From a virus, in IMG/VR virus record IMGVR_UViG_3300044645_002525, positions 1-64,000 of that record: a stretch of 64,000 bases of DNA. The stretch is one strand, 5' to 3'. Positions 1 through 64,000 of the stretch are shown piece after piece (positions within the stretch are counted from its first letter, which is position 1; every line of letters starts with the position of its first letter). The notes under the pieces are model-generated. The model worked only from the letters and a program-made list of their open reading frames with translations, did no database searches and was not told where the DNA came from. A program made the translations under genes and the position numbers.

Positions 1-3000
1 TGGAAATAACTGGCGTAGTAGAACCACTAACAACAGTGAGAGGAGCGTTCACACTTACTGACAGAACAGTGCCACTTGCAGGCGTCGCCCACCTCACACC
101 AGTGCCAAGTGCCGAATCAGCCGTCAGCACTTGTCCATTGGTACCAACTGCCTGCTTCAGTAGCGTGGTGCCACTGCCAACAAGAAGATCGCCTTTGGTA
201 TAAGCATTGAAGCTGGTACCGCCATAACCAGTGGCAAGGATGCCACTCGCCACATTGTTTACATTCCTGCATTCAGTGCTAACTTCCTCAATTGCTGCTT
301 GCACATTTCCTGCAGCAATGCTTGCGGCAGGTGAGAACGACACTTGCGCGGCAGTTTGAGAAAGGTAGGTGGAACTAACGTCCACTTCCGTCCAGGCAGT
401 GCCGTTGCAAAGCAGAATATCCGGCGGCTGCAAAGTAGTAGCAGGGGCTGGTGAAGTGCCAGTGCCGCCACTGGAGACCACCACGTAATAACGATTAAAA
501 GTGGCCGATGGAGTGGGAAGCGGTTGTCCTACGCTTAAACCAACTGCTGCACCATCTGCACTGGTGCTAGCAATGGTATTGCCGCTTGCATTGTAAGTGC
601 CGCCAAAGATAATCTCGCCAACACTAATACCAACTGGGTTCCAAACGTTACCATCCCATAGATAGAGATCTTTCTCCAATGGATTGAAGAAGAATTGTCC
701 AATAAAATCAGCAACTGGCGGAGCTTCGCCAAACTGACTCACTGAATAATTAGCAAGTTTTGATGCAAGGATGGAATCGTCGGCAATTAAACCACTACCA
801 AACGTACCAGTGGTAATTTTGCTTGCAGGCAATTCTGGAATGTCGTCCGCAATTAAGCTCGTATTTCCTGCGCTAACGTGCCCTTCCGTGTCGACGGTCA
901 CCTTGTAATAAGTGCCAGATGCCACGCTATTCGCATGGTTAAAGATGCCGCTGGCAGTAACTAAACCAGTGCCAGCTTGCGCCACACCCAGGGCAGCAGT
1001 GGTTGCCTGAGGGAGATCACTGGCGGCGATGGCCCTGAAAGTAGGAGCAGCGTCAGCATTACCACTTGCCGGACCAGCAAAGAAGCGCGTTGCAACTTGC
1101 GTGTTTAAAGAAGGAACAATGGAAGCACTAAATTCATCTGGATATACAGTGGTGAAGCTATAAACAGTGTCTCCAGAAACGACAGCGGTGGCAAGGCCAG
1201 ATTGACGTTGCCAAGTGCTTCCGTTCCATGTATATTCATAACCAGTGCCAGTATTGAGCCATTGCTGACCAATAAAACTGCCACTACCCACTGGAGTGGA
1301 ACCAGCGACAATGGCAGCAGAATTGTCTGCCATTTTTACGCCAGTAACAGCGCCATTATCAATCTTGGCAGTGATGACAGCGGCATCATCAATCTTCGTT
1401 GAAGTGACTGCAGAATTAGCAATGGTTGCAGCAAATGCTCCAGTGCCAGTGCCCGTTACATCCCCAGAAAGAGTGATTGTTTGGTCACCAGTGTTGGTGC
1501 CAGTGGAAGTGCCCGAGAAAGTACCATCCTGAACGGCCAATGTGCCGAGTCCAAGTGTTTCTCTAATGTCTGCAACGCTGGCATCATCAAGGATGGAACG
1601 TGCTGCAGAGGTGCAAGGAATTTCTTCTACAGTGCCACCACTGGCAGAAGATCGACCAAGGATGACATCGCTAGTTGTCGTGGTTTGAATTTTGGCGTAA
1701 GAAACGGCTCCATCAGCAATCTTGGCAGTAGTAACGCCACTGTCAACAATCTTGGCTGTAGTGACAGAATCGCTAGCAAGCTTAGCTGCTGTAATATTTG
1801 CATCGACAATTTTGACAGTAGTTACGCCACTATCGGCAAGCTTCGCAGTGGTAATTGCACTGTCGGCAATATTGGCAGTGACAATGGAAGACGAATCATA
1901 GTCGCCACTTCCAACTGTATTTTTTACGGCTAGCGAACCAAGGCCAAGCGTTGTACGTTGTGCGCTTGCATCTGCATCATCAAGAATGGCACGACCAGCA
2001 GCAGTGATCGCACTAGTGGCGTAAGTGTCAGAAGCAGTGGTATAAATGAGCTGACCAGATGCAGTGGTAAGTCCTGCAATTGAAGCCAGGGCAGCATCAT
2101 AAGCCTGCACGTCAGTGCCAATGACCAAGCCAAGATTGGTGCGAGCGCCAGAAGCAGTAGAAGAGCCTGTACCGCCATCTGCAACCGCGAGATCAGTGAT
2201 GCCGCTGATGACACCCCCATTGATCGTTGCATAAGAAATGGTGCCACTACTGAGCACGGCTGTGCCGCCAGTGATTGCCACGCCAGAAGCTGCTTGGACT
2301 GCCATGGTGTCAAGGCCAAGCGTTGTGCGCTGAGCAGCAGCATCTGCATCATCAAGAAGCGCTCTACCGGCTTCGGTGAGCGTAATGCTTTCTACGTTGC
2401 CGCTACCAGCGGAAGCTCGACCAAGAAGCACGCCACTTGCCACTTGCTGGATCTTGGCAAACGTAACGGCATTGTCTTCAATGGCAGCAGTGGGAATAGA
2501 ACCACTTGCATAGCTTCCAGAAGGGATGGAACTGGCAGTGATAACCGCGCCAGAAAGCTCTCCAGAAGAAAGGCCAAGCTTGCTAATTGTGACAGCACCA
2601 GATGCAAGCTTTGTAGTGGTAATTCCGCTGTCAACAAGCTGTGCAGTATTGACGCTGCCGCTTGCCATCTTGGCAAGAGTTACCACAGAATCAAGAATAT
2701 TGATGGTTGCAACACTATCAGCAGCCAGCTTTGCTTGCGTGATACCACTATTGACAAGCTGCGTGGTTCCCACGGAACTAGCAGCCATCTTTGCCAGTGT
2801 TACGCCACTAGCAGCCAAATGCACGGTATCAATGGCGCCAGTACTTACATTTGTGCCCGTAATGCCACTAGTTTGAATTTTGGCGGAAGTAACAGCGCCA
2901 TCAAGGATTTTGGCCGTTTCCACTGCGTCGCTAGCAAGCTTGCCAGCCGTTACAGCCAAATCGTTAATCTTGCCAGTGGTAACGCTTAAGTCTTCAAGCA

Positions 3001-3418
3001 GAGAAGTGTTGATCGTGTTGCCAGTTGCAACCACGCCTAGCTCAAGCGTTGAGCGAGCAGCAGCGGCATTTGCGTCGTCAAGAAGCGTGCGAATATAAAC
3101 AGTGCAATCAATCTCTTCTACATTGCCAGTAGAAGCACTGCGCCCAAGGAGCTTGTTAGCACTTACTTGCTGAATCTTGTCGTAAGTGAGAGTATTGGTG
3201 GCAATGGAAGTGCCAGTGAGTTTTGCGGCACTCGCTTGATTAATTTTTGAAATGTCTAATGTCGATGCGTCAGCAATGTTAAAACCTGCTTGAATCAGGC
3301 TCTTCACTTGCACCTTCTTGGTCTGACTGGCACTAACGTCTGCAATAGGCAGCACGTCATTTGAAGCTACGCCTCCCTGAGAAAGTTCGACGAGTTCCGT
3401 AATTCTTTGATCGGCCAT
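1..3418 (-). CDS. Long tail fibre protein, runs off the left edge (partial, about 1139 codons visible; absent from the ORF track)
   Basis: Open frame read by eye from ATG at 3418 (MADQRITELVELSQGG...) to the window edge. Many ~10-aa xxxVTTAKLAD repeats, recurring (G)RxLLDDAxAxAxRxTLGL motifs and Gly/Thr/Ser/Ala-rich composition; lies at the end of the tail module. Confidence 0.85.
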   Translation of the reverse strand, partial: MADQRITELVELSQGGVASNDVLPIADVSASQTKKVQVKSLIQAGFNIADASTLDISKINQASAAKLTGTSIATNTLTYDKIQQVSANKLLGRSASTGNVEEIDCTVYIRTLLDDANAAAARSTLELGVVATGNTINTSLLEDLSVTTGKINDLAVTAGKLASDAVETAKILDGAVTSAKIQTSGITGTNVSTGAIDTVHLAASGVTLAKMAASSVGTTQLVNSGITQAKLAADSVATINILDSVVTLAKMASGSVNTAQLVDSGITTTKLASGAVTISKLGLSSGELSGAVITASSIPSGSYASGSIPTAAIEDNAVTFAKIQQVASGVLLGRASAGSGNVESITLTEAGRALLDDADAAAQRTTLGLDTMAVQAASGVAITGGTAVLSSGTISYATINGGVISGITDLAVADGGTGSSTASGARTNLGLVIGTDVQAYDAALASIAGLTTASGQLIYTTASDTYATSAITAAGRAILDDADASAQRTTLGLGSLAVKNTVGSGDYDSSSIVTANIADSAITTAKLADSGVTTVKIVDANITAAKLASDSVTTAKIVDSGVTTAKIADGAVSYAKIQTTTTSDVILGRSSASGGTVEEIPCTSAARSILDDASVADIRETLGLGTLAVQDGTFSGTSTGTNTGDQTITLSGDVTGTGTGAFAATIANSAVTSTKIDDAAVITAKIDNGAVTGVKMADNSAAIVAGSTPVGSGSFIGQQWLNTGTGYEYTWNGSTWQRQSGLATAVVSGDTVYSFTTVYPDEFSASIVPSLNTQVATRFFAGPASGNADAAPTFRAIAASDLPQATTAALGVAQAGTGLVTASGIFNHANSVASGTYYKVTVDTEGHVSAGNTSLIADDIPELPASKITTGTFGSGLIADDSILASKLANYSVSQFGEAPPVADFIGQFFFNPLEKDLYLWDGNVWNPVGISVGEIIFGGTYNASGNTIASTSADGAAVGLSVGQPLPTPSATFNRYYVVVSSGGTGTSPAPATTLQPPDILLCNGTAWTEVDVSSTYLSQTAAQVSFSPAASIAAGNVQAAIEEVSTECRNVNNVASGILATGYGGTSFNAYTKGDLLVGSGTTLLKQAVGTNGQVLTADSALGTGVRWATPASGTVLSVSVNAPLTVVSGSTTPVIS

Positions 3419-3495
3419 CTCTCAAAAAGGCAGGGCTAAATACAGTCTAGTCTCTCTCGATAATAGCTATTATCGCCGTCCCTTCTCCATTGTGA

Positions 3496-4506
3496 TTAGT
3501 CAGTGATTTCCTTCAGCAGATAATCAAGGCCTTGCTCAAGATAAATGGCATCGTTGTCTTCCTTGAGAATATATTCAGGAGGAATGCCTACTCTGATTTT
3601 AAATTCTCCAGTGGTCACGAAATCAACAGAACAAGCAACTAGTGCATCAGACGTGACGGTCACCCCCGCTCTTGTTACAACTGCTTCAATGTCATAGTAA
3701 ACTTCCTCTCTAAACGTAGCCGATTGCTTAACAGAAGACAATGAAAGCAGAGCCTTAAAGCTACTTCCAACGTCAAGTCGATTAATCACTTGCAGCAAGA
3801 ATAATGGCACGTCTTGATCCGCCACTGTTTCATAACTAAACAAGCATTCAATGCTGCCATTGCCACTTAATAGACCAGCCGAATACTGCTGCTTGAACTT
3901 ATCAGAGAGACTCGTCGTCTCCATGGCGGCCCTGTCAGTATTGATTTCAAATGACGTGACGGAGCCAAGTGTGTTGTACCTAGTGTCCCTTACGCCCACT
4001 GTAATTTCAATCGGTTCTCCGTAAAAATTAGCCAAAGCATATTCATTGGCTCTTTCATTATTCACTGCATCGCCAAAGTCTTCAAACAGGCGAATGCCAC
4101 CCACTCTGTTTACATTTGCATAGGCTCTGATATTGTCCGCTGTAATATAGTCGCTTAGCCTAAATTCATCGTAACCTTCTGGAGGGAGATCATTGCTTGT
4201 GCTAATTTCATCGTCCAGCCATCCAGAAAGCGCAACCGTACTTCCTGAAGACCAGACCACCTCGCTATAGCCGTCAACATCTGGACCAGGAATGCTCCAA
4301 AATGCTGGAGGGATAAATAAAAGACCTCTAGGATCCTCCGTCGAGATTTCCAGGAGATCACCAGTGATTAAATTGTCATCGCTTCCTTCAAAGCTAAAGC
4401 GATTCAACGCAGTGTTTACATCACTAGGCGAGACAGTAGTTGTGAAAGTGTTTTCACCTCCTCGCTGAAGCTTGATAGCGCCTGTATGGCCAACAAAAAA
4501 CGTCAT
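3496..4506 (-). CDS. Minor tail protein with tail-tube-like segments and an insertion
   Basis: Starts MTFFVGHTGAIKL like the neighbouring 139-aa protein; C-terminal half (VTSFEINTDRAAMETTSLSD...GNGSIECLF...SVDFVTTG) follows a tail-tube pattern. Confidence 0.6.
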   Translation of the reverse strand: MTFFVGHTGAIKLQRGGENTFTTTVSPSDVNTALNRFSFEGSDDNLITGDLLEISTEDPRGLLFIPPAFWSIPGPDVDGYSEVVWSSGSTVALSGWLDDEISTSNDLPPEGYDEFRLSDYITADNIRAYANVNRVGGIRLFEDFGDAVNNERANEYALANFYGEPIEITVGVRDTRYNTLGSVTSFEINTDRAAMETTSLSDKFKQQYSAGLLSGNGSIECLFSYETVADQDVPLFLLQVINRLDVGSSFKALLSLSSVKQSATFREEVYYDIEAVVTRAGVTVTSDALVACSVDFVTTGEFKIRVGIPPEYILKEDNDAIYLEQGLDYLLKEITD

Positions 4507-4567
4507 CTCGCTTCAGCGACTATTCTTCCATTGTACGAACAATGCAGATTATAAATTAAGCTTTCTA

Positions 4568-4987
4568 TCAAGTGGTACCAGAAAGAACCACTGCATCAAG
4601 GGGACCATCAATCGTGAAATTAAACGAAACAGTGGTCAGCTCGTCAGTGGAGGAAGTGATGCTTGCACTGTTAATGTAAGCATCAGCATTAAATGTCTGG
4701 CTTGTCCCCACTTCAAAAGTGAGGTTGACGCGGTCGCTTTCAGTGACGGCGCCAGTTTTAGTGATCTTCTCAAGAAGATTGGTCACGTCAGTTGCGTCGC
4801 CGTTGTAATAAGACAACGTAGCACTACCAGTGGCGCTAAACAGGCCAGGAGTGAAAGTGTTGGCAGTGTCTCCCAGTGCTGTAGTGTCCAGCATGTTGAC
4901 GGAAGTATCAAGCGTCCAATTACGAACCTTCGACACTTCGCTGCCGCCGAGACGCAGCTTGCCAGTGCGACCAGTATAGAAGGGCAT
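4568..4987 (-). CDS. Tail-tube-like minor tail protein
   Basis: VRNWTLDTSVNMLDTTALGD...SATGSATLSY...SFNFTIDG pattern typical of siphovirus tube folds. Confidence 0.65.
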   Translation of the reverse strand: MPFYTGRTGKLRLGGSEVSKVRNWTLDTSVNMLDTTALGDTANTFTPGLFSATGSATLSYYNGDATDVTNLLEKITKTGAVTESDRVNLTFEVGTSQTFNADAYINSASITSSTDELTTVSFNFTIDGPLDAVVLSGTT

Positions 4988-5031
4988 TGTCTTAAAGCTT
5001 TTTGTTTATGATAGCAAGATTCTAATTTGTA

Positions 5032-8000
5032 TCATCCATCAATGGTGAACAAGTCTTCACTTTGCCGTGCTATCAAGGAGCGAGTGACGCCGCCTTCTTC
5101 CACGCATGGATGTTCGTTGGCCCGAATGGTCACTTCTCCTTGCTCGTCCATTTCCACCTCTACCACCTTAAATACTCTCTTGCTTGTTAATTGAGTGCCG
5201 AGAACAAACAACCAGCCCTCGTAGGCCGCAAGGCTTGTCACCACGCTGTTAGACACACTTACAGAAGGAAAACTCTTCACTTCATCTGCCCCATCGTAGA
5301 TGAGCACGCTAAACGTACCGTTAATTGGCTCTTCTGACAATGGGAGATTCAGCGTTCCTCCTTGTTCTACCACCCCACTTTTAATATTGTCCCATCGGTT
5401 TTCATCAGACTGCACGTAGATGTACGAACCAGGCTTTACTGGCGCCTCAGTGGGGAATGTCTTGAATTCCACAGCCCTGCGAACATATCGCCTTTGCATG
5501 CACATCATCATCCCATAATGCAATGCTTGAGTGCGAGAAGTCACGAATTGAGACAAATCAAAGCTCACTCGCCTTGCATCGTTTTCGCTTGCATCAGCAA
5601 GCTTAATAGTCAAGCTTGTATTCTGCGGAAACACACCATCGCGCTCGGGAGCCCTGTAAATAATCGTTGCAATGACATCTTGAGTTGAGTCGCCATAATC
5701 AAGAAATTCTTCTTTGTAGCTATCTTCCAGAATGTTTCCCTGGTTGAACAATGCGCTGATAGTGATTTGCCTATAAATTCTGCCAGTGGCATCAACTGGC
5801 AACGCTGGAATCAATGTGTCCCGTCCGCCAATGCGGGCAAATTCCAGCATGCTATAAGGCGCAATCTCAGCCCAAAACTCACGCCATGCACGAGCATCCG
5901 CAATCACTCCATCCATAAAATATCCCATCGTCCTACACATTCTTTTGCTTATGCCAAGTTGATCAATGTCAATACCCGCTGGATCCGCAAATTGACCAAT
6001 GCCATTTTGCTTATCAAGTACGGTGTCAAGAAAAATATCGGGAGCATAATTGCTTTGCCCATCTGGATTGGCAGGATAGGAAGATTGCCCGTTAGCGTCT
6101 GGCCCAGCAATTCGCCTAAGCCTCTTGCCTTTCGTTACAAACACACTTAAAGACTTAAGGTTTCGGATCTCCTTGCCACTGAAAGAATTAAAACCAGCAA
6201 GCGACATGCCAGCATAAATACCTGGATAATTCGCTGCATAGTTTGGATCGTTTTGCTGCTCTGTTACTGCTGTAATTTCAAACTCTGGGCCAGCATCAAA
6301 AGAAAACTGAATGTTGCAATCAGAAGAGCAAGCGGCAATGCGATCTCTATCCCCGCTGGCCTTTAATACCATGGAGGGAGAATATAGAGCCCATTCATCG
6401 AGAGCGAAAGGACTCTTGTTTTTAGGCGGAAGATTATTCCTGCTTGGAGCCCTATCCGTCCCAAAGTACAACACCTTCGCCCCTGGCAAGCCAGGAATAT
6501 CAATGCTATTAGGGGCGCTTAAATTTTGCCCTGCATTTAAATAGGCAAATCTCAGTGCTCCATATTTAAGCGCTTCTGATGGCACGTCAAACACAGGCTC
6601 AAACCTGAAAGCCCAACGCTTTGTGTTATCCGGGGCATCAAAATAGACAGGGAAAAAGAATTCATTGTCGGCAGCCCTACGCAGGACAAACACGCGAGGC
6701 ACTAGTCTCCAGTCCGAATCAGGAGCGCTTGCTTCTTTCGCAAACATCAAGAAAAACGCGCTTCTAAATTTCAGGCCATTATCAGAATTGCGGTAGCCAT
6801 CTACGTTCACTTCTCCATATGTTTTTTGCCGCCCTTGTACGCGCATAAATGCCTTGCCTTTGATTGCAAAATTAACCACTTTGCAAGCAGAAATCGTCTC
6901 ATACGATGCCTGGGAAATTTTTACCAAGCACTTAGTAGCGAGATAGTCATTAAGGGACTCCGGGCTTGCTAGCTCAACTTCAATCGCAGCAATTTGGCGT
7001 TGAATGGAAGAAATTTCGTTAGCGAGACCCTGATTCCTCCTGTCCATTGCGGGATAGTCAATTTGAATGAGGCCGGCAATTCTGCTCTCAATCTGACGCA
7101 TCCTGTTTCTAACCCTTTTAAGAATGCGCCTTTCTTGCACTGCGTTTAGCGTGCCAGACCTCCTCCGTGCATCTATCAGGTCAGAGAAATCTGTATTGTT
7201 TACAACTTGATAACCTTCTATCTTTGAAAACTGCCGCTGTACATCGTTAACAACAGTCTCAATGTTTGATAAATAGTTGAATAATTTTTGATCCGCAAAG
7301 TTTCTATCCCGAATGTAAAATTCAAGCTTTTTCCTGAGGTTCCTAACGGTAACTTTTATATTTGCAATTTTTGCCCTTCTTCTTGCAATTTCCGCGCCAT
7401 CAGGATTATTCTTTTTGCGCTCCTCTACAATCTCCTCTCGCTCATTTTCCATATCATTTTCAAGCACATTTATATCATCTGCAAGCTTAATAATGTCCCC
7501 TGGAAATAAATTTCTATTTTCTAGTACATATTCGTCCATCTGGGATGGCGTTCTAACAATATAAGCAATGTCGTCAACCAAGTCTTCGATCTCATCAATT
7601 TTGCTGTTAAATGCTGCGTAAGCATTCTGTTGCGATGCCGTTAAATTGGTAATTGTAATTGGCATGTTAAACGCCAATTGATCCTCTTTCGCCTTGAGAT
7701 TGGCTTTTAACGCTGGCAATAATTTATTAAGTTCTTGCTCTTGATCTCTTACGCTCTCAGTGGCATAATCTTCCCACGGTCCATAACCACCATTGACTCC
7801 TCCAATGTCGTCAAAACATTCCAGCGTAACATTCAGCCTCTTGGAATCTAGGTCGTCATCTCCATCAATTCCAACCACTTTGAACTTCGCGCTGCCAAGC
7901 TTGTAAATGCTCGCTACGTCCATAGAAGAAGCGGCCACAAGACGATCCTCTTCCGCTTGTTTTTCCGCTAAATTTCCTTTGCCATCATTCTTTGCAATTT

Positions 8001-8883
8001 CTAAAACAATTCGATGGCCAATGGGGAATGGTAATCTTGACGTTCCGTAAATGTTAGGCCAATAGATGCCTCTTTGAGTGACAGTAATTCTATTGTCGCT
8101 ATCAACAGGGCTACCATCTGCCCGCCTTTCATACACATCCACATTAATGGGAATGGGACTCTCAATGCCAAAAGATGCAAATGATGACGGAGAAAATGAC
8201 TGACTAAATCCGTCAAAAGCATTTGGGGCGACAATATATGGCCTGTAAACTGTATCAACTGGCGATCGTCCAGATCTCGCTGGATCCTGCGAATCTCCCT
8301 TTAGAAGATTGTTAAATGTGATGGGACCACCAGAACGGAAGTAGAACCAATTACCAGTATTGACAAATTGTCGAGCAGGAGTTTGACCAAAAGCAATGCG
8401 TTCGGCAGCAATTTCTACAATATCAGCGGTGCCAACAGTGGCCAATATTTGCATATACTGCCTTGCTCCATAGCTATGCACAGCCGACCACAGTAATGAA
8501 GTGGCTGCCCTTACGCCACCGCTGGGGTTGGTGTCAACGTCTGTGTAGACAAGATTGACCGGGGCTCCATATTGGGCCAAGTCTTGAGCGCTATCAAAGC
8601 CAAAGCGAGGATTGAACCTTCGTTCTCGGCGACTGCCAGGAGCATCTGGACTATCAATTTGGGGCTTAGGCGCAAGCAACGCTGATGCGACCTGCGCTAA
8701 CGTGCCGACGATGGAAAGGATTAAAGCTACAGTTCCCACTTCCAAGCCATTGCGCACATCAAATATTGTCCCGTCTTTGATGTCCTTGTATTGCTCTTGG
8801 TAAGCAATAAAACGAAAATATTCTTCTTCTGTGATAGCAAGCGTATCAATTAGAGCGCGTTCGTAAGGAAGGAGGCGTCTCAT
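5032..8883 (-). CDS. Tail tip / host-specificity (gpJ-like hub) protein with a coiled-coil insertion
   Basis: 1283 aa; follows M-L-K-like genes; N-terminal hydrophobic segment, YGAPVNLVY motif, and C-terminal VEFKTFP...PGSYIYV pattern. Confidence 0.75.
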   Translation of the reverse strand: MRRLLPYERALIDTLAITEEEYFRFIAYQEQYKDIKDGTIFDVRNGLEVGTVALILSIVGTLAQVASALLAPKPQIDSPDAPGSRRERRFNPRFGFDSAQDLAQYGAPVNLVYTDVDTNPSGGVRAATSLLWSAVHSYGARQYMQILATVGTADIVEIAAERIAFGQTPARQFVNTGNWFYFRSGGPITFNNLLKGDSQDPARSGRSPVDTVYRPYIVAPNAFDGFSQSFSPSSFASFGIESPIPINVDVYERRADGSPVDSDNRITVTQRGIYWPNIYGTSRLPFPIGHRIVLEIAKNDGKGNLAEKQAEEDRLVAASSMDVASIYKLGSAKFKVVGIDGDDDLDSKRLNVTLECFDDIGGVNGGYGPWEDYATESVRDQEQELNKLLPALKANLKAKEDQLAFNMPITITNLTASQQNAYAAFNSKIDEIEDLVDDIAYIVRTPSQMDEYVLENRNLFPGDIIKLADDINVLENDMENEREEIVEERKKNNPDGAEIARRRAKIANIKVTVRNLRKKLEFYIRDRNFADQKLFNYLSNIETVVNDVQRQFSKIEGYQVVNNTDFSDLIDARRRSGTLNAVQERRILKRVRNRMRQIESRIAGLIQIDYPAMDRRNQGLANEISSIQRQIAAIEVELASPESLNDYLATKCLVKISQASYETISACKVVNFAIKGKAFMRVQGRQKTYGEVNVDGYRNSDNGLKFRSAFFLMFAKEASAPDSDWRLVPRVFVLRRAADNEFFFPVYFDAPDNTKRWAFRFEPVFDVPSEALKYGALRFAYLNAGQNLSAPNSIDIPGLPGAKVLYFGTDRAPSRNNLPPKNKSPFALDEWALYSPSMVLKASGDRDRIAACSSDCNIQFSFDAGPEFEITAVTEQQNDPNYAANYPGIYAGMSLAGFNSFSGKEIRNLKSLSVFVTKGKRLRRIAGPDANGQSSYPANPDGQSNYAPDIFLDTVLDKQNGIGQFADPAGIDIDQLGISKRMCRTMGYFMDGVIADARAWREFWAEIAPYSMLEFARIGGRDTLIPALPVDATGRIYRQITISALFNQGNILEDSYKEEFLDYGDSTQDVIATIIYRAPERDGVFPQNTSLTIKLADASENDARRVSFDLSQFVTSRTQALHYGMMMCMQRRYVRRAVEFKTFPTEAPVKPGSYIYVQSDENRWDNIKSGVVEQGGTLNLPLSEEPINGTFSVLIYDGADEVKSFPSVSVSNSVVTSLAAYEGWLFVLGTQLTSKRVFKVVEVEMDEQGEVTIRANEHPCVEEGGVTRSLIARQSEDLFTIDG

Positions 8884-9275
8884 TGCTTAATATCAGGCAG
8901 CATTTTGAACAGCTTCAACGATGGAAAAGACGATGACCAATATGATCGTCCGTTTCTTGAAACTGTAACTATCCCTCCATCATAGGTCACCCCCACTGCT
9001 ATTTCACCGCCAGGCCGTGGAAGAATAATTGCCACGTTTCCATCTTCTCTTGCAGTGGTCCTTTGTCCATTTTCAAACAACCATCTAATCACTCTTTTCA
9101 TTGGCAAATTACCACTGTCATATTCGTCATAAGCCCATTTGAAATGGTCCTCGTAATCGTGCAGGCCAAGCCTCCTTCTCACTTCGCAAACAAGCATAAA
9201 GCAATCGCTTTTGCCTTCCCCGTCTGATGGACGGGCTCGTCGCTCATATGAAAGGCCGATTAAATCATTGATCAT
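8880..9275 (-). CDS. Tail assembly protein, NlpC/P60-like (gpK-like)
   Basis: DLIGLSY...DCFMLVCEVRRRLG motif and position in the tail-tip cluster; the catalytic His is not evident. Confidence 0.65.
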   Translation of the reverse strand: MINDLIGLSYERRARPSDGEGKSDCFMLVCEVRRRLGLHDYEDHFKWAYDEYDSGNLPMKRVIRWLFENGQRTTAREDGNVAIILPRPGGEIAVGVTYDGGIVTVSRNGRSYWSSSFPSLKLFKMLPDIKQ

Positions 9276-9784
9276 TGCAAGCGCAAATCTGCGTTGAGCG
9301 GAAGAATGCCAACATTTTGCCGATTAAGCTGTTGCGCAGGGAAAGACGCCCCCACGCTATCCATGGCACTCCTAAATCGAAGCTCAATGGTGGTATCACT
9401 AAATGCGGCTCCAACGCCAATATAGTATTCAGTGTATTGGTTTACTACTGTATAGCTGGAATAGTTAGAGATATCATTAGATGCCATCCACACGGTTTTT
9501 AACTGCAGCTTGCTAAGGCGATTCCCTTCTCCATCTTCAACCATTGCAATGGCGAAAGCAGTATGGGGGAACAAAAGCTGAAGGGCAGGATTATCGCCTC
9601 CTAGCGCGGCAGTGGAGCCCCTCGCCTCAAATGGTGCATGGCGATACACTGGCGAAGCAGTGCCGGGAATTGACACTGCCGTAAAGTCTTTACCGAAGAA
9701 ATAGTTCTGATAGTAATGGCTACGTTGATTTGCCGTTTCAATGAAGGCGAAATGCGCCACGCGAATTGTAGGCATCATAATCAA
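9272..9784 (-). CDS. Minor tail protein (gpL-like)
   Basis: Synteny between the distal tail and NlpC/P60 genes; YQNYF and FP motifs. Confidence 0.55.
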   Translation of the reverse strand: MIMMPTIRVAHFAFIETANQRSHYYQNYFFGKDFTAVSIPGTASPVYRHAPFEARGSTAALGGDNPALQLLFPHTAFAIAMVEDGEGNRLSKLQLKTVWMASNDISNYSSYTVVNQYTEYYIGVGAAFSDTTIELRFRSAMDSVGASFPAQQLNRQNVGILPLNADLRLQ

Positions 9785-10176
9785 GCGCCAGAATAATCCA
9801 GCTCGCCAACTAGCCTCACTGTAACAGTGCTTCGTCCATTGAACACACTTTCCACTTGCGGAGGTTCAGCATATTCCCAGAGGATATTGGCGGGAGCCTG
9901 TACGACGCCTTGCAGCGTTGTGCTCATGCCAGAAAACACGGCGTCAGGAAGCGTAAAGCGAGCATAGTTCCCAAACTGTCCGTAGTAGTGATCCAAAATA
10001 GCCTTTGTATTCGCGTCGCTAATATTCTCAAATTGCAAATCAATAAGATGACCAAATGAGCGATTACCAAACACTCGCTTGACAGTAGCCCCCGAAAGTC
10101 CACGATAAGTTTTAGTGGGGAATTGCCCTGGCGAATAAGAACGCCCTGTGGGGCGAATAGAAGGAAAGACTGCCAT
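9781..10176 (-). CDS. Distal tail protein (gpM/Dit-like)
   Basis: Directly after the tape measure; MAVFPSIRPTGRSY...WEYAEPPQV pattern. Confidence 0.65.
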   Translation of the reverse strand: MAVFPSIRPTGRSYSPGQFPTKTYRGLSGATVKRVFGNRSFGHLIDLQFENISDANTKAILDHYYGQFGNYARFTLPDAVFSGMSTTLQGVVQAPANILWEYAEPPQVESVFNGRSTVTVRLVGELDYSGA

Positions 10177-13100
10177 TAGCGCATGCCGATACGGGAACGA
10201 GTGGAGGGGCTTTGCTTAATCTTATCAAGAGTCATTGACATGCCTTGCTTAGCGCCACCTGCGATGGAAGCACGGCGAGTTTCTGCCATTGCCTGCTCTA
10301 ATTGTTCGCGGCTAACGTATTCTACGCCATTGATCTTAGTTGTTTCAAACTGCATGCTGAGAGAAGGCGCCTGAGGCATGCCTGGAGCGCCGCCTCCCAT
10401 AAGATCGCGAGCGGAGCGTCCGCCGAGCTGCACGGGGATGGAGCGACCATCAGGAAGGGGTACAACGGCTTCGTTGTATTTGCCTTCGCCTACAAGACCG
10501 AGAGTTGGACCGCTGACTGTGCCACCATTGGCAAAGGCACGGAATCCACCAAAAGCAATGCCACCATTTGCAAATGCCATGCCGGCCGGCATTTGAGAAA
10601 CTGGCATATCTACGCCTTGAACAATGCTGCTTGCTCCTGCCCCTCCGCCAAACAAGCCTCCAAAACTTCCAAGCAGACTACCGGCCATGGAAGCAATCAT
10701 GCCAATACCGCCAAGCACGTTAGACGTGCCCCCTTCTTTGATTTGATTGATGCCTGCCACGATGCCCATGACAGCGCCAGCGGCCATGCCGAGCCCGCCA
10801 ACTGCTTGTCCGAGGCTTTCGTGCCACTTCTTGCCAGCAGCTCCTTCTTTCCCTAACTCTGTACCAGCAGTGCCAAGAGCATTTGCACTTTCAAACACTG
10901 AAGTGTCCACCTTGCTTAGCTGCTCAGAATAGGCATTGGCGCTGTCTGTGATTGACGTAGACAGTGCCTCGCTATCAACTCCAATAGAAGATAAGAATCC
11001 GCTCTCTCCATTGAAGGGCAGTGTTTGAAGCATGCCGCTTGTTTGACCGTTGAAGGGGAGGGTTTTAAGCGCGGCAGTGCCAGTTAAGAATCCTCCAGTG
11101 GTCCCAGCCGCTGTTGTTTGACCGGGGACAGGAGCAGTAGATGGAGTGGCTCCAGATGCTGGTGCTTTTCCGGCAGTCACGGCAGTGTTGGCTTCAATGA
11201 GCTTTAGCTGAGTGAGTTGCTCCTCCATTTTTTTAATGCTTTCTTCTCTCTTTTCTTTCTCAGTGGGCACGCCAAACATCTTGCTAAGAGTGTTCTTCAT
11301 GGATTCTTCCACGGGCTTCATTGCCATGTCAAAGACCATCGTCAGGAATTGATCCGCCAATGCTTGCTGAGCTTTCTTCAGTGCTTCCACTGAATCTCCG
11401 CCCATGGCAATCTCTTTAAACATACTCTTGTACGTACCAGTGACGCCTTCTACGGCATCATTGATGCGCCCAGACACTTCTTCCATTGCCTTGAGTGCAT
11501 CGGCTTGCTTCATGGTCGCAATGGCGCTTTCAAGCGCGGCAATGTTTGATTGTCGCTGAGCATCCGTTAATTTCTTAAGCCCCTCTTCATTCGCTGCAAT
11601 TTGATCCTCGAGGATCTTCATGCGAGCTTTTTGCTCTGGCGCTAAATCTATGCCTTTAGCCGCCTCGACGTTATATTTGCCTAGCTCTACTTTTGCTTCG
11701 TTAATCGCGTTCTTCATCTTCGACGAAGCTGCAGCGGCCTCTTCTGTCTTCAATGCTCGCTGTTCTTCGTAGTCAATATACTCTTGTGGCATGCCTTGTA
11801 AAATCAAGCTATTCCGCATTTGCTGCAAGCGAAGATCAAGCTTCTGTTTTTCAACAGGAAAAATGTTGTCAATATTTGTTTTAATAGTCGCCGCTGTTTG
11901 TTCTTTTGCTAATTGAATGGCTCTTTCAATTTCCAAGCTTTGCAAGGCAATCTGATTCGTGGATTGAGCGAGCTGTTTTTGCAGATCAAAGCTTTCTTTC
12001 TGCACCTTTGTGTCCATGGAGAAAGAAGCAGATGATTGCTTCATTCCGCCATTGGGACGAACAAAGTATCCACCCTGCTTGAAGTAATCAAGGTCTGGAT
12101 AGTTACCAGCCTTCAATCCCCTGCTCCTGCTTTGGTGGAATACATTTTGCCCGCCAGTATAAACGCCAACGTGAGGAGTGTCCCCAGGTCTGCCAGTAGC
12201 AACAATATCGCCAGGCGCCAATTTGGACCAATCCCTCATTGTTGTACCGGCATTGCGCACCGTATCTGCCCATGCCGTCACGCCGGGCAGCGAAATCCCC
12301 AAACTCTTGTAAAAAGCTTTTACGGATTCCGAGCACATATTGGCGATGCCTGTAAACTTGCTCGCTGCGGCTGTCGCAGTGGATAGTTCTGCTGGAGTGA
12401 ATCCGGCCACAGAGGGAGCCCCTCCTCCTCCAGCAGCTTGCGCAGTGCGTTGTGCGGCAACTATGTTCAATTGCGCTTCTTGAGATTTTTGCAATGCCTT
12501 CCTAACAGCATCAACTGCATTCAGTTGAATTTTTTTAAGGTCTTGAGCGAATTTAACTTGGCGAGCCTGTATATCATTTAGGCCAGAAAGCTCGTATTCA
12601 TTGAGTGTATCAATAAGGCTTTTCTTGTGTTCAAAAGCCGCGTCACTTAACTGTATGTCGCGGTCAAACTCAATCTTTTGCATATCGTTAGCAAAACTTG
12701 CAAGCTCAATACGACGCTGCTGTTCCTGCTTGGCTAATTGCTCAGCATCTTGCTGGGCTTTCTTTAAGCCCTTTTCGTCTTGTGTTTCCACTTCGGTCGT
12801 CGCTGCTGGCGTTGGTTCATTAATTCCAATTCTTTTTCTTTGCCGGTCAGCCAATTCCACTCCAATTTTTTGGCGCTGTTCTAGATTTTTTAGCTCATTG
12901 CGCAATGGGCCAATTTGTTGTCGTAGTTGATTAATGTCAATGTCTGTCTTGCCTTGCAAGTCAAGGCCAGCTCCCTCAAGTTGCATCCTTTCCGCAAGGG
13001 TTGTTTGCGCGTAAATTTGAGAGCCGCCCCTTCCAACTTTTCTACCTCTTTGCTCAAGGCGATCCAGTAATTTAATTGAATCCTCGAGAGAATTGCGCTG

Positions 13101-16100
13101 CCTTTGCGTTTGATACAAATCAGTTTTTGCGATTTCTACATTGCCAGTCCTAATGGCATCTTGCATCTTGGCCATCGCAGTCTTTGTTCTTTCCGCAGCT
13201 TCGGCAGCTTTGTTGCCAACATTCAAAAATGCTGTAGCCACCGATCCAAGTAGTACAACGAGCAGGCCAATGCCAGTGGAAGCCAGTAATCCTTTCACTG
13301 CCACTCCAAATCCAATCGTCGCCACCTGCGCTCCAGTGGCTTTTACTCCCACAAGTCCAAGCACGCCAGCCAGGATAGTAGCTCGCGCGGCAGCAATAGT
13401 GCTAATAGTTGCACCCGCTTTAACTACCGCGTTCATGGTGGTCAAAGTGCCCATTGCCAGCATCGCTGCAGCGCGAGTGGCTGCGAAGGACAGGGCTAAC
13501 ACTCCAAGAGTGTTTACTACGCCAGTTAAATTAGTTCCAAGGGTCGTAAAAATTGGCCCTAAAATGCTTCCAATTCCACTGGTGAAGTCGCTGACAGCTC
13601 TTGCAGCTTTCGTGACTTCCGTGACAAATTTTTCAATATCCTTGGCCTGGTTGGCAATCGCTGGATCCCTTGCCGCAGCATTTAGTTCACTAAGCTTTGC
13701 TCCAAGCGCTGCAATGCTTTGAGCATTTGCGTTGCTTGCTTTCGCATCTTCTAATTGTTTTCTCACTCTATCTTGTTCGCCAAAAGCTACAGACGCCGCT
13801 TTACTGAGTTGGGATAAGGACGACGAAAGTGGCATCAAGATGGCTTGAGCAGCAGCATTGGCCAATGGCGCAAAACTCTCAAGCGTACGAGTAAAATCAC
13901 CCTGGACGGTATTTAGCAAGCCCTGTAACGACCGCCCAGCAGCTTGCGCTCCGCTACCAAAGCGATTCATCAATTCATCGCTTACTTTTGCAAATGTATC
14001 TCTAAACTTGCTGCCAACAAATTCTCCATCTTCCATTGCCTTACTGAATTCTTTTACTGACATTCCAGCCGCATCAGCAAAAAGCGCTAACGCGCCGGGT
14101 AGCACATCGCCCAACTGTCCCTTAAGCTCTTCACTCATAATCTGACCTTTGCTTGCCATTTGCCCGAAGGCGTAAATGACGCGATCGGCTTTGTCCGGCG
14201 TCAGTTGCAAAGCGGCAGTGGCAGCGCTAATGCCAGTAAAAAGTTTTTCAATGGAGCCAGAATCAAAGTCTGCAGGCGCCATAGAGGCATAAAGCCTGGT
14301 AAAACCAGTGCGTGTAGTTTCAAGATTCAAACCAAATGCCCGCTGTACATTGTCAACATATAAAAGCTCTTTCGCGAAAGTGCCAGTATCTTGCGTGGCG
14401 GTTTGAAGGGCGTTGTTATATTGTTGCTGACTTTTTGCCGCATTAAGAATTTGCCCTGGCAGGCTCTGAACAAAAGCGAGCCCCTTATAGGCGGTGCCAA
14501 ACAACAAGACTTGCTTAACAGCAAAACCAAACTCGCTCGCGATTTCTTTCAATCCGCCGACTAGAGGAATCTGAGATGCGCGAAACTGTTTCATTGATTG
14601 ACTTGCCACATCTAATCCAGTCTTGAATTTTTCCATTTGGCTGCCAGCGCCAATAAACGTAGCTTCGCCTTGTCGCCCGCCAAGCATGCTCTCTCCTGGA
14701 AAGCCGCCAGGAGGGACATAGCCACCGCCTTGTCTGCTGGTAGATGTTACTGCGTTGAAACGCATTTGATTACGAGGAGTTGTCCCCCCAGCAGGCGGAA
14801 GCATCAATGGTGTAGGCGGAATAACTTCACCGGTGCGAACTGCGTTAAAACGCATTTGACCCATAGGCGTAGTCCCGCCTGCAGAAGGCAGCATTAGAGG
14901 CGCTTGTCCTGTGGCGGCGCCAGGAAGCATTGGTCGTCCTTGCACGCCAAGATCCACCACGGAAAACGCGCTTCTCATCCTTTGCGAAATCTGCCCTTGA
15001 ATTTTTGCGATGTGCAAATCAACTGCAGACTCCACTTGTCTCAACGCAGCATCGAACAAGTCCATCACTTGTGTTTCAACGCCAAACAAATAGCGTTCTG
15101 CAGCTTTTGCAAAGCGTTCGCGCATAGCAGGAATAAATCCTGTCTCCATGGAAACAATGGCGCCAGGCCCCTCTTGTCCCCTCCCTCGAGTTTGAGAAAC
15201 CAATGATTGAATTAAAGCTTCAAGACCAGTGGTAAGTCCGCCTTGCGTTGTTACGCTTGGCAGTAACCCTGCAGGAGCCTGCGCAGCTCCAATCAGTCCA
15301 GCGGCAGCACGACCAGCAGGAAGAGTTCTGCCAGTAGAAGATGGTCCAATGGGAATGCCCTGGCTAGGCGGTACAGTCGCCGGAAAATTAATACCGGGTA
15401 GGGCTCTTGACTGTGCAACTTGTTTGTTGATTACATCCGCACTCATGCCTCCCATCATGAGCGCCATACGAGCGAGACGGTCTAACATCCGTCGCATTTG
15501 ATTGGTGGCAGACTTCTCTGCTAGTTGCATTGCTTTCAGCAGGCCAAGTTCAAAGCCTTTGCCCGCATCGTCGCCAATATCAAACATCTCTCTCGAAGGA
15601 GAGGCTATCTTCAGGGTCTTTTTCAAGCCGCCAAGTAGTGCGCCGCCGTATTCACCTGCAGCCTTGAACAAAGCGCCCTTTTTGTTTTCAAGCGCGGCAA
15701 TAAAGCCAGCGCTTGCGTCTTCTGCTGCCTTGCTTAAGGCTTGCACCATTTTTGCTTTGTTATTAATGATTCCTTCATCAAACGCCAGTAGCGCATCTTT
15801 GCCAGCGGCCCCATAAATATTTTGAAGGGTTGCCTTATCTAAGTCTTTTAGCTCCTGCAAGAAAGTACGAGAAGGTCCAGCAGTGGCGCCTTGCGCGGTA
15901 GTAGTAGCCGTGTCAAGCTCAGCTCTAATCTTTACAGTGATGTCCTTGAATTTTTCACCGACGGCAGTTTTAAATGCCGTCACATCTGCCTTTAAGATTG
16001 ACGGCGTTGTGCTAATTTTTGCTCGTAGTGGATCTTTTTGGTTTAAATTTTTCTGCAGAGCTTTTAGCGGATCCGCGATGCCGGGTAATGCAAGCTTTGT

Positions 16101-16565
16101 GGCGATGGGAACGCCGCCCGCTGCATAGCTCTTCTTCACCTGGTCGTCGACTTTCTTCGCTACGCCACGAATGAAGTCGTCAACATTTACGGGGTCGGCA
16201 AGTTGTGTTTTAACTTCAACGGAAGTAAGCTTGTCTTTGATACTCTTCCGAGTCTCGTCGATATTGCTTGTTACATTAACCGCCAAGTCAATCTTTTCAT
16301 TCCCTAAGGCAATGAGATTCTTCTTAAATGTGCTTACTTTATCAACGAGAGTATCAAGAGTATTGCTCTCAATTTTTACCTTAAAAGTTTTGCGACTAAG
16401 GTAAGTATCGAGAAGCCGATACTGATCTGCAATGCTCTTCTTGTTGAACTGAATATTAAGCTGTAGCGACTGCCCGCCAAGCTGAGCGCCAATCGTGCTT
16501 AATTGCTGTCTAAAGAACGCTAGGTCAAGACTTACCTTCAGCTTCAATTCGGCGTCTTGAGCCAT
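10176..16565 (-). CDS. Tape measure protein with an embedded NlpC/P60 peptidoglycan hydrolase domain
   Basis: 2129 aa, Ala/Gly/Gln-rich helical; tape-measure motif GQMASKGQIMSEELKGQLGD; C-terminal FANGG...GEGKYNEAVVPLPDG; NlpC/P60 motifs CSESV...PGDIV...HVGVY...H at about 12050-12400. Confidence 0.95.
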   Translation of the reverse strand: MAQDAELKLKVSLDLAFFRQQLSTIGAQLGGQSLQLNIQFNKKSIADQYRLLDTYLSRKTFKVKIESNTLDTLVDKVSTFKKNLIALGNEKIDLAVNVTSNIDETRKSIKDKLTSVEVKTQLADPVNVDDFIRGVAKKVDDQVKKSYAAGGVPIATKLALPGIADPLKALQKNLNQKDPLRAKISTTPSILKADVTAFKTAVGEKFKDITVKIRAELDTATTTAQGATAGPSRTFLQELKDLDKATLQNIYGAAGKDALLAFDEGIINNKAKMVQALSKAAEDASAGFIAALENKKGALFKAAGEYGGALLGGLKKTLKIASPSREMFDIGDDAGKGFELGLLKAMQLAEKSATNQMRRMLDRLARMALMMGGMSADVINKQVAQSRALPGINFPATVPPSQGIPIGPSSTGRTLPAGRAAAGLIGAAQAPAGLLPSVTTQGGLTTGLEALIQSLVSQTRGRGQEGPGAIVSMETGFIPAMRERFAKAAERYLFGVETQVMDLFDAALRQVESAVDLHIAKIQGQISQRMRSAFSVVDLGVQGRPMLPGAATGQAPLMLPSAGGTTPMGQMRFNAVRTGEVIPPTPLMLPPAGGTTPRNQMRFNAVTSTSRQGGGYVPPGGFPGESMLGGRQGEATFIGAGSQMEKFKTGLDVASQSMKQFRASQIPLVGGLKEIASEFGFAVKQVLLFGTAYKGLAFVQSLPGQILNAAKSQQQYNNALQTATQDTGTFAKELLYVDNVQRAFGLNLETTRTGFTRLYASMAPADFDSGSIEKLFTGISAATAALQLTPDKADRVIYAFGQMASKGQIMSEELKGQLGDVLPGALALFADAAGMSVKEFSKAMEDGEFVGSKFRDTFAKVSDELMNRFGSGAQAAGRSLQGLLNTVQGDFTRTLESFAPLANAAAQAILMPLSSSLSQLSKAASVAFGEQDRVRKQLEDAKASNANAQSIAALGAKLSELNAAARDPAIANQAKDIEKFVTEVTKAARAVSDFTSGIGSILGPIFTTLGTNLTGVVNTLGVLALSFAATRAAAMLAMGTLTTMNAVVKAGATISTIAAARATILAGVLGLVGVKATGAQVATIGFGVAVKGLLASTGIGLLVVLLGSVATAFLNVGNKAAEAAERTKTAMAKMQDAIRTGNVEIAKTDLYQTQRQRNSLEDSIKLLDRLEQRGRKVGRGGSQIYAQTTLAERMQLEGAGLDLQGKTDIDINQLRQQIGPLRNELKNLEQRQKIGVELADRQRKRIGINEPTPAATTEVETQDEKGLKKAQQDAEQLAKQEQQRRIELASFANDMQKIEFDRDIQLSDAAFEHKKSLIDTLNEYELSGLNDIQARQVKFAQDLKKIQLNAVDAVRKALQKSQEAQLNIVAAQRTAQAAGGGGAPSVAGFTPAELSTATAAASKFTGIANMCSESVKAFYKSLGISLPGVTAWADTVRNAGTTMRDWSKLAPGDIVATGRPGDTPHVGVYTGGQNVFHQSRSRGLKAGNYPDLDYFKQGGYFVRPNGGMKQSSASFSMDTKVQKESFDLQKQLAQSTNQIALQSLEIERAIQLAKEQTAATIKTNIDNIFPVEKQKLDLRLQQMRNSLILQGMPQEYIDYEEQRALKTEEAAAASSKMKNAINEAKVELGKYNVEAAKGIDLAPEQKARMKILEDQIAANEEGLKKLTDAQRQSNIAALESAIATMKQADALKAMEEVSGRINDAVEGVTGTYKSMFKEIAMGGDSVEALKKAQQALADQFLTMVFDMAMKPVEESMKNTLSKMFGVPTEKEKREESIKKMEEQLTQLKLIEANTAVTAGKAPASGATPSTAPVPGQTTAAGTTGGFLTGTAALKTLPFNGQTSGMLQTLPFNGESGFLSSIGVDSEALSTSITDSANAYSEQLSKVDTSVFESANALGTAGTELGKEGAAGKKWHESLGQAVGGLGMAAGAVMGIVAGINQIKEGGTSNVLGGIGMIASMAGSLLGSFGGLFGGGAGASSIVQGVDMPVSQMPAGMAFANGGIAFGGFRAFANGGTVSGPTLGLVGEGKYNEAVVPLPDGRSIPVQLGGRSARDLMGGGAPGMPQAPSLSMQFETTKINGVEYVSREQLEQAMAETRRASIAGGAKQGMSMTLDKIKQSPSTRSRIGMR

Positions 16566-16599
16566 TTGCCTATATGCCTACGTTCTCTTCATTCTATAA

Positions 16600-17073
16600 T
16601 CATTGTTCCTGATTGCGCCCAGCAAAAGCCTTTAGCTCATCAGCAAGTAACGCAATCACTCTTCCGTCCATCCTCCTCGTTTTCATCAAACGCTGAAGCA
16701 CAATCAAACTGGCGTCTGTCACGCCATCTTCCTTCTTGAGCTGCTTCGTGTCGAACGGCAAGAAATCTTCAGGCTTCACCTTACTCTTCTTGCCCGCCAT
16801 CATTCCTGCTGCCATAGTACCAAGCTTGGCTACGGCAACACTACTGACGTTGTATTTTGCAACGTCATGCCTATCTAAATATTTCAGGGCACGTTTAACG
16901 TCATCGAGCCTCTGGAGGCCAAAATTATTGGCACTCCATCGCTCGTCTTTAAAGTCAGAAGCTGAGAGCCTGAAATAGATTTCGTTCCAATCCGTCAGGC
17001 TCTTAAGCTGCTTTCTTGCTTGCGCTTCAAGCTTTTCTGCTACTGAGGACCATTCCTCTTCGTCGCTTTTTTT
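16600..17073 (-). CDS. Tail assembly chaperone GT extension, reached by -1 frameshift
   Basis: The -1 frame is open from the A7 run at 17067-17073 (KKSDEEEWSSVAEKLE...) into ORF 16600..16815; sits immediately upstream of the tape measure. Confidence 0.8.
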   Translation of the reverse strand, partial: KKSDEEEWSSVAEKLEAQARKQLKSLTDWNEIYFRLSASDFKDERWSANNFGLQRLDDVKRALKYLDRHDVAKYNVSSVAVAKLGTMAAGMMAGKKSKVKPEDFLPFDTKQLKKEDGVTDASLIVLQRLMKTRRMDGRVIALLADELKAFAGRNQEQ

Positions 17074-17579
17074 GCTTCTACGGCCTCCTGTGTCTCAGCA
17101 TTCTGCTCTTCAGCAATAAATTCCACTACTTTCGCAATGGCTTTGCGCGGCAGGTTTTTGGTGTCTTCAATTTCCCAATCACCAAGATCCTGCCATTCGT
17201 TATCAATGAAACCCTGCCCGCGAGAACGAATAAAAGCAGTGACCATACGAGCATTGGTGGCCTCCACCGACGAGCCGCTCGTGATCATACTCAGAGTCTC
17301 TTCAGTGAACTCAGAAAGCAGTTCAGCTTCAGTGATGGAACCACCGCCTTGCAGGAGCGCGAAAGCCTCATCAAGAGGAATTTCCCGCGATGCAGCAATA
17401 CGCTTGGCAAGCTGAACGGCACGAATGGTAGCCTGGCTTTGCAGCTTGCTGATTTCCTCCTGTTCAATGGATTCGGCGACCAGCCAACTGCCATATTTCT
17501 TCAGGCGAATTTCAGGCAGCAGCTCAAAATAACCTTCAGTTTTGGTCTGAACCAGAAAGCTGTATTTGCTCATGATCAA
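17040..17579 (-). CDS. Tail assembly chaperone (gpG-like)
   Basis: Position before the tape measure and a GCA AAA AAA GCG slippery site near its 3' end. Confidence 0.8.
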   Translation of the reverse strand: MIMSKYSFLVQTKTEGYFELLPEIRLKKYGSWLVAESIEQEEISKLQSQATIRAVQLAKRIAASREIPLDEAFALLQGGGSITEAELLSEFTEETLSMITSGSSVEATNARMVTAFIRSRGQGFIDNEWQDLGDWEIEDTKNLPRKAIAKVVEFIAEEQNAETQEAVEAKKATKRNGPQ

Positions 17580-17799
17580 GAATGTTAAGCAATGCGTTGA
17601 ACACCTTCACTCGCTCATGAGAAGAGCGAAATTCTGGTGGCACTTCAACCAACATTGAATGATTGTCGTTGCTAATTCTAATGGTGGTTTCTCGGCAAGA
17701 AACAAGGCAAAGGATACCAACTTCCAAGGCGGCGCCATCAACTAAGCAATTAATGGCATGAACAGTGTTGTCTGCGCTCCATAAATAGTCAATCTTCAT
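17536..17799 (-). CDS. Hypothetical protein in the tail operon
   Basis: 87-aa ORF overlapping both neighbours. Confidence 0.55.
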   Translation of the reverse strand: MKIDYLWSADNTVHAINCLVDGAALEVGILCLVSCRETTIRISNDNHSMLVEVPPEFRSSHERVKVFNALLNILDHEQIQLSGSDQN

Positions 17800-18257
17800 T
17801 TGCCCATTGCCGTGCGAATGCGGGCCAGAAGTTGTCGTTTTACCATGCTTTGTTCAAATCGGCTTGGAATGGCAATGTCTTGAGTCCACGGTCTTGCGTA
17901 TGGCACGCTTGTTCCTCTTAGCGCATCATGAACATAACGAGCATAAGGCTGACCACTGCTATTCGTAGCATCCCAGTTCCAGCTTGCTTCAGCGTTAGAT
18001 GGTGACAGGGAGATGTCAAAGCTGTCCCTTCCGCTCTTGTAAAGCTCTCCTAAATCGTAAATGTCGCGCTGACCAGCAGGGATGAGCGTCCCGTTCTTTC
18101 TTTTGGTGTCCCTGCCATAGTCCCACTTCTCATCAAGAAACTCGTCTCGGAAATGATCATTCACATCAAAGCGAGTCCAAGTTTCAAAAGCCTTGGCAAG
18201 CTTATTGACAATATCTTCAGGATTGACGAGGTTGCCGCCAGTGATAATCGCTGCCAT
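17796..18257 (-). CDS. Tail completion / neck protein (HK97 gp10-like)
   Basis: RDIYDLGELYKSG...YARYVHD...ARPW motifs. Confidence 0.65.
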   Translation of the reverse strand: MAAIITGGNLVNPEDIVNKLAKAFETWTRFDVNDHFRDEFLDEKWDYGRDTKRKNGTLIPAGQRDIYDLGELYKSGRDSFDISLSPSNAEASWNWDATNSSGQPYARYVHDALRGTSVPYARPWTQDIAIPSRFEQSMVKRQLLARIRTAMGK

Positions 18258-18667
18258 TAGATTGCTGGATACAACTGCTTGACGATGCGATCAGGAACAA
18301 TAAACTTGCATTGCTCATAAGCAATGTCATCGCCAGGAAAGTACGATGGCGTGGAGTCAGGAAACCGTCTAACCATTCTTTCCATCGCATCACTCAATGT
18401 GGTACTGTTAGGCGTGAACTGCGCAAGCCTCACTTCCCACAGTTGATTCACTTGCACCATGCCTACCATTGCGCGAGGGAGCCTATCTGGGAACTCTCGC
18501 ATGGTCACTTCTAATCCTTTCACCTTCCATTCCTTTGGCACGCTTTGCCTTCCCACTACATACACGGCAGGAATCGTTGAGTTATTAGGCAGCGTATAAG
18601 TGCCAATCAAGTTGGGCGACGCAGAAAGAAGCGTAGTAATCGTATCGCGAAGCTGAGAAATGTTCAT
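18257..18667 (-). CDS. Putative tail terminator / minor tail protein
   Basis: Size and synteny next to the major tail gene; start placed at MNISQLRD. Confidence 0.5.
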   Translation of the reverse strand: MNISQLRDTITTLLSASPNLIGTYTLPNNSTIPAVYVVGRQSVPKEWKVKGLEVTMREFPDRLPRAMVGMVQVNQLWEVRLAQFTPNSTTLSDAMERMVRRFPDSTPSYFPGDDIAYEQCKFIVPDRIVKQLYPAI

Positions 18668-18668
18668 T

Positions 18669-18698
18669 AAAAAGCCTGCCCCCATAGGAGACAGGCTA
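18669..18698 (-). terminator. Intrinsic terminator after the major tail gene
   Basis: On the minus strand an AGCCTG...CAGGCT stem is followed by a T-run. Confidence 0.55.
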
Positions 18699-18718
18699 GC
18701 GAAGATTCAATGAAAGAA

Positions 18719-19297
18719 TCAGGAATTAGGAGCAGTCGGGATGATGCTGCCAGTTTCCGAAGCATTCTGGTGGATACCAATGCGACCACGGCTGGTCAGA
18801 TCGAAAGTCACTTCCACGAGGTTGTCAGCAGGATAGCTCTCGTTGTAGTTCATCACGCAAGCAACAAATGCCACGCGATCGTAATAGTAAGTGTTGCCCG
18901 AAGCGCCAAGCTGCTTGTTGATTTCCACATACACTTCGTGGTTCTTGTCGTAACGGCTAGCGCTTACCACTTGGAAAGCTTCATCAAAGCTGTTCGGCAG
19001 GAACACGGTACCATCAACATCCTTCTGGAAGTAGGAAGTGATAGAAGCAGTTGCTTGGCTGGTAGTAATCACGCTATCAGCGAAACCGCCGCCACCCAGC
19101 AGGTAGAATTCCTGGTTGCCATCGTTGAAGGCAACAGAAGCAGTGGTGGCTGCTTGCAGAGTGTAGAGAGTCGGAGCGCCGCTAACAGTGAAAGTAGCGC
19201 CGCTTTGAGTGATGATGGGACGAGAAGTGCCGCCAATGGAGCCAACGCGGACAATCACGTCCTGGCTCTTCACTAGCTCAGTGGGATGGTAGAGCAT
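18719..19297 (-). CDS. Major tail tube protein
   Basis: 192 aa, biased codon usage like the capsid gene, C-terminal YNESYPADNLVEVTFDLTSRG; followed by a terminator. Confidence 0.7.
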   Translation of the reverse strand: MLYHPTELVKSQDVIVRVGSIGGTSRPIITQSGATFTVSGAPTLYTLQAATTASVAFNDGNQEFYLLGGGGFADSVITTSQATASITSYFQKDVDGTVFLPNSFDEAFQVVSASRYDKNHEVYVEINKQLGASGNTYYYDRVAFVACVMNYNESYPADNLVEVTFDLTSRGRIGIHQNASETGSIIPTAPNS

Positions 19298-19324
19298 GAG
19301 AAATTCCTCAATGGAAGAAGAGAA

Positions 19325-19714
19325 TTAAGCGTTGTCCACGCTTCCTTTGCCAATCAGTCTAAAAATTCCCCTGACTGGCGTGCCTAAGAACTGCCAATAG
19401 TGAATAGCAATTTGTTCATTCGGCAACAGTTCAAACCTTCCCTCCCTTCCGTTGATTGTGGCTTGAGCAGAATCGCCCACAGTAACGCCAGACAAAGTAA
19501 GAGGGCTGGTCATTCTGCCTTCCATATAGACGGCAGTCATGTCAGCCCCAAGTAGTTGGTCGTAACGTGGATTGTTTTTCTGCTTCAACGTGGCGTAGAA
19601 AGTAACGCCCGTTGCCACTGGCACGTAATTACCAGTTTCATTGTCAAGCGCATAGCCCGAAGCCACACTAAACACCAAAGTGGCATTTGCAAGTGGCTCC
19701 AGGAAATTGCTCAC
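19325..19714 (-). CDS. Head closure / head-tail joining protein
   Basis: Synteny after the adaptor; beta-rich, 129 aa. Confidence 0.5.
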   Translation of the reverse strand: MSNFLEPLANATLVFSVASGYALDNETGNYVPVATGVTFYATLKQKNNPRYDQLLGADMTAVYMEGRMTSPLTLSGVTVGDSAQATINGREGRFELLPNEQIAIHYWQFLGTPVRGIFRLIGKGSVDNA

Positions 19715-20022
19715 ACGACAAACCCAACAGAAGAAAGAGGAAGATTGTTGGTCATTCGTTTAAACTCCTGACCGTATTGAGTGGCATCAAGCCCCTCGCC
19801 ATATACTTTGCCGTCAGTGGCACCAATTTGAATGCCCATTTGAGCAAGTTGAATGGCAATGATATGAGCAGCAAGGAACTTTACAGCCCTATCAGTTTGA
19901 TCCCCGAACACATCGCTAGAAGCATCGTAAGCAGCTTCTGAAATGGCGCCATTGACGATGCCAGATGGATGTGGGCTGAATTCAGGAAAGCGCTCAAGAA
20001 AGCTTGCATAGGTGACTGCCAT
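19711..20022 (-). CDS. Head-tail adaptor (DUF4054-like)
   Basis: FLERFPEF...LAAH...TQYGQEF signature. Confidence 0.8.
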   Translation of the reverse strand: MAVTYASFLERFPEFSPHPSGIVNGAISEAAYDASSDVFGDQTDRAVKFLAAHIIAIQLAQMGIQIGATDGKVYGEGLDATQYGQEFKRMTNNLPLSSVGFVV

Positions 20023-20024
20023 AA

Positions 20025-20411
20025 TCAGGCCTTCCCAATGCGAATAGCTTCAACGCGCTTTGCAATGGCATTCCTCACGCGGACGCGCCCTTCAATTTTC
20101 TTCCAATCGCCCAGACGATCTGGATCATGGATGAGTTCAATGGCACGAATGGCTTGCGTGAGGGGAAGTTCGCTAAGGCTTTGAACATTTTCAGGCAGGT
20201 CTTCTACCATCACTTGTTCTTTCATTTCTTCAATGGCGCCAATGGCAAGAAGCTTCTTGACCGTACCATTTTCCTTCGCTTCCTTCCATTTCTCATCAGG
20301 AATTTCCTGATTAAGACCAGGCGTCAGTTGAATGAGCCCGCTCTTGGTAATAATGCCAAACCCTGCATCACGAGGGGGATTTTCAAGTTCGGGACGATAA
20401 GCAATCAGCAT
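20025..20411 (-). CDS. Hypothetical protein following the capsid gene
   Basis: 128-aa ORF; LTPGLN motif and C-terminal EGRVRVRNAIAKR helix. Confidence 0.6.
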   Translation of the reverse strand: MLIAYRPELENPPRDAGFGIITKSGLIQLTPGLNQEIPDEKWKEAKENGTVKKLLAIGAIEEMKEQVMVEDLPENVQSLSELPLTQAIRAIELIHDPDRLGDWKKIEGRVRVRNAIAKRVEAIRIGKA

Positions 20412-20467
20412 TGTTCAAGAGAAACAATTGCTAATAGCTTAACGCCCCTCTTCTTGATTAACTATCC

Positions 20468-21376
20468 TCAGGCAGAGGCCTGCACGTAGATCATGCTCTT
20501 GGGATAGTACAGAGCAACGCCACCGACGCGGGCATGAGCAGGAACGATGAATTCCAGACCACGCTGCTGAGGCGGGAACAGCTCAAGAGGTTGAGGAATG
20601 TGCAGTTGCACTTTCTCAGGATCGCGCTTGTACACAACCATACGGTCAGTATTCAGCACGCTGTTGTCGGCTTCCAACTGGTTGATGGGCTCAACGTTAC
20701 GGATGTAGGGGTTGGTACGCAGGAAATATTCCAGCACAGTCACGTCCGAAGAATCGGAGTTGCGAGTGGTGCTGATTTTGTTGTAATCCGCGTAGGACAG
20801 CAGAATGGTATCGGGCTGTTCCTTCATCTTGGAGCCGTTGATAATGGCAGTCACGCCATAGTTCAGCAGCTCAAGCATTTCCTGGGCAGTGGTGCCAGTA
20901 GTGGTGAACCACTTATCGGCAGCAACCACGTCCACGGTGGAGTTGTTGAAGAAACCAGCGAGGCCCACAGAGCTTTCACCGAAGAAAGCAAGGCTTTCCA
21001 CTTTCTCTTCATAGGCACGACGCACAGCAGCAGCACGACGCTGCTCTAGGGCGATATTGGCCATTTGAGCAGCACGCAGTTCCTGCACGGTATAGCCAAA
21101 GCTGCCACCGAAGGAACGAATGTTGATGCTCTTCTCCACTTGGCTGATGTCAGCACGGGGCAGATCATCAGCAGCGTCCGCAATCAGACGGAACTCACCA
21201 GTGGAGTCCATGATGCGATAGGTGAAGGTCTGGGCGCCAGGACCAGCTTCAGCAGTGACGGGCAGAACAGTGGGATATTTAATATCCGCATACTGCACTT
21301 CAAAAACTTGGGGGCGAATGTACTCAAGCTGACGCTCAAGGAACAGCCCCGCATCATCCATACGGAATTCAGACAT
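20468..21376 (-). CDS. Major capsid protein (DUF2184 family, HK97 fold)
   Basis: Start at MSEFRMDD, preceded by AGGAGG; QLEYIRPQVFEVQY, YTVQELRAA and ARVGGVALYYP motifs. Confidence 0.9.
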   Translation of the reverse strand: MSEFRMDDAGLFLERQLEYIRPQVFEVQYADIKYPTVLPVTAEAGPGAQTFTYRIMDSTGEFRLIADAADDLPRADISQVEKSINIRSFGGSFGYTVQELRAAQMANIALEQRRAAAVRRAYEEKVESLAFFGESSVGLAGFFNNSTVDVVAADKWFTTTGTTAQEMLELLNYGVTAIINGSKMKEQPDTILLSYADYNKISTTRNSDSSDVTVLEYFLRTNPYIRNVEPINQLEADNSVLNTDRMVVYKRDPEKVQLHIPQPLELFPPQQRGLEFIVPAHARVGGVALYYPKSMIYVQASA

Positions 21377-21392
21377 TGTTAAGAGCCTCCTA

Positions 21393-21953
21393 TCAAGAAT
21401 CAGCAGAGAGGGTGAAGCTCGGACCATTCAGCTCCAGAACAGCGAGGCCGCTGCCAGTGGTGGAGGTGAGGAAACGAGCGTTAGCGAGGCGCACAGTTTT
21501 GCCCGATGCAAAAGCATGGGAGAACTGACCAGCCTTGCCAGTGCCACTAGCGGAATACAGCACACGCACGGGCGATGCGGGAGTAACAGCGCCGGTCACG
21601 TAGACGGCCACTGCACCTTCGTTAGCCACGTTCATGGCTTGCTTATCCTTCACACCAGGACGGCTGTTGCTGTCGAGGGCGGTTTCATCAACGTAGGTGA
21701 GGACGTTGACGCCCAGCACAGTGTCAGAAGCGCCAGAAATGGTAGTGGCGGAATTGGCGATGGTACCAGCAGTGTTGTACACAGCCAGATTGCCGAAGGG
21801 AACAACAGCGCCAGTCTCGTTGACGTAGGTGCCGATGGTGTTGTCGCGGATGTCAGACAGTTGACCTTCCAGCAGTGCAGCATGCGCGAGGCTGTAAGCC
21901 TGTTGCACGCCACCAGCGGAGGCGGTGCCCGAAGCAGAGAAAGTTACGGCCAT
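21393..21953 (-). CDS. Capsid decoration / cement protein
   Basis: Lies between protease-scaffold and capsid; VPFG and EGAVAVYV motifs. Confidence 0.7.
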   Translation of the reverse strand: MAVTFSASGTASAGGVQQAYSLAHAALLEGQLSDIRDNTIGTYVNETGAVVPFGNLAVYNTAGTIANSATTISGASDTVLGVNVLTYVDETALDSNSRPGVKDKQAMNVANEGAVAVYVTGAVTPASPVRVLYSASGTGKAGQFSHAFASGKTVRLANARFLTSTTGSGLAVLELNGPSFTLSADS

Positions 21954-21955
21954 AA

Positions 21956-23149
21956 TTACTTAGCCTCCTTGGAGATGGAAAGGGGCTTCTTCCAAGCATT
22001 CTGCAGCATGTCCATGTAGGACGAAGGAGCAGAAACGGGAGAAGCAATGGAAGCTACGGCTTTGCGCAGCTCATCAGTGGTGGCAGAATCTTTGCGACCC
22101 TCAGCGAGAGTGTCAAACATTGCTTGCACGTAGTCGTCGCTCTTCTCAGAAAGATCAAGCTCGTCACCACGCACTGCCTTGATGGAATCAACCATCACTT
22201 CGCGGGCAGTTTTGCCAGCGAAAGCATAAGCTGCATCAAGAACAGGCTTAGCCTTCTCGATGAGAGCAACACGCTCTTCCACCATGGAATCAAGATTGAT
22301 TTCCTTGGCAGCAGCGAGTTCAGCGGAAAGCTCTTCCACTTGTTCAGCCAGAGCATCAGCGCGACCCTCAGCGGAATCACACTTGCCCTTCATTTCTTTT
22401 TCCATGGCGTCCATTTCGGACTTAAGCTTTTCAGCTTGTGCCATGGCATCTTCATATTGACGCTTCATATCGGCGTAGCTACCTTTCGCGTCTTCACGCT
22501 CGGCAGCGATAGCAGCAGCAAGAGCTGCATCAGCCTCATACGAAACGCCGTCAAACGCAATGTTGGCGGTCATTTTTACTCCTGTAGAGGATAGAAGGTC
22601 TTCGACAGCGGCATCCGCTGAATCAAGCATGAGACGCACTTGCGCCCCACCTCTAGCCCTGTTGACAATAGCAACGTGATTGCCACGAATGTTCCGCTGA
22701 ATGCCATCGTAATGTTGGCCATCAGAAGTAATTCCTGGTTCGGGGCTATAGTCCACCCTGTAGCCGCACGATACTTCACGCACGTCTCCGCGCATGATTG
22801 AGTCGATTGTCTCTTTGTCCGTGACAGTCAGAGTGCTTTCAACAAAGCCATCGGAGTAGGAGACGTCCGCGCTGGTAAAACCAACTGCGTAGTCTTTTGT
22901 GTTCAATGCGTCAAGAAGCACCGGAGGATGCTCTTTTGTGACACATTTTTCCCGAAAACTATCTAGCGCCTCAATGGCGGCTACTTCCTCTTCGGGCCTG
23001 TACTCCAAGCGGACGCCTCCGTTCGCATCCGTATAAGACTGAATACCAGTGCGTGCTATCCGCGCTTTGACACGCAAATAGCCCTCATCCGTGAACGTGT
23101 AGTTCTGGATGGTGGAAACGTCGTAGCGGAAGCCGTTTAAGGTGTCCAT
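21956..23149 (-). CDS. Prohead protease + scaffold (DUF2213)
   Basis: EGYL..ARIARTGIQSY, EHP, VSCGY and NHVAIVNRARGG motifs, followed by a coiled-coil C-terminus. Confidence 0.9.
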   Translation of the reverse strand: MDTLNGFRYDVSTIQNYTFTDEGYLRVKARIARTGIQSYTDANGGVRLEYRPEEEVAAIEALDSFREKCVTKEHPPVLLDALNTKDYAVGFTSADVSYSDGFVESTLTVTDKETIDSIMRGDVREVSCGYRVDYSPEPGITSDGQHYDGIQRNIRGNHVAIVNRARGGAQVRLMLDSADAAVEDLLSSTGVKMTANIAFDGVSYEADAALAAAIAAEREDAKGSYADMKRQYEDAMAQAEKLKSEMDAMEKEMKGKCDSAEGRADALAEQVEELSAELAAAKEINLDSMVEERVALIEKAKPVLDAAYAFAGKTAREVMVDSIKAVRGDELDLSEKSDDYVQAMFDTLAEGRKDSATTDELRKAVASIASPVSAPSSYMDMLQNAWKKPLSISKEAK

Positions 23150-23206
23150 ATATTAACTTTACCAACAAACATCGTTTATGATTTGTACAGTTATTCAGGA
23201 CTGACT

Positions 23207-23740
23207 ATGGAGAGGCGCTGGCATTACGTCTACTACTCGTACGAGGAGTGGGGCCGAGGCTATATTGGCAAGCGCTCATCCAAGGTTCCGCCAAGCCAAG
23301 ATCCATACATGGGCAGCTTTAAGGACAAGACTTTTAAGCCTACAAATAAAATTGTTCTCGGTGTTTTTGATACGGCAGAAGAGGCGTTAAGACACGAAGT
23401 AATACTTCATGATTTTTACGAAGTAGGCAAAAATCCGCATTTTGCAAATCAAGCCAAGCAGACTTCATCTCGCTTTTGCTGGCATGGTGATTTGACAAAA
23501 GTGCTTACGCCAGCCGAAGAGCAGCAGCGCCGTTCAAAAATCTCGAAGAGTCAAAGGGCTGGATCGAAAGGTTTCTTCTATAAGCTTGTGTCCCCCAGTG
23601 GCAGTATTCATGTGACAATCAATTTAAGGCAATTTTGCAGAGACCATAAATTAACGCATCAAAATATAGACAAAGTTGCAAAAGGTGAACGCCGCCACCA
23701 CAAGGGGTGGACGGCTAAACGGATGGAGCTAAAACGATGA
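23207..23740 (+). CDS. GIY-YIG-like free-standing homing endonuclease
   Basis: HYVYYSYE...YIGKR...YMGS...E motif; C-terminal LRQFCRDHKL...HHKGW DNA-binding module; oriented against the structural operon. Confidence 0.75.
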   Translation: MERRWHYVYYSYEEWGRGYIGKRSSKVPPSQDPYMGSFKDKTFKPTNKIVLGVFDTAEEALRHEVILHDFYEVGKNPHFANQAKQTSSRFCWHGDLTKVLTPAEEQQRRSKISKSQRAGSKGFFYKLVSPSGSIHVTINLRQFCRDHKLTHQNIDKVAKGERRHHKGWTAKRMELKR

Positions 23741-24021
23741 TGCTGCTCAAGAAAAGTGATGTGGATGTGCTTAAGATGCCTCATCAGCAAGCTCGTCTCC
23801 TGATTGCTTCTCGCATTAAAGAAGCCCGCCTTAATAGCGGGCTTTCTCAGAAAGACGTAGCTCAAGCTTTGCATACAAGTCAAAGCTCTTATTCACGAAT
23901 GGAACGCGCTGAACTGGCTCCGGATTGCGTGCAAATTCGCACTCTCAGTGGTCTCTATGGAATAAGCGTATTGTGGCTGATGGGCTATCCCTCGTTCATT
24001 CTCAACACGCGAAGGGATTAA
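23737..24021 (+). CDS. XRE-family HTH regulator
   Basis: RIKEARLNSGLSQKDVAQAL..SQSSYSRME...WLMG. Confidence 0.85.
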   Translation: MMLLKKSDVDVLKMPHQQARLLIASRIKEARLNSGLSQKDVAQALHTSQSSYSRMERAELAPDCVQIRTLSGLYGISVLWLMGYPSFILNTRRD

Positions 24022-24329
24022 TCCTCGTCCTCGTCATCATCACGAAGGTCGCGAAGTTGATCTTCAATGCCCTCCATAATGTATGACTTCGCCATTGCCT
24101 CAATTTCAAACGTAAGAAACTTAGTCGGATCGAAATGAGGGTCGGGCTTTTCGTAGACGCTCATCACATAGATGTGAGTTTCATCGAGACGACCATTCTT
24201 GAAGCATTGCTTCTCCACTAGTTCCCATCGCGAAGTATTGCGGTGTTCGTTAGCAGAAAGAATGGCCAAAGCCTGCATCACGCCAATACCTTCATCTTCT
24301 TGTTCGATGACGCGTACGTATTCGCTCAT
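24018..24329 (-). CDS. Hypothetical acidic protein
   Basis: 103-aa ORF overlapping the upstream gene's stop. Confidence 0.6.
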   Translation of the reverse strand: MSEYVRVIEQEDEGIGVMQALAILSANEHRNTSRWELVEKQCFKNGRLDETHIYVMSVYEKPDPHFDPTKFLTFEIEAMAKSYIMEGIEDQLRDLRDDDEDED

Positions 24330-24685
24330 TGGCCTGTATTACGACTTTCTACCATCTTAATGATGCGTTTAGCCCATGCCCTCCCGGCATCTCCTCCCCA
24401 TAGCAGCCAAGCAATATATCCAGCATCGTTCTCTCCACCGCTTTTATTCTTCTCATGCCGAGAGAAGAATGCAGACATACGCTTGATTGTGGCATAGCTA
24501 ATCTTGCTGCCACCAGCCAAATCACCAGCCCTGGCAACGCCGCTACCAATACCTTGTTTGCCTGCCTCCTGCGTTGTTAAGCCGCCCTTGCCGTGCTTCT
24601 TGCGCAGTTCCAACCCTCGACGGGCAGCACTTCGCACGGCGGCGGGAGGGGAGAAACTCTCAGCATCTCCCCTCAGCGCTTTTTT
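24326..24685 (-). CDS. Small basic phage domain (RMSAFFSRH...IAWLLWGGDAG), probably reached by -1 frameshift from the upstream ORF
   Basis: Frame is open upstream of the GTG at 24637 (ALRGDAESFSPPAAVRSAARRGL) back through the A AAA AAG site; no ATG/GTG/TTG further upstream in this frame and no SD before the GTG. Confidence 0.7.
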   Translation of the reverse strand, partial: KKALRGDAESFSPPAAVRSAARRGLELRKKHGKGGLTTQEAGKQGIGSGVARAGDLAGGSKISYATIKRMSAFFSRHEKNKSGGENDAGYIAWLLWGGDAGRAWAKRIIKMVESRNTGQ

Positions 24686-24927
24686 CCGCAGCTCCCATCC
24701 ATTTCCTCTTCTTCTTCCTCTTCGCCAATCATCTCCTTAAAGAAGCCCATATAGTATTCGTCGCTCATGTCTTCTTTTGGCTTGCGCGTCATGCCAGCTT
24801 CAGACAAGGCAATTGCTAGTGCTTGCTTCGGACTCTTCACGGCTTCGCCACTGCTGCTCTTCAGCTTGCCGCTTTTGTATTCGCGCATCACCTTGGCAAT
24901 TTTTGCCTGCTTTTCCTTCTTGGTCAT
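24673..24927 (-). CDS. Small protein, DUF6496-like
   Basis: KIAKVMREYKSGKLKSSSG..VKSPKQALAIALSEAG signature. Confidence 0.75.
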   Translation of the reverse strand: MTKKEKQAKIAKVMREYKSGKLKSSSGEAVKSPKQALAIALSEAGMTRKPKEDMSDEYYMGFFKEMIGEEEEEEEMDGSCGKKR

Positions 24928-24954
24928 AGCGCTAAATGCTTTCCTTAAGCATAA

Positions 24955-25671
24955 TCAATGGATGAATCCTATCGGAGCAGTGGCAATGTTCATGCCAGGG
25001 AAAAGCTTGTCACGATACAAAACCATGCCAGTGATGAGACGCTCGGCAATAAAGGCCAACGCTCGCTTGTCATAGCCTCCAATACGAAGAAACTGCTCTT
25101 CGTGCTTATGCCAAATGGGAGCAAGCGCGACAAACAGAGCGCTCATGAATTGCTTGTATTGCACGTTGCCTCCTCGTGCCATATTGCAGCCAATAAAGCT
25201 ATTTTGCTTCCAAATGGCATCAATTTCTTCGCGAGAGAAAATCCAACTCCCGGAATCGGCAAGTTCTCTAGTGATGACAGGAGCGTCAAAAGCTGAATGT
25301 CCACCATAAAACTGCTGCTCCAGCGTGCAATTGAACAGTGCAGGCTCGGGAAAATACAACGTATTTTCGTCGTACCATTGATCATTTGGCTCTAGCCAAT
25401 TACGCCTGTATTGCGCATTGCCAATGTTTTTCTCATTCGCATTGAGAATCATCCAAGAAATACAAGACAGCTCTCCCCATCGGCTATTAAGCCGCGAAAG
25501 GGAAGCATTCTCATCATCAAACACATAGCCCTGTAAGCGGAGCGCTTCACGCTCCTCGCTCGACAAAGTATATGCTCCTCCCATAATGGGAACAATGGAA
25601 GAGCGGGCTTCATAGCGCACTTTCTCACCAGGAATGCACACGGCATAGATGGTGCAATCAGACGGCTGCAT
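24955..25671 (-). CDS. Putative glycosyltransferase (DUF4422-like GT-A)
   Basis: DDEN..S.LN.RWGELSCISW...IGNAQYRR...CNM...RALAFIAERL pattern. Confidence 0.65.
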   Translation of the reverse strand: MQPSDCTIYAVCIPGEKVRYEARSSIVPIMGGAYTLSSEEREALRLQGYVFDDENASLSRLNSRWGELSCISWMILNANEKNIGNAQYRRNWLEPNDQWYDENTLYFPEPALFNCTLEQQFYGGHSAFDAPVITRELADSGSWIFSREEIDAIWKQNSFIGCNMARGGNVQYKQFMSALFVALAPIWHKHEEQFLRIGGYDKRALAFIAERLITGMVLYRDKLFPGMNIATAPIGFIH

Positions 25672-26374
25672 ACACTTTCCTCGCGGACCAAAGCTCGTTG
25701 TAATTGTTCACACCTTTAGCGCCAAGACCAGTCAAGTCCCCGCCTCCTGCAGGCTTGCTCCAAGCCATGATCGTACCATCAGGCAAGACAAACCCTCTGT
25801 TCTTTTGACCATACGTGGGAGTGAGTTCCAGATAGTCGCCATAGACAAAATTGGCTTGACTTCCGTTAATAGCAAGCGCCTTGCCCAACAATGTTGGACC
25901 AGTGGGGCACAGTGGCGTGATGCCATAGTATTGCTCTTTGCAATTTGCCACAATCATTTCAATGGCAGTCTGCAAAGCTTGGTTATCAGGCTTGGAATAG
26001 AGCACAGTCGTAGCACACGCCCAACTGGTATAACTAAAGCGTTGAATATCGCGAAAGGCCAAGAATTCAATGCGGTCGCCAAGATCCACTGCATTAAAAG
26101 CCCTCACGCCAACATCAAAATACCAGCCACCAAGTTTGTTTAACAAGCAAAACCGCCCAAGATCTGCTTTGTAAGAAAATGGCACCAAGCAATCATATGC
26201 CCACACCACTTCTTCACCATAGTTCTCTGCAATAAAAGCACGCAGTGAAGCATCGCTGTAAATGACATGCTCCGCACTAGGGAAGCACGCATCAATGGTG
26301 CCAGTGGCGTGCTTAAGAAATGGGCTCAGCTCTTCCGTTGGATCAGTGGAAAGAAAGATTTGTGAAATCTGCAT
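25658..26374 (-). CDS. Glycosyltransferase, GT32/OCH1-like DxD family
   Basis: YKADLGRFCLL...GGWYFDVG and TGPTLLG motifs. Confidence 0.85.
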   Translation of the reverse strand: MQISQIFLSTDPTEELSPFLKHATGTIDACFPSAEHVIYSDASLRAFIAENYGEEVVWAYDCLVPFSYKADLGRFCLLNKLGGWYFDVGVRAFNAVDLGDRIEFLAFRDIQRFSYTSWACATTVLYSKPDNQALQTAIEMIVANCKEQYYGITPLCPTGPTLLGKALAINGSQANFVYGDYLELTPTYGQKNRGFVLPDGTIMAWSKPAGGGDLTGLGAKGVNNYNELWSARKVYAAV

Positions 26375-26379
26375 GGCGA

Positions 26380-27603
26380 TCAGGCGATTTTTGCGGGAGT
26401 GCCAAAGCCTTTAAATTCAGGCTCCGCAGGCTTGACAGCTAGTGTTTCATTCACTGCATCCTTGAGCTGCTGCTGAATATAGGGCCAAGTAAAGGGCTCT
26501 TCGTGGAGACGGTTATAGCACCATTGACCATGCTGCTTCAAAATGTCGCGATTCTCATAGTAATAAGTGAGGATATCGGCGGCGCACTCAGGGTCTGGCA
26601 ATAATCGCTCAAGCCCATAGTTTCTGTCGGTTTCACTGGCATTGCATTCAATGCGAGGCATCTCATCAAAGATTTCAGCCAAGCTCGTATGATCAGGAAC
26701 CACTTGCGCCACACCAGTGGCACCATGCTCTGAGTTGACCAAGCCCCATCCTTCGCCAATGCAAGTGTTAATGCCAATATCAGCAGCGTTATACACTTGA
26801 TTGAGTTGTTCAATGGGGAGGCAATTGCCCACTGAATAGTGCGGGCTTGTCAAAATAAGCTTGCCAGTGGCATCAAACCCTTCGTCACGTGCCACTCGCT
26901 TGAAGAGATCAATGATTGGCCAGCCAAGATCTTTTGCTCCCATGTTCAACCAAAGGCGAGCATCATCTTTGTCCTTGGCAAACTTGATAAAGGCTTTAAT
27001 CGTCAGGTCAATGCGCTTTCTGGGTTGATTTCTGTTTCCGTTAAAGACAACAAACACATCGTCCGGTACTCCCAAGATCTTTCGACACTCCTTCTTGTCC
27101 ATCGGGAAGAATTTGGTGAAGTCAGTGCCGTGACCGATAATGCGAATGGGCTTTGTATAACCCATGATCTCTAGTTCTTTTTTAGCAAATTTGGTGTAAG
27201 TGGCCAAGCCGTCCCATTCCATCATTGGGGGAGTGAGATTTGGGAACAATCCATACGAATCAATAGGAGTGTACACAAACCATTTGAAGCCAAGCTTCTC
27301 CCTAAGTGGCTTGGCATTTTCCCATAGACTCAATGCAATCCAGATGTCGTTTGTAATCCATACCAGATCCGGCTTTATTGCTTGAATTACGCTCGCAATA
27401 CGATGAGACCCAAAAGGATCATTCCCATGCGCCATTGCTGGATACATTTTGCAATGCTGCTGCATAGGAGAAGGGTCTCCGTGCCAGTTGGTGCATAACG
27501 CATGTACTTCATATTCCTCCGCGAGCGCTGGAATTAGGTATTCGGCAACTCGCCCAAATCCCGTTTGTACTCCGACATCACCTGCGTAGAGAATCTTTTT
27601 CAT
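26380..27603 (-). CDS. Glycosyltransferase family 4 (GT-B)
   Basis: TGFGRV, HGTD..KF, NRNQPRKRID and YNAADIGINTCIGEGWGLVNSE (E-x7-E) motifs. Confidence 0.9.
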   Translation of the reverse strand: MKKILYAGDVGVQTGFGRVAEYLIPALAEEYEVHALCTNWHGDPSPMQQHCKMYPAMAHGNDPFGSHRIASVIQAIKPDLVWITNDIWIALSLWENAKPLREKLGFKWFVYTPIDSYGLFPNLTPPMMEWDGLATYTKFAKKELEIMGYTKPIRIIGHGTDFTKFFPMDKKECRKILGVPDDVFVVFNGNRNQPRKRIDLTIKAFIKFAKDKDDARLWLNMGAKDLGWPIIDLFKRVARDEGFDATGKLILTSPHYSVGNCLPIEQLNQVYNAADIGINTCIGEGWGLVNSEHGATGVAQVVPDHTSLAEIFDEMPRIECNASETDRNYGLERLLPDPECAADILTYYYENRDILKQHGQWCYNRLHEEPFTWPYIQQQLKDAVNETLAVKPAEPEFKGFGTPAKIA

Positions 27604-27627
27604 AGGAATCACAAGACTCCCGCAATC

Positions 27628-28140
27628 TTAGTCCGTTTTTTCTTTGTAGTAAAAAGCCAGGTCTTGATCGCATCTAACAGCCTTCAATAATGCGTCCATA
27701 GCGGCTTCTCTGCTTGGAAATCTACCAAGTCTTTTACTGCGAATATATGCCCTCCAAGGATTTTTGATTGACGAAGGATCGAAAGAGACTCCCCTTGCAC
27801 CACTCGTGTTGTCCGATCTCATCTTGACGTTTAACGTGTTCTGCTGCCTAGTGCATGCTCTTAAGTTGCAAGGGCGATTATCAGACGGGTTTCCATTTTT
27901 ATGGTCTATTTCAAGGTCGCCAGGATCCATCCCATTTGACAGAGCCCAAACGATTCGATGAATACCATAGCTATGCCCATCGATACTCACCACTCTGTAG
28001 CCCTTGTTCCATCGTCCTGCCACTTGACCTGGACGCACCCTGTTACTGGTGGGTCTTTTCCAGATCAAGATTCCATCTTTTCTCAACGCAAGAAGATGTC
28101 GAATCCGACAAAGCGGAGGAAGTGGTTTACAGTGCAGCAT
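27628..28140 (-). CDS. HNH homing endonuclease with an AP2-like C-terminus
   Basis: HRIVW...IDHKNGNPSDNRPCNLR; NTSGARGV...WRAYI...LGRF. Confidence 0.9.
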   Translation of the reverse strand: MLHCKPLPPLCRIRHLLALRKDGILIWKRPTSNRVRPGQVAGRWNKGYRVVSIDGHSYGIHRIVWALSNGMDPGDLEIDHKNGNPSDNRPCNLRACTRQQNTLNVKMRSDNTSGARGVSFDPSSIKNPWRAYIRSKRLGRFPSREAAMDALLKAVRCDQDLAFYYKEKTD

Positions 28141-28209
28141 CGGCTCATTCTGGGTGAGTTGATCGCGGACTAGGAGCGGCAAACTCGCTAGTCCACCTCA
28201 TTGTAACGC

Positions 28210-28923
28210 ATGACACGCAGCGCAATAATGGCACTTCCAGAAGGCTCAATTCGCTTTTGTATTAGTACGTGCAAGAAGTTTGCTCCACATACTATTCCCG
28301 TGATAATTCCCAGCTTGCTTGCTGCTGGACTAAAGCCAGAGGAGATTTTGATTGTCAATGGTGGGCAAACCGTCAGGGCTTTCACCAGCTACAAAGACGT
28401 GCCAATGCTGCTGACGCAGCAAAATTCCTTTGAATACACGCCGCTCATTGAGATTGTTGAGCATTCAATGGAGAGTCCCTATTGGTTTCTCCTGCACGAC
28501 ACTTGCATTGCAGGCCCCACGTTTAGACAGCTCGCTTACGAACCGCCAGTGGAGGTGCCAGAGAAAGTGGCAATGAAGCACACGCCTTCCATGAGCATCG
28601 GCCTTTACCGCTACGACTACCTTATGCGCCACAAGGAGCGTTTGATGGCCATCAAAAACTTGGATAGCTCGCCAGAAGCTCTGCAGCAATGGAAGCAATG
28701 GGGAGTGCCAAACGAGGACTACATGCTTTGGAAGCTCCAGGACGTGCCTTGCCACATCTATCATCCAGACAAGCATGGCCCGGACGAATGGAACTATCAA
28801 GGGCACGCAGATCCCTATGGCACTGGTATGCAGCGTCGTATCGAATACTTCCCTCAGCTAGAACTGGCCAAAGCCAAAAGCAATTGGCAAGGCGTACAGC
28901 CCCACCTTTGTATTGACATCTGA
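28210..28923 (+). CDS. Putative GT-A-fold glycosyltransferase-like protein
   Basis: IRFCIST..., ILIVNGG, NSFEY, YWFLLHDTC and ED motifs resemble GT-A enzymes; lies in the glycan cluster. Confidence 0.5.
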   Translation: MTRSAIMALPEGSIRFCISTCKKFAPHTIPVIIPSLLAAGLKPEEILIVNGGQTVRAFTSYKDVPMLLTQQNSFEYTPLIEIVEHSMESPYWFLLHDTCIAGPTFRQLAYEPPVEVPEKVAMKHTPSMSIGLYRYDYLMRHKERLMAIKNLDSSPEALQQWKQWGVPNEDYMLWKLQDVPCHIYHPDKHGPDEWNYQGHADPYGTGMQRRIEYFPQLELAKAKSNWQGVQPHLCIDI

Positions 28924-29876
28924 TGAAGCGCATTGCAATTATTGGTGGCGGCTGGGTGGGATGCCATTTGGCAATGGCTTTTCGCGATGAGGCGGAGGTG
29001 ACGCTATACGAAAAGAACCATACGCTCATTTCAGAAGCGTCTTTCATCAACCAAAATCGGCTGCACTACGGCTACCACTACGCCAGGAATGCCGCCACTC
29101 GTCGATTGTGCGCTACCACTTTTGTGCGCTTCATGGAGGATTATGGCGATCTCGTTCATGATGTAGAGAATAATTACTACGCAGTGTCGGAAGATGAAAG
29201 TCTTCTTGATGCTGAAACCATTTCAATTATTTTCGGGAATGGTCCGCATACCCAGTTAGATCCACAGATCTTTAGTCACACATCGCTTTTATTGGACACC
29301 TCCGAGAAGCGTATTGATGCCATCGGAGCCAATCTGTATTTTCAATGGTGCCTAGAGTCGCTGGTCAAAAAGGAAAAGATTCAGCGATGCAATCTGCAAG
29401 CGCTAAAGCAGGATTACGACTTTGTTTTTGATTGCACCAACAACTCTCTCCTGGAGCCATTGTCTTCTCATTTCTTTGAAGCAGTGGCAATGTTCATCTA
29501 TCGCCCCAAAAAGCCTCTTCCTTTTGGCGCTCTCACTTACATTGACGGCGAACTATTTTCCATCTATCCATACAACGACAAATGCTTCTCGCTGAGTCAC
29601 GTGAAGCATGGAATTATGCCTAGCAATTCGCTTGATAATGCGGACGATGCAAGACGCAATATTGAGCAGCACGTAGAGCGCTACTGGACTGACTTTGCTG
29701 ATAGCTTTGACTATTTATTCCCAACGCTTTCTATCAAAGCAAAAACCAAAGACAGCAGCGCCAATCGCACTCCGCTAATGCGCCAAGAAGACAATTTGTT
29801 TTCCTTCTTCACTGGCAAAATCCAGGGCATCTATGCCATTGAGCAAATGGCAAGGCAAATTATCGCTCAGCCATAA
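28923..29876 (+). CDS. FAD-dependent oxidoreductase
   Basis: IAIIGGGWVG...VTLYE, AS..NQNRLHYGYHY.R and C-terminal TGKI motifs. Confidence 0.85.
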   Translation: MKRIAIIGGGWVGCHLAMAFRDEAEVTLYEKNHTLISEASFINQNRLHYGYHYARNAATRRLCATTFVRFMEDYGDLVHDVENNYYAVSEDESLLDAETISIIFGNGPHTQLDPQIFSHTSLLLDTSEKRIDAIGANLYFQWCLESLVKKEKIQRCNLQALKQDYDFVFDCTNNSLLEPLSSHFFEAVAMFIYRPKKPLPFGALTYIDGELFSIYPYNDKCFSLSHVKHGIMPSNSLDNADDARRNIEQHVERYWTDFADSFDYLFPTLSIKAKTKDSSANRTPLMRQEDNLFSFFTGKIQGIYAIEQMARQIIAQP

Positions 29877-30607
29877 AGCTGTCTAAACAAAGGATATTCA
29901 CGATGATGCTTAGAGGCATTGGTTAGTTCGCGAGTGATGCCATATTGATATGAACTTGCATTGAGAAGAAGCTTGATTTGTTTATGCTCATATTGATTAA
30001 GGATGGGACCATTGTCAGTGTCACTGATATGCACATGAGCAATGAAGCGGAAATAATGCTTGATAATTTTTGTGGGGCTATCTCCCTGAAGCCAAGCATT
30101 ATTGGTGTCGAGCATCGTCTTTACATTGCGCAGATTATAGAAATCAATGTGATTGACAATTTCTTCAACTGTATAAAAATACTTTCCACCGAATGCCTTG
30201 GCGATGGGTTCAATGCAAAGGATGGCGTCATTTGCTGCCAGAATTGAATCTATACGCTTGAGTGCTTCCATCAGGCTTGAGGGGCTTCCTCTGCGCAATG
30301 CAGGACTACCAAGAACAAAGCGCTTGATGCCCATCAGCGAACCAAGCTTCACCACTCGCAGCAAATGCTCTTGAGTGGCAGCAGTGTCTTCAAAGCTTTG
30401 CACTGCACTGTGGTAGAACAATGCCTGGGCCGAATATGCCCATAGTCCATAGTCTTCCCTGTAGCGCTTGGCAATATCGCCAAAGTCTTCGTTCCTGGCA
30501 AAGATGCGGGATGGCACTAATTCAATGAAATTGAAAGCGCCAGCATTGGCGCTCAAGATTTCATGCTCTTCCTCGTCCTTCCAGCCAATAGCACTAATTC
30601 CAAGCAC
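29867..30607 (-). CDS. Sugar-phosphate isomerase/epimerase (xylose-isomerase-like TIM barrel)
   Basis: LGISAIGW, FVLGSP..R, CIEP, MLDTNN and HVHISD metal-ligand motifs. Confidence 0.8.
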   Translation of the reverse strand: MLGISAIGWKDEEEHEILSANAGAFNFIELVPSRIFARNEDFGDIAKRYREDYGLWAYSAQALFYHSAVQSFEDTAATQEHLLRVVKLGSLMGIKRFVLGSPALRRGSPSSLMEALKRIDSILAANDAILCIEPIAKAFGGKYFYTVEEIVNHIDFYNLRNVKTMLDTNNAWLQGDSPTKIIKHYFRFIAHVHISDTDNGPILNQYEHKQIKLLLNASSYQYGITRELTNASKHHREYPLFRQLYG

Positions 30608-31319
30608 TGATAAATTCCTCCATCTTCTTCAGAGTGGTTTCTTTGCTGGAAAAATATGGACCATAATTGTATTCAATGCGTGGCCCGCAATCAACGATTG
30701 TTTTTGCCCATGGGAACCACTTCTCAATAATTTCCAATGTCTCAATGGGTTCCGAAAACCATTGATGCGTTCCTCCTTTTTGACACGCCTCAGTGTGAAG
30801 CCATAAGTCCCTTAAGTCGTACCATTGATAACAAGAATTGGCATTGATCTTTTCGATGTTTTTGCCATTAAGAAGGTCAAATAAAACATTCTTTTTGATG
30901 CGCCGATGAAACAACGCGGGAAGACGAATGATGGTAATTATGGACTCGGGGAAAGTGGCCTTAATTAGCAGCTCAAAAATGTATCGCGTGGAACCATAGT
31001 TAATGCCATGGATTTCCGGAAAGTTTTCCACATACTTATAAGTTTGACTATAAACGTCGACAGTGGAATAGAGAACAATTTCCCTTGGTCTCCACAGCCT
31101 CATCTTTGTCAAAACGTGATACATATTATCGAAATCTGCCATCGGCGCTTGATTCGCCTTCCACTTCTCTGCTGGCAAGCAAGCCAAATAAAGCCTGTCG
31201 ATATCCTGCTTTAATGATGGCGCTAAATGAATATTTTCGGAATTAAAAAGGTAGCCAAAGTCGTGATGCTCGCGCAGCACTCTTCCGATTAATCCTGTGC
31301 TTCCAACCAATACATCCAT
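30594..31319 (-). CDS. NAD(P)-dependent epimerase/dehydratase-like protein
   Basis: LVGSTGLIG, PAEKWKAN, STVDVY, YGSTR and IRLPALF motifs. Confidence 0.8.
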   Translation of the reverse strand: MDVLVGSTGLIGRVLREHHDFGYLFNSENIHLAPSLKQDIDRLYLACLPAEKWKANQAPMADFDNMYHVLTKMRLWRPREIVLYSTVDVYSQTYKYVENFPEIHGINYGSTRYIFELLIKATFPESIITIIRLPALFHRRIKKNVLFDLLNGKNIEKINANSCYQWYDLRDLWLHTEACQKGGTHQWFSEPIETLEIIEKWFPWAKTIVDCGPRIEYNYGPYFSSKETTLKKMEEFISAWN

Positions 31320-31321
31320 GC

Positions 31322-32005
31322 TCAAACCGCCACGACGGGCGCTTGTTGACGAAGGTATTGTACTCTGCACTTGCAATTGCTCATGCAAGCACAACGTTGC
31401 CCTGGCATGGGAAGGCTCCCAATGGAAACAGTGCCCCTCGATGCGTAACGCAAGCAATCGTCACAATGCTTCGCTTGAGGGTCAAGAATGCGTCGCATCA
31501 AGCTATAGCCTTGTTTTTCTTGGCGAATTGTAGCTCCTTCCCAATAAGTGCCCCTGAGAGCTGCAGCATAAAGGCCGACCCTACTAATAGCCATGGGAGT
31601 AGAAATGCTCCCAGCCAGAAGATCGCGAGCAAAACCCTCCAGATAACGGTATTCCGCACGAAGGCGTTGACCGATGCGGCCCCAATCCGAAGCCTGCATA
31701 TTGTCCCTGCCACCATTGCCAATAATTGCTGCTTGTACATGTGCAAGCTTAAGCGCTTCCCTCACGCTTTCCTGCCATTGAACCAGCGTAATATCGCCGT
31801 TGCTAAGCATGTTTGTAAGACGACGTAGCAAAGTGCCAAGCTTGTTAATTCGACCATCAACCAAAGCTTCAACGGCAGACTGACTAAGGAAGCGTCCGTT
31901 ACTTCCGCGATAACGGCCAGTAACGGGGTCGTAGCGCCATGATGATTCATCAAGACGCAGTTCAAGAGCGGCAGCGAACGTTGATAGATCATTCAGGCCT
32001 TGCAT
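31322..32005 (-). CDS. Head morphogenesis / minor capsid protein (Mu F / SPP1 gp7-like)
   Basis: Follows the portal; C-terminal HCDDC...PGQRCACMSNCKC. Confidence 0.7.
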   Translation of the reverse strand: MQGLNDLSTFAAALELRLDESSWRYDPVTGRYRGSNGRFLSQSAVEALVDGRINKLGTLLRRLTNMLSNGDITLVQWQESVREALKLAHVQAAIIGNGGRDNMQASDWGRIGQRLRAEYRYLEGFARDLLAGSISTPMAISRVGLYAAALRGTYWEGATIRQEKQGYSLMRRILDPQAKHCDDCLRYASRGTVSIGSLPMPGQRCACMSNCKCRVQYLRQQAPVVAV

Positions 32006-34073
32006 CTTCAGCCTCCAGAATATCCTTGAAACGCTCAGGAGCTTCCTCCTTCCATTGATTCAATGCAGCGTCAATGTCTTCTGGACTAATCAGCGATGCT
32101 TCGTCCACGTCAGAAAGGATGAGACCTTCCACTTTCATGGGCTCAAGCGCATCCACTTTGCTGCTCACATTCTTAGCAGGGCCTTTACGTTCTGGATCAG
32201 GATCGGCTTTGCGCTTGCGAGCCACAATTGTTTGACGCTCTTCTTTGCTCATGGCTTGCGCCTTGGCTTGCGGCAGGCATTTAGGCTTGCCTTCTTTTTC
32301 CTCGCGAGCACCACATGGACCAAGGATTTCGCCATTAGCGCCAATCCTCACCCATTTCTCCTTAAACCACTTATCAAGATCATCGGCATGAAGCTCCTGT
32401 TCGTCGCTCTTGAAAGCTCCGCTCAGTGAGCCATGCTTCTTCTTGTACATTTGCTTGTACTGTTGTACGACGTAACCACTGGCGTAAGCAGAAGGCCACA
32501 CTTTAAATTTAGATTTGGCGGCACTCACCGCCCGCGAATGCAGATCTTTGTCAGTGAAAGTTACGTCACCACGAACTTTCTCTAGATCACGAGGCAGAAA
32601 CAGACCAGCAACGTCTTGCACTTCACGGTTTCCGTCCATGGGAAGCGTGCCATTTTCTTCGTTCATTGGATCACGACCGCCAGGAGGCACCGCCATTTTC
32701 CCGTCACCCCCTTTCTGAGTGGAACCACCCCCAATTTGAGTGGGAAGTTCCCGCACTACGGACGGATCAAGCGTAAGCTCCATGCTCCACTCAGAACCGC
32801 CGTAGCGGGCATCTGCCACCTCCTTGGGACTCAGCACACCTAGCTGGATGTAACGGCCGTCTACAGCCGCCACGCGCGCCCGTACGTCAGCCATTTCGCG
32901 CTCATTAAGCTCGAACAATGGATTGAAGGAGATGCGCCATGATTCGGGCAGTTCTCCTTTCGTCGGACCTTCTTTACTGAGCATGATGTATTCAAGCAGC
33001 TTCTTCATCGGCCGCTTGAAATTGACGCTTTGATAATCAGCAAGCATCTTGGCAAAGTCACGCTCTTCGCTGCGACCAGTGGAACCAAGACCACTCGGGC
33101 TTTCGCCAAACAAAACAGTGTGAGGAATCTTGCTGGCGCCAATAATATCAACGCGCAGCTTTTCTAAGATTTCTCCAATGCCACCAAAGTTGCGACTAAT
33201 AAATTCAAGCTCTTCTTTCTCCGCATCAATCGCGTAGCCGCGATAGATGCTTTTGCTCATATCATTCACCTGCAGGCGATCACGAATGGAACTTTCCTTG
33301 CCAGCAGCAAGCATCGCTGCCAAGCCCCTCACTTTATGAACAAAAATATCAAACTCAGTGAGAAGCGTGGCCGCTGAATTCAATCCCGTCCAATAATGCC
33401 TGAAGCTGTCATAAACAGTCTGCAAGCTGCTCATGCCCCATCCATAGTTCCTTTGCCGAATGCGATAAGGAAGCCAATCCCCGTCAAAGCGAAGAATCCT
33501 ATCCTTGTGAATGTAGGACAATTGTGGCTGGTTAATTAAATCTCCAGAGATGATCTGATAATAAGTGGCTTTTGAATAGTCGTAGAGGTTTTCTTCGTTG
33601 ATAACGGGCGCAATTTGCCATCGGTCCAAGCATTCAATGTCTTCGATGCGACGGATATTCCGTTTATCGACAGGCATGTAAGCGGGACGCCCATCGTCAA
33701 TAAAAAGAAGTAGACAAGCACCCCCATAAAGGCGGGCGTTCTTTGCTGCGAGGTTGAGATGTTCGAGGATGTAGAGGTCTTCAATTACTTGCTCAATGCC
33801 TTGCACTTCTTCAGCCCTAACGCCATCGCCACCAAACAATACTTTGAAGCCTTTTCGAGTGGCCTGGTCAGCATAAATATCAACAATGCGACGAGGAAGC
33901 CATTCACCATAAAGATTTTCTAGTTCTTCTTGTGCCAGAAATACTGTGGCTGTAGTTTTAGTGTATTGGCTTTTGTCGCGACCAGTGCCCATGCCAATGA
34001 GCACGTTTGTGAGTCCATCAGCCCTCACTCCGCCACTGCCAACGTGGCCGAGATCAATTGCTTCGCCTTCCAT
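31989..34073 (-). CDS. Portal protein (DUF1073-like) with extra C-terminal small basic domains
   Basis: LY..WLPRRIVD, ARLYGG, IHKDRIL, WGMS.L and IP.T.LFGESPSGL motifs; C-terminal WPSAYASG and KWFKEKWV...CG...PKCLP domains. Confidence 0.9.
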   Translation of the reverse strand: MEGEAIDLGHVGSGGVRADGLTNVLIGMGTGRDKSQYTKTTATVFLAQEELENLYGEWLPRRIVDIYADQATRKGFKVLFGGDGVRAEEVQGIEQVIEDLYILEHLNLAAKNARLYGGACLLLFIDDGRPAYMPVDKRNIRRIEDIECLDRWQIAPVINEENLYDYSKATYYQIISGDLINQPQLSYIHKDRILRFDGDWLPYRIRQRNYGWGMSSLQTVYDSFRHYWTGLNSAATLLTEFDIFVHKVRGLAAMLAAGKESSIRDRLQVNDMSKSIYRGYAIDAEKEELEFISRNFGGIGEILEKLRVDIIGASKIPHTVLFGESPSGLGSTGRSEERDFAKMLADYQSVNFKRPMKKLLEYIMLSKEGPTKGELPESWRISFNPLFELNEREMADVRARVAAVDGRYIQLGVLSPKEVADARYGGSEWSMELTLDPSVVRELPTQIGGGSTQKGGDGKMAVPPGGRDPMNEENGTLPMDGNREVQDVAGLFLPRDLEKVRGDVTFTDKDLHSRAVSAAKSKFKVWPSAYASGYVVQQYKQMYKKKHGSLSGAFKSDEQELHADDLDKWFKEKWVRIGANGEILGPCGAREEKEGKPKCLPQAKAQAMSKEERQTIVARKRKADPDPERKGPAKNVSSKVDALEPMKVEGLILSDVDEASLISPEDIDAALNQWKEEAPERFKDILEAEDARPE

Positions 34074-34148
34074 AAGCTTCCTTTATGGCCATGATGTGTT
34101 GCTTTTATTCTAGAAGCTGGCTACATTGGCACGTAGCTCATGCACACT

Positions 34149-34655
34149 ATGGCTAGCTTTGGTATTGTTTTCCATTTCAGCGAAGAAGACAAGGAGCTTG
34201 TACGGACGGAAGCCATGCGCAGGCAGCGTTTCAATGAGAGAAAAGGCCTGAAAGGGCGCAATGGAGGCCCGAAAGAGGGAGAGAAAGCTCTTTTCGCTCA
34301 CAAGCTTGGTGCCGCTGGTGAACTAGCAGTGGCAGATTATCTCCAGTTACGGGAGTTTCTCTATCAAGAAACAGAAGCAATTCGCGGATCCTTTGATCTG
34401 CCTCCCAATATTGACGTGAAAACACGCTCTCGTCATAACTATGATCTCATCTGCCAACTAGACGAGAAGCCCGGGAAAACTTTAGTGCTGGTTACAATTC
34501 AAAACAAAATCACTCTTCTCCATGGTTGGATAAAGAGTGAAGATGCAATGCAGGAACAATGGAAGAAAGATCCCGCTCATGGCAGACCAGCTTATTTTGT
34601 CCCTTCTTCTGAATTGCATCCTCTTGTAGACTTGCGCCATGCTGAAATGTTCTGA
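34149..34655 (+). CDS. Putative PD-(D/E)xK nuclease-like protein upstream of terminase
   Basis: GAAGELAVA...D....IDVKT motif. Confidence 0.5.
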   Translation: MASFGIVFHFSEEDKELVRTEAMRRQRFNERKGLKGRNGGPKEGEKALFAHKLGAAGELAVADYLQLREFLYQETEAIRGSFDLPPNIDVKTRSRHNYDLICQLDEKPGKTLVLVTIQNKITLLHGWIKSEDAMQEQWKKDPAHGRPAYFVPSSELHPLVDLRHAEMF

Positions 34656-36006
34656 CTTCTCCAAGCACGCCCTAAAGCTGGATCTCTATCCTCGGCAGGC
34701 GAAGATTCTTGATAATTTCTTCCAGCCAGATAAGAGCCATGCAGTGTGGGCGCTTGGGCGAAGATCAGGCAAAACTGTCATGGCCGCAGTGGCGTGCGTC
34801 TATATGTGCTTCGTCTTGGAAGATGAATACCGCAGGCGCGTCAGGAAAGGCGAGAAATGGTACATCGTGACCGTCGCCAACTCTCAAGACCAGGCTCGTA
34901 TTGCTCTCAATAACATTCGTCAGCTCATTCTTGATAGTCCCTTCGCTCAGGAAATCGTCCGCGAAACTGCTGACATTATTGAGCTAAGCAACAATTGCGT
35001 ATTCAAAGCTATCCCCACATCAGGGCGTGCTGCCCGTGGTCTTGCTTGTGCAGGCGCAGTGTTTGACGAGCTTGCCTTCGCCACTGAAGGCGATGCAAAC
35101 AGTGGTGGACGTGGCATCTACGATGCTCTCTCGCCTGCTATTGCTCAGTTCGGAGGGAAAGGACGCATCCTTGAGCTTTCTTCGCCATGGTTGACAGACG
35201 GTATTTTCTACCAGCATTTCAAAGAAGCAAGCTCAGGAAGATTTCCTTTCATGCAAGCAGTGAATCTCCCAACGTGGGAGATGAACCCAAGCATTTCGCA
35301 AGAGTTTCTTGACACAGAGAGACAGCGTGATCCTGAGAAGTTTAAAGTTGAATATGGGGCGCAATTCGCGAGCAATCTTTCAGCCCTTGTTGCAAGCGAT
35401 GTTGTTGATGCCTGTATTGATGACCGTCGAGCGGCTTTACCGCCACGTCCCGAATTCCAAGGAGCTTATGTGCTTGCCCTTGACCCCGCCCGTGGTGGCG
35501 TTGGCCGTGACGACTACACTGCTTGTATTGTGCATTACGAGAATGGCACGCTAGTCGTTGATAAGTTTCATTCCTTCGTGGCTGACTTTGAAATTAATGG
35601 ACGAATGGAAGTGAATATTAATGCAGTGGAAGATTGGATTAAAGAGCAACATCGCCTGTATGTTTTCGACACTATTGTGATGGACCAGTTCAATAGCGCT
35701 GGCACCATTCAAAGCTTGGCAAGCGATTTGCCCATCACGGAACTAACTTGGACTGTTAGCTCCAAGATGAAAGCATTCAGTAAGATGCGAGAATTGTTCA
35801 ATGCAGGACAAATCAATTTATATCGTCATGAGAAAGCAATTATGCAGCTCAAAAACCTCACTGTTATCTACAAACCAAGTGGACAATGGAGTGTGACTGG
35901 CGGTAAGGCTTCTGGAATTGATGACTTAGCGTTTGCAATGGCAGGTGCCATTCTTGCTGCAAGCAAAGATGATGACATTGGTTGGATTGAAAGCCTTATC
36001 TCCTAG
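34639..36006 (+). CDS. terL: Terminase large subunit
   Basis: Q motif (YPRQ), Walker A GRRSGKT, Walker B AVFDE, LSSP coupling motif, and nuclease LALDPA...DDLAFA. Confidence 0.95.
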   Translation: MLKCSDFSKHALKLDLYPRQAKILDNFFQPDKSHAVWALGRRSGKTVMAAVACVYMCFVLEDEYRRRVRKGEKWYIVTVANSQDQARIALNNIRQLILDSPFAQEIVRETADIIELSNNCVFKAIPTSGRAARGLACAGAVFDELAFATEGDANSGGRGIYDALSPAIAQFGGKGRILELSSPWLTDGIFYQHFKEASSGRFPFMQAVNLPTWEMNPSISQEFLDTERQRDPEKFKVEYGAQFASNLSALVASDVVDACIDDRRAALPPRPEFQGAYVLALDPARGGVGRDDYTACIVHYENGTLVVDKFHSFVADFEINGRMEVNINAVEDWIKEQHRLYVFDTIVMDQFNSAGTIQSLASDLPITELTWTVSSKMKAFSKMRELFNAGQINLYRHEKAIMQLKNLTVIYKPSGQWSVTGGKASGIDDLAFAMAGAILAASKDDDIGWIESLIS

Positions 36007-36037
36007 TATGATTTTCAAGCAATAGTTCTGCTATGGA

Positions 36038-36304
36038 ATGAAGAGCAACGATTTAACTATGCAGGAGGCAAAGTTTCTCGTGTCCCTGCTTGAATGCGGC
36101 AGTTCAAACAGACAAACTGCTTTGCAGCTTCTTGCTGCTGAACATCTTTATGTGCCCACTCTCCTGCCAAAGCTTCAGGCGCACATCAAACGCATCAAGC
36201 AAATTGCCTTGCTTGAGCAGGCTGTTCACGATGGAGAAGACAGCTTTGACGACTACTGCCGCGCTCATCCTCAAGATCAATCCTGTAGAGAATATGACGT
36301 TTGA
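36038..36304 (+). CDS. Protein with a CP12-like C-terminal motif
   Basis: Ends FDDYCRAHPQDQSCREYDV (C-x8-C-R-x-Y-D as in CP12); the AWD_VEE core is absent. Confidence 0.7.
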   Translation: MKSNDLTMQEAKFLVSLLECGSSNRQTALQLLAAEHLYVPTLLPKLQAHIKRIKQIALLEQAVHDGEDSFDDYCRAHPQDQSCREYDV

Positions 36305-36489
36305 ACCCACGAAACCATGCTATGCTTTTGAAGCTTTCGCGAAGCACGCTGGCCAGCGTTAGTTCAACAAGGAACAATGGTTTCAGGCGCCATTGTTCTG
36401 TACCAGGGGAAGAGGGGAGCAGGCCCACCTGCTCTGAAATGCTGTACAAGGCGGATTGAAGCCCCGCTCAGCGCCCTCAACTTCACCCT

Positions 36490-36562
36490 GCCCGAATAGT
36501 CCAGCGGAAGAGACAAGCGACTTAAAATCGCTCCAGCGCAGGTTCGAATCCTGCTTCGGGCA
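36490..36562 (+). tRNA. tRNA-Leu(TAA), short variable loop
   Basis: Acceptor GCCCGAA/TTCGGGC + A; anticodon arm AGCGA-CTTAAAA-TCGCT; T arm GCAGG-TTCGAAT-CCTGC; CCA not encoded. Confidence 0.85.
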
Positions 36563-36579
36563 CTTTGCTACACTGATGG

Positions 36580-36632
36580 TACGTTCACCCCGCAAGGGGC
36601 GCATGACTAGCTGGTACGGAACGGGACCAGCA
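36580..36632 (+). promoter_or_regulatory. Glutamine-riboswitch-like element (glnA / Downstream-peptide family)
   Basis: CGTTCA-CCCC-GCAA-GGGG-CGCA...CGGAACGG just after an extended -10 (TGcTACACT, 36566-36574) and upstream of a YRGxxY peptide. Confidence 0.7.
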
Positions 36633-36647
36633 TCATCGGGAACCATC

Positions 36648-36767
36648 ATGAACCCTCTCGCTTTGATTAAAGAGCAGCTTGAGAAAGCAGCTCGTCTGCG
36701 TGAAGCACAAATGGCTTCGCTCGTCTATCGCGGCGTTGCTTACGTGCCTAAGCCTCATTGGTTCTGA
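36648..36767 (+). CDS. 39-aa DUF4278-like peptide
   Basis: MNPLALIKEQLEKAARLREAQMASLVYRGVAYVPKPHWF, containing the L.YRGV.Y motif. Confidence 0.8.
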   Translation: MNPLALIKEQLEKAARLREAQMASLVYRGVAYVPKPHWF

Positions 36768-36769
36768 GC

Positions 36770-37156
36770 TTATTGCTGAAGACAAGAGCCCGCTACGGCG
36801 GGCTTTTCTTTTGGCCAATGGACAACGGCATTGGCAATGATGAAGCAATTGGTAATGAGATAGGAAGCAAAAATCAATGTGCGGATGAGCGCCACCTTGT
36901 CTGCCTCGTGATCATGCTTGCTCGCCTTTTCGCCCAGGGCCAAGCACCATAGTTTCCATGCCCCTTTCCTCCTGCTCATAAATCCAAGCCTTCAGCTCTC
37001 TGACATACTGTCTAATGATGGCAGCTTTTTCAAGATGCCATTGGTCCATGGTGAGAAAATATTGGGCATTATGCCAATCAATGGCTCGTAACGATTGATA
37101 AATGATGGGATTGAGCGGCTCACGCAAGGGCGTGTTGAACGTTCTGCGCTCGGTCA
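36770..37156 (-). CDS. Two small overlapping hypothetical proteins (36770-36979 with a hydrophobic segment; 36912-37156)
   Basis: ORF track; W..ALGEKA...EAD.VA.IRT motif seen in small phage proteins. Confidence 0.55.
36786..36812 (+). terminator. Intrinsic terminator
   Basis: GAGCCCGC-TACG-GCGGGCTT followed by TTCTTTT. Confidence 0.75.
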
Positions 37157-37677
37157 TCGGAGGAGAAGAATTGCATCGCCTCATCCCAATGGACGGGCGC
37201 AAAGTTGTGTTGTTCTACACAACAATTAAAATAGCGCCTATCTAAGCTTCCATCAGGCATTCTTACGTTATGAGAATGTAAATGTCCGTGAATATTTCCT
37301 TTAAATCGCTGTTCAAATAGTTCTGGATGGAGAGGAATATGGCTCAGCATAAATTCATGGTGATAAAAACATCCACGAATGTCGTCGAAATATTGCGCGT
37401 AGTCTTGCAGCTTGAAAATATCGTGATTGCCGCGCACTAGCACTTTCCTTCCATTGAGCCGCTCTAGCATCTTCAGTCCGCGACGGGCAATCGCCACGTC
37501 GCCCAATACGTAAATGCGATCCTTGGGCTTCACTCGCTTGTTCCATTGTTCCGCCATGAAAGCATCGCCCTCTTCCGAATTCTGAAATGGACGCACTTTC
37601 TCTCCGTCTGGACGTAGAAAACTATACATTTTCTCGTGACAGAAGTGGTTGTCCGATGTGAGCCAGCAGTTGATCAC
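37120..37677 (-). CDS. Calcineurin-like metallophosphoesterase
   Basis: SDNHF, LGDV, GNHD, SHIP and HGHLH motifs. Confidence 0.9.
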   Translation of the reverse strand: MINCWLTSDNHFCHEKMYSFLRPDGEKVRPFQNSEEGDAFMAEQWNKRVKPKDRIYVLGDVAIARRGLKMLERLNGRKVLVRGNHDIFKLQDYAQYFDDIRGCFYHHEFMLSHIPLHPELFEQRFKGNIHGHLHSHNVRMPDGSLDRRYFNCCVEQHNFAPVHWDEAMQFFSSDDRAQNVQHALA

Positions 37678-38254
37678 GTGTGCTCTCCAGTTCCGATAAA
37701 TTTCATGGCTTCATATTGAGGAGCATACGTTAGCAAGTACTCAAAATATTTTCCATCTAATGATTGAAGCTGCCAAGCCATTTCTCCAGCGTGCCACTGA
37801 ACAACGCGCCATTGCATTGTTTTGAGCTTCATTCTTCCCCTCTCTTTTACCTTTGTCTCAAATTCCCAAATGTCGCCAACTTTTAGACAGTCAGGGCGAT
37901 TACATATTTTTGCAGTCTTGTCCGTCTCTTGCTGTATCCAGCCCCATGCAGAAGCCTTGACGGCAACTTGATGAACAATATCTACAACGTCAGAGCCGCC
38001 ACAGCCGTCCATCCACCTCAACACCAATTCACGACTTGGAGCAGGAATCATTAGTTGAATTCCTCCACCACTTTTGTTTTTACCACGCCTTTTCTATCCG
38101 CCTCTTGCAACTCAAGACCACGCTTAAAAGCTTCCGCAAACGTACCAAATAATCCAGCGTATTCCCACCAAAACCACACCCTTTTCTCTACAGCAAAAAT
38201 GGGCTCACTTGGATCTGCAAAAGAAGGCTTCTCAACAATGCGATAGCGAGCCAT
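37674..38254 (-). CDS. Two hypothetical proteins (37674-38051; 38051-38254)
   Basis: Abutting ORFs in the same direction as their neighbours. Confidence 0.5.
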
Positions 38255-38257
38255 GAA

Positions 38258-38327
38258 AACCACTTCTGGGAATCGAACCACAGGATTCTAGGCTATGTGC
38301 CTAGCGTGTACCACACACTTAAGCGGC
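38258..38327 (-). tRNA. Atypical tRNA-like gene, anticodon CAT
   Basis: Acceptor GCCGCTT/AAGTGGT; D arm GTGT-GTGGT-ACAC; anticodon arm CTAGG-CACATAG-CCTAG; T loop TTCGATT with a bulged stem; A instead of U33. Confidence 0.55.
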
Positions 38328-38563
38328 AGCAGCCCCCTGTTTGAGCATCATCTCTAAAAACCAATTTGTTGGCGCCAACAAAATGGTCTCCGTCTGAGAG
38401 CTAAGCTTGGGGGCGAATTACGCAAACCAGGAAAGGCACCCCGAACCAACGTCGGACCTCAGAACTGGCTGCTCTCCACTGACAGAGCAATGGAGGGGAG
38501 AGAACGGTACGCCCTTGGCACATGCCAAGCTTGCACCGTCTCGAAACTATAGCAGCAAAATCA

Positions 38564-38766
38564 TGGAGGGGAGAAGATGGAATCGAACCACCATTGCCGA
38601 AGGACGGAATCGAACCGCCTCTGACGCCGTCGCGCCCACCAAGCCAAGGTGCTCTCCCAGATGGCCTAAGCGTGAAGCGATTAACAAGAGCTAATCGCTT
38701 CAGAGGCTTAGGCTCTATCTGCCCGATGCGGCGCCCGGAAATTTCCAGACCATGCAGAGCGGGAAC
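38564..38766 (-). ncRNA. Putative structured ncRNA ending in a tRNA-like domain with two T-arms
   Basis: Extended -10 TGcTATATT at 38773-38781; a long hairpin; then a GGGAGAG/TTCTCCC stem enclosing two TTCGATT hairpins; 3' end CTCCA. Confidence 0.5.
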
Positions 38767-38781
38767 TTGCTCAATATAGCA

Positions 38782-39513
38782 CTAAGCCTTGCCGTAGGCA
38801 GGCAAATTTAGCGCATTCGTCTCAAAAAAAGCTGGAACCGTACTGGCCCTAGTCTCATTTAGCTCAGGAGCCCTTCCATTGATAAACAACGCATCACTCT
38901 GGCGAAGCCAAAAATCTTTGTCCAGATATTTGTTGGACGACGTGCCAAGTCTGTCATAAATCCAAAGTGCAGTCATCTTGCGCAGTTTGTTCAAGCTTTC
39001 GCCATACTTCTCTCCAGCCTCTTCGCAGATTTTGGTGTGGCAAAAGGCGTGGCAAATCTCGTCGCGAGAAATGTCCGTTGCCACAGTGCGCAGCCCTTTG
39101 TCTCCATTGAAACGAAAGAACGGAAGAATAGTGAAGAACAGGCTCCGCTCAAGCACAGCCACTTTTGCCATGGGATGGGCAGGGTGATCAATCCATGCTT
39201 GGCGAATTTTGAAAGCTTCCTTCTCCGCCTTCTCATCCGTTCCATGGGCAGCAGCAACATAATTCAAAGCCTCATCATGACGCTCCTCATCCTTGATGTT
39301 GCTATAGATGCTTTCCACGAGACCAGGAGAATTAGGAAGCTCGCGCTCAAGCCCCTCCAGCAACATGTCCTTAACGGGGAGCTCAAGATGACGAATGGCC
39401 AATGCACGGAAAATGGTCTCTTCCGAGCCATTGACAAACTCCCCCTTGGTGACAGGCACTGCCTGCCAAGGACGCTTACGAGCAACTGCCGAGAAATAAT
39501 CTTGAACTGCCAT
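38782..39513 (-). CDS. nrdB: Ribonucleotide reductase class I beta subunit (ferritin-like, cyanophage type)
   Basis: HLELPV, DEERH, LERSLF and DEICH metal ligands; adjacent to the alpha subunit. Confidence 0.85.
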   Translation of the reverse strand: MAVQDYFSAVARKRPWQAVPVTKGEFVNGSEETIFRALAIRHLELPVKDMLLEGLERELPNSPGLVESIYSNIKDEERHDEALNYVAAAHGTDEKAEKEAFKIRQAWIDHPAHPMAKVAVLERSLFFTILPFFRFNGDKGLRTVATDISRDEICHAFCHTKICEEAGEKYGESLNKLRKMTALWIYDRLGTSSNKYLDKDFWLRQSDALFINGRAPELNETRASTVPAFFETNALNLPAYGKA

Positions 39514-39581
39514 TTTGATTACAAACGATGGTGAAAAGAGACAACAAAGGGCAGCAAAAGCTGCCCGTTAATCAATCGGGA

Positions 39582-41012
39582 CTACTCAGCGCAAGAGCTA
39601 CAGAAGCCCCCATCCAATGAACAACTTTCGCTCTCCTCAAGGGAGAAGAAGCTGCTCAGGCTCTCCCCTAATTCTACTCCAACATCGTCTTTAGCTTGAG
39701 TGCCAGCTTGCACTTGAAGAGCGTAATAAACAGAAGTTTGAGGACTATCAAGCCATTCCTTGATAAAGGCTTCGTCGCAAGAAACCATGTCAGACCACCA
39801 GTTCATGGAATAACCATGGAACAAGCCGGTGCGATGGAGAAGAGTGCAAATGCCATCGGCTACTTTGCGAAAATCGACCCAGCCCACTTCTTCTGCAATT
39901 TCCACCGGCCCATATTCAAAACGCTCTACGCCCATTGTTTCGCTGTCGCGATCAACAAGACGATCAATGGGAGGGGCAATTTCCGGGGCAGTGGTAAAGC
40001 CGCGAGTGTCTAGGTAGCGATAGGAGCATGATGCAGTGGGGGCAATACAGAATGCCCGTTCCATGCCATGTTCGCGAGCAATATCAGCAGCAGCGTCAAT
40101 CCCCTGATACAGAGCGTAGACGGCTTTCCCGGCCACGGTATCTTTCCAATGGTGCGCCCAAGGATGGGGGTCGTTCATCAGGAACGCATCAAGGGCTTCG
40201 CCAAATTCTTTATAGCTAATTCCATGGATGGAAAGAAAATTAGCCAAGCCAAGAATGCCGAGGCCCACTTGTTTGTCAATGGAAGGGGGAAGATATTCAC
40301 CAGTGTCCCCCACTCCAGTGCCGGGATGCAGCTCACAAAGCTGCCTCATTCCCTCCGCAAAAGCTCCCGCAACGCTGTCCAACGTACATGCGCCCAAATT
40401 AACGTGCTGAAGAAGGCAAGTGCCACGATGCGGAAGATACACTTCAAGGCAAACGTTTGGCCGTAGCCGCTTTTCATTATTGTCGTAGCGGATTTTGTTG
40501 AGCCAGAGATCGCCAGAAGAGATGGCACGAAGACAGGCATTAATCAGTTCGGGAGACGACGCAGAAAGAAAATTATCATCAACGTTCAAACAGCGCTTAG
40601 CCCAGGGAAGTTCACTGCGGGAAGTGGAAACAAATTCAATGGCATCAGGATGCGTGTAGTCAAGATGTAGCGTGACGGCGCCATTGCGAAACTTTCCGCC
40701 GCGACGAAGAATTTCATTGAGCTTGCTGTAAATTTTTGCAAAGCTTACTGGACCGCTGGCAATGAGCCCTTTGCCATTGTCTTCGCCTTTGGGACGCAGT
40801 TCAGAAAGATGCACTGCAGCGCCAGCAGCATTACGAAGGGCATGGCTCACGAAGCGCCATGAAGCCTCAATGCCATCCGGCCCTTCCATTGAATCATCCA
40901 CTACAAACGTGGTACAGCTAACGGCAAGCCTGCTTTCAGGATCATCAAGCCAATCTTGCACACGTCCTGTTCGGGCAATCGGCTCACATTTTGCCTTTTC
41001 CTTCAGCTTCAT
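39582..41012 (-). CDS. nrdA: Ribonucleotide reductase class I alpha subunit (short Cyano-SP type)
   Basis: VSCT, NVCLE, IAPTASCS, YY pair and C-terminal CSSC; no ATP cone. Confidence 0.9.
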   Translation of the reverse strand: MKLKEKAKCEPIARTGRVQDWLDDPESRLAVSCTTFVVDDSMEGPDGIEASWRFVSHALRNAAGAAVHLSELRPKGEDNGKGLIASGPVSFAKIYSKLNEILRRGGKFRNGAVTLHLDYTHPDAIEFVSTSRSELPWAKRCLNVDDNFLSASSPELINACLRAISSGDLWLNKIRYDNNEKRLRPNVCLEVYLPHRGTCLLQHVNLGACTLDSVAGAFAEGMRQLCELHPGTGVGDTGEYLPPSIDKQVGLGILGLANFLSIHGISYKEFGEALDAFLMNDPHPWAHHWKDTVAGKAVYALYQGIDAAADIAREHGMERAFCIAPTASCSYRYLDTRGFTTAPEIAPPIDRLVDRDSETMGVERFEYGPVEIAEEVGWVDFRKVADGICTLLHRTGLFHGYSMNWWSDMVSCDEAFIKEWLDSPQTSVYYALQVQAGTQAKDDVGVELGESLSSFFSLEESESCSLDGGFCSSCAE

Positions 41013-41098
41013 AAGACGACAAAAGGGGACCATGGTCCCCCGAGAATCAACCAAGGCAGGCTAGCGCAGGAAGCCTTCGGGAAAGAGGAAGAAAGCCT

Positions 41099-41290
41099 TT
41101 AATCGCAAAGCCCCTCGGAGTCTTCCATGGAAAGCAAATCGTTCACGAACAAACGAGCCTCGTTCATGGTGCGGAAATAATGAGGCTTCCCATCAATAGC
41201 GGCAAACCATTGGAACTCCGGCTTACTAAAGCAAGGCCACAATTTATAAGGGCCAATATTAAATGGCTGACGATCAGGAAGGCCCCACAT
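41099..41290 (-). CDS. Hypothetical protein
   Basis: 63-aa ORF co-oriented with neighbours. Confidence 0.5.
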   Translation of the reverse strand: MWGLPDRQPFNIGPYKLWPCFSKPEFQWFAAIDGKPHYFRTMNEARLFVNDLLSMEDSEGLCD

Positions 41291-41366
41291 AGAAGCTTTG
41301 CAAAGATCATCTCACGCTAGTTCTTTTCCATGGAAAGAAAAGCAACATTTAATACAAGCTTTCTTT

Positions 41367-42089
41367 TTAATCAAGCCTTAAGCTTCGCGCACTCTTGCGT
41401 TTCTTCGTATTTTCTTTCTCTGCTGCAATCAGTTCACTTTCGCCTTTTGGAAGCAAAGCAAATGTTTTGCCAGGCTTTTTGGCAATCATTCCTTCCTCCT
41501 CCAGCGCAATCAGTTGGTTATAAACAGTTTTGGCTTGATAGGCGTCACGATTGGCTTCGTGGTGAATAATGGCATTGGAAGTGGCAAAATAATCACAAGC
41601 CTCAATGTCTCCAATGGCCCACAGCACAAACGTTCGAGCATTCTTGACATAGCGAGGCAGGCGTTTCTCTTGATGCAGCTTTTCAAGAGACTGAGCCAGC
41701 CCTGGCCGCATGGGCGTCCATTGAATGCGACCTTCATGCCTGTTGCCAAATTTAATCTTTGCCTCAAGCGTTTGACAAGGCGCTTCGTTCTCAAGATATT
41801 TTTTGATTGCCATGGAAAGATGAAACCATTCGCCAGCGTGACGAGAATTGTCAAAGCGCTCGTGCAAATCCTTCTCATCGTCCCGATTGGCCTCAAAAGC
41901 TTTCACGACGATCAGCGTGTCTGGCGATGACGTGAGGAACGATGCAAAGCGTTCTCCTGGCGAGGCGGAGAAGCCGATTTTCACGTGATAGGGCATGCTC
42001 GCCCATTGAACGAAATACACCCAGCCTTCTGTTTTGCGCTTCTTTTCCTTTGGCTGGACCATGGCTTTGCTGCTGAGAACCCTCATCAT
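41367..42089 (-). CDS. GIY-YIG (T5orf172/MUG113-like) domain plus C-terminal winged HTH
   Basis: GWVYFVQ...VKIGFS...E..LHERF...GEWF; TVYNQL..LEEEGMI...LLPKG. Confidence 0.75.
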   Translation of the reverse strand: MMRVLSSKAMVQPKEKKRKTEGWVYFVQWASMPYHVKIGFSASPGERFASFLTSSPDTLIVVKAFEANRDDEKDLHERFDNSRHAGEWFHLSMAIKKYLENEAPCQTLEAKIKFGNRHEGRIQWTPMRPGLAQSLEKLHQEKRLPRYVKNARTFVLWAIGDIEACDYFATSNAIIHHEANRDAYQAKTVYNQLIALEEEGMIAKKPGKTFALLPKGESELIAAEKENTKKRKSARSLRLD

Positions 42090-42225
42090 ACCAAGATCGG
42101 GACAACAGGGACAAAACAGCTCCCAACAGCGTGAGTTACGATAGACGTAAGCGAAGCTGCGGCCTCATGCGGGCTAGATGCAGCTTCCTGGCTAGACGAC
42201 GCTCCTTCAGTCAGTGCCTCAAGCG

Positions 42226-42312
42226 AGCGTAGCCCCCCAAAGGGGCGGAGCGTCTACTGACAAAAGGCCAAACTAGCCGCGAAAAGCTAAACAAGCTGAG
42301 CCCCCAAGGGCG
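42226..42312 (+). repeat. Dispersed hairpin element, copy A
   Basis: AGCGTAGCCCCCCAAAGGGGCGGAGCGT...AAGGCCAA...GAGCCCCCAAGGGCG; inverted homologue at 57792-57917. Confidence 0.75.
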
Positions 42313-42674
42313 AGGCATCTAGACAAGCGGCGAAAATAAAAGGCCCGTACTAAAAAGCTGTCCCAGACTTATGTGATGGGTCGCTGAAATTGTGGTCGCT
42401 GCTGGGGAAGGGCTAAAAAGACAGTGGCAATACACAAAAGCTAGAGCAGCGGCCTTAGGGCCGCCTTTCACAGAAGGAAAACGATGGAGAAGAGAGGGTG
42501 CGAATTGTCTTGTGCTGGCTTTTTGTTCGTCATTACGGCGCTTGGGCGCCTCCATTGGTCTAGCTAATCGTCTGAGATCTCTAGAAATGCCTCAAGCTGC
42601 GTCCTTCGGACTTGCTTTCGGCATAGTACTACTAGGTTTTCGCTCGTTAATATTTTGCTAGCAATAACCCCACT

Positions 42675-43214
42675 ATGCTTCCCTCAGAAAAACAGTGCTC
42701 TGCATGCAAGAAATTGCTGCCAGCGGAAATGTTTGCTAAGGATTGCTCCAAAACAACCGGTCTTCGGTCCGCATGTCGGTCTTGTGAATCCAGTCGATAT
42801 TATGTAAATAACACAAGAGAAAAACGGCAATCTTATAGAAGGGCTAATCCAGTAAAAACAATTACAGCTTGGTTGACAAAAGGAGCCATCGCTAGAGCAA
42901 AAGAAAAAAATATTCCTTGCGATATTGATCTTGATTACATCCGTTCAATGGTCGGCAAAAATGCTGAATTCGCATCCCATTGCCCAGCTTTTGGAACAAC
43001 TCTTGACTGGTCGTGCGGAAACAGCTCGAAAAAAGGACCTCGCCCCAACAGTCCTTCCATAGATCGCATTGCCCCAGAGCGTGGCTATGTCAAAGGCAAC
43101 ATTAAAATTATCAGCTTCAGGGCTAATCAAATTAAAAGCGACGCATCTCCTTCAGAGTTAAAACTTGTCGCTGCTTATTGCTCCAAAGCAATAGTCGATA
43201 GCTTGGAATTTTAG
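42675..43214 (+). CDS. Zn-finger + HNH-like endonuclease
   Basis: CSACK...CRSC; CP...PSIDRI.PERGYVKGNI.IIS.RAN.IK. Confidence 0.8.
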   Translation: MLPSEKQCSACKKLLPAEMFAKDCSKTTGLRSACRSCESSRYYVNNTREKRQSYRRANPVKTITAWLTKGAIARAKEKNIPCDIDLDYIRSMVGKNAEFASHCPAFGTTLDWSCGNSSKKGPRPNSPSIDRIAPERGYVKGNIKIISFRANQIKSDASPSELKLVAAYCSKAIVDSLEF

Positions 43215-43589
43215 GAAGAAATTCCTGAACCATGCTCAGGCGCTAGGTATAAATACTTAGAGGCAAAAATCCGGATCATTTTTAGTCGCACTTTTGAGAG
43301 GATATACCGCGGCCCCCTATTTTACTTTTGCCGGGTTACCGCACCACAGCCCTTTGCGCTGTATCCGTTGATACCGTTTCACGCTACGTTACAAAAGCAA
43401 GTTTAATCCCGAGCTGTAATATCGGGATTTAATACTGACAGTTACAGTGTAATTGTGAGGGATACTCCCAACACTATGCAAGACAAAAGGCCCCACCTAG
43501 TGGCAGGGCCTTGCAATCCGACCAGCCTAAGGCCCTTTAAGGGCCTTGGTAGCTGGCCTGATTGTTGGGCCGCTGTGGGCCCTTGTGGT

Positions 43590-44044
43590 CTAGTTTGGCA
43601 GAGTAGGGAGGCTCACTAGCTCGCCGATATTGTGGCCTTTTTGTCTTGCTAACGCTGACATTTCAGAGTCGCTGAGATTTTCTAAAAGCTCCCAGTTGTC
43701 TGCAGTAAAAACCTCATCGCTTACCAAGTAGCAAGTGGATGCGCTGAGAACGGTACCGGTGCTGGCGTCAATCAGTAGGTAGTTTGAAAGGTCGGGCATT
43801 TGCTTAAAAGCGAAAAGATTGCAAAAGGATGGGAAGAAAGCTTTTCACGGGTCTGTGGCCGCTAGAAATGCCCGTAGCGGGCTTCCAAGGCTTGCAAGGC
43901 GCTTCCATATGGGGAAGCTATGCCAGTAGCTGTGAGCCGTCCCATGGGCGCTTCCAGCGCTTCCATCGGGTGAGAATTCTGCCAAGCTTCCAGTGCTACC
44001 AGTACTGCCAAGGCTTGCTCGTTTGAGAGGGTAAGGCGGATCAC
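43590..44044 (-). CDS. Two small hypothetical proteins (43590-43799; 43862-44044)
   Basis: Co-oriented ORFs downstream of 44041-44670. Confidence 0.5.
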
Positions 44045-44670
44045 TTGCCGGCCTCCATGGTGCCCACATCACGTCGTATCCGTTGCCAAACAGACCAAGT
44101 GATGGCCTGAATTTGCGCAGGACTGTAGGAAGTGCCCATAACGCCGTTGATCGTTTGGGCTGCTTGCCCATACGCCGCAGCTATAGTTTCGTAGAGTTTG
44201 GGAGATATTTTGGGCGTCTTTGTAGTAGGTACGTAACTGCCTAGCCAGATGGCGTAGGCATGTCCGTCAACACAGACGCCAGCATCGCCCAGAATGCAAT
44301 TGTAAAAGGCTCGCACCTTAAGCCCACCCAGAGCTTCCAAGGGATGCAGCCCACCTAGGATTGCAAGCGCTTTGTTTTTGTTGCCGTGAAAAGTACTCAC
44401 TTTAATCTGGCGAGCATCGGTGAGCGTACCGGCTGAGAAGGCGCGGCAAAGCCGTTCGGCGTCTGCCATATTGCGCGGCCACCGATTGTTAGGCGACAAA
44501 GCAGCCGTAACGCCAGCCACGGTCGAGACTGACAGGCCCGCTGATTGGGCCACGTCCGAACAAAAGGCCAAGGCATCCGCGTACCAACGAGCGCCTTTTA
44601 AGCGCTCCGCTGTTGTGGCAGCAAAGAACACGGCCAGGATGTTGCCGTGAGAGAGAGAGAGAGTTTGCAT
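44041..44670 (-). CDS. Conserved phage protein, possibly HhH-GPD glycosylase-like fold
   Basis: WY...ALSPNNRW..N...KVRAFY..I...VCVDGH...Y...AY...QIQAITW pattern. Confidence 0.55.
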   Translation of the reverse strand: MQTLSLSHGNILAVFFAATTAERLKGARWYADALAFCSDVAQSAGLSVSTVAGVTAALSPNNRWPRNMADAERLCRAFSAGTLTDARQIKVSTFHGNKNKALAILGGLHPLEALGGLKVRAFYNCILGDAGVCVDGHAYAIWLGSYVPTTKTPKISPKLYETIAAAYGQAAQTINGVMGTSYSPAQIQAITWSVWQRIRRDVGTMEAGK

Positions 44671-44707
44671 TGTGAGAGTTTGGAGAATTTGGAGAATTTG
44701 GAAGGAA

Positions 44708-45367
<660 letters not shown>

Positions 45368-45681
45368 GGAATCAAGTCATTAGGACTTGCCCATATAAAG
45401 GGAATTCCGCGGCAGGGTAAAGCCCTGATTAGGAGCGCCGATAGGAAGGCGCGATAAAGGCCACGCATAAGCGGATACGCTTATCAGTGCCTGGAATCGC
45501 TCGAAATGACAAGCTGCGCTGATCAATGCCGCTTTGCTGGCTCCCATAGGAAGAACGCGCGCGCACGTATCACGGCATCGGCCCATCAGGAGATGCTCGC
45601 AACAATCCGCAACAATCGACGCCCATACCATCGGACGGGCTCGATTCGTCAGTTGCATTACGTCTTGAAATACGTGCAAAC

Positions 45682-46439
45682 AGCAGCGAACAGTAGGCAA
45701 CAGCTAGCGGCGAACAGTAGGCAGCAGATAGCAGCGAACAATAGACAACAGCTAGCAGCGAACAGTAGGCAGCAGATAATGCCGCGCAGTAGGAGACAAA
45801 CAGCGGCAAACAGTAGGAGAGGCTCAGCGCTGCAATCCTGGCAAGCGGTGCTGTCAGCTACTGGCGCGCGCAGTAGGCATAAGCCACTGCTGCGCAATCC
45901 GCCGCCCATAGGCTCGCAAACTATCGGCAAGGGTGAGCATCACTCAGCGCGATTCAGTGAGCATCACTCAGCGCGATTCAGCGAGCATCACTCAAGGCCG
46001 CCACGGGTAAGGGTGAAGAACTGGCGCGAGAGGGTAAGGGTGAAGAGCTGGCGCGAGAGGGTAAGGGTGAAGAACTGGCGGCCACGAGTAGGCATCACAA
46101 ACCAGCGCGCGCCAGTAGGTATCACAAACCCCGGCGCACCAGTAGGCATCACTCAAGGCCCGCACCAGTAGGCATCACTCAAGGCCCGCACGTGTAAGGG
46201 TCACCTAAGGCCGTCACAGTTAGAGTAGAGAATTCGGCCATGCGGCTTGACGCATAGCCCCATAATGCCTCCAGGCGCATAGCCCCATAATGCCTCTAGA
46301 CGCATACAACGGCAGCGTTATGATGTGATGATGAGATGAAGCAATGCAAAAGAAGCGTAATACGGACCCAGCCTGCCCTGATACGGACCCAGCCTTTTCC
46401 AAAATACGGACCCAGCCTGCCCTGATACAGAGCCAGCCT
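45682..46439. repeat. Non-coding block of six families of 21-27 bp tandem repeats
   Basis: Examples: AGCAGCGAACAGTAGGCAACAGCT x4, GAGCATCACTCAGCGCGATTCAGT x2.5, GGGTAAGGGTGAAGAACTGGCGCGAGA x3, AGTAGGCATCAC... x4, CGCATAGCCCCATAATGCCTC x2, ATACGGACCCAGCC x3-4. Confidence 0.9.
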
Positions 46440-46469
46440 TGCTTGACACAAGACTGGCCTTGCGTGTTT

Positions 46470-47216
46470 TCAAATTTGGTAGCACCAGGAATCATAAGGG
46501 AGGGGCTTTTTCCGAAAATGCCTCATTTCTATGACAACACCACTCGGGGCAACTTGTTCCACTTTGCTATAAGCAATAACTGTATTTTTACCAGCCATCA
46601 ATTTGTCATAAAATTTTTGCAAAGTGATAGAGTTCGATATTTTCATCATTGGCACAACTAAATCGAGGTCTTGATGCTTCCAGTTGCAATACATGCGCAA
46701 TTTTTCAATGCAATTCTTACTCACTCCATATTCTTGGGAAATCTTATAGGCAGATTCTCCGTCGACAAGCCGCAAGCGAATAGATCTCACTTGTTCAGAA
46801 TTGAGCTTAGAGCTGGCCGAGGTATCTCCTATTTGCGTGTTTAGCCCATTTTGCCAGGCATGACGAGTGTTGTCATCGCATGTAATCCATTCAAGATTAT
46901 TTTTGTGATTATTTAGTTTATTTCCGTCTTTGTGGTTGATGCAATACTGTCCGCGATTGGTCCCGATTTCGCCGGCAGGAGGATCAAGCCAAACGGCTGC
47001 AACGAGCTTATGAATATAACGAGGCATTCCAGTCTTCCTGCCTGGAATCATCATCAGGCTTTGAAGATATTTTTTCTGGCCATCGAGATGCTGCGTCAAA
47101 ATGCGATTCTTGAAACAGCTCCAAACCTGCCCCTGCTCATTAATGAAATACTTGCCTGCGTAGCCTGGGATCTCCTTGAACCCTTCGGGCACGCCGCTAT
47201 GATTGCTTGTAGCCAT
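46470..47216 (-). CDS. NUMOD4-HNH homing endonuclease
   Basis: FKEIPGYAGKYFINEQGQV; IHKLVA...INHKDGNKLNNH..NLEW; C-terminal HTH. Confidence 0.9.
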   Translation of the reverse strand: MATSNHSGVPEGFKEIPGYAGKYFINEQGQVWSCFKNRILTQHLDGQKKYLQSLMMIPGRKTGMPRYIHKLVAAVWLDPPAGEIGTNRGQYCINHKDGNKLNNHKNNLEWITCDDNTRHAWQNGLNTQIGDTSASSKLNSEQVRSIRLRLVDGESAYKISQEYGVSKNCIEKLRMYCNWKHQDLDLVVPMMKISNSITLQKFYDKLMAGKNTVIAYSKVEQVAPSGVVIEMRHFRKKPLPYDSWCYQI

Positions 47217-47327
47217 GGCCAAACCCTCTTTGGTAGTGGTTAGAGACGTTGCGGGACTGGCATCCCGCATCGTCTCGCCATGCTAACAAGAAAGCTTGTT
47301 ACACAAGCTTACGGTGTGCAACACCGT

Positions 47328-47746
47328 TTATTCTTCTTTCCAACAGTTCAAAACAGTTCTCCCCTGTTCATCAAAGCGAAAGATGGCCCATTGGTAGTAG
47401 AGCGTGCCAAGGCCAATGGCTTGTTGTTCGCTGATGCCAGTAACAGCCCAACTCAGCTCTTTCCAGCTCCCGTCAGGAGCCATCCCCACCACTTCCTCCA
47501 TTAGGAACATCTGTTGATGTTCCCTTCCTGAACTCTGTTCAGGCATTGAAGCCTTTGAAAGCTGCTGCAGGCGCTTTTGGAGGGAACGATGGAGGGCAAG
47601 ATTGGCAGCGTCGTCTAAAGGCTCTGAGAAGGGGCAGCAGGCGGTGATGACAAACGTGGGGAAGCATGATGGTTGCCAGGACTTGCCTTGAGCATTAACG
47701 ATGATGGTGGAAGCGAAAGCTTGAGCAAGCACGGGAGAAAGTGTCA
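47328..47746 (-). CDS. DUF3293-like protein (start uncertain)
   Basis: VITACCPFS...N....L...W.E.SWAV...A..LG..Y.QWAIF. Confidence 0.65.
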
Positions 47747-47798
47747 AGAGAAAGGGGCCTGGAGGCCCCAATATAAAAAGCAAGAAGCGCTTATTAGT

Positions 47799-50700
47799 TC
47801 ATGAGAATTCTCCAATGATATAGTCATAAGTGCCTTCGCCATGACCAATGCAATGCCAATGATCAATATCGTGTCGACGAAAAGAGCCACTGCGTTTAGT
47901 GACAGTTTTAATAAAATCAACCAAGCTAATTTGCTCGTCATATTCATTTTTTATGCACCATTCTTCACAGAGCTTGTCTCCAATTAGTTGTTGAATGTCC
48001 TGCCAATTACAAACATTCTCTTCTGGCGTCACGTGCAAGCTAAAGCACCAGCCCCATGAGCTTTTGCCAAGGTGAATGGGAGGTTCTTCTTCTTTGCCGC
48101 AATGAAAGCATTTTGGAGCGTGAAGATAATAATTTGTTCCCATGGTCAATCTTCTCCAATAATGCGAAAATCAGGATCGTTGTCCTTTTTAATCCATCGA
48201 CATTGATTTAGTTCAGGAAACACGACGAAAAGCTTATCATGATGATCCTGCTCAACAATGCCCATGGTGAGCTTGGTGCCAATTCGGCTTTTGCCTTTCT
48301 TGCTGATGGCGAGAATGTTAATAGCGTTTTGCATGGTTTCAAGGAGGGGAGGGCGGGGCGCTTTAGGCGCCCCTTGTCAGTTCAAATAGCCTCGGAAGCC
48401 CAACGCTTGACTGTGTGCATGATGTCGTCGCTGGTTTTATTGAAGAGGCGGCTGAGGGTTTCCATCTTGCGGCCCATCATCATCTGACCGTCTTCGTGCT
48501 TAGCAATACAGGCCACGCCTTGGACAAAAAAGCCAGAACCGGGCTTGCCTTCATTGATGAACTTAGCGATGAGAGAAATGAGCTGCTCTTCATCGTGCCT
48601 GATGACGAGGCCGCCAACGTTAACAAGGAATTCCATGGTGGGAAAGCAAAGGGCTGTCGGGATCTCGCCCAACAAGAGAACAATACAGCAAAAGAGCCCC
48701 GTTTCCGGGGCTTGTAACAATGCTTAACAATTAAGCCAGTCGCTCCTGGAGCCTGTTCCACATCCATTGCTCCCGAGTGGAGGGGCGCAGCAACTCATAG
48801 CATTCTCCGTCAACGATGCTGTCGCCAGCGCTATCTACGTGCCCTTCAACATGGAGCTGCCAGATGCCTCTGCAGGCGCCATCAGGCCCGTAGACAGCCA
48901 CTACGTCCTCTCTATCCTCCATTGCTTGGCGAACGTGGAAAATGAGCTGTTGGAGCGTAGCCGCCTGATAGGAGCCTTTGGTGGGAGGGAAATAGTAGCC
49001 GTTGTCTTGGTACGTCTTGATGGTCACCACTGTGGGGAAAGCGAAGGAACGGAAAGGAGCCAGCCAGGAAGAAGCTCTTGAGCAGAAAGGATGGCCGTAG
49101 CTTGATCCCTGGCCAGTAGTTGAAGCGTACGGCGTTGCCCTTGTTTATGAGCAACGATGGTGAAGGGAATCATTCTGGCAGTTGCTCCTCTTCAAGCTCT
49201 TGTTCATGGACAAGTTGCCTGAGTTGGTCTATTGCCGCTTGAATGACATAGCCTCTGGTGATAGAGCTTTCATCTAGCAGTTCTTCTAGCGCTCTAATTT
49301 CATCACAGAGTTCTTCCGTGGAAGAGAATGTGCATGCAGCGTAAGGCACGCCATATTCATCTTCTGAGACGAAGCTAACGGGAAAAGTCATGATTCAGGA
49401 GAAATGATGGTCCAAGAAAGGTAGTCTTCAGAAGGGCGTTCTATGCGAATGAAGCCGCGCTCTTCTAATTTTGCCATTGCTTTCAAATGGTCAGCAAGTC
49501 TGCTGCCTTGCAATGGTGATTTTGGTACGCTGCATGGCACATTGCCATACTTTTTCTTGTGAGCTAAATAATGCAAATAGATGTTGCGTTGATTAATGGA
49601 AAGAGCAAATTGTGAGTTGTTCACAAATGCTCCTCGATTAAATCTGCTAGCTCTTCAAAGCTTGCTCCTTCATCATTCCAGCTACTAACGTAATGGCCAG
49701 CAAGGTAAGGATTGGGCGCATCTAGCCCTGCCCATTGCTGAACGGAAAGAGGAAGAATGCCTCCTTCAGTTTCAAAGCTGTAGCAACCACCAACGTCATG
49801 GTGCCATTTCTGGTTTGTCTCTTGAATGTAGAGATTGGTGAGCACTCCTAGGCAGCAGAATTTGCCATTGTTGCAGAGGCTTTCACGACCTTGTTGATAC
49901 TCTCCAGAGCGAAGAGCTTGAATCCAGGATTGCTTGATGGAGGCGTTCATGATCAGCCGTTAATGCAAGAGTTGAAGAATTGTTCTGCTTCCCACTTGTG
50001 ATCAAAGAGACCGTAGGAAGTGGTGTGAAGCTGGAATTCAGTTATGCGCTCCCATCCATAGGCTTCCCACTTTATGGAGCCATCAGCGCACAGATAAGAT
50101 TGCACGCCATAGCCACTGTGCTGGGCTTGACGGTCAGCTTCAAGCTTGGCCAAATACGGATCTTCTCTGTGGCCTTCGTAAGGACGGTGCATGGCTTGAT
50201 TGCGAACAAAGGAACAATAGAAGAGAAGCGGGGCGTTTCCGCCCCTTTGTTGCAATGCTTAACAGAAGGCCGTGCGACCGTTGGAATAGGCCCACCATTG
50301 CTTGGTGCCTTCGCTGGCTTCCTGCTCCCATGCTGCCCACTTCTCAGGCACAGGCTCGGAAACAATGCGAGTGCCAGCAGGCACCTTGATGGGGCCAGAG
50401 AGCGTGCCGATGGTCCATTGATCCATCACGGGACCATTGATATACCAGCTCTGGCAAACGTGGAGCAGGCCAATCAACTCAAGCTCGCGAGGATTGGCGG
50501 CACCGGCTCTTTGCTGAGTGGGGAAAGGCTCGTGCCAGTTGGGCACGGTGATAGTGATTTTGATTCGCTCAAGCCCTTCGAACTTAGTCCAGTAGCCAGG
50601 ACCGGTGAGCTGCTCAACGGAGTGGTTGATGATTGCCATGGTTGGTTCCTTAACGAGGGGGCGTCGCCGCCCATGCAGAGAACAATACAGCACCATGCCC

Positions 50701-51223
50701 CGCTCAACGAGGCTTGTTACAAACCTTCATAAAGGCATTCCAAACGAAAAGGCCGGAGGCGGCCCATACGGAGCTTGTCTTCGCTGACGAATTGCTGACT
50801 ATTGGTTTTGGTGTTTTTGATTTTATGCAGGCCAGTTTCAGGGTATATCTTCACCACTGTGTATTCGCCTCTCCATTGTTTGAAGCCTGAATCGTAGAGA
50901 TCGACGAGGGTTCCAATGGGGAAAGGCATGAAAAAGGGGCCTAATGGCCCCTAGTCTAGAAATCAGCGTTGCTGGTCACAAATGCCAGCGAGCATTTCGC
51001 CAACGTAAATACTGGCATCACGAAGCTTGTCTAGGGCTTCATCACGCTCAGCGCGAGCCTTGTAATAAGCGCCAGGGTCCTGCGGATAGTAATCGCGCCC
51101 ATTGAGAGTGGCTGCAGCAAGTGCTTCCATTGCCTTTTCGATGGCATCGTAAGCAGCGGCGTATTCATCTCGCAGTGTGGTGAAGCCGGTGCCGTTGAGG
51201 TGGATGGTGGGGATGGTTGCCAT
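47799..51223 (-). CDS. Run of about 11 small hypothetical genes (47799-48143, 48146-48334, 48382-48636, 48731-49030, 49170-49391, 49388-49624, 49621-49950, 49953-50192, 50259-50639, 50717-50929, 50963-51223)
   Basis: Co-oriented, tightly packed ORFs separated by promoter/terminator cassettes; includes the common phage families MGTNYY...HLGKSS.GW and W..ALRSGEYQQG...CCLGV. Confidence 0.7.
48680..48731 (-). promoter_or_regulatory. Promoter cassette: HLR1-like direct repeat + hairpin + TATTGT -10
   Basis: + strand ACAATA (48680-85); hairpin GCCCCG-TTTC-CGGGGC; GTAACAAT-gc-TTAACAAT (48714-31). Confidence 0.7.
50214..50266 (-). promoter_or_regulatory. Promoter cassette, copy 2
   Basis: ACAATA (50214-19); GGGGCG-TTTC-CGCCCC; GTTGCAAT-gc-TTAACAGA (50249-66). 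Confidence 0.7.
50682..50733 (-). promoter_or_regulatory. Promoter cassette, copy 3
   Basis: ACAATA (50682-87); imperfect hairpin; GTTACAAA-cc-TTCATAAA (50716-33). Confidence 0.65.
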
Positions 51224-51254
51224 TTGGAGAGGCATCGCTGCCGAACACTTAGGA

Positions 51255-51306
51255 ACAATACAGAAGAAAGGCCCCGGAAACGGGGCCTGTTACAAAGCTT
51301 TACAGA
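51255..51306 (-). promoter_or_regulatory. Promoter cassette, copy 4
   Basis: ACAATA (51255-60); AGGCCCCG-GAAA-CGGGGCCT; GTTACAAA-gc-TTTACAGA (51289-306). Confidence 0.75.
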
Positions 51307-51307
51307 G

Positions 51308-51679
51308 CTAGTTGGTGACGTTGGCGCAGAGAGCAGCCACCATATTTGCTTCTCCTGGTTTTGCTCCTTTTGCCACTGGACTACGCCAGCCCTGCCATTG
51401 TTTGTCTTGGAGCACGTTCACCTTCAGAAGCGGGCAACTAACGGCAATTGACACTGGCGTGTGGGCGCTTTCATCTTTGCATTGGCGCGTGGTGGTCCTC
51501 ACGCCATCAGAAGAAAGCTTCCAAGAGCCCCAGGCGTAGTGGCAGTCGCCGAATTTGCGCTCAGTGGCGGTTTGCCCTTCTTTGATGATGCGCTCCAGGA
51601 GCGCTTCTTCCTTGGAGAGAGCTTGTTGCTGCACGGGAGGCAGTTCGGGCAGTGCAGTTGCGAGAAGGAGGGAAAGCAT
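51308..51679 (-). CDS. Putative exported Cys-containing protein
   Basis: Hydrophobic N-terminus and four Cys. Confidence 0.55.
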   Translation of the reverse strand: MLSLLLATALPELPPVQQQALSKEEALLERIIKEGQTATERKFGDCHYAWGSWKLSSDGVRTTTRQCKDESAHTPVSIAVSCPLLKVNVLQDKQWQGWRSPVAKGAKPGEANMVAALCANVTN

Positions 51680-51690
51680 GGTTTTGGAGA

Positions 51691-51882
51691 TCAGGAGGAA
51701 AGGGCGCGCTTAATAAAGCTTTCAACGTTTCTCAAAAAGCGCTTATCTAAAGTGCTTTTGCTTGTACAAAATATCTTGCCAGAAGGATGCTTGAAGACAT
51801 AGTGCTTTTTCTCACGCTGGAGAATAAAGCCATACTTTGCGGCCAAGGCCATTACTGCTCTTCTATTATCTTTTGTTGCCAT
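51691..51882 (-). CDS. HicA-like (dsRBD-fold) protein
   Basis: YGFILQREKKHYVFKHPSG...SKS..D.R..RN pattern. Confidence 0.6.
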   Translation of the reverse strand: MATKDNRRAVMALAAKYGFILQREKKHYVFKHPSGKIFCTSKSTLDKRFLRNVESFIKRALSS

Positions 51883-52088
51883 TAGAGCAGTTTCCAGATG
51901 TCATCTTGCAAAGCATTTGCAAGCGTCAAGAGCAAGTCTTTCTTTTCTTTATGAGCGGGCTTATTAGCGCGGGAAAGAATAAAAGAGCGAGCAGAAGAGC
52001 GATCATCGGCGCTGTAATCTTGCCACTTGTGGCGAACGTTGTTGGAAACCATTTTTGCAATGGCTTGTTGAGTGCGAGAGAGGGGCAT
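51882..52088 (-). CDS. Hypothetical protein
   Basis: 68-aa ORF abutting neighbours. Confidence 0.55.
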   Translation of the reverse strand: MPLSRTQQAIAKMVSNNVRHKWQDYSADDRSSARSFILSRANKPAHKEKKDLLLTLANALQDDIWKLL

Positions 52089-52092
52089 TGTT

Positions 52093-52371
52093 TCAGAAGA
52101 CGAGGGTTTGTCCGTTAGCTTTAATGCTTGTCACGCGCTCACAATCAAACGAACGCCAAGCACCTTCCCCTTCTTTACGAGCAATGGAGAAATCACGACA
52201 ACGGACAATGTTGGGCTTCTTCACTGCCGTGCCTGTTCCTTTGATTTCCTTGGTATCCCAAGGATTAAAGCAAAGCTTGCGCACGGAACCATTAGCCTTG
52301 ATGAATTCCACTGAAACAATGCTGTGACCAGCATTGAAGATGAACTGTTTAATGCGGGAGGTTTTGTCCAT
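52093..52371 (-). CDS. WYL-like / Sm-SH3 beta-barrel protein
   Basis: VEFIKANGSVR...D...AWRSF motif. Confidence 0.65.
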   Translation of the reverse strand: MDKTSRIKQFIFNAGHSIVSVEFIKANGSVRKLCFNPWDTKEIKGTGTAVKKPNIVRCRDFSIARKEGEGAWRSFDCERVTSIKANGQTLVF

Positions 52372-52450
52372 GAGGAACCTGTCGCCAGGGGGGTATGGAG
52401 GGAAGAAAGAAAGGCTCCCGCTTAGGAAGCCTCGTCCGTCATCCAGGGAG

Positions 52451-52480
52451 AGTGTAGAGGCTACTGAGCTGAGTTGTCAA
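52451..52480 (-). promoter_or_regulatory. Sigma70-type promoter
   Basis: TTGACA-18 nt-TACACT on the minus strand. Confidence 0.7.
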
Positions 52481-52649
52481 GCTTGGCCACGGGAAAGCCA
52501 TTAGCAATGCGGCAGTAGCGCTCAGGATGGTGCTGGAGGCATTTGTCAAGCCCTGCCTTGTTAGGCATTGCTTCAGGGCCTGCGACAATGGCAAAAATGC
52601 CAAGTCCAAACACCAAGCTCACCACGAGAAATGAAGCTGCGTCTTTCAT
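52461..52649 (-). CDS. Small membrane-anchored protein
   Basis: N-terminal TM helix; C-x8-C in the soluble part. Confidence 0.55.
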   Translation of the reverse strand: MKDAASFLVVSLVFGLGIFAIVAGPEAMPNKAGLDKCLQHHPERYCRIANGFPVAKLDNSAQ

Positions 52650-52996
52650 AGTCTTGAGATGCAGATGGACGCTTCGCCTTGAGAAGGGGAAGCAATACGA
52701 GCGAAGCTGCCGTAGGACAAGTCCAAGATGCGGCCTCCGTAGTATGGACCGCGATCAACGACTGTCACTGTCACTGACTTTCCATTGTTACGGTTCTTCA
52801 CACGCAGTCGCGTGCCAAATGGAAGCCATGGATGGGCAGCAGTCATGGAATAGGCATTGAACGTGGAACCACTGGCCGTGCGTTGACCGTGATAGCCATC
52901 CGAGACGCCATAGTGCGAGGCGTAGCCACATTCGAGAGCTGCTTGCGCCGGGATGGGACAGAGCAGCAGAAGGGAAAGAAAAAGACGTTTCATCAA
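52646..52996 (-). CDS. rlpA: RlpA-like lytic transglycosylase (DPBB domain) with signal peptide
   Basis: GYASHYG...TASG..FN..MTAAH.WLPFGT...V.V.DRGPY..GRILDLS. Confidence 0.9.
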   Translation of the reverse strand: MMKRLFLSLLLLCPIPAQAALECGYASHYGVSDGYHGQRTASGSTFNAYSMTAAHPWLPFGTRLRVKNRNNGKSVTVTVVDRGPYYGGRILDLSYGSFARIASPSQGEASICISRL

Positions 52997-53106
52997 TTAG
53001 TACGAAAGAACTAGCGAGGGCCATGCCGTCTCCGACAAGGCAATGCCCATTGTGCCATGAAACGAGCAGCTAGTGCCGAGCTGTTGCAAGGTGTTATGAT
53101 TCTGAA

Positions 53107-53279
53107 GCACTCGGTCCTGGCGGCTTAATTGCTGCTCTTGTCTTCGGGCGAGCCGTGAGGGTGGACGCCTCTGGTGATGCGGGCGAAGATCGAATGATCT
53201 AGCCAAGGAGTTTTGCATGGTCTCCTGCGAGGCGCATCATCTCCCTTGTATCTTCAGGGAAAGGGGCATCGGAGGGTGC
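53107..53279 (+). ncRNA. Putative ~170-nt structured ncRNA
   Basis: TGtTATGAT -10 at 53092-53100; closing stem GCACTC/GGGTGC; internal TGATGCG/CGCATCA; terminator GGGGCC-TTAT-GGCCCC-TTTT at about 53288-53311; no convincing ORF. Confidence 0.5.
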
Positions 53280-53341
53280 GAAGAGAGGGGGCCTTATGGC
53301 CCCTTTTCTTTTGCCTATGCTTAAAGGGCTAGGAGATTGTT

Positions 53342-53509
53342 ATGAAGCTTTCTGCGGAGCAAGAAAGAGAAAGACTTAAGCGATGGATGGCAAGTGGGGA
53401 AGTTTACGACCCTCGTAACGAAGATGATTTTGATACTTGGAACGTAGGAATGGAGCCTCTTCCTGGTGATCGCTCTTGGGCAAAGAAAAAGCCCCTTACG
53501 GGGCTTTAG
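53342..53509 (+). CDS. 55-aa hypothetical protein (below ORF-track cutoff)
   Basis: AGGAG SD upstream; MKLSAEQERERLKRW...; ends in a terminator-like hairpin. Confidence 0.6.
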   Translation: MKLSAEQERERLKRWMASGEVYDPRNEDDFDTWNVGMEPLPGDRSWAKKKPLTGL

Positions 53510-53550
53510 CAGGAATCCTGATAAATGGCGTTTATCAGAAATCCTGATAA

Positions 53551-56226
53551 TTAAGCTTCAAGCTCATCAGCGATGGCAAGAACGTGCGGGATGTACACCC
53601 AGTGACCTTCGCTGTCATCTGGCACGCAATGTTTAGCAACAGCACGCAGGGCAGCAGCAAGACATCCTTTTCCCGTGTGGCTAGTGCGGAAAGCATCTAA
53701 TACGGCTTGAGTGGTGGGTGAGAATTCAGACATACGAGTTGATCGGACTAGGAGGCTTTGATCAGCTCAGCAAAGCGGCGCAGCTTATCCATCTGGCCTT
53801 GCTCGTAGCCACCCCACTCGTCGCTGACATCTCTGGTGGGATCCCACGGGGCTATCAAACTCCAGCAAGATGGAAAGCAAAGACCGGCTTCGCGTGCCGC
53901 TTGGATAATCTGTTGGTCGGTCATTAGTGATGTTGACTAAGAGGGCAGGAATTCGAGAACGCGGAGCAGTGTCGCAGCATCTCCATCATTGATGCAATCA
54001 CCTTCGACAAGGCATTCGATGATCTCTTGCGCTTCATCCTTCAAGCTCGTCGGCTTGGGGCGACGGGCATTGATCAGTTCAAAATCAATACCAATGTGGG
54101 CGGTGCCTTTAAGCCACTCACAGCACGCCTCCAGCTCCTGATCAGCTCCAGCTTGGAACGCTTCATAGAGCACAACATCGACGTTTTGCTCTTCGTCAAT
54201 AATGAGGCTTTCCCACTTTCTGAGTAAATGATCGGGCGGGTAGATGTTGTTAGTCATCAGGAAGAGAAGTGTGTAGAAATTGGCAACTTGGCTAGATGGA
54301 AGTGACGAGACGATAGCGCCTGAGGATTTCCTCCTGTTCCTTTTCTCGCCAGTATTGAAGCCTGCGCTCAAGCTTTGCCGTGGCAAGCTGCATTACGCTT
54401 CGCTTGTCATGATCCCAATCAAGCAATGGATCAGAAGCTTTGGCCAAAGAGTTGTTCGTAGGCATGAGAGAAAGCGCGAAATTTCCTAAGATGATGATCC
54501 CGATCTTGCGCCAACAATTCCGCGAGATCTTTAATGAGCTGATCGCCATTGTCATTATCAAAGTATTCAAAAATAGCGTCTGTAAGTGTGTCTTTGGGCG
54601 TGCTCACAGCTTGCCTCCCTTAATGGCGTTGTTGTAGTTCATCAGATATTCTTCAAAATCAGCGCCAGTGGGAGCTTCTTTACAAAGCTCTTCATGATTC
54701 TCCTTGAGCATGTCAAGGCTCACCACGAAAGCACAGCGAATGCGATCAAGAGCCAATTGCTGCACAAGGTTAGGCTCCTCATCAATAGCCTTTTCAATGG
54801 TGCAAATGTATTCCTGCAGATCTGCCATGGCAAAGGAGCGCGTTACCACGGGCTTACCGAAGTGCATGGCAAGCTCTCCATCCTTAAAAGCAGACACGGG
54901 ATGATTGGGCAGAAGATGATTAAAGGCAACAGTCACGATGGAAAAGCGGAGGGCTAGCGACGTTCTCCGTCGCATGTGCATAGTGTGCCAGTAAAAAGGC
55001 CCCCATCAAGGGGGCCGTCGTCGTCCTGTAACATTTGTTTACAAAGCTTGCTTTGCTGGTTTTCGCAAGGCCTGCGTGGCAATGCTGAGATTTTTGGTGA
55101 TGGGCAATGGCTTGTCTCGCCACTTAATAGCAATGGCATGGCAAGTGCCCACTGGCATTAGCTCAGCGTGCCTGTAAGCCCTGTCCAGGAGAATTTGATA
55201 CGCCTGGCGCTTTGGCTTGCTCATTGGCCCCTCAGGCTCTTCAATGTTAGTGCGAGCAAAATCAGCCAATTCAGTGATGTCGTCTAGCTCGTTGGTAGCA
55301 ATAACAAAATGCCTGCCACGTTGTTGCACTTTGCGCCATGCAGGATGAATGGGAGGATTTTCCATGGCAAGAGCCTGTGCTTCTTCCTGAAGCTGAGGCG
55401 GAATGCAAATGTGAACCATGCGAGGGAGAGAATGCTCTAGCAAAGAGAGCTGGTAGTCCATGGTTAGGCGAAACGAAATTGTCCGAAGTGGAAGGAGTGG
55501 GAACCAATGGTGAGGGAGCATTCACCAAAGCCGTCATACATTGTGCCAAGAAGAAAGCTATTCCTCCATTGGAAACAGAATTTTCCTAGGCGAAGATGAC
55601 CAGTGGCATCAGTGCAATGGAAAGAAGCAGTCACAGCTTTGGATCTTCAGGAAGGGGAGGGATTTCCTCAATCATTGCAATTCTTACGTCAGGACGCATT
55701 GCAAGCATAAAATGTTCAGCTTGTTTTGCTGAAATCGCCCCGAGGGCGATTTTCTTTCCTTCATAAGTGGTGATTAAATAAGTGCGACAAGAAGCTGCCA
55801 TCACCGAAGTTCCTCCTCAAGTTCTTCCAAAATGTGCTGACTGAGCGTTTGCTCAAGCATGGGCTTCCATCCGCCGTCGCCTCCAATGCTATTGATTTCA
55901 GCGAGGAGATGGAGAGCATCGGCAATGCGTGTGGCATCCATCAAACAGCTACAGGCCATGCTGGGCTCCTCGCTAATCAACTCTTCAAACATGCCAATGT
56001 GCAGTTCAAACCATTTTCCTAGTGCGAACAGGGCAATCTGACGGTAGGTTTCATCACCATACTTTTGAAGCATGGTTTCAATGGAAGCGGCAAGCTTTGG
56101 CGGAATGCCTACTGTGCCATGGTCCTGAAGCCCAGGAGAAATGGCCTTGCTGATGGCTTCTCGCTTGCCTTCCTTGGCTGCGATGGCTTGACGCAGGAAC
56201 TGATCGACGGAATCAAACTGGTTCAA
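53551..56226 (-). CDS. Run of small hypothetical genes (e.g. 53551-53733, 53748-53924, 53937-54257, 54604-54829, 55039-55461, 55801-56226)
   Basis: Co-oriented ORFs; includes common small phage families (SPTTQAVLDA...AAALRA; GADQELEACCEWL; IIQAAREAG...RFAELI). Confidence 0.6.
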
Positions 56227-56272
56227 TGCAAGGGAAGCATTTCGCTAATGATGGCCCCTCATGGGGCCATTG

Positions 56273-57028
56273 TCAATAATCGTCTGCATTAATTGTTTGT
56301 AAAGGCATGGTCTCAGGAAGTGGCTCGTTTTCCGGCTCAGCATCAAAGCTGATGGTCTCAGCAGACGCAAGAAGAGAATTGCCCCTGCGTTCTTCAGTAG
56401 CCTTGGCTTCCTTTTCCTTTTCAATGGTGGAGGAAAGGTCTTTTAGGAATGTCCTGTAGGACGTGTCTTGGTTCTCTACGGGCTTGATTTCGTTGAGGCC
56501 AAGGAGCTTTGCTTGCTCCACCAAGGAATTTTTGGCCACGTTGAGAAAGGACGCATCGCCAGCGCTTTCTTCTATCTTCACCATTTCCTTGCTGCCATCG
56601 TCACCGCCGTCCATGATGGTGACTGTCTTCTTGCGTTTACTGGTTTCAAAGCTTGCTAATGCAAGCTCCTTGAGATCCATCTGCTCCTTCAGGAGACGCG
56701 CCCTGTGCGTGTCTTGATTCTTGAGAATCTCTTGCGTGTATAGGTCTCTGTTGAAATGCCTGTCTCCATTGACTGTTTCTTTGCTTAGCTTTAGTACATT
56801 GGCAATCTGACGATTGCTCATCTTTGCTGCTAATAATTCTTGCACCATCCATCGCCTTACGCCAAGCATCTCTTTGGTATAAACACCCGCTCCATGTTTG
56901 CCGCCATGTGACTTATGTTCTCGGATGGCTTCATACTGAGAAATGGGCACGCCTGCTTTTGTCAAAGCTTTTCGTGCATAAGCCTCTTCTTCTTCAGGCG
57001 TGGCAAATTCAATTTCCGGACGAGGCAT
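56273..57028 (-). CDS. HTH protein, candidate terminase small subunit
   Basis: MSNRQIANVLKLSKETVNGD HTH, helical middle, GD..FL......EQAKLLGL motif. Confidence 0.55.
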   Translation of the reverse strand: MPRPEIEFATPEEEEAYARKALTKAGVPISQYEAIREHKSHGGKHGAGVYTKEMLGVRRWMVQELLAAKMSNRQIANVLKLSKETVNGDRHFNRDLYTQEILKNQDTHRARLLKEQMDLKELALASFETSKRKKTVTIMDGGDDGSKEMVKIEESAGDASFLNVAKNSLVEQAKLLGLNEIKPVENQDTSYRTFLKDLSSTIEKEKEAKATEERRGNSLLASAETISFDAEPENEPLPETMPLQTINADDY

Positions 57029-57034
57029 TGTTTA

Positions 57035-57713
57035 CTATTTTGCTCCTCGCATTGTATCGCCCTTTCCATGGAGGGTACGAACAAACAATTCAGTGAAACG
57101 TTCCATGCGTGAGGCCACTACAGTGGCCGGACCATCATCAATTGCTTTCTTCAATACGCAAAGCTCTTCCCATTCAGCAGTAGATAAATCTTCATCGTTA
57201 GCAGACAATGGCGAAATAATGTTCATAGCTAAGCAAAGGGGCGCACCAAGCGCCCCGTTTCCCCACAATCAATGATACTGCCAGAAGGCTTTTTCTAACA
57301 AATCATCAAGCTCATTAAGCTTTTTAGGGCAATATTTTCGGACGAATTCCTCCATCTCCTTATGAAGGCTATCAACGATTTCTGCATAGGCAGCATCTAG
57401 CCCGCGACTGTCCATTTCTTGCTCAGCTTCACGCTCGTAAGCAAGAGCCATGCAATCCTTGGGATTGGTGCAAAATTCACGCATCTGCTTGCTCCGCTGT
57501 GGCAAAACCACTGTCAATCAATTGCTGAATTTCATGCAGACTAGAACGCCAATGACGCTCTCCATTGTTATCACGGGCTCCATAGAGAGTTCGGGCCGCT
57601 GGTTGCGGCCCTTTGCTTGGCTTTGAAAAACCGTGATGCACGATAGGCAGAATTTCGGCCCCATTGTGCTCCAACAAAGGAAGCTTATCTACTGGACTAG
57701 GTGGAAGAAGCAT
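57035..57713 (-). CDS. Three small hypothetical genes (57035-57226, 57269-57484, 57477-57713)
   Basis: Co-oriented ORFs. Confidence 0.55.
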
Positions 57714-57791
57714 TGCGCTGGAAGATTCCTTTGCAATGTTAAGCGTGTTTTGTTCAGTTGAAGGTTTCCTTTGCCTTTTGTCTGAACGTTA

Positions 57792-57917
57792 CGCCCTTGG
57801 GGGCTCCACTCTGGCTAGAGCGGCATTGCGGAGGTTTGAGGCATCGTTTGGCTTTGATCGTTGTTGATAGGTGATCTTGGCCTTATGAATGAACGCTCCG
57901 CCCTTGGGGGCTACGCT
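57792..57917 (-). repeat. Dispersed hairpin element, copy B
   Basis: Reverse complement reads AGCGTAGCCCCCAAGGGCGGAGCGT...AAGGCCAA...GAGCCCCCAAGGGCG. Confidence 0.75.
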
Positions 57918-58210
57918 TGCTCTGGCTGGCCATGCCCGTGAGTTAAGGAGCCATCGCTGATGGGCTTAGCGACACGTGTCTAGTCCAGTGGTGAGGGTAA
58001 AGGGAGTTAGAGGCAAAATCAAGCAGGCTTGTGCAGCTTCTTTCCCTGGCACAAGGCAGACGAGAATGGCGCTAACCGGCAGCATGATGGCACTGCCTCT
58101 CCTTTTCTCCATGGACAAGGAAGCCATCACTGAGTGGCTGATCAAGCACAAGTACAGCGATCGCCGCCTCATTCCACAGCTCCATTGCCCGCTCTGTCGC
58201 CCACTGAACT

Positions 58211-58369
58211 ATGAACGACGAATTCAAGGACTACAAAATCGTCAAGCTGCCACGCAATGGTCCGAAGCCTGGTCAGAGCACTAACGCTTGGCTTTATGGC
58301 AAAGGCAAAGAAGAAGAAGAATTCCGGAAATTAATAGACGCTCAAAGCTTCAAAGGCAAGCACAAGTAG
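58211..58369 (+). CDS. 52-aa hypothetical protein
   Basis: MNDEFKDYKIVKLPRNGPKPGQ...; followed by a bidirectional terminator-like hairpin at about 58377-58399. Confidence 0.5.
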   Translation: MNDEFKDYKIVKLPRNGPKPGQSTNAWLYGKGKEEEEFRKLIDAQSFKGKHK

Positions 58370-58482
58370 GTAAAACAAAGGGGCCTAGTGGCCCCTTTCT
58401 TCTTGGTCTATACTGAAGAAAGCTGCCCGCTACGGTAGGCAGCGGGGAGGCTATGTTAGAGCCTCCCTCCTATTGTGAAGCG

Positions 58483-60537
58483 TCAGAAGAAGTCGTGATC
58501 CTCTTCCCTTTCGGGAAGATTTTCATTTGTCACCATGGAAACAGGCTCTTGTGGTGGAGCTTCTTCCCGAGCGGGAATTTCAAAATCTGCTTCTTTTTCA
58601 CTTTCAGTGAAATTTGGTTCTTCCTGAAAATCAAGCTCAGGCTCAACATAGTCCCACGAATGGTAAAGACGCTCGCGTTCTCCATTGGGACCAACAACAA
58701 AGCTACTGCTAATCAAACCCTGCCGCCTTGCCACTTCCAGCATTTTGCCAGTGGAGCTGGTTTCAAAGCTTCCAGACAATGCTGCCACTTGCTGTTTAGA
58801 GAAGCGTTCATTTTGACGCATCTCAACTACATTCACCACTTGATTCAGCTCTTCTAGGGATCCGCCTTGTGGTCCTGCATAATGCCAGCCATAAGTGAGG
58901 TTGTCTCGCTTGAGCACATGCTTACCAGTGAGGCCACTCCTACTCTTCATCCATTCGAGCGTAAATTCATTTGGATCGTAGCTTTCAGAACGAGTGAGCT
59001 TTACCACTTCACTAACGTTATCAACGAAGCTAGTGGAATCACGCAGTCCTCCATTTTTGTTGAGATGGTGGAGGATGAGAATGGAACAGCGATAAGTGTT
59101 GGCAAGATCACGCAGGCCATAAATCACATCGCCTGCATTGCTCTTTACCATATCCACGTCCATACCAGCAAGGCAGGCAGTGAGGCTATCAATCACGATA
59201 AACAGAGGACGTTCCTTTCTCACGTAGTCCTCAAGCTGTTTCATATGGGCGAAGCGCCAAGTCTCCCAGAATTCAATGGTGCCAGGCTCCAGTGGAGTGT
59301 CTTGATAGCCAATAACGGAAAGCTTTTCGCTTGTGTCGATGAGAGGTTCGTCGCTTTGGCAAACTAAAGTTTTGCCTTTCATGCAACGGCGCCCGCTCCA
59401 TTTTGTGCCAAGACCAATATGAAGAGCCCAGTTGTAAGCCACCGTCGATTTGCCAGTGCCGCCTCCAGCAGCAAGCAGCGTCACGCTTCCCAAGGGAATG
59501 ATGCCAGCAATCAGCCATTCACGGGCTTTATCGGCATTAGCAATGGAAAGAGCGTCAATACTTTCAAGCTCTTCCCTTCCATAGATGCGATCTTTAGCTT
59601 CTGCAATAATCTTGTCAACATTCTGCTGGCTCATCTTTACGCCACGCTGCTCTAGCCAATTGCTGGTTTCATAAGCAATGCGAGAGTCATTGGCATAGAG
59701 GCCAACAAAGTTTTCAATGGTGGAAATAATCTCCTCATATGCAGGCTTGCCATCTTGCCCTTGATGCCTGCTTTTTGAAACAATGGAGGAAAGAAGGTCG
59801 TCTTTAGTGGCACCTTCTTCAATGTAGTCGCCTAAGTCATAGCCATTGCCAGGGGGAAGATTGTCCCATTCCCATGAACGAGGATCTGCATAAAGCCAGC
59901 TTGCTCCAGGATTATCACTGGCAATTTCTGCCATGAATGCAACGCCTTGCTCGTCGCGATCAGGACAAAGTACAAGCTTTCTATTGCGGAATAAGCTTGT
60001 GTAGTCACCATTTGTACGGTATTGTTTGCTGCCTCCAAGGAAAGTAATACAAGGAAGATCAAGCGCCCAAACTGATTCGCAGGTGAGTTCTCCTTCAACA
60101 ATAAAAATGGGAAGACCAGTTTCTTCACTCTTCGCCACTGCTTCTTCGTAGCGATAGGGCAACACATTGGCCTTGATTTCCTTGAGCTTGGTTTTATGTC
60201 CGTTCTCGCTTTTGTCAATAGTAGGAAAGTCTTGCCAAATTTTTTTGGAGCCCGAAGTGTCGTCACGATGGACGATAACCACTTCCTTTCCATGGTTATT
60301 TTTGTAGACAAACGTATAGTTGCCCGCATCACGAGGCGGCTTCTCCCATCTGGTGAGAGGGGCTAGGGCATCACGAATTTCGGCCCGGTGCGCAGGGCTG
60401 GTGTCATGCCAGCAGTTGTATGCCTCTGTGTTTTTGTTGATTGTGAAATCGTTACCGCCGCATGCAGGACAGTGGTATTTCCCTGGCTCATTGCTTGGCT
60501 CCAGTTGCTCAAGGTGGTCAAGGATGGAAAAGGCCAT
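58483..60537 (-). CDS. Primase-helicase (Zn finger + TOPRIM + RecA-like AAA helicase)
   Basis: CPAC...CWH; IVEGE; CPDRD; Walker A GGGTGKS; IVIDSL; ILHH.NK. Confidence 0.9.
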   Translation of the reverse strand: MAFSILDHLEQLEPSNEPGKYHCPACGGNDFTINKNTEAYNCWHDTSPAHRAEIRDALAPLTRWEKPPRDAGNYTFVYKNNHGKEVVIVHRDDTSGSKKIWQDFPTIDKSENGHKTKLKEIKANVLPYRYEEAVAKSEETGLPIFIVEGELTCESVWALDLPCITFLGGSKQYRTNGDYTSLFRNRKLVLCPDRDEQGVAFMAEIASDNPGASWLYADPRSWEWDNLPPGNGYDLGDYIEEGATKDDLLSSIVSKSRHQGQDGKPAYEEIISTIENFVGLYANDSRIAYETSNWLEQRGVKMSQQNVDKIIAEAKDRIYGREELESIDALSIANADKAREWLIAGIIPLGSVTLLAAGGGTGKSTVAYNWALHIGLGTKWSGRRCMKGKTLVCQSDEPLIDTSEKLSVIGYQDTPLEPGTIEFWETWRFAHMKQLEDYVRKERPLFIVIDSLTACLAGMDVDMVKSNAGDVIYGLRDLANTYRCSILILHHLNKNGGLRDSTSFVDNVSEVVKLTRSESYDPNEFTLEWMKSRSGLTGKHVLKRDNLTYGWHYAGPQGGSLEELNQVVNVVEMRQNERFSKQQVAALSGSFETSSTGKMLEVARRQGLISSSFVVGPNGERERLYHSWDYVEPELDFQEEPNFTESEKEADFEIPAREEAPPQEPVSMVTNENLPEREEDHDFF

Positions 60538-60558
60538 GGGGAGGAGTGAGATGAGGGT

Positions 60559-60656
60559 GTTCTAGCAGCAAAATCCCGCTCCCGCAGGGCATTAACAATT
60601 CTTAATGCTGCTTTTGGCTTTTTGAGCATTGACGGGCTGGCTATGACGGCTATGCT
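60559..60656. promoter_or_regulatory. Divergent promoter region
   Basis: Leftward TGcTAGAAC; rightward TTGACG-16-TATGCT (60629-60656); degenerate direct repeat TTAACAAT-tc-TTAATGCT (60592-609) between them. Confidence 0.55.
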
Positions 60657-60746
60657 GGCCATGTCCCTCGCAAGGCAAAACCATGGAGCTTTGGCTGGCC
60701 GCCATTATCGGCTTCAGCATTGGCTATCTTCTCGGCCCTTTGTTTT

Positions 60747-60989
60747 ATGACCGTTGACCACGGCGAGCCCAAGAAAAGCCGCCACTTCACTCTCACTGAC
60801 ACCGCCTACGCTCATCTCAAGGATATTGCCCATGAAGCACGATTGAGCCTTAGTGAGACAGTGGAGCGTCTTATTCGCACCACTTCTCCATGGGAGGGGA
60901 ACACAGTTCTTTGTGACGGTGCTTTCTCTTTAGTTGAAGACCATTCCATCGTTTCCGAAATTGAGGACTATGAAGGTTTCAGAGCTTAA
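60747..60989 (+). CDS. Ribbon-helix-helix DNA-binding protein
   Basis: KKSRHFTLTDTAYAHLKDIA...SLSETVERLIR. Confidence 0.7.
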   Translation: MTVDHGEPKKSRHFTLTDTAYAHLKDIAHEARLSLSETVERLIRTTSPWEGNTVLCDGAFSLVEDHSIVSEIEDYEGFRA

Positions 60990-61430
60990 GCTCGCTTGTG
61001 AAGACTTCCTTCTTGAGTATGCCGACACAGAAGTGAAGCTGCTTTGGGAAGAGGGCGTACTCACGGAAAACTACGATCCTGATTGCTTGGAAGAGCCTAC
61101 TGATGTGAGAGCCATCAATGACTGGCCGCTTCCTGGCGACAGCTTGATTGTTAAGAGCGAAATGCCTTCCAAGATGTTTGTCATTATGTACGGCGAATAT
61201 CAAGCGGCCTTCGGCTACAAAGCAGTGGCGCACTTGGGATGATGGAAACGCCTAATCTCACCACGTCTGAGCTTTATGCTCGCATGAAGCAAATGGACCA
61301 TGATGTGCTTCATTGTCTTGATTGCTTTCTTTCCGATACTGGTGTGGCCGTGGTTGGCCTGAATCTTTCGTTTGACGAAGAAAGCGAAGAGTATCTTCTT
61401 GATTGGCATTTCGCTTTTCTTGAAGAATGA
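60970..61430 (+). CDS. Two acidic hypothetical proteins (60970-61242; 61239-61430)
   Basis: Translationally coupled ORFs. Confidence 0.6.
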
Positions 61431-62365
61431 ACCACACCTTTCTCACTTATTCCCCCTCCGACTTTTCCAGCATGGAAGATCCCGCAAAACAAGCAATGAT
61501 CGAACGCTCTCTGGGCATGTTTACGCCGCTTGAAATCAGCGCCGAAGCTTTCCGCGCTGCTTACGACACTCCAGACATTGGCCCTCACATCGAGAAGGAC
61601 TACAAAGGTCTTTCCTATCTGTCTTGGCCGTTTGCCTTCCGCTACCTGAAGGAACATTTCCCGACGCTGTTCGTAGCGTTTGAAGAGAAGACCATTGGCT
61701 GGCCTGTATTTGGCGAGCCTGGTGCCTTCATCCTTCGTCCCTATCTGACAGATGGCGTAAGGCGCACTCCTGCGCTGGTGTTTCCCGTGATGGACAGGAA
61801 GCACAATTCCATTCAGCAGCTCGACGGTCGTGCAATCAGCGACAACATCCAACGTGCCAGTGTCAAAGCCATTGCTACGTTCACGGGCCTTGGTCTTCGG
61901 CTCTATGCCGGAGAGGACATCCCTAAGGAAGAAGCGCCAAAGCTGCAGCAGGACACGCTCAAGACGCCTGCACGCACGAAGACTGCCCCTAAGGAAAGCG
62001 CTGCTGCTGCTGGAAGCGAGGGGCCTGTTGCCACCGCCGATACAGGGTCCGCTGAACCTTTCGATGCAAAAGCAGTTCTTACAGCAGTGTGCAAAGCCAA
62101 TCCTTTGAACTATGCCGACGAAAAAGCTGCTATGGCTGCAGGCAAAGCTGCTCTTGAAAGCATTGGACTTGCTCGCGCCACGGAAGTCAAAACCTGGCAA
62201 GCCTTCGGAAACGTCGTCGCAGCAATGATGACGCTATGGGCAAAGGAGCAGGAGATCATCATCAGCAAAGCTGAGATGACAGAAGAAATCAACATTGTCC
62301 GTGGTCTTGCTACCACTGACGAAGTGATTGAAGGCATGAAAGCTTTCGTCGCAAAAAAGCAGTAG
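61427..62365 (+). CDS. Sak/Rad52-like single-strand annealing protein (DUF1071-like)
   Basis: GLSYLSW..A; PVMD.K.N; I...IQRA.VKAIA..TGLGLRLYAGEDIP. Confidence 0.85.
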   Translation: MNHTFLTYSPSDFSSMEDPAKQAMIERSLGMFTPLEISAEAFRAAYDTPDIGPHIEKDYKGLSYLSWPFAFRYLKEHFPTLFVAFEEKTIGWPVFGEPGAFILRPYLTDGVRRTPALVFPVMDRKHNSIQQLDGRAISDNIQRASVKAIATFTGLGLRLYAGEDIPKEEAPKLQQDTLKTPARTKTAPKESAAAAGSEGPVATADTGSAEPFDAKAVLTAVCKANPLNYADEKAAMAAGKAALESIGLARATEVKTWQAFGNVVAAMMTLWAKEQEIIISKAEMTEEINIVRGLATTDEVIEGMKAFVAKKQ

Positions 62366-62553
62366 ATCTAGCAGCGGCCCGTCTGGCACGGGCCTTTGCT
62401 GGAACCATTTGCCTTGATGCTGATGACCTTCCCGTTACTGAGCTTCCTCCCGCCTTATTTGGCGAATGATCCCCTTGGTCTGTTCCTTCTCGTTACCTTC
62501 CTATGCCTGATCATTGCTCTGTCGATTCTGGCTATCCTTTCGCTGATGGTCCC

Positions 62554-63288
62554 ATGAGCCGTTTCACTTTTACTTACGAAGAAGGCGAAACGAAGGTTTC
62601 CTATTCGTTCCACAATATCTACTGCCCTGAGATTGTCGAGCATTTCAAGCAGTTTGTTTTGGCTTGTGGCTTCTTTGAAACTTCAATAATGGCTGCAATG
62701 GCAACCATGGTTGAAGAATACGAAACGATGGAAGAAAAGCGTGCGCAATCACCGTTCTCTGATTGATGCTTGCCATGAAGCATTCTGGAGCTTTCCTGAC
62801 GACACTCTTAGCAGTGATCGTCGCATTGCTGCTCTTCTTGAGACCATTGCTAATCATCCTTTGGCTGACAAGCAATTTCTTCGTCAAACTGCTCGAACTA
62901 TTCTCATGGCTGACATTGCGATGTGCATGGGGGGTGAATGCCCTGTCAAGGAAAATTGCTGGCGTTACATGGCGCCTGCTAGTCGTTGGCAAAGCTATTT
63001 CGCTACGCCTCCAGCGGATGAAGAAGGTTGCGACTATTTCTGGGACATGAACGAGGAATGAAAACCAACAAAGAGACAGTCCTTGCTTCTGACGCGCTTT
63101 CTCCTGATGGGCGAATGATGGCCAAAATCTTAATGGAGAAAGATGGAGTGAGCATTGAACGCTTGTTCAATCTTTTGGCAGAATTTAAAAGCAATATTGA
63201 GCAACTTGAGCGCTATTCGCAGCAAATGGATTCTGCTATTGACCAAGCACAATACGACATTGATTGTCACATCAGGAATCATGATTAA
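62554..63288 (+). CDS. Three small hypothetical genes (62554-62766; about 62711-63061 with DIAMC.G..CP.KE.C.RY; 63058-63288)
   Basis: Co-oriented overlapping ORFs. Confidence 0.6.
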
Positions 63289-63326
63289 AAGTGGCCTGTT
63301 ACGATCTACGCCTTGCCTCCCTCCAA

Positions 63327-64000
63327 ATGCCAGCATTTCCCCGCTACGAGCCCAACCGACTCCAAATTCAGAAAAAGCGTTACTATTTGCTGAACGATTT
63401 TCCAAATGTTCCAGAAGGGTTTGTTTTGCCTTCTGTGACGACTATTGCGAGCGCGTGTTCTCCGCCTGGCAAGATTGCAGCGCTAATGAACTGGCGCAAG
63501 AAGGTGGGAAATGAAGAAGCTAATCGTCGCACTCGTAATGCTGTGGATCGAGGCAATTGGCTTCACGGTGTTCTAGAAGACTTCTGGAATGGTGAAGACA
63601 TTCAAGCGCATCTTGATTCTCATGAAAATTACGTGCCCTATTTTGAGAGCATTGTTGGTTTTCTTGAGCGTGTTGATAGTCCATTGCTAGTTGAAAGTGC
63701 CATTGCCTGGTACGATCCTGCACAAGAGATTGGTTATTCAGGCACCTTTGATATGCTTGCCAAAATGAACAGCGGTGCGTATGCACTGCTTGATTGGAAG
63801 ACAAGCTACAAAGAAAAGCCTGATACACAACTAGCCGACTATCGCATGCAGCTTGGTGCTTATGTGCAGGCTATTGAGCAGATGTATGACATCGAAGTGA
63901 ATGAAGCGCATTGCGCCATCGCCATTCATGATCCTGATACTGGCCATTCCCAAGAAGCGCAAATCGTGAGTCTCTCAGCAGGGGAGCTTGCGATGCAAGC
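63327..64000 (+). CDS. PD-(D/E)xK exonuclease, runs off the right edge (partial; absent from ORF track)
   Basis: LPSVTTI...WRKKVG..EA...RG..LH...E...YSGTFD...LLDWKTS...Y.MQLGAY. Confidence 0.9.
   Translation, partial: MPAFPRYEPNRLQIQKKRYYLLNDFPNVPEGFVLPSVTTIASACSPPGKIAALMNWRKKVGNEEANRRTRNAVDRGNWLHGVLEDFWNGEDIQAHLDSHENYVPYFESIVGFLERVDSPLLVESAIAWYDPAQEIGYSGTFDMLAKMNSGAYALLDWKTSYKEKPDTQLADYRMQLGAYVQAIEQMYDIEVNEAHCAIAIHDPDTGHSQEAQIVSLSAGELAMQ

What the first reader, a model, noticed from the sequence alone, without database searches (positions are those of the whole stretch)
24326..24927. Unexpected programmed -1 frameshift fusing two small head-region domains
Seen (minus strand): GGA AAA AAG CGC TGA, with the heptamer A AAA AAG at 24685-24679 one codon before the stop. 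A perfect 9-bp stem GAGGGGAGA/TCTCCCCTC starts 4 nt downstream and GGGAG lies 6 nt upstream. The -1 frame reads KALRGDAESFSPPAAVRSAARRGLELRK..., restoring an N-terminus that the GTG start would cut off. Known: A AAA AAG with a 3' hairpin and upstream SD is the dnaX/IS-type signal. Inference: a DUF6496-like protein is made in short (84 aa) and long (about 200 aa) forms at a fixed ratio.
Basis: partly seen in the sequence, partly recalled or inferred. Interest (0 to 1): 0.7.

Follow-up and report, generated by a model that had tools for sequence, protein, structure and literature searches.

The report
Conserved -1 frameshift in cyanophage head gene
A lake cyanophage and many of its relatives join two small head-region protein domains by making the ribosome slip back one base at a conserved slippery site; this recoding signal is not annotated in the closest sequenced phage, but it is an ordinary kind of signal.

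Summary
On the minus strand an 84-aa DUF6496 ORF ends GGA AAA AAG CGC TGA. A 9-bp hairpin starts 4 nt after the heptamer. The -1 frame continues into a conserved 117-residue domain.

Comparison with about 200 related viral-contig loci (121 distinct junction sequences) strongly supports a programmed -1 ribosomal frameshift:
- 89 junctions keep the -1 arrangement, although ORF1 is only 44-99% identical to the window's.
- All 89 carry an in-frame X_XXA_AAG heptamer: A_AAA_AAG in 72, G_GGA_AAG in 15, C_CCA_AAG in 2.
- The spacing from heptamer to a GGGG/CCCC stem is invariant, and one stem pair covaries.
- 31 relatives are fused in frame. In these the stem has decayed (mean hairpin energy -5.9 versus -15.8 kcal/mol).
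- 45 of the 89 have no start codon for the second ORF. That ORF is under strong purifying selection (dN/dS about 0.04).
- 67 contigs with the window's exact context all have six A's, so assembly error is excluded.

The upstream GGGAG is not conserved. The ratio of short to long product was not measured.

The downstream domain has no Pfam model. Elsewhere it is fused to portal, prohead protease, MuF, ParB, 2H phosphoesterase and InPase domains, so it is probably a protein associated with the phage head.

Verdict: real, and a new member of a known kind.

The parts
24326..24927 (-). Whole recoded gene. Zero-frame ORF1 plus the -1-frame extension gives an 84-aa short product and a 200-aa trans-frame product.
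   Evidence: Translations. Natural in-frame homologues of 183-207 aa with the same two domains.
24673..24927 (-). ORF1, zero frame, stop included. It has an N-terminal DUF6496 domain followed by an acidic poly-Glu linker ending ...MDGSCGKKR*.
   Evidence: PF20106 at E 5.4e-9, 36.7 bits against a cut-off of 24. An in-frame +6 nt poly-Glu length variant occurs in a strain contig. The AF2 model of fused homologue P0008 folds residues 1-67 confidently.
24679..24685 (-). Slippery heptamer A_AAA_AAG in the ORF1 register
   Evidence: The same columns hold A_AAA_AAG (72), G_GGA_AAG (15) or C_CCA_AAG (2) in 89 distinct -1 loci. In at least 9 loci the -1 frame opens only 10-13 nt before the ORF1 stop, which pins the shift to the heptamer.
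24673..24675 (-). ORF1 stop codon TGA, one codon after the heptamer. It overlaps the Arg codon AGG of the -1 frame and the base of the stem.
   Evidence: Among the 89 distinct -1 junctions the stop is one codon after the heptamer (TGA or TAA) in 83, directly after it (TAG) in 5, and lost in one (L023).
24646..24674 (-). Downstream stimulatory hairpin. The 5' arm is 24674..24666 (GAGGGGAGA), the 11-nt loop is 24665..24655, and the 3' arm is 24654..24646 (TCTCCCCTC).
   Evidence: Fold. Core pairs are kept in 89 of 89 -1 loci. Pair 5:21 covaries (A-U 34, C-G 26, U-G 6, G-U 2; 7 of the 75 distinct rows unpaired). 83.9% of cells are paired against 52-65% when slid. Mean hairpin MFE is -15.8 kcal/mol in -1 loci against -5.9 in fused loci.
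24326..24679 (-). The -1-frame part (ALRGDAESFSPP...SRNTGQ*). It is a conserved all-helical domain of about 105 aa with no Pfam model, the ORF2 domain.
   Evidence: Translation. phrog_2859 positions 164-265 of 740, E 1e-16. 3731 50%-identity clusters at E<=0.001. dN/dS 0.038 among -1 loci. AF2 pLDDT is mostly above 90 for residues 90-202 of P0008.
24692..24696 (-). GGGAG, a Shine-Dalgarno-like motif 6 nt upstream of the heptamer. It is present here but is not a conserved part of the signal.
   Evidence: Alignment A1 columns 2-6 vary (GGCTC, GGTTC, GCCTC, TCTTC and others) because they are Gly/Ser codons of the linker.
24635..24637 (-). GTG that ORF callers take as the start of a separate 103-aa ORF2. 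It is a conserved Val codon inside the domain, not a conserved start.
   Evidence: ORF list. The Atlas record starts at this residue. Val codon usage is GTA 41, GTG 25, GTT 23. Pro and Val upstream of or at this position are invariant or nearly so in the wider family.

Best explanation
This is one gene decoded in two ways by a programmed -1 ribosomal frameshift.

Proposed mechanism:
- Ribosomes translate the DUF6496 domain and its acidic linker in the zero frame.
- With AAA in the P site and AAG in the A site (A_AAA_AAG), they are stalled by a G+C-rich hairpin 5-6 nt downstream, and possibly by the nearby stop codon.
- A fraction of ribosomes slip back one base. They then read GCG CTG AGG GGA... 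and add a 117-residue helical domain, giving a 200-aa two-domain protein.
- The rest terminate two codons later and give the 84-aa DUF6496-only protein.

What is shown here, by sequence and comparison: the signal anatomy, its conservation, its covariation, the loss of the stem in fused relatives, the lack of an independent start, and purifying selection on the -1 frame.

What is inferred:
- That slippage occurs on the ribosome, and at what rate.
- That the A-site AAG is slippery because the host decodes it with tRNA-Lys(UUU), as established for dnaX in E. coli.
- The function. The gene lies in the head module, and the second domain is fused elsewhere to portal, prohead protease, MuF, ParB, 2H phosphoesterase and InPase domains. 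The long form is therefore most likely a head-associated protein, possibly packaged and injected. The frameshift would set how much DUF6496 is made with and without that module.
For: 1. The anatomy is exactly as described.
2. Of 121 distinct related junctions, 89 need -1, 31 are in frame and 1 needs +1. ORF1 identity to the window ranges from 44 to 99%, yet the arrangement is kept.
3. All 89 have X_XXA_AAG in the ORF1 register, with three different X (A 72, G 15, C 2). G_GGA_AAG and C_CCA_AAG contain only three A's.
4. The alignment of the 89 junctions has no gaps, so the heptamer-to-stem spacing is fixed even where the stop codon moves or is lost.
5. Stem: GGGG/CCCC is kept in 89 of 89, one pair covaries, and 83.9% of cells are paired against at most 65% when slid. 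In fused relatives, which encode the same R-G/D-D...FSPP peptide, two core pairs hold in only 14 and 18 of 31, and mean MFE is -5.9 against -15.8 kcal/mol.
6. 45 of 89 have no ATG, GTG or TTG in the ORF2 frame from its upstream stop to 15 codons past RGD. In at least 9 loci the -1 frame opens only 10-13 nt before the ORF1 stop.
7. ORF2 dN/dS is 0.038 in -1 loci and 0.062 in fused loci.
8. Natural fused proteins exist, including P0008 with ...SCGKKALRGDAESF.
9. All 67 contigs with the window's context, from 59 sample ids, have A6. Contigs from four runs bridge the site without an indel.
10. The shift site lies in a disordered linker between two confidently folded domains (pLDDT below 50 at residues 72-87).
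11. Domain partners and gene position point to the head (PMC5512222).
Against: - There is no protein, ribosome-profiling or reporter evidence, so neither the efficiency nor the existence of the trans-frame product in cells is shown.
- No RNA run was available.
- The upstream SD-like stimulator typical of dnaX and IS911 is not conserved.
- The inner three pairs of the predicted hairpin are kept in only about half of the loci.
- Part of the stem conservation could come from the conserved peptide RGD...FSPP and from the overlap with the stop codon, although the fused controls argue against that.
- The loci were collected with three chosen queries, best 80 each, so 89:31 is not a population frequency.
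- The host's tRNA-Lys set was not checked.
- The function of both domains is unknown. No solved structure resembles them.
Confidence: 0.9

Rival explanations
1. These are two separate genes. The second domain is made by independent initiation, at the GTG at 24637 or a non-canonical codon, or by termination-reinitiation after the ORF1 stop. The heptamer would then be incidental.
For: ORF callers and the S-CBS4 GenBank record annotate two ORFs, gp018 and gp019, the latter starting 35 nt after the gp018 stop. The ORF1 stop lies next to the ORF2 frame, an arrangement that can support translational coupling.
Against: The GTG is a Val codon that is GTA or GTT in 64 of 89 loci. 45 of 89 have no canonical start at all in that stretch. 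Starting at the Val would remove the invariant SFxPP..V part of the domain. This rival does not explain the in-frame X_XXA_AAG kept in 89 of 89 with three variants, the fixed spacing, or the stem that decays in fused relatives.
Confidence: 0.05
2. RNA polymerase slips on the A-run and adds one A to a fraction of transcripts. The long protein would then come from edited mRNA rather than from ribosomal slippage.
For: The commonest site contains 6-8 consecutive A's. Transcriptional slippage on A/T runs is established in some bacterial and IS genes.
Against: 17 distinct loci use G_GGA_AAG or C_CCA_AAG, which have only three A's. By established knowledge, runs of six A's are shorter than those usually needed. 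The strict X_XXA_AAG codon register, the conserved downstream hairpin and its fixed spacing are features of ribosomal slippage, not polymerase slippage.
Confidence: 0.03
3. This is an assembly or sequencing indel, or a decaying gene. The true gene would be in frame (seven A's), or the second ORF would be a dead remnant.
For: Rare relatives are in frame at an equivalent K-rich junction: L066, and proteins P0008 and P0113. One locus (L201) has a different one-base change that needs +1.
Against: All 67 IMG/VR contigs with the window's exact context, from 59 sample ids, have A6 and none has an inserted base. Four independently assembled runs agree, one at k-mer depth 30. The -1 arrangement persists across ORF1 divergence down to 44% identity. 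ORF2 dN/dS is 0.038 at dS about 1.7.
Confidence: 0.02

Closest known systems
IS3-family (IS911, IS150) orfA-orfB and E. coli dnaX -1 frameshift signals
   Same: A_AAA_AAG slippery heptamer with AAG in the A site, and a downstream stem-loop at about 5-6 nt. In the IS elements the zero-frame stop closely follows the heptamer and the product is an OrfA-OrfB fusion made alongside free OrfA. These properties are from established knowledge of these systems.
   Different: The proteins are unrelated and the gene is a phage head-module gene. The upstream Shine-Dalgarno-like stimulator that contributes in dnaX and IS911 is present in the window but not conserved across the family. In dnaX the shifted frame terminates at once, whereas here it adds a whole domain.
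Phage lambda G/GT-type tail assembly chaperone frameshift (conserved in dsDNA tailed phages)
   Same: It is a conserved phage structural-module -1 frameshift that yields a short and a C-terminally extended protein. 15 relatives here use G_GGA_AAG, which from my own recollection is the lambda G-T heptamer.
   Different: The location is the head module, between the minor-head or glycosyltransferase genes and the protease/capsid genes, not between the major tail and tape-measure genes. There is no sequence similarity. Here a strong hairpin is conserved. By established knowledge, lambda G-T works without a required downstream structure.
Phage T7 gene 10A/10B capsid frameshift, and frameshift-appended accessory domains on phage structural proteins
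   Same: A head-related phage gene gives two C-terminally different products by -1 slippage. The extension is a separate, dispensable-looking domain, as shown by relatives that are organised differently.
   Different: A different protein family, a different slippery site and a different stimulator. Here the recoded protein is a small accessory protein (DUF6496), not the major capsid protein.
Phage-type polyvalent proteins (Iyer et al. 2017, PMC5512222)
   Same: The -1-frame domain is found fused to the same partners that define phage-type polyvalent proteins predicted to be packaged in the head: 2H phosphoesterase, InPase, DdrB-like ParB, MuF and portal.
   Different: The protein here has only two small domains and no recognisable enzyme. 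The domain itself matched no LPD or other Pfam model. Packaging is inferred, not shown.

Membership tests
Programmed -1 ribosomal frameshift site (bacterial/phage X_XXY_YYZ type) | Slippery heptamer X_XXY_YYZ in the register of the upstream frame, inside the overlap of the two frames | tested here: met
   A_AAA_AAG at 24685..24679 in the ORF1 register. 89 of 89 distinct -1 loci have X_XXA_AAG in register. The overlap is as short as 10-13 nt in at least 9 loci.
Programmed -1 ribosomal frameshift site (bacterial/phage X_XXY_YYZ type) | Downstream stimulatory RNA structure at a fixed short distance | tested here: met
   A stem of 8-9 bp lies 4-6 nt after the heptamer. The alignment is gap-free, the core pairs hold in 89 of 89, and one pair covaries. 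The stem decays in fused relatives. This is computational evidence only.
Programmed -1 ribosomal frameshift site (bacterial/phage X_XXY_YYZ type) | The downstream frame is coding, is conserved and cannot be expressed on its own | tested here: met
   dN/dS is 0.038. 45 of 89 loci have no start codon. In-frame fused homologues exist.
Programmed -1 ribosomal frameshift site (bacterial/phage X_XXY_YYZ type) | The trans-frame protein is actually produced at a reproducible efficiency | not testable with these tools
   No RNA or proteome data were available. It needs a reporter assay or mass spectrometry.
dnaX / IS911-type tripartite signal | Upstream Shine-Dalgarno-like stimulator conserved with the heptamer | tested here: not met
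   GGGAG lies 6 nt upstream in the window. The corresponding columns vary freely among the 89 junctions.
Tail assembly chaperone G/GT frameshift | Gene pair located between the major tail protein and tape measure genes | tested here: not met
   The neighbours are glycosyltransferase-like genes upstream and a DUF2213 head protease/scaffold gene downstream. The same slot sits beside minor head and capsid genes in S-CBS4 and in a Vibrio phage.
DUF6496 (PF20106) | Match to the Pfam model above its gathering score | tested here: met
   ORF1 residues 4-44 score 36.7 bits against a cut-off of 24, E 5.4e-9. Fused homologues carry a precomputed PF20106 annotation.
Phage-type polyvalent protein (Iyer et al. 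2017) | Several effector or enzymatic domains in one polypeptide, in a virion-gene context | tested here: inconclusive
   The context is the head module. The second domain shares partners with polyvalent proteins. This protein has only two small domains of unknown function.

The most novel reading that the evidence does not exclude
The second domain is a head-targeting or head-interior module, the same one appended to portals, prohead proteases and MuF proteins in other phages. The frameshift would then act as a stoichiometry device. It would split DUF6496 into a free cytoplasmic pool and a pool tethered into the capsid, possibly injected with the DNA. Lineages have toggled repeatedly between 'all tethered' (in-frame fusion) and 'split' (frameshift), about 10 changes on the ORF2 tree, using whichever X_XXA_AAG heptamer was at hand.
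Probability: 0.2. Interest if true: 0.7.

Novelty: new member of a known kind. Interest (0 to 1): 0.55.

Why it matters
- It adds a well-supported recoding family, apparently undescribed, to the short list of conserved phage frameshifts (tail chaperone G/GT, T7 10A/10B). This one lies in the head module of a widespread group of lake and estuarine cyanophages related to Synechococcus phage S-CBS4.
- It corrects the annotation of S-CBS4 gp018/gp019 and of hundreds of metagenomic viral contigs, where the second ORF is called truncated from an internal Val codon.
- The family is a natural experiment. Close relatives carry either an in-frame fusion or one of three slippery heptamers, and the hairpin is kept only where slippage is needed. 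That makes it useful for benchmarking frameshift predictors and for studying how such signals arise and are lost.
- It flags a very common viral domain with no Pfam model (3731 clusters at 50% identity) that travels with portal, protease, MuF and anti-defence-type enzyme domains.

Tried and rejected
- RNA evidence: no RNA holder was listed among the sequencing runs, so expression and transcript editing could not be examined. All runs laid were contigs, not raw reads, so minor A7 variants in the population cannot be excluded.
The DNA behind the in-frame proteins P0008 and P0113 could therefore not be read. A pattern scan of viral contigs was used instead.
- Function by structure: sequence search of solved structures found nothing. 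Foldseek against PDB had no hit at E<=0.001. VIA-align wide gave at best Z 4.5, which is within noise for helical proteins. NCBIfam gave nothing. The Atlas gave only unnamed viral clusters, plus a DUF6321 lead at 0.88 that was not followed.
- Literature: no paper mentions DUF6496. None was found describing a frameshift in S-CBS4 or in cyanophage head genes. One search failed on syntax.
- Whole-region fold significance: the z-score of -1.45 for 121 nt is not significant alone, so the case rests on comparison.
- Upstream SD element: rejected as a conserved component.
- Host tRNA-Lys repertoire: considered, but no practicable route with the tools at hand.
- Tree of ORF2: about 10 changes between fused and frameshift states against about 27 for shuffled labels. 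I treat this as indicative only, because the alignment is 330 nt, synonymous sites are saturated and recombination is likely.

Full report
**1. What is in the window**

On the minus strand, ORF1 (24927..24673, 84 aa) begins with a DUF6496 domain (PF20106, E 5.4e-9, 36.7 bits against a gathering score of 24). It runs through an acidic poly-Glu linker and ends ...GGA AAA AAG CGC TGA.

- The heptamer A_AAA_AAG occupies 24685..24679 in the X_XXY_YYZ register of ORF1.
- The stop is at 24675..24673.
- Four bases after the heptamer a perfect 9-bp stem forms, GAGGGGAGA (24674..24666) with TCTCCCCTC (24654..24646), around an 11-nt loop.
- GGGAG lies 6 nt upstream of the heptamer (24696..24692).
- The -1 frame is open from about 24740. 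After the heptamer it reads ALRGDAESFSPPAAVRSAARRGLELRK... to a stop at 24326. The slipped product would be 200 aa.

The window is a complete 77-kb IMG/VR viral genome with terminal repeats. Its nearest isolate is Synechococcus phage S-CBS4, about 69% identical in nucleotides over this region. The DNA is held by many lake-water metagenome runs.

**2. Related sequences: split and fused forms**

A protein search with the -1-frame part gave 712 hits of 64-207 aa. They fall into two groups.

- Proteins of 183-207 aa carry DUF6496 and the second domain in one frame. Most have a linker such as EEEEEDRGDAESF. P0008 reads ...SSCGKKALRGDAESF, exactly the predicted trans-frame junction.
- Proteins of 121-141 aa start in the out-of-frame overlap, for example LRKKALRGD... 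or MPWLSDFFKKKKELRGD.... This means their genes are split like the window's.

I fetched about 200 loci from IMG/VR with three queries, plus S-CBS4. I placed ORF1 and ORF2 on them with tblastn. Among 121 distinct junction sequences:

- 89 need a -1 shift;
- 31 are in frame;
- 1 needs +1 (L201, which looks like a single-base deletion).

The sample was chosen by query, so these are not population frequencies.

**3. The signal is conserved and varies the way a frameshift signal should**

ORF1 identity to the window falls to 44% in the 89 -1 loci. Even so, every one has a heptamer of the form X_XXA_AAG in the ORF1 register at the same position: A_AAA_AAG in 72, G_GGA_AAG in 15 and C_CCA_AAG in 2. 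These are interchangeable canonical slippery sequences, and two of them contain only three A's.

The alignment of the 89 junctions has no gaps over 59 columns. The distance from heptamer to stem is therefore fixed. It stays fixed although the zero-frame stop sits one codon after the heptamer in 83 junctions (TGA or TAA), directly after it in five (AAG TAG), and is lost in one (L023).

In several loci the -1 frame opens only 10-13 nt before the ORF1 stop. For example, a -1-frame TGA directly precedes the heptamer in TGT GAA AAA AAG. The shift can therefore only happen at the heptamer.

**4. The hairpin**

- In the -1 loci the core GGGG/CCCC pairs are kept in 89 of 89.
- Pair 5:21 covaries: A-U 34, C-G 26, U-G 6, G-U 2, and 7 of the 75 distinct rows unpaired. 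Here a synonymous Gly codon change on the 5' side is matched by a Ser/Ala change on the 3' side.
- 83.9% of cells form standard pairs, against 52-65% when the partners are slid by 1-3 columns. No shuffle out of 500 reached the observed pairing or covariation score.
- The inner three pairs predicted for the window are kept in only about half of the loci, so I do not count them.

The best control is the fused class. It encodes nearly the same peptide (R-G/D-D-A-E-S-F-S-P-P) but uses CGN or AGA Arg codons and GAY at the second position. Two of the core pairs hold in only 14 and 18 of 31. The mean energy of the 29-nt hairpin is -5.9 kcal/mol, against -15.8 in the -1 class. The stem is maintained only where slippage is needed.

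The upstream GGGAG is not conserved. Those columns are Gly/Ser codons that vary freely.

**5. Rivals**

*Independent initiation.* The GTG at 24637 that ORF callers use (S-CBS4 gp019 is annotated the same way) is a conserved Val codon that reads GTA in 41 loci, GTG in 25 and GTT in 23. 45 of 89 loci have no ATG, GTG or TTG anywhere from the upstream stop of the ORF2 frame to 15 codons past RGD. The residues upstream of that Val (SFxPP) are invariant or nearly so in the wider family.

*Dead gene.* ORF2 has dN/dS 0.038 among -1 loci at dS about 1.7. That is at least as constrained as in fused loci, where it is 0.062.

*Assembly error.* A scan of IMG/VR for the window's context, allowing one optional extra base after the A-run, found 67 contigs from 59 sample ids. 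All lack the extra base. Contigs assembled independently from four runs bridge the site unchanged, one at depth 30. The only indel nearby is an in-frame +6 nt in the poly-Glu tract, which fits ORF1 being read in frame there.

*Transcriptional slippage.* It cannot work on the GGGAAAG or CCCAAAG sites. It also explains neither the codon register nor the hairpin.

**6. What the protein is**

An AlphaFold2 model of the natural fused homologue P0008, built with an 89-sequence alignment, has mean pLDDT 87. It shows two separately folded, mostly helical domains (residues 1-67 and 90-202) joined by a disordered linker (residues 72-87, pLDDT below 50). The shift site lies in that linker. No solved structure resembles either domain.

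The second domain has no Pfam or NCBIfam model but is very common. 3731 clusters at 50% identity match at E<=0.001, with the domain at the N-terminus, the C-terminus or the middle of proteins of 115-1547 aa.

In 72 such proteins the partner domains are:

| Partner domain | Proteins |
|---|---|
| 2H/LigT phosphoesterase | 12 |
| DUF5824 | 10 |
| InPase | 8 |
| XkdF-type prohead protease | 4 |
| Portal | 2 |
| Acb1-like | 2 |

Single cases include capsid, DdrB-like ParB, MuF, Mu-like protease, LPD29, ChaB and others.

Structure search in the viral library gives the same picture: prohead protease, portal, Mu gp29, ParB, HAD and Hva1-TUDOR proteins. Iyer et al. 2017 (PMC5512222) describe 2H, InPase, DdrB-ParB, MuF and portal fusions as phage-type polyvalent proteins predicted to be packaged into the head.

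In Vibrio phage 382E49-1 a gene with this domain plus a ParB-N domain sits between the minor head protein and the scaffold and capsid genes. In the window and in S-CBS4 the gene sits between glycosyltransferase-like genes and the DUF2213 protease/scaffold and capsid genes.

I infer that the long form is a head-associated accessory protein. That inference is untested.

**7. Comparison with known systems**

In mechanism this is a textbook bacterial-type -1 frameshift, closest to IS3-family orfAB sites and to dnaX:

- A_AAA_AAG heptamer;
- nearby zero-frame stop;
- downstream stem-loop;
- fusion product.

It lacks a conserved upstream SD element. It shares the G_GGA_AAG variant with the lambda tail chaperone site (that identity is from my recollection), but it is not a member of that family, because the position and the proteins differ.

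I found no description of it in the literature searches. The closest isolate annotates two separate hypothetical proteins.

**8. Verdict**

The 'fixed ratio' and the biological role remain to be measured.

It is a new member of a known kind. It is of moderate interest for recoding and phage-annotation specialists. It is made more useful by the natural series of fused, A-, G- and C-heptamer variants, and by the roughly 10 inferred switches between fused and frameshift states (indicative only).

The scan had noted the same stretch once before, from an overlapping window (e1-6098611), with the same reading.

Noticed in passing
window 24326-24679 (-); proteins P0121-P0270: The -1-frame domain (consensus SFxPPxxVRxAAxRGLELRxKxGRGG...IAWLLWGGDAG) has no Pfam or NCBIfam model, yet it matches 3731 clusters at 50% identity. 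It is a promiscuous module fused to portal, prohead protease, MuF, ParB, 2H phosphoesterase, InPase and other domains. It is a candidate new domain family of phage head or polyvalent proteins.
   Followed up: partly
L201 (IMGVR_UViG_3300042453_003401), junction near 1230-1260: This is the only locus that needs a +1 rather than a -1 shift. It reads ...TGC GAA AAA AGC GCT AAG GGG..., as if one G before the A-run had been deleted. It may be a mutant, a sequencing error or a decaying copy.
   Followed up: no
L023 (IMGVR_UViG_3300043442_000893), 1486-1544: The heptamer and hairpin are kept, but the zero-frame stop is lost (CGC CGA instead of CGC TGA). The short product would be 13 codons longer. 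This shows the adjacent stop is usual but not obligatory.
   Followed up: no
L066 versus L180; protein P0008: Rare in-frame relatives differ from split relatives by one extra A inside the slippery run (A7 against A6 in the L066/L180 pair). Fusion and frameshift states can therefore interconvert by a single-base indel at the heptamer itself.
   Followed up: partly
window 24702 (+ strand coordinate), run X14: A strain variant carries an in-frame 6-nt insertion (TTCTTC on the + strand, two extra Glu) in the poly-Glu linker of ORF1. Linker length varies widely among relatives.
   Followed up: no
window 24664-24672 (-), peptide RGD at the start of the second domain: R-G-D (or R-D-D) directly precedes the conserved domain in both split and fused relatives. 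Earlier notes of this scan (e1-6098598, e1-6098610) propose R/K-x-D as a head-protease cleavage code. Not tested here.
   Followed up: no
window 23183-24021 (+): Two genes lie on the opposite strand between the recoded gene cluster and the DUF2213 protease/scaffold gene. One has a weak match to a homing-endonuclease NUMOD-like domain (PF22083, below its cut-off). The other is an XRE-type HTH regulator. S-CBS4 has a transcriptional regulator in the same place.
   Followed up: partly
window 24018-24329 (-): A 103-aa acidic ORF overlaps the end of the recoded gene by ATGA. It has no Pfam, PHROG or NCBIfam match. S-CBS4 has an equivalent gene (gp020).
   Followed up: no
window 24955-26374 (-): DUF4422-like and DXD-motif glycosyltransferase-like genes lie directly upstream of the recoded gene, inside the head module.
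   Followed up: no

Follow-up and report, generated by a model that had tools for sequence, protein, structure and literature searches.

Cassettes between the small minus-strand genes

The window, a stretch of 64,000 nucleotides from a 77-kb phage genome (positions 1 to 64,000 of the virus record IMGVR_UViG_3300044645_002525), carries four copies of a compact cassette at 48.68, 50.21, 50.68 and 51.26 kb and a variant copy at 55.0 kb, between small minus-strand genes. The cassettes read on the minus strand, like the small genes around them. In this direction, the end of the upstream gene is followed by a 17-18-bp box, TGTWAAGSWTTGYWACA, then by a GC hairpin, a C/T-rich tail, the hexamer TATTGT and the ATG of the next gene. 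Four cassettes consisting of a TATTGT, a GC hairpin and an 8-2-8 direct repeat had been described in an earlier note on this DNA, and all of them were located. That note had neither the 5′ leader hairpin nor the use of the cassettes as recombination joints. The features are listed below, with mismatches to HLR1 counted out of 16.

51289-51306, minus strand: HLR1-like 8-2-8 direct repeat of cassette 4, 1 mismatch; HLR1 reads on the plus strand, antisense to the gene
51269-51288, minus strand: GC hairpin of cassette 4 in the -35/spacer region, -15.6 kcal/mol, TTCTTCT tail
51255-51260, minus strand: TATTGT of cassette 4, predicted -10 hexamer
51231-51242, minus strand: 5′ leader hairpin of cassette 4, GCGA loop
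50963-51223, minus strand: 86-aa ORFan downstream of cassette 4, without Pfam or PHROG match
50750-50765: separate terminator-like hairpin just upstream of the cassette 3 hairpin
50716-50733, minus strand: HLR1-like repeat of cassette 3, 2 mismatches
50696-50713, minus strand: weaker hairpin of cassette 3, -10.8 kcal/mol, without T-rich tail
50682-50687, minus strand: TATTGT of cassette 3
50657-50674, minus strand: 5′ leader hairpin of cassette 3, GCGA loop
50259-50639, minus strand: 126-aa ORFan downstream of cassette 3, stop codon within the cassette 2 box
50249-50266, minus strand: HLR1-like repeat of cassette 2, 3 mismatches
50230-50245, minus strand: GC hairpin of cassette 2, GAAA loop, -14.0 kcal/mol
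50214-50219, minus strand: TATTGT of cassette 2, without leader hairpin
49953-50192: 79-aa ORFan downstream of cassette 2, ATG 21 nt after TATTGT
48714-48731, minus strand: HLR1-like repeat of cassette 1, 2 mismatches, both at octamer position 3
48695-48712, minus strand: GC hairpin of cassette 1, GAAA loop, -14.3 kcal/mol, tail CTTTTGCT
48680-48685, minus strand: TATTGT of cassette 1
48654-48675, minus strand: 5′ leader hairpin of cassette 1, 6-nt loop containing GAGA
48382-48636, minus strand: 84-aa ORFan downstream of cassette 1
55028-55045, minus strand: HLR1-like repeat of the variant cassette, 1 mismatch
54998-55016, minus strand: terminator hairpin of the variant cassette, TTTTT tail
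54980-54985, minus strand: -10-like CACTAT of the variant cassette
54957-54973, minus strand: leader hairpin of the variant cassette, GAGAA loop
60592-60609, minus strand: degenerate box-like repeat, 5 mismatches

The hairpins of the four cassettes have folding energies of -10.8 to -15.6 kcal/mol. The 18-mer corresponding to HLR1 ends 28 nt before TATTGT. If TATTGT is taken as positions -12 to -7, the box therefore lies at about -58 to -41, where the earlier note had placed it. The distance from TATTGT to the ATG of the small ORFs is 21-43 nt. No Pfam or PHROG matches were found for the genes that the cassettes would drive.

The same note held that the terminator of the upstream gene is nested in each promoter. 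This was supported for cassettes 1, 2 and 4, the hairpins of which were listed in a consensus terminator scan together with that of the 55.0-kb variant, but not for cassette 3, whose hairpin has no T-rich tail. Apart from cassette 3, the cassettes have a GC-rich stem-loop with a T-rich run immediately after it, as expected of Rho-independent terminators. For instance, the hairpin of cassette 4 looks like the terminator of the upstream gene 51308-51679. Over the 8-nt hairpin tails, the mean T fraction is 0.46 and the C+T fraction 0.73.

Match of the box to HLR1

HLR1 was scored by counting mismatches to the consensus KTTACAWW-N2-KTTACAWW, not with a weight matrix. With at most two mismatches, four matches were obtained in the window as compared to 1.09 expected, and none of 100 shuffles reached four. 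These are also the only four in the whole 77-kb genome; they correspond to cassettes 1, 3 and 4 and to the 55028 repeat, and all have the same orientation. When three mismatches were allowed, 19 matches were observed in the window versus 12.7 expected, which is no excess over chance. Only cassette 4, in the window, has both TTACA cores. Across the phage family described below, HLR1 is matched at 14 of its 16 defined positions. The best fit of all 73 unique boxes to HLR1 is in a single register, with 0 mismatches in 12 of them, 1 in 8 and 2 in 31. Overall, these data support the view that the cassette box is an HLR1-type direct repeat, as the earlier note had proposed.

Some departures from the consensus are however visible. 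Position 3 of the octamer, a T in HLR1, is T, A or C about equally in both half-sites, and no other box position varies as much within the family. The 2-nt spacer, free in HLR1, is GC in most phage copies, which may stem from shared ancestry or point to another binder. By eye, NtcA, Pho-box and LexA-type patterns do not fit the box. A match to CTGTATTGTT at 7191 on the plus strand was taken as a chance match because it falls within a gene of 1283 aa and is not accompanied by a box.

Of two further repeats that had been described as related, the one at 55028-55045 is real and belongs to the variant cassette, whose box stands 10 nt, or one turn of the helix, farther away from the hairpin. The one at 60592-60609, upstream of the gene for a 684-aa AAA_25/Toprim-like protein, is not supported as an HLR1 site: it has 5 mismatches, and the window shows no excess over chance already at up to three. 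There, only the layout is cassette-like, with a box, a hairpin, a T-run and 26 nt to TAGAAC.

The centre of the box would lie at about -49.5 if TATTGT is -12 to -7, and at about -60 in the variants at 55028 and in S-CBS4. Activating RpaB sites occupy a zone from -66 to -45 with a peak at -51 (PMC6525291, PMC13421787). With respect to the predicted start site, the centre at about -49.5 would fall within this zone, and the boxes of S-CBS4 and 55028, about one helical turn further out, would still be within it.

Conservation and recombination of the cassette in related phages

Using an exact pattern, the cassette was found in 35 viral contigs. A profile search gave 134 matches in 35 loci, with up to 8 per phage. 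One match of the viral scan, L035, was dismissed as an AT-rich chance match. With 24-31 nt allowed, the spacer between the box and TATTGT turned out to be 26-29 nt long; in 92% of 77 unique copies it was 27-28 nt. Among the spacers, 90% fold at -8 kcal/mol or better versus 17% of shuffles, with 55 distinct hairpin sequences in which GAAA, GCAA and UUCG loops are frequent.

TATTGT is invariant across the cassettes, a degree of invariance that is unusual for -10 boxes of the sigma-70 type. Of 73 copies, 62 have a purine 7 nt past the hexamer. No -35 hexamer could be detected, the best match to TTGACA being 4/6 or less in all 73 copies. The box stands at a fixed distance that would put its centre near -49.5. 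In the absence of a -35 hexamer, a protein bound to the repeat should be needed for initiation. A leader hairpin occurs in 56/73 copies (77%) as compared to 0.53 in shuffles. Its GCGA or GAGA loop is carried by 30 distinct stems; the structure is conserved, the stem sequence is not.

One copy, at position 3363 of locus L012, has no hairpin. It consists of a box, TTGACC, 18 nt and a -10, and still keeps the distance of 27-28 nt between box and -10. From this copy, S-CBS4 and the 55028 variant, it appears that the box and the predicted -10 stay coupled without the hairpin.

Recombination between copies was visible in two loci. In L029, the upstream flank of cassette 4 is joined to the gene after cassette 3, and the joint lies within the shared -10 block. 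In L012, the order of the modules is permuted. Judging from these arrangements, the cassettes double as recombination joints, like the promoter-early stem-loops (PeSLs) of T4-like phages.

Phage identity and occurrence of the box in host genomes

The phage is a relative of S-CBS4, a siphovirus, and carries a Glutamine-II riboswitch. All 24 sequencing runs containing positions 47000-53000 of the window were lake-water DNA. From the kinship with S-CBS4, the riboswitch and the lake-water origin, we infer a cyanobacterial host. RpaB is reported to be conserved across cyanobacteria (PMC6525291). In the 77-kb phage genome itself, no OmpR-type DNA-binding domain (Trans_reg_C, PF00486) was found.

In 401 cyanobacterial genomes, the box word occurs 46 times versus 5 for the reversed control (about 9-fold), as compared to 3 versus 5 in 401 genomes of a control phylum. 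Among 30 host sites, 29 are intergenic. Genes found beside them include one for D1/D2 and one for a rubrerythrin-domain protein, possibly the cyclase of the chlorophyll pathway, and only some of the sites adjoin photosynthesis genes. The 27-28-nt distance to a -10 is not shared by the host occurrences. Therefore, the idea that the whole architecture was copied from a host promoter was dropped. Four cyanobacterial loci carry the full cassette pattern; searching these four against Rfam returned nothing.

Proposed function and alternative explanations

Our preferred reading, which we hold at slightly less than even confidence, is that in this S-CBS4-related freshwater cyanosiphophage the cassettes are compact, portable terminator/promoter/leader units that drive small accessory genes, are activated by RpaB and serve as recombination sites. 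The HLR1-type direct repeat, spanning about -58 to -41, would be bound most likely by the phosphorylated host response regulator RpaB, as at photosystem I promoters. The GC hairpin, with its stable tetraloop and C/T-rich tail, would end the transcripts of the preceding gene and occupy the place of the -35. The invariant TATTGT would act as -10, and transcription would probably start at the purine 7 nt further on. In most copies, the hairpin with a GCGA or GAGA loop would stand at the extreme 5′ end of the mRNA, which it probably stabilizes. If RpaB binds, expression of the genes would be expected in low or moderate light, with a fall after a shift to high light or under strong reduction. The repeated units would also be sites of homologous recombination at which intervening genes are added, deleted or reordered.

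The repeat could instead be bound by a phage-encoded protein after its early expression, the likeness to HLR1 then being convergence or coincidence. We consider this unlikely. The candidate is a 251-aa helix-turn-helix protein (56273-57028), the conserved gene of which is transcriptionally upstream of the cassettes and in the same direction. This protein has weak GerE and HTH_38 matches, but these are below the Pfam threshold. Its protein-atlas neighbours carry Sigma70_r4 or HTH_23 domains, and 303 homologues in related viral DNA have the source labels transposase, Trp repressor and response regulator. However, its fold gave no significant match, only weak rows toward MarR-type regulators and small terminases: no PDB sequence match was found, and a Foldseek search with an AlphaFold2 model (pLDDT 70.5) returned nothing at E <= 0.001. 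As for the site, the palindromic right half of the box, TGTWACA, would suit a dimer, and the conserved GC spacer and the free octamer position 3 depart from HLR1. Against this, both half-sites form a conserved direct repeat of 10 bp rather than an inverted one, 12 copies are perfect HLR1 elements, and the roughly 9-fold enriched, intergenic word is found in cyanobacterial chromosomes without such a phage. S-CBS4 also has a homologue, gp086, yet only two box-like sites in 12.5 kb. Rather little weight is given to a box that escapes RpaB gating altogether, either as an AT-rich UP-like element contacted by polymerase alpha, as in PeSLs, or as a site for another OmpR-family regulator such as RpaA. 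The A+T content of the box is indeed about 65-70%, the genome having 48-50% G+C, and about -41 to -58 is the classic UP position. Nevertheless, it holds invariant G and C at fixed places (TGT..AAG....TGT.ACA), needless for an UP element, its unforced half-site is HLR1 at 7/8 positions, and the enrichment is specific to cyanobacteria. Among other regulators, NtcA (consensus GTA-N8-TAC) misfits the box by inspection. So does the Pho-box (PyTTAAPyPyW, 11-bp period) when inspected against its published consensus (PMC10976474). RpaA is reported to share some promoters with RpaB or to compete for them (PMC13421787).

It is also conceivable, though very unlikely in our opinion, that the blocks are kept for recombination homology or as RNA signals for 3′ ends or processing, in which case the genes would depend on read-through from a promoter further upstream and TATTGT would have no -10 function. 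The indels and permutations between cassettes are in keeping with such a role, the stable tetraloops show selection at the RNA level, and the invariance of TATTGT and its flanks is as would result from gene conversion. However, the spacing from box to hexamer is fixed whereas that from hexamer to ATG varies between 21 and 43 nt. Moreover, the TAnnnT hexamer is followed by a pyrimidine-rich discriminator, a purine at the predicted +1 and a hairpin from about +2. L012 keeps the distance from box to -10 with a real TTGACC -35 and no hairpin, and a terminator before each gene would silence it unless a promoter followed. Finally, RpaB might bind with its main effect on the host, the phage DNA titrating RpaB so that high-light genes are de-repressed and photosystem I expression goes down. 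This we regard as extremely improbable. Several good sites are present per genome, and occupancy by RpaB keeps hli and psbA-type genes repressed (PMC13421787), but 4-8 sites per genome are few, many of them are sub-optimal, and a decoy needs neither a fixed distance to a -10 nor a leader.

Comparison with known systems

Activating HLR1 sites are known from photosystem I, phycobilisome and ATP synthase promoters of Synechocystis 6803 and S. elongatus 7942 (PMC6525291, PMC13421787). As in the cassettes, they consist of an 18-bp pair of KTTACAWW octamers with a 2-nt gap, on either strand, centred about 50 nt upstream of the start, the start being predicted for the cassettes. A drop of the transcript upon a shift from low to high light belongs to the definition of this class. 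In contrast to the host sites, the phage site is found in a repeated mobile cassette before ORFans, not photosynthesis genes, and a terminator hairpin separates it from the -10. Its octamer is degenerate at position 3, its gap is GC, and RpaB binding is a prediction here. That cyanophage genomes contain HLR1 motifs has been noted before, in the introduction of PMC6525291 with reference to a 2018 review.

PeSLs of T4-like phages (RB49/phi1, T4/PST, KVP40/nt-1; PMC2839356, PMC4122927) resemble the cassettes in recurring between genes as units of about 60-100 bp, in which a promoter is joined to a GC stem-loop of the terminator or attenuator type. The stem-loop of either system lies inside the promoter, small ORFans are flanked in a variable region, and recombination from copy to copy gives insertions, deletions and gene reordering. 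PeSLs have full sigma-70 consensus -35 and -10 boxes, an AT-rich upstream region and a Shine-Dalgarno sequence, whereas the cassettes have no -35 but an HLR1-type repeat, an invariant TATTGT and a GNRA-capped leader hairpin. PeSLs belong to T4-like myoviruses and the cassettes to S-CBS4-like cyanobacterial phages, where their activity is predicted from sequence. The cassettes would therefore extend the PeSL idea from T4-like coliphages and vibriophages to cyanobacterial siphoviruses, with an activator site replacing the -35.

In bacteria, 5′-terminal stem-loops stabilize mRNAs, and lambdoid nut sites contain boxB hairpins. The cassette leader shares with these a short hairpin with a GNRA-type loop in the first nucleotides of the transcript. 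A lambdoid nut site needs boxA, boxB and an N-type antiterminator; what the cassettes have in common with it is the GNRA-capped hairpin, present in 56/73 copies.

Cyanophage Pho boxes, sites of host PhoB/PhoR at P-SSM2 pstS and at S-PM2d genes (PMC10976474), also place a direct-repeat site of a host OmpR-family regulator on a phage promoter. Genes with a Pho box follow an environmental signal of the host, phosphate in that case and light or redox as proposed here. In contrast to the HLR1-like boxes, Pho-box sites are not in a repeated mobile cassette. For Pho boxes, PhoB binding was demonstrated by gel shift together with RNA-seq, whereas RpaB binding to the cassettes is predicted, and prediction of response-regulator boxes in phage genomes from sequence only was found to be unreliable in the PhoB case (PMC10976474).

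More tentatively, and as a possibility rather than a probability, this freshwater cyanosiphophage family may carry a plug-in module, made of an RpaB site, a terminator, a -10 and a leader hairpin, that moves with shuffled genes, so that a new ORFan would at once be insulated and tied to the photosynthetic redox state of the host. With about 90 bp for a terminator, a regulated promoter and a stabilizing leader, the cassette is also a candidate synthetic-biology part for cyanobacteria. Cyanophage infection depends on light, and how phage transcription reads the light state of the host is largely open. If RpaB drives the cassettes, the phage would borrow the promoter logic of host photosystem I for its accessory genes and, if the module is as described, it would provide a molecular basis for light-dependent infection.

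A composite cassette in the small-gene block

Four cassettes were found on the minus strand, with their TATTGT hexamers (the predicted -10) at window positions 48680, 50214, 50682 and 51255, as the earlier note had claimed. In the direction of reading, the end of the upstream gene is followed by a box, TGTWAAGSWTTGYWACA, then by a GC hairpin, a C/T-rich tail, TATTGT, a short leader and an ATG located 21-43 nt downstream of the hexamer, which opens an ORFan of 79-126 aa. The surrounding region, between about 46 and 61 kb, consists of small minus-strand genes, most of them without a Pfam or PHROG family. Two endonuclease genes were annotated, the first at the edge of this block:

46470-47270, minus strand: HNH endonuclease gene (PHROG 59, E 1.5e-35)
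42675-43214, plus strand: endonuclease VII/HNH-like gene, second endonuclease

Terminator-like hairpins are in excess on the minus strand of window 46000-62000 (44 versus 18.2 expected), and many gene boundaries there carry a hairpin with neither box nor TATTGT (for instance 50935-50952, 47754-47769, 57238-57256 and 53488-53507). The proposal that an upstream terminator is nested in each promoter is supported for cassettes 1, 2 and 4, whose hairpins were terminator-like in a consensus scan; the hairpin of cassette 3 has no T-rich tail. A called 70-aa ORF (50717-50929, minus strand) crosses a terminator-like hairpin at 50750-50765 and stops within the cassette 3 box; it is uncertain whether this 3′ end, or the ORF itself, is real.

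The box had been likened to HLR1, the site type of the cyanobacterial regulator RpaB (KTTACAWW-N2-KTTACAWW). Scanning with at most two mismatches gave four matches in the window, as compared to 1.09 expected, and none of 100 shuffles reached four. These matches, all in the same orientation and the only ones in the whole genome, correspond to cassettes 1, 3 and 4 and to the site at 55028; the cassette 2 box has three mismatches. The related repeat at 55028 proved to be part of a variant cassette, with the box 10 nt more distant from a good terminator, CACTAT in place of TATTGT and a leader hairpin thereafter. The repeat at 60592, also proposed as related, has five mismatches and resembles a cassette in layout only; it was therefore left out of the count.

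Conservation of the cassette in related phages

An exact search for the box, 25-31 nt and TATTGT matched 35 viral contigs, many of them 68-77 kb long and one a chance match. A sequence profile built from these pattern matches gave 134 matches in 35 loci, with up to eight per phage, grouped in the small-gene region. This recurrence argues that the cassette is a trait of the phage family and no local accident. Among 77 unique box-plus-hexamer pairs, with 24-31 nt permitted, the spacer measured 26-29 nt and was 27-28 nt long in 92% of cases. Folding at or below -8 kcal/mol was observed for 90% of spacers versus 17% of shuffled spacers, and the copies contain 55 distinct hairpin sequences, showing that the structure is retained while the sequence drifts. 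GAAA, GCAA and UUCG loops are common and point to selection acting on the RNA.

When a -35 was sought 16-18 nt from the hexamer, no copy exceeded a 4/6 match to TTGACA. TATTGT is followed by a pyrimidine-rich stretch of six bases, after which 62 of 73 copies have a purine at the seventh position. A feature absent from the earlier description, a perfect 4-7-bp leader hairpin with a GCGA or GAGA loop, was present in 56 of 73 copies (0.53 of 73 in shuffles). It begins 6-12 nt (mode 8) past the hexamer and has 30 distinct stem sequences. The hairpin would stand at the extreme 5′ end of the predicted transcript, consistent with initiation some 7 nt past TATTGT and with a putative mRNA-stabilising leader; a boxB-like role is possible.

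The box as an HLR1-type site

The likeness to HLR1 was borne out in the wider set. For each of the 73 unique boxes, the best match to HLR1 falls in the same register and on the gene's antisense strand, with no mismatch in 12 boxes, one in 8 and two in 31. The promoter-distal half-site, left free in the selection of boxes, follows HLR1 at seven of eight positions. Position 3 of each octamer deviates, T, A or C occurring in similar shares, and the 2-nt gap is GC in most copies. Within the window, the box of cassette 1 is of the TAACA type, and that of cassette 4 has the consensus cores. TAACA-type cores exist among the Synechocystis HLR1 sites listed, which are mostly predicted (PMC6331805, Table 1). 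With TATTGT placed at -12 to -7, the box would extend from -58 to -41 and be centred on -49.5. RpaB activates when the centre of its site lies between -66 and -45 (peak at -51) and represses when it overlaps the start, HLR1 being found on either strand (PMC6525291, PMC13421787). By motif and predicted position, the upstream element of the cassettes is of the HLR1 type and lies at the distance of an activator site.

The full viral record is 77,138 bp long with direct terminal repeats, the window being its first 64 kb. Synechococcus phage S-CBS4 is a distant relative (73% identity over 9% of an 8-kb query) sharing gene order around a Sak-type annealing protein and an AAA_25/Toprim-like protein (a RecA-family ATPase in S-CBS4). 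The window also contains:

36490-36631, plus strand: tRNA-Leu (anticodon taa) and, directly after it, a Glutamine-II riboswitch aptamer (RF01704, 41.4 bits)

Both cyanobacteria and their phages are known to carry this class of riboswitch. Together with the kinship to S-CBS4 and the occurrence of the phage DNA in lake-water metagenomes only, it makes a freshwater picocyanobacterium the likely host.

A count of the box word in 401 sampled cyanobacterial genomes gave 46 occurrences versus 5 for the reversed word; in 401 genomes of a control phylum the counts are 3 and 5. Among the 30 host sites retrieved, 29 lie between genes. Next to them stand, among many unrelated genes, one for a D1/D2 reaction-centre protein and one for a rubrerythrin-domain protein, possibly the chlorophyll-pathway cyclase. 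The phage spacing of 27-28 nt is absent from the host box-word sites. The full cassette pattern was found on nine contigs of the genome collection, one of which is a misbinned phage contig and four of which come from cyanobacteria (two loci, each found in a pair of species):

L042/L044 (Stenomitos), long chromosomal intergenic region: box, 25-28 nt, TATTGT
L043/L049 (Nostoc), long chromosomal intergenic region: box, 25-28 nt, TATTGT

Neither a nearby downstream ORF nor an Rfam match was found at these loci, which may be promoters of unannotated small RNAs.

Candidate binders of the box

Enrichment over the reversed word and the control phylum, together with intergenic position, shows that the box is a word that cyanobacteria themselves retain between genes. 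This favours a host factor as the putative binder, possibly but not necessarily RpaB. One main alternative is that a phage-encoded protein binds the box. An OmpR-type DNA-binding domain was searched for in the phage and not found, and the candidate would be a conserved helix-turn-helix-like protein:

56273-57028, minus strand: 251-aa protein, candidate phage regulator (weak GerE and HTH_38 matches; PHROG 645, dubiously labelled 'Rnase E')

Its 303 homologues in viral and metagenomic DNA and its weak helix-turn-helix matches speak for it. Its AlphaFold2 model (pLDDT 70.5) gave no significant PDB match, the weak rows including MarR-type regulators and small terminases. The other main alternative, that the AT-rich box acts in an UP-like manner or via another regulator, would in its UP-like form leave unexplained the fixed G and C positions in the box and the cyanobacteria-specific enrichment of the word. 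For PhoB, it is established that cyanophage promoters can carry the site of a host response regulator, and the same study cautions against relying on prediction from sequence alone (PMC10976474). Overall, we consider RpaB-dependent activation of the cassettes about an even chance. Light gating of the cassette genes is something we infer from the RpaB literature rather than an observation.

Variants and recombination

Related phages carry variants of the unit:

S-CBS4 (NC_016766), L005:700-760 and 1835-1886: two cassette-like units with hairpin, TGTATAGTT and leader hairpin with GCGA loop
L040:1-330 (related viral contig), minus strand: three tandem units about 57 nt apart, each a TGTAAAGAATTGTGACA-type box followed 23 nt on by TATGGT, without hairpin

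One S-CBS4 unit has a two-mismatch HLR1, 39 nt from TATAGT, and at the 55028 site the box lies 40 nt from CACTAT. Both shifts amount to about one helical turn and would remain within the activation zone. The counterpart of the 55028 site at L012:3363, in another matched locus, has a box, a real TTGACC -35 and a -10, without hairpin and again at 27-28 nt. These three variants appear to keep the box/-10 logic. Ahead of the L040 units stand two copies of a partly palindromic 25-nt word; the units may constitute a strong early promoter cluster plus operator.

In the matched locus L029, the gene preceding window cassette 4 is linked, through its 3′ end, to the one following cassette 3; the joint falls inside the shared -10 block and the two intervening genes are missing. 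L012 carries the same modules as the window in changed order. The same recombination behaviour is described for the PeSLs (promoter-early stem-loop cassettes) of T4-like phages, which likewise set a stem-loop within an early promoter and are demonstrated promoters and terminators (PMC2839356, PMC4122927). The presence of HLR1 in cyanophage genomes is already on record (introduction of PMC6525291); our literature search found no paper in which siphoviruses repeat a terminator/promoter cassette with HLR1 at an activating distance.

As a relative that is grown on Synechococcus CB0101 and carries two cassette-like units, S-CBS4 is a potential experimental system. On the sequence evidence, the cassettes are real, conserved, composite units with predicted terminator, promoter and leader activities, and they also serve as recombination joints.

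Follow-up and report, generated by a model that had tools for sequence, protein, structure and literature searches.

Programmed −1 ribosomal frameshifting has, to our knowledge, been described in only a few gene types of bacteria and phages, namely dnaX, the transposases of IS elements, tail assembly chaperones, a few capsid genes, copA and cdd. The dnaX gene of Escherichia coli carries the same heptamer (A_AAA_AAG) as the Sak-like phage gene described here, with a GC-rich stem-loop a few bases 3′ of it (AGGGAG..A AAA AAG AGTGAA CCGGCAGCC..), and the likeness extends to the arrangement, a single DNA-metabolism gene yielding two isoforms, one of them with an additional C-terminal module. However, the dnaX shift truncates the product (gamma) and it is the unshifted tau that has the extra domains, whereas a shift in the Sak-like gene would extend the protein. 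The dnaX site also has an upstream Shine-Dalgarno-like enhancer, whereas in the aligned relatives of the Sak-like gene the codons 5′ of the heptamer are variable and no conserved enhancer of this kind was found. Furthermore, none of the Rfam families, the dnaX-type element included, matched the site even at E ≤ 0.05, and no protein likeness of the tail to DnaX was found.

In gene 10A/10B of the phages T7/T3 and in cdd of Bacillus subtilis, a −1 shift just before the stop codon provides a minority of chains with a short C-terminal extension. These genes, coding for a capsid protein and a cytidine deaminase, use other slippery sequences than the Sak-like gene, whose extension peptide is conserved over ~120 distinct sequences; for the cdd extension we know of no function. 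The frameshift in the tail assembly chaperone gene G/GT of phage lambda takes place on the heptamer G_GGA_AAG, is conserved across phages and keeps a fixed ratio of short to long product, with the extension binding a partner. This heptamer is the alternative found in a distant clade of Sak loci, but G/GT is a structural assembly gene with an extension of domain size, while Sak is a recombination protein with an extension of 23–43 aa.

Regarding the protein itself, the Sak annealing protein of the staphylococcal phage 80alpha and human RAD52 (PDB 8qe9, 8pq8; PMC11846896) resemble the Sak-like protein in having a Rad52-like N-terminal annealing domain, a flexible linker and a helical-bundle C-terminal domain. 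In 80alpha Sak, the C-terminal domain acts together with the acidic tip at the C-terminus of the phage SSB (PMC11846896), and the phage described here likewise has a gene for an SSB-like protein whose acidic tip reads ..DDPF. In contrast to the gene described here, no frameshift or alternative C-terminus has been reported for 80alpha Sak or RAD52. Our literature searches on a frameshift in Sak, in other annealing proteins or in phage S-CBS4 returned nothing relevant, we found no annotation of the site, and a recoded Sak-like gene appears to be undescribed so far.

The Sak-like gene and its neighbors

The window, i.e. the whole stretch of DNA analyzed here, comprises positions 1 to 64,000 of the IMG/VR record IMGVR_UViG_3300044645_002525, the complete phage genome being 77 kb in size. 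By profile and fold, the gene product is assigned to the Sak/Rad52-like annealing family, with its activity being predicted. It matched PF06378 with an E-value of 3.1e-19 (69.5 bits, cut-off 22.3) and phrog_8492 with an E-value of 5.6e-46, covering profile positions 7–267 of 269. The protein consists of an N-terminal annealing domain (approximately aa 1–165), a disordered linker (162–209) and a C-terminal domain of five helices (211–312), the latter modeled by AF2 with a pLDDT >90; its C-terminal helix (297–311 of Sak-S) stops at the slip site. The best Foldseek matches were 80alpha Sak (probability 0.98–1.0, E 0.03) and RAD52, and the C-terminal domain was without a clear structural match in Foldseek.

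Downstream, the stop codon of a small membrane protein gene overlaps the ATG of the next gene (ATGA at 62554). This ORF of 43–47 aa is conserved in most relatives and missing in S-CBS4-type loci, whose tail ends with ..SPWTT. An exonuclease of the same recombination module adjoins Sak in 76 loci, among them the most distant relatives that have the tail; identity was 53–98% in the loci read completely. In the phage described here, an SSB-like protein of 89 aa with the C-terminus SDDPF comes after the exonuclease. In the relatives, the C-termini of the SSB-like protein read [SN]DD[PL]F, with SDDPF or SDDLF in 67 loci. Neither family A or family B polymerases nor DnaX are encoded in the whole 77-kb genome.

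Table 1 Coordinates of the Sak-like gene, its 3′ elements and neighboring genes in the window.
Feature	Position	Strand	Remarks
Sak-like (Rad52-type) single-strand annealing gene	61427..62365	+	0-frame product Sak-S, 312 aa
Slippery heptamer A_AAA_AAG	62353..62359	+	X_XXY_YYZ register, GC[A AAA AAG]
0-frame stop TAG	62363..62365	+	one codon past the heptamer
−1 frame extension	62359..62469	+	36 codons + TGA (62467-62469); would add the tail to Sak
Conserved tail core, ~27 aa	62359..62439	+	helix [AV][IV]DLAAARLARAFAG, then x[ILV]x x[DN]xDxxP[LIVF]
3′ stem-loop, putatively stimulatory	62368..62402	+	8 nt past the heptamer; outer stem 62368-62374 / 62396-62402, inner stem 62376-62382 / 62388-62394, loop 62383-62387
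Small membrane protein gene, 46 aa (..FLPPYLANDPLGLFLL..)	62417..62557	+	0-frame; shares sequence with the final third of the tail ORF
PD-(D/E)XK exonuclease	63291..64000, continuing to 64091 beyond the window	+	same recombination module; phrog_298 E 1.3e-44; PF12705

Heptamer, stem-loop and −1 frame in related loci

A first-pass annotation of this DNA had described the gene end (GCA AAA AAG CAG TAG) with its heptamer, a hairpin 8 nt downstream and a −1 frame of 36 aa without an ATG, GTG or TTG of its own, and all of these are present in the sequence. The heptamer lies inside the region in which 0 and −1 frames overlap (62332–62365), and the −1 frame is devoid of start codons from its upstream stop (before 62332) to its end. 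Translated from 62359, it reads AVDLAAARLARAFAGTICLDADDLPVTELPPALFGE. The predicted long isoform, Sak-L, would thus consist of residues 1–311 plus 36 residues (347 aa), with ..FVAKK joined to AVDLAAAR.. at the junction. Read-through of the stop codon could not yield this tail, because a second 0-frame TAG follows at 62369–62371. With a chance of (61/64)^36, i.e. ~0.18, 36 open codons are unremarkable by their length, and it is the comparative data rather than the open frame that place the slip-site cassette far beyond chance.

The comparison comprised 195 related loci (122 distinct versions) with protein identities down to 50%. A first set contained 79 loci at 58–94% identity and a second set 113 loci reaching the gene end; in addition, four loci at 50–54% identity were located on genome contigs, three of which extend past the gene end with the heptamer, while the fourth stops 4 nt after the stop codon. 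The in-register heptamer was kept in 79/79 loci of the first set, 113/113 of the second and 3/3 of the contig loci that were long enough, so that all 195 loci have either A_AAA_AAG or G_GGA_AAG. The genome contigs are MAG contigs resembling binned phage DNA. The site is also carried, unannotated, by the cultured Synechococcus phage S-CBS4, in which the predicted junction would read ..ASKK|VDLAAALLAR.

A_AAA_AAG is unchanged across 56 distinct sequences of the near clade and occurs in 83 distinct versions overall; a distant clade (39 distinct sequences) has G_GGA_AAG instead, likewise in register. The 0-frame stop is found 0 or 3 nt (0–1 codons) 3′ of the heptamer in 122/122 distinct versions. 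The three heptamer codons have a wobble entropy of 0, compared to ~1.5 bits at nearby wobble positions, and the codon 5′ of the heptamer always has A as its third base (G in the case of G_GGA_AAG), under nine different amino acids (A, S, V, G, R, E, T, Q, K). Within the window, AAAAAAG is rarer than expected, with 7 copies versus 24.1 +/- 4.7 in dinucleotide-preserving shuffles.

The stem-loop (CTAGCA-gc-GGCCCGT-ctggc-ACGGGCC-tt-TGCTGG) has an MFE of −26.8 kcal/mol (z = −3.0). The spacer of 8 nt is shortened to 5 nt in relatives in which the stop codon directly follows the heptamer. In the alignment, 93.6% of the cells are paired, compared to 35–53% in a control with the partner strand slid, and five base pairs of the hairpin show compensatory double changes. 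Other clades have structurally different hairpins at the identical position, with a mean z of −3.6. A role as a mere terminator, named in the first-pass annotation as a finding that would speak against recoding, does not fit the sequence: since the site has neither a T-run nor a terminator-like call and the downstream genes are tightly packed, the hairpin is, as judged by sequence, not a terminator.

The −1 ORF has a length of 23–43 codons across the 122 distinct versions. Indels in this region are multiples of three, and wobble bases vary beneath the invariant D, A, F, G and P, giving a three-base periodicity; of 113 distinct peptides, all have the G and 109 have the F. The invariant G15 and P25 as well as the near-invariant C18 and D20 are located outside the stem, again with variable wobble bases. 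Over the conserved core of the tail, pN/pS amounts to 0.44 in the −1 frame compared to 0.87 and 1.62 in the other two frames, and the analysis repeated with 55 distant sequences gave 0.53 versus 0.96 and 1.17. The sequence comparison thus shows purifying selection on the tail in the −1 frame only. From tail codon ~25 on, the constraint moves to the frame of the membrane protein (pN/pS 0.50 vs 1.39), and in this clade it is this overlapping gene, not the tail itself, that explains why the last third is conserved. Similarly, the richness of the tail in Ala, Arg and Gly may partly be imposed by the GC-rich hairpin it overlaps. AF2 predicts a helix for residues 2–13 of the tail, and this helix, not the acidic end, is its best-conserved portion.

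An in-frame tail was found in 0/78 protein clusters sharing the C-terminal domain. Instead, all 78 end with ..KK[x] at 190–319 aa, all but three of them at 292–319. We also found no longer protein containing the tail peptide at E ≤ 10, and the tail motif was not found again elsewhere in the 77-kb genome. Altogether, the cassette is conserved, its −1 peptide is under purifying selection, and the tail never occurs in-frame in the sequences compared.

Recoding and other explanations of the conserved gene end

The three sequence features of a programmed −1 site, i.e. an in-register heptamer, a covarying 3′ structure and a coding −1 ORF without a start, are all found at this locus. It is therefore very likely, as far as sequence can tell, that the 3′ end of the Sak-like gene forms a programmed −1 ribosomal frameshift cassette giving Sak-S and Sak-L. 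The proposal of the first-pass annotation that a −1 shift adds a tail to some Sak subunits is strongly supported by this comparison, in which heptamer, stop, stem-loop and peptide are all kept, heptamers are swapped, base pairs are compensated and selection acts on the −1 frame. We infer that slippage would take place at the heptamer: while Lys-tRNAs occupy AAA-AAG of A_AAA_AAG and the stem-loop sits where the mRNA enters the ribosome, some ribosomes would slip back by one base, bypass the TAG one codon further on and add 36 residues. Sak-L would presumably be the minor isoform.

Two other explanations of the conserved gene end appear very improbable, to a similar degree. Homopolymer slippage is employed by some bacteria and phages, and RNA polymerase adding one A within the A6 run would result in the same long protein with an identical junction (..KKAVD..). 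However, the run does not exceed six A's in any of the 83 distinct A_AAA_AAG versions and is always followed by G, and an entire clade has G_GGA_AAG and is thereby without a long homopolymer. A covarying hairpin at the spacing of ribosomal frameshift sites plays no part in polymerase slippage. RNA-labelled runs (five with small shares of the stretch, four of them examined) contained contigs of relatives which, at poor coverage and with none bridging the slip site informatively, showed no inserted A and speak neither for nor against expression of the long form.

The alternative that no recoding occurs would explain the hairpin as an element of RNA stability, processing or termination, the heptamer as a conserved Lys-Lys end, and the −1 conservation as a by-product of the hairpin and the overlapping gene. 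The first 13 tail codons are indeed located inside the hairpin, and the last third overlaps a conserved 0-frame gene. Yet Lys-Lys has four spellings of which only AAA AAG occurs, and the preceding wobble base is fixed under nine amino acids. Moreover, the conserved residues G15, P25, C18 and D20 outside the stem, with their variable wobble bases, would not be accounted for, the peptide is retained where the hairpin sequence is wholly different and where the membrane protein gene is absent, and two independent sequence sets gave a low pN/pS in the −1 frame alone.

Programmed −1 frameshifting, which we prefer, would make the Sak-like gene a deeply conserved example in a recombination protein and hence an additional gene class. 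The comparative record is unusually clean in that ~120 distinct natural variants conserve one peptide with either of two interchangeable heptamers and with several different hairpins, and the presence of the site in S-CBS4, a phage in culture, makes the proposed shift directly testable. The annotation would be corrected for a whole family of aquatic siphovirus genomes. In recombineering, the short form alone would normally be cloned, so the tail may matter there as well.

Possible roles of the tail

The likeliest role of the tail is that of a docking or regulatory addition to the C-terminal domain. It would extend the last helix of this five-helix domain, whose counterpart in 80alpha Sak works with an SSB tip, and for this reason the tail probably alters or adds a protein contact of the domain. 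One possibility is that it docks a partner, such as the exonuclease, the SSB-like protein, the primase-helicase or a host factor; alternatively, it could fill the binding site of its own C-terminal domain. The efficiency of frameshifting would set the share of modified subunits per annealing ring. A Sak family with two C-terminal forms, as suggested by the sequences, is relevant to the coupling of Rad52-like rings with SSB, nucleases or replisomes.

A more specific and rather tentative idea is that of a stoichiometry device, in which approximately one or few subunits per ring bear an adaptor tail coupling the ring to a conserved partner. Candidates for this partner could be the phage exonuclease or helicase-primase, a host factor binding SSB tips, or the host replisome. 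If this were true, recombination intermediates would be passed straight to resection or replication in a phage without a polymerase of its own.

Clearly less likely is that the acidic tail end, rich in Pro, Leu and Phe, imitates the [SN]DD[PL]F tip of the SSB of the phage, or else that of the host. The tail could then either fold into the SSB-tip site of its own domain, resulting in a self-blocked subunit, or display a tip to SSB-tip binders. This would be in line with the cooperation of C-terminal domain and SSB tip in 80alpha Sak (PMC11846896) and with the SDDPF or SDDLF ends of the phage SSB-like protein in 67 loci. Some tails end with ..NFDDLFA or ..DFSDLFS.., and most have D.D..P[LIVF] followed by a late LF, FF or PW. 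However, the likeness is loose, and the late LF is accounted for in this clade by the overlapping gene. In a genuine SSB tip, Phe has to be the last residue, as is the case in almost none of the tails, and the conservation of the tail is best in its helix and not in the acidic end.

The least probable reading, with hardly any chance of being correct, is the one put forward in the first-pass annotation, according to which the tail is a mimic of the DnaX tau C-terminus that brings the alpha subunit of host Pol III to recombination intermediates. Hub proteins are bound by short conserved modules such as this tail, but a search of 1.84 billion representative proteins with a profile built from 52 tails retrieved no DnaX, only small ORFs of the same locus and unrelated repeat proteins. 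In addition, no longer protein sharing the peptide was found at E ≤ 10. Likewise, no chain among the PDB sequences, tau and tau-alpha complexes included, was matched by the tail, and hhalign against full-length E. coli tau gave a match of 8 columns at residues 206–213, in the ATPase part and not the C-terminus, with a probability of 0.2%. The missing phage polymerase, which had been taken as support, holds for the complete genome, and the host replicase must therefore be used; this shows dependence on the host replicase only.

The late tail sequence ..LPPALFGE was considered as a clamp-binding-like motif and rejected, since this stretch is constrained by the overlapping membrane protein gene and is missing from S-CBS4-type tails. 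Overall, the tail is predicted to form an amphipathic helix rich in Ala, after which comes an acidic segment with Pro and hydrophobic residues.

Conservation of the slip site and tail frame

The first-pass annotation had described a heptamer, a hairpin and a −1 frame of 36 residues without a start codon of its own at the 3′ end of the sak gene, and all of these elements are present at the locus.

Positions of the features discussed (window coordinates unless stated otherwise)
Feature	Position	Strand	Remarks
Primase-helicase, 684 aa (Toprim + AAA_25)	58483-60537	-	replication gene
Sak/Rad52-like single-strand annealing protein	61427..62365	+	PF06378, phrog_8492
Heptamer A_AAA_AAG	62353-62359	+	X_XXY_YYZ register; gene end GC[A AAA AAG] CAG TAG
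Stem-loop	62368-62402	+	8 nt 3′ of heptamer; MFE -26.8 kcal/mol, z -3.0
-1 frame tail	from 62359, TGA at 62467-62469	+	36 residues
Single-pass membrane protein gene, 43-47 aa	62417..62557	+	conserved; ..FLPPYLANDPLGLFLL..
89-aa SSB-like protein	genome 64163-64432		just past window; weak match to a phage SSB family (phrog_18154, E 0.003)
Second cassette, heptamer	24679-24685 (region ~24330-24930)	-	in-register A_AAA_AAG
Further AAAAAAG	27177-27183	-	

The search for related loci yielded 80 viral contigs with Sak proteins of 58–94% identity, 79 of which extend to the gene end. In all 79, A_AAA_AAG stands in register, the 0-frame stop follows 0 or 3 nt past the heptamer and the −1 ORF spans 32–36 codons. 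Among 56 distinct sequences, wobble entropy is zero in the heptamer's three codons (neighbouring wobble sites average ~1.5 bits), and an upstream lysine codon is AAA in 28 cases and AAG in 10. Ahead of the heptamer, the codon is GCA, TCA or GTA, i.e. its final base is constant and the amino acid variable. The −1 peptide (hereafter, tail) has the consensus [AV][IV]DLAAARLARAFAG..C.D.D..P[ILV]. Its D, A, F, G, C, D and P residues are fixed or almost fixed, with free variation in the third base of their codons. Nei-Gojobori ratios for the first 24 codons of the tail were lowest in the −1 frame, at 0.44, versus 0.87 (0 frame) and 1.62 (+1 frame). In 52 distinct near-clade sequences, 93.6% of the cells of the 15-pair helix are standard pairs, a value that falls to 35–53% if the 3′ partner is slid by 1–3 columns, and compensatory double changes occur at five pairs (e.g. 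GGCCCGT/ACGGGCC, GGCCCTC/GAGGGCC, GGCGGC/GCCGCC). Heptamer, stem and −1 ORF, whose conservation in homologues had been suggested as a check, are all kept. Other clades carry unlike hairpins at the same position (mean z −3.6), including an 18–20-bp stem with a GAAA-type closing loop, GGCCTCC..GGGGGCC and TTGGCTCTTG/CAAGGGCCAA; the peptide motif is kept throughout.

Four genome-contig loci show 50–54% identity; three of them retain the heptamer, the stop next to it and a tail that reads V[DE]LA.A.[LF]A.AF.G.I, and the fourth contig stops 4 nt past the 0-frame stop, before a readable tail. With two of these loci as queries, 113 further viral loci were obtained, and the cassette (heptamer, adjacent stop and −1 ORF) was found in every one. 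G_GGA_AAG replaces A_AAA_AAG in register in 75 of the 113 (39 distinct versions); the codon ahead of the heptamer there has G as its last base, whether it encodes A, Q, E, K or V. Where the distant set has A_AAA_AAG, the last base of that codon is A, and the residues encoded are G, S, R, E, A and T. Selection on the −1 frame was replicated in 55 distinct sequences of the distant set (0.53 versus 0.96 and 1.17). Overall, the 122 distinct versions encode tails of 23–43 residues, and among the 113 distinct peptides G15 is retained in 113, A7 in 112 and F13 in 109. An in-frame tail is absent from all relatives, including the 78 protein clusters with this C-terminal domain that were checked (190–319 aa, all but three 292–319, ending ..KK[x]), and the tail peptide was found inside no longer protein.

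The end of the tail ORF overlaps, in another frame, the membrane-protein gene, whose stop shares ATGA with the start of the next gene. Beyond about tail codon 25, constraint shifts to the 0 frame (0.50 versus 1.39), and loci of the type of Synechococcus siphovirus S-CBS4, the nearest cultured relative of the record, are without the membrane-protein gene, keep the tail core and end in ..SPWTT. The ..LPPALFGE end noted in the first-pass annotation is therefore owed mostly to the overlapping gene. The functional core is the first ~27 residues.

Probable ribosomal frameshifting and other routes to the tail

At the sequence level, the canonical in-register heptamer, adjacent stop, covarying hairpin and start-less −1 ORF under protein-level selection are the hallmarks of a programmed −1 ribosomal frameshift, and the hairpin sits at frameshift spacing from the heptamer. 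The predicted products would be Sak-S (312 aa) and Sak-L (residues 1–311 plus 36, 347 aa). A_AAA_AAG is the dnaX/IS heptamer and G_GGA_AAG that of lambda G/GT. The recoding mechanism itself is of a known kind; what is new is the class of gene, how widely the site is conserved, and the range of heptamer and hairpin variants found in nature. In full-text literature searches, no description of recoding turned up for Sak or any other annealing protein, and in the S-CBS4 RefSeq entry gp079 has no frameshift and the tail region is unannotated on that strand.

Alternatively, the tail frame could be reached by RNA-polymerase slippage, but the exchange of A_AAA_AAG for G_GGA_AAG between clades, the fixed A6G run, which is never longer, and the presence of a hairpin argue against it. 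The hairpin itself has no T-run 3′ of the stem, no terminator-like call and no match to Rfam families. Stop read-through is ruled out as the source of the tail by a second 0-frame TAG two codons beyond the first.

Sak architecture and possible role of the tail

The Sak product scores 69.5 bits for PF06378 (cut-off 22.3), and its phrog_8492 alignment (E 5.6e-46) reaches to within two positions of the profile end, which marks the annotated C-terminus as normal for the family. The AlphaFold2 model has three parts: a Rad52-like N-terminal domain (best Foldseek matches 80alpha Sak and RAD52), a disordered linker (residues 162–209) and a confidently predicted five-helix C-terminal domain (211–312), whose last helix (297–311) stops exactly at the slip site. 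All tail-bearing relatives examined keep a module of an upstream 102-aa protein, Sak, a PD-(D/E)XK exonuclease (53–98% identity among module-bearing loci, more conserved than Sak) and the SSB-like protein. The latter ends in ..FSDDPF, and in [SN]DD[PL]F across homologues from 67 related loci, which resembles the C-terminal tip of bacterial SSB. In the staphylococcal phage 80alpha, coordinated annealing requires both the helical C-terminal domain of Sak and the last seven SSB residues (PMC11846896).

The tail is unique within the genome; it is predicted to form a helix at residues 2–13 and, after it, an extended acidic stretch. The simplest inference is that the tail alters or adds a contact of the Sak C-terminal domain; frameshift efficiency would set the share of tailed subunits per ring. 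The first-pass annotation had instead read the tail as a mimic of DnaX tau that recruits host Pol III, citing the lack of a phage polymerase. This lack holds for the complete 77-kb genome, where no family A or family B DNA polymerase and no DnaX was found and the replication genes seen are the primase-helicase and the recombination module. DNA polymerase is evidently supplied by the host, but as support for mimicry the absence shows reliance on the host replicase and nothing more. When 1.84 billion representative proteins were searched by HMMER with a profile built from 52 tails, nine matched. Five of these are ORFs of 36–63 aa predicted at loci of the same kind, and the others are unrelated repeat proteins, among them an RTX protein and an LppM-like repeat protein. 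The PDB contained no chain matching at E ≤ 0.1, and hhalign against full-length E. coli tau returned an 8-column match (residues 206–213, probability 0.2%). With no DnaX likeness in these comparisons, tau mimicry is highly improbable.

Genome context and further sites

The full IMG/VR record comprises 77,138 bp with direct terminal repeats (the window being its first 64 kb) and was found repeatedly in lake-water metagenomes. The recombination module also occurs on the contigs L085 (JBBAWA010000001.1, 76.8 kb), L083 and L084, assigned to MAGs of Methylacidiphilales, Rhodobiaceae and Gammaproteobacteria; the Sak protein of L085 is 99% identical to that of L088, a 77-kb IMG/VR virus record. These contigs appear to be phage genomes caught up in MAG binning, so they are no reliable guide to the host.

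AAAAAAG occurs seven times in the window versus 24.1 ± 4.7 in shuffles that preserve dinucleotides but not codon usage, a roughly three-fold depletion loosely consistent with avoidance of shifty sequence. Two of the seven copies lie in frameshift-like cassettes. In the second cassette, of like build, the 0-frame stop lies one codon past the heptamer and is followed by a 9-bp hairpin with perfect pairing (GAGGGGAGA..TCTCCCCTC). Upstream, 90 codons are open in the 0 frame; downstream, the −1 frame runs open for 117. At the further AAAAAAG in the table, the −1 frame is open for 265 codons after the site and the in-register frame for only 13 codons upstream.
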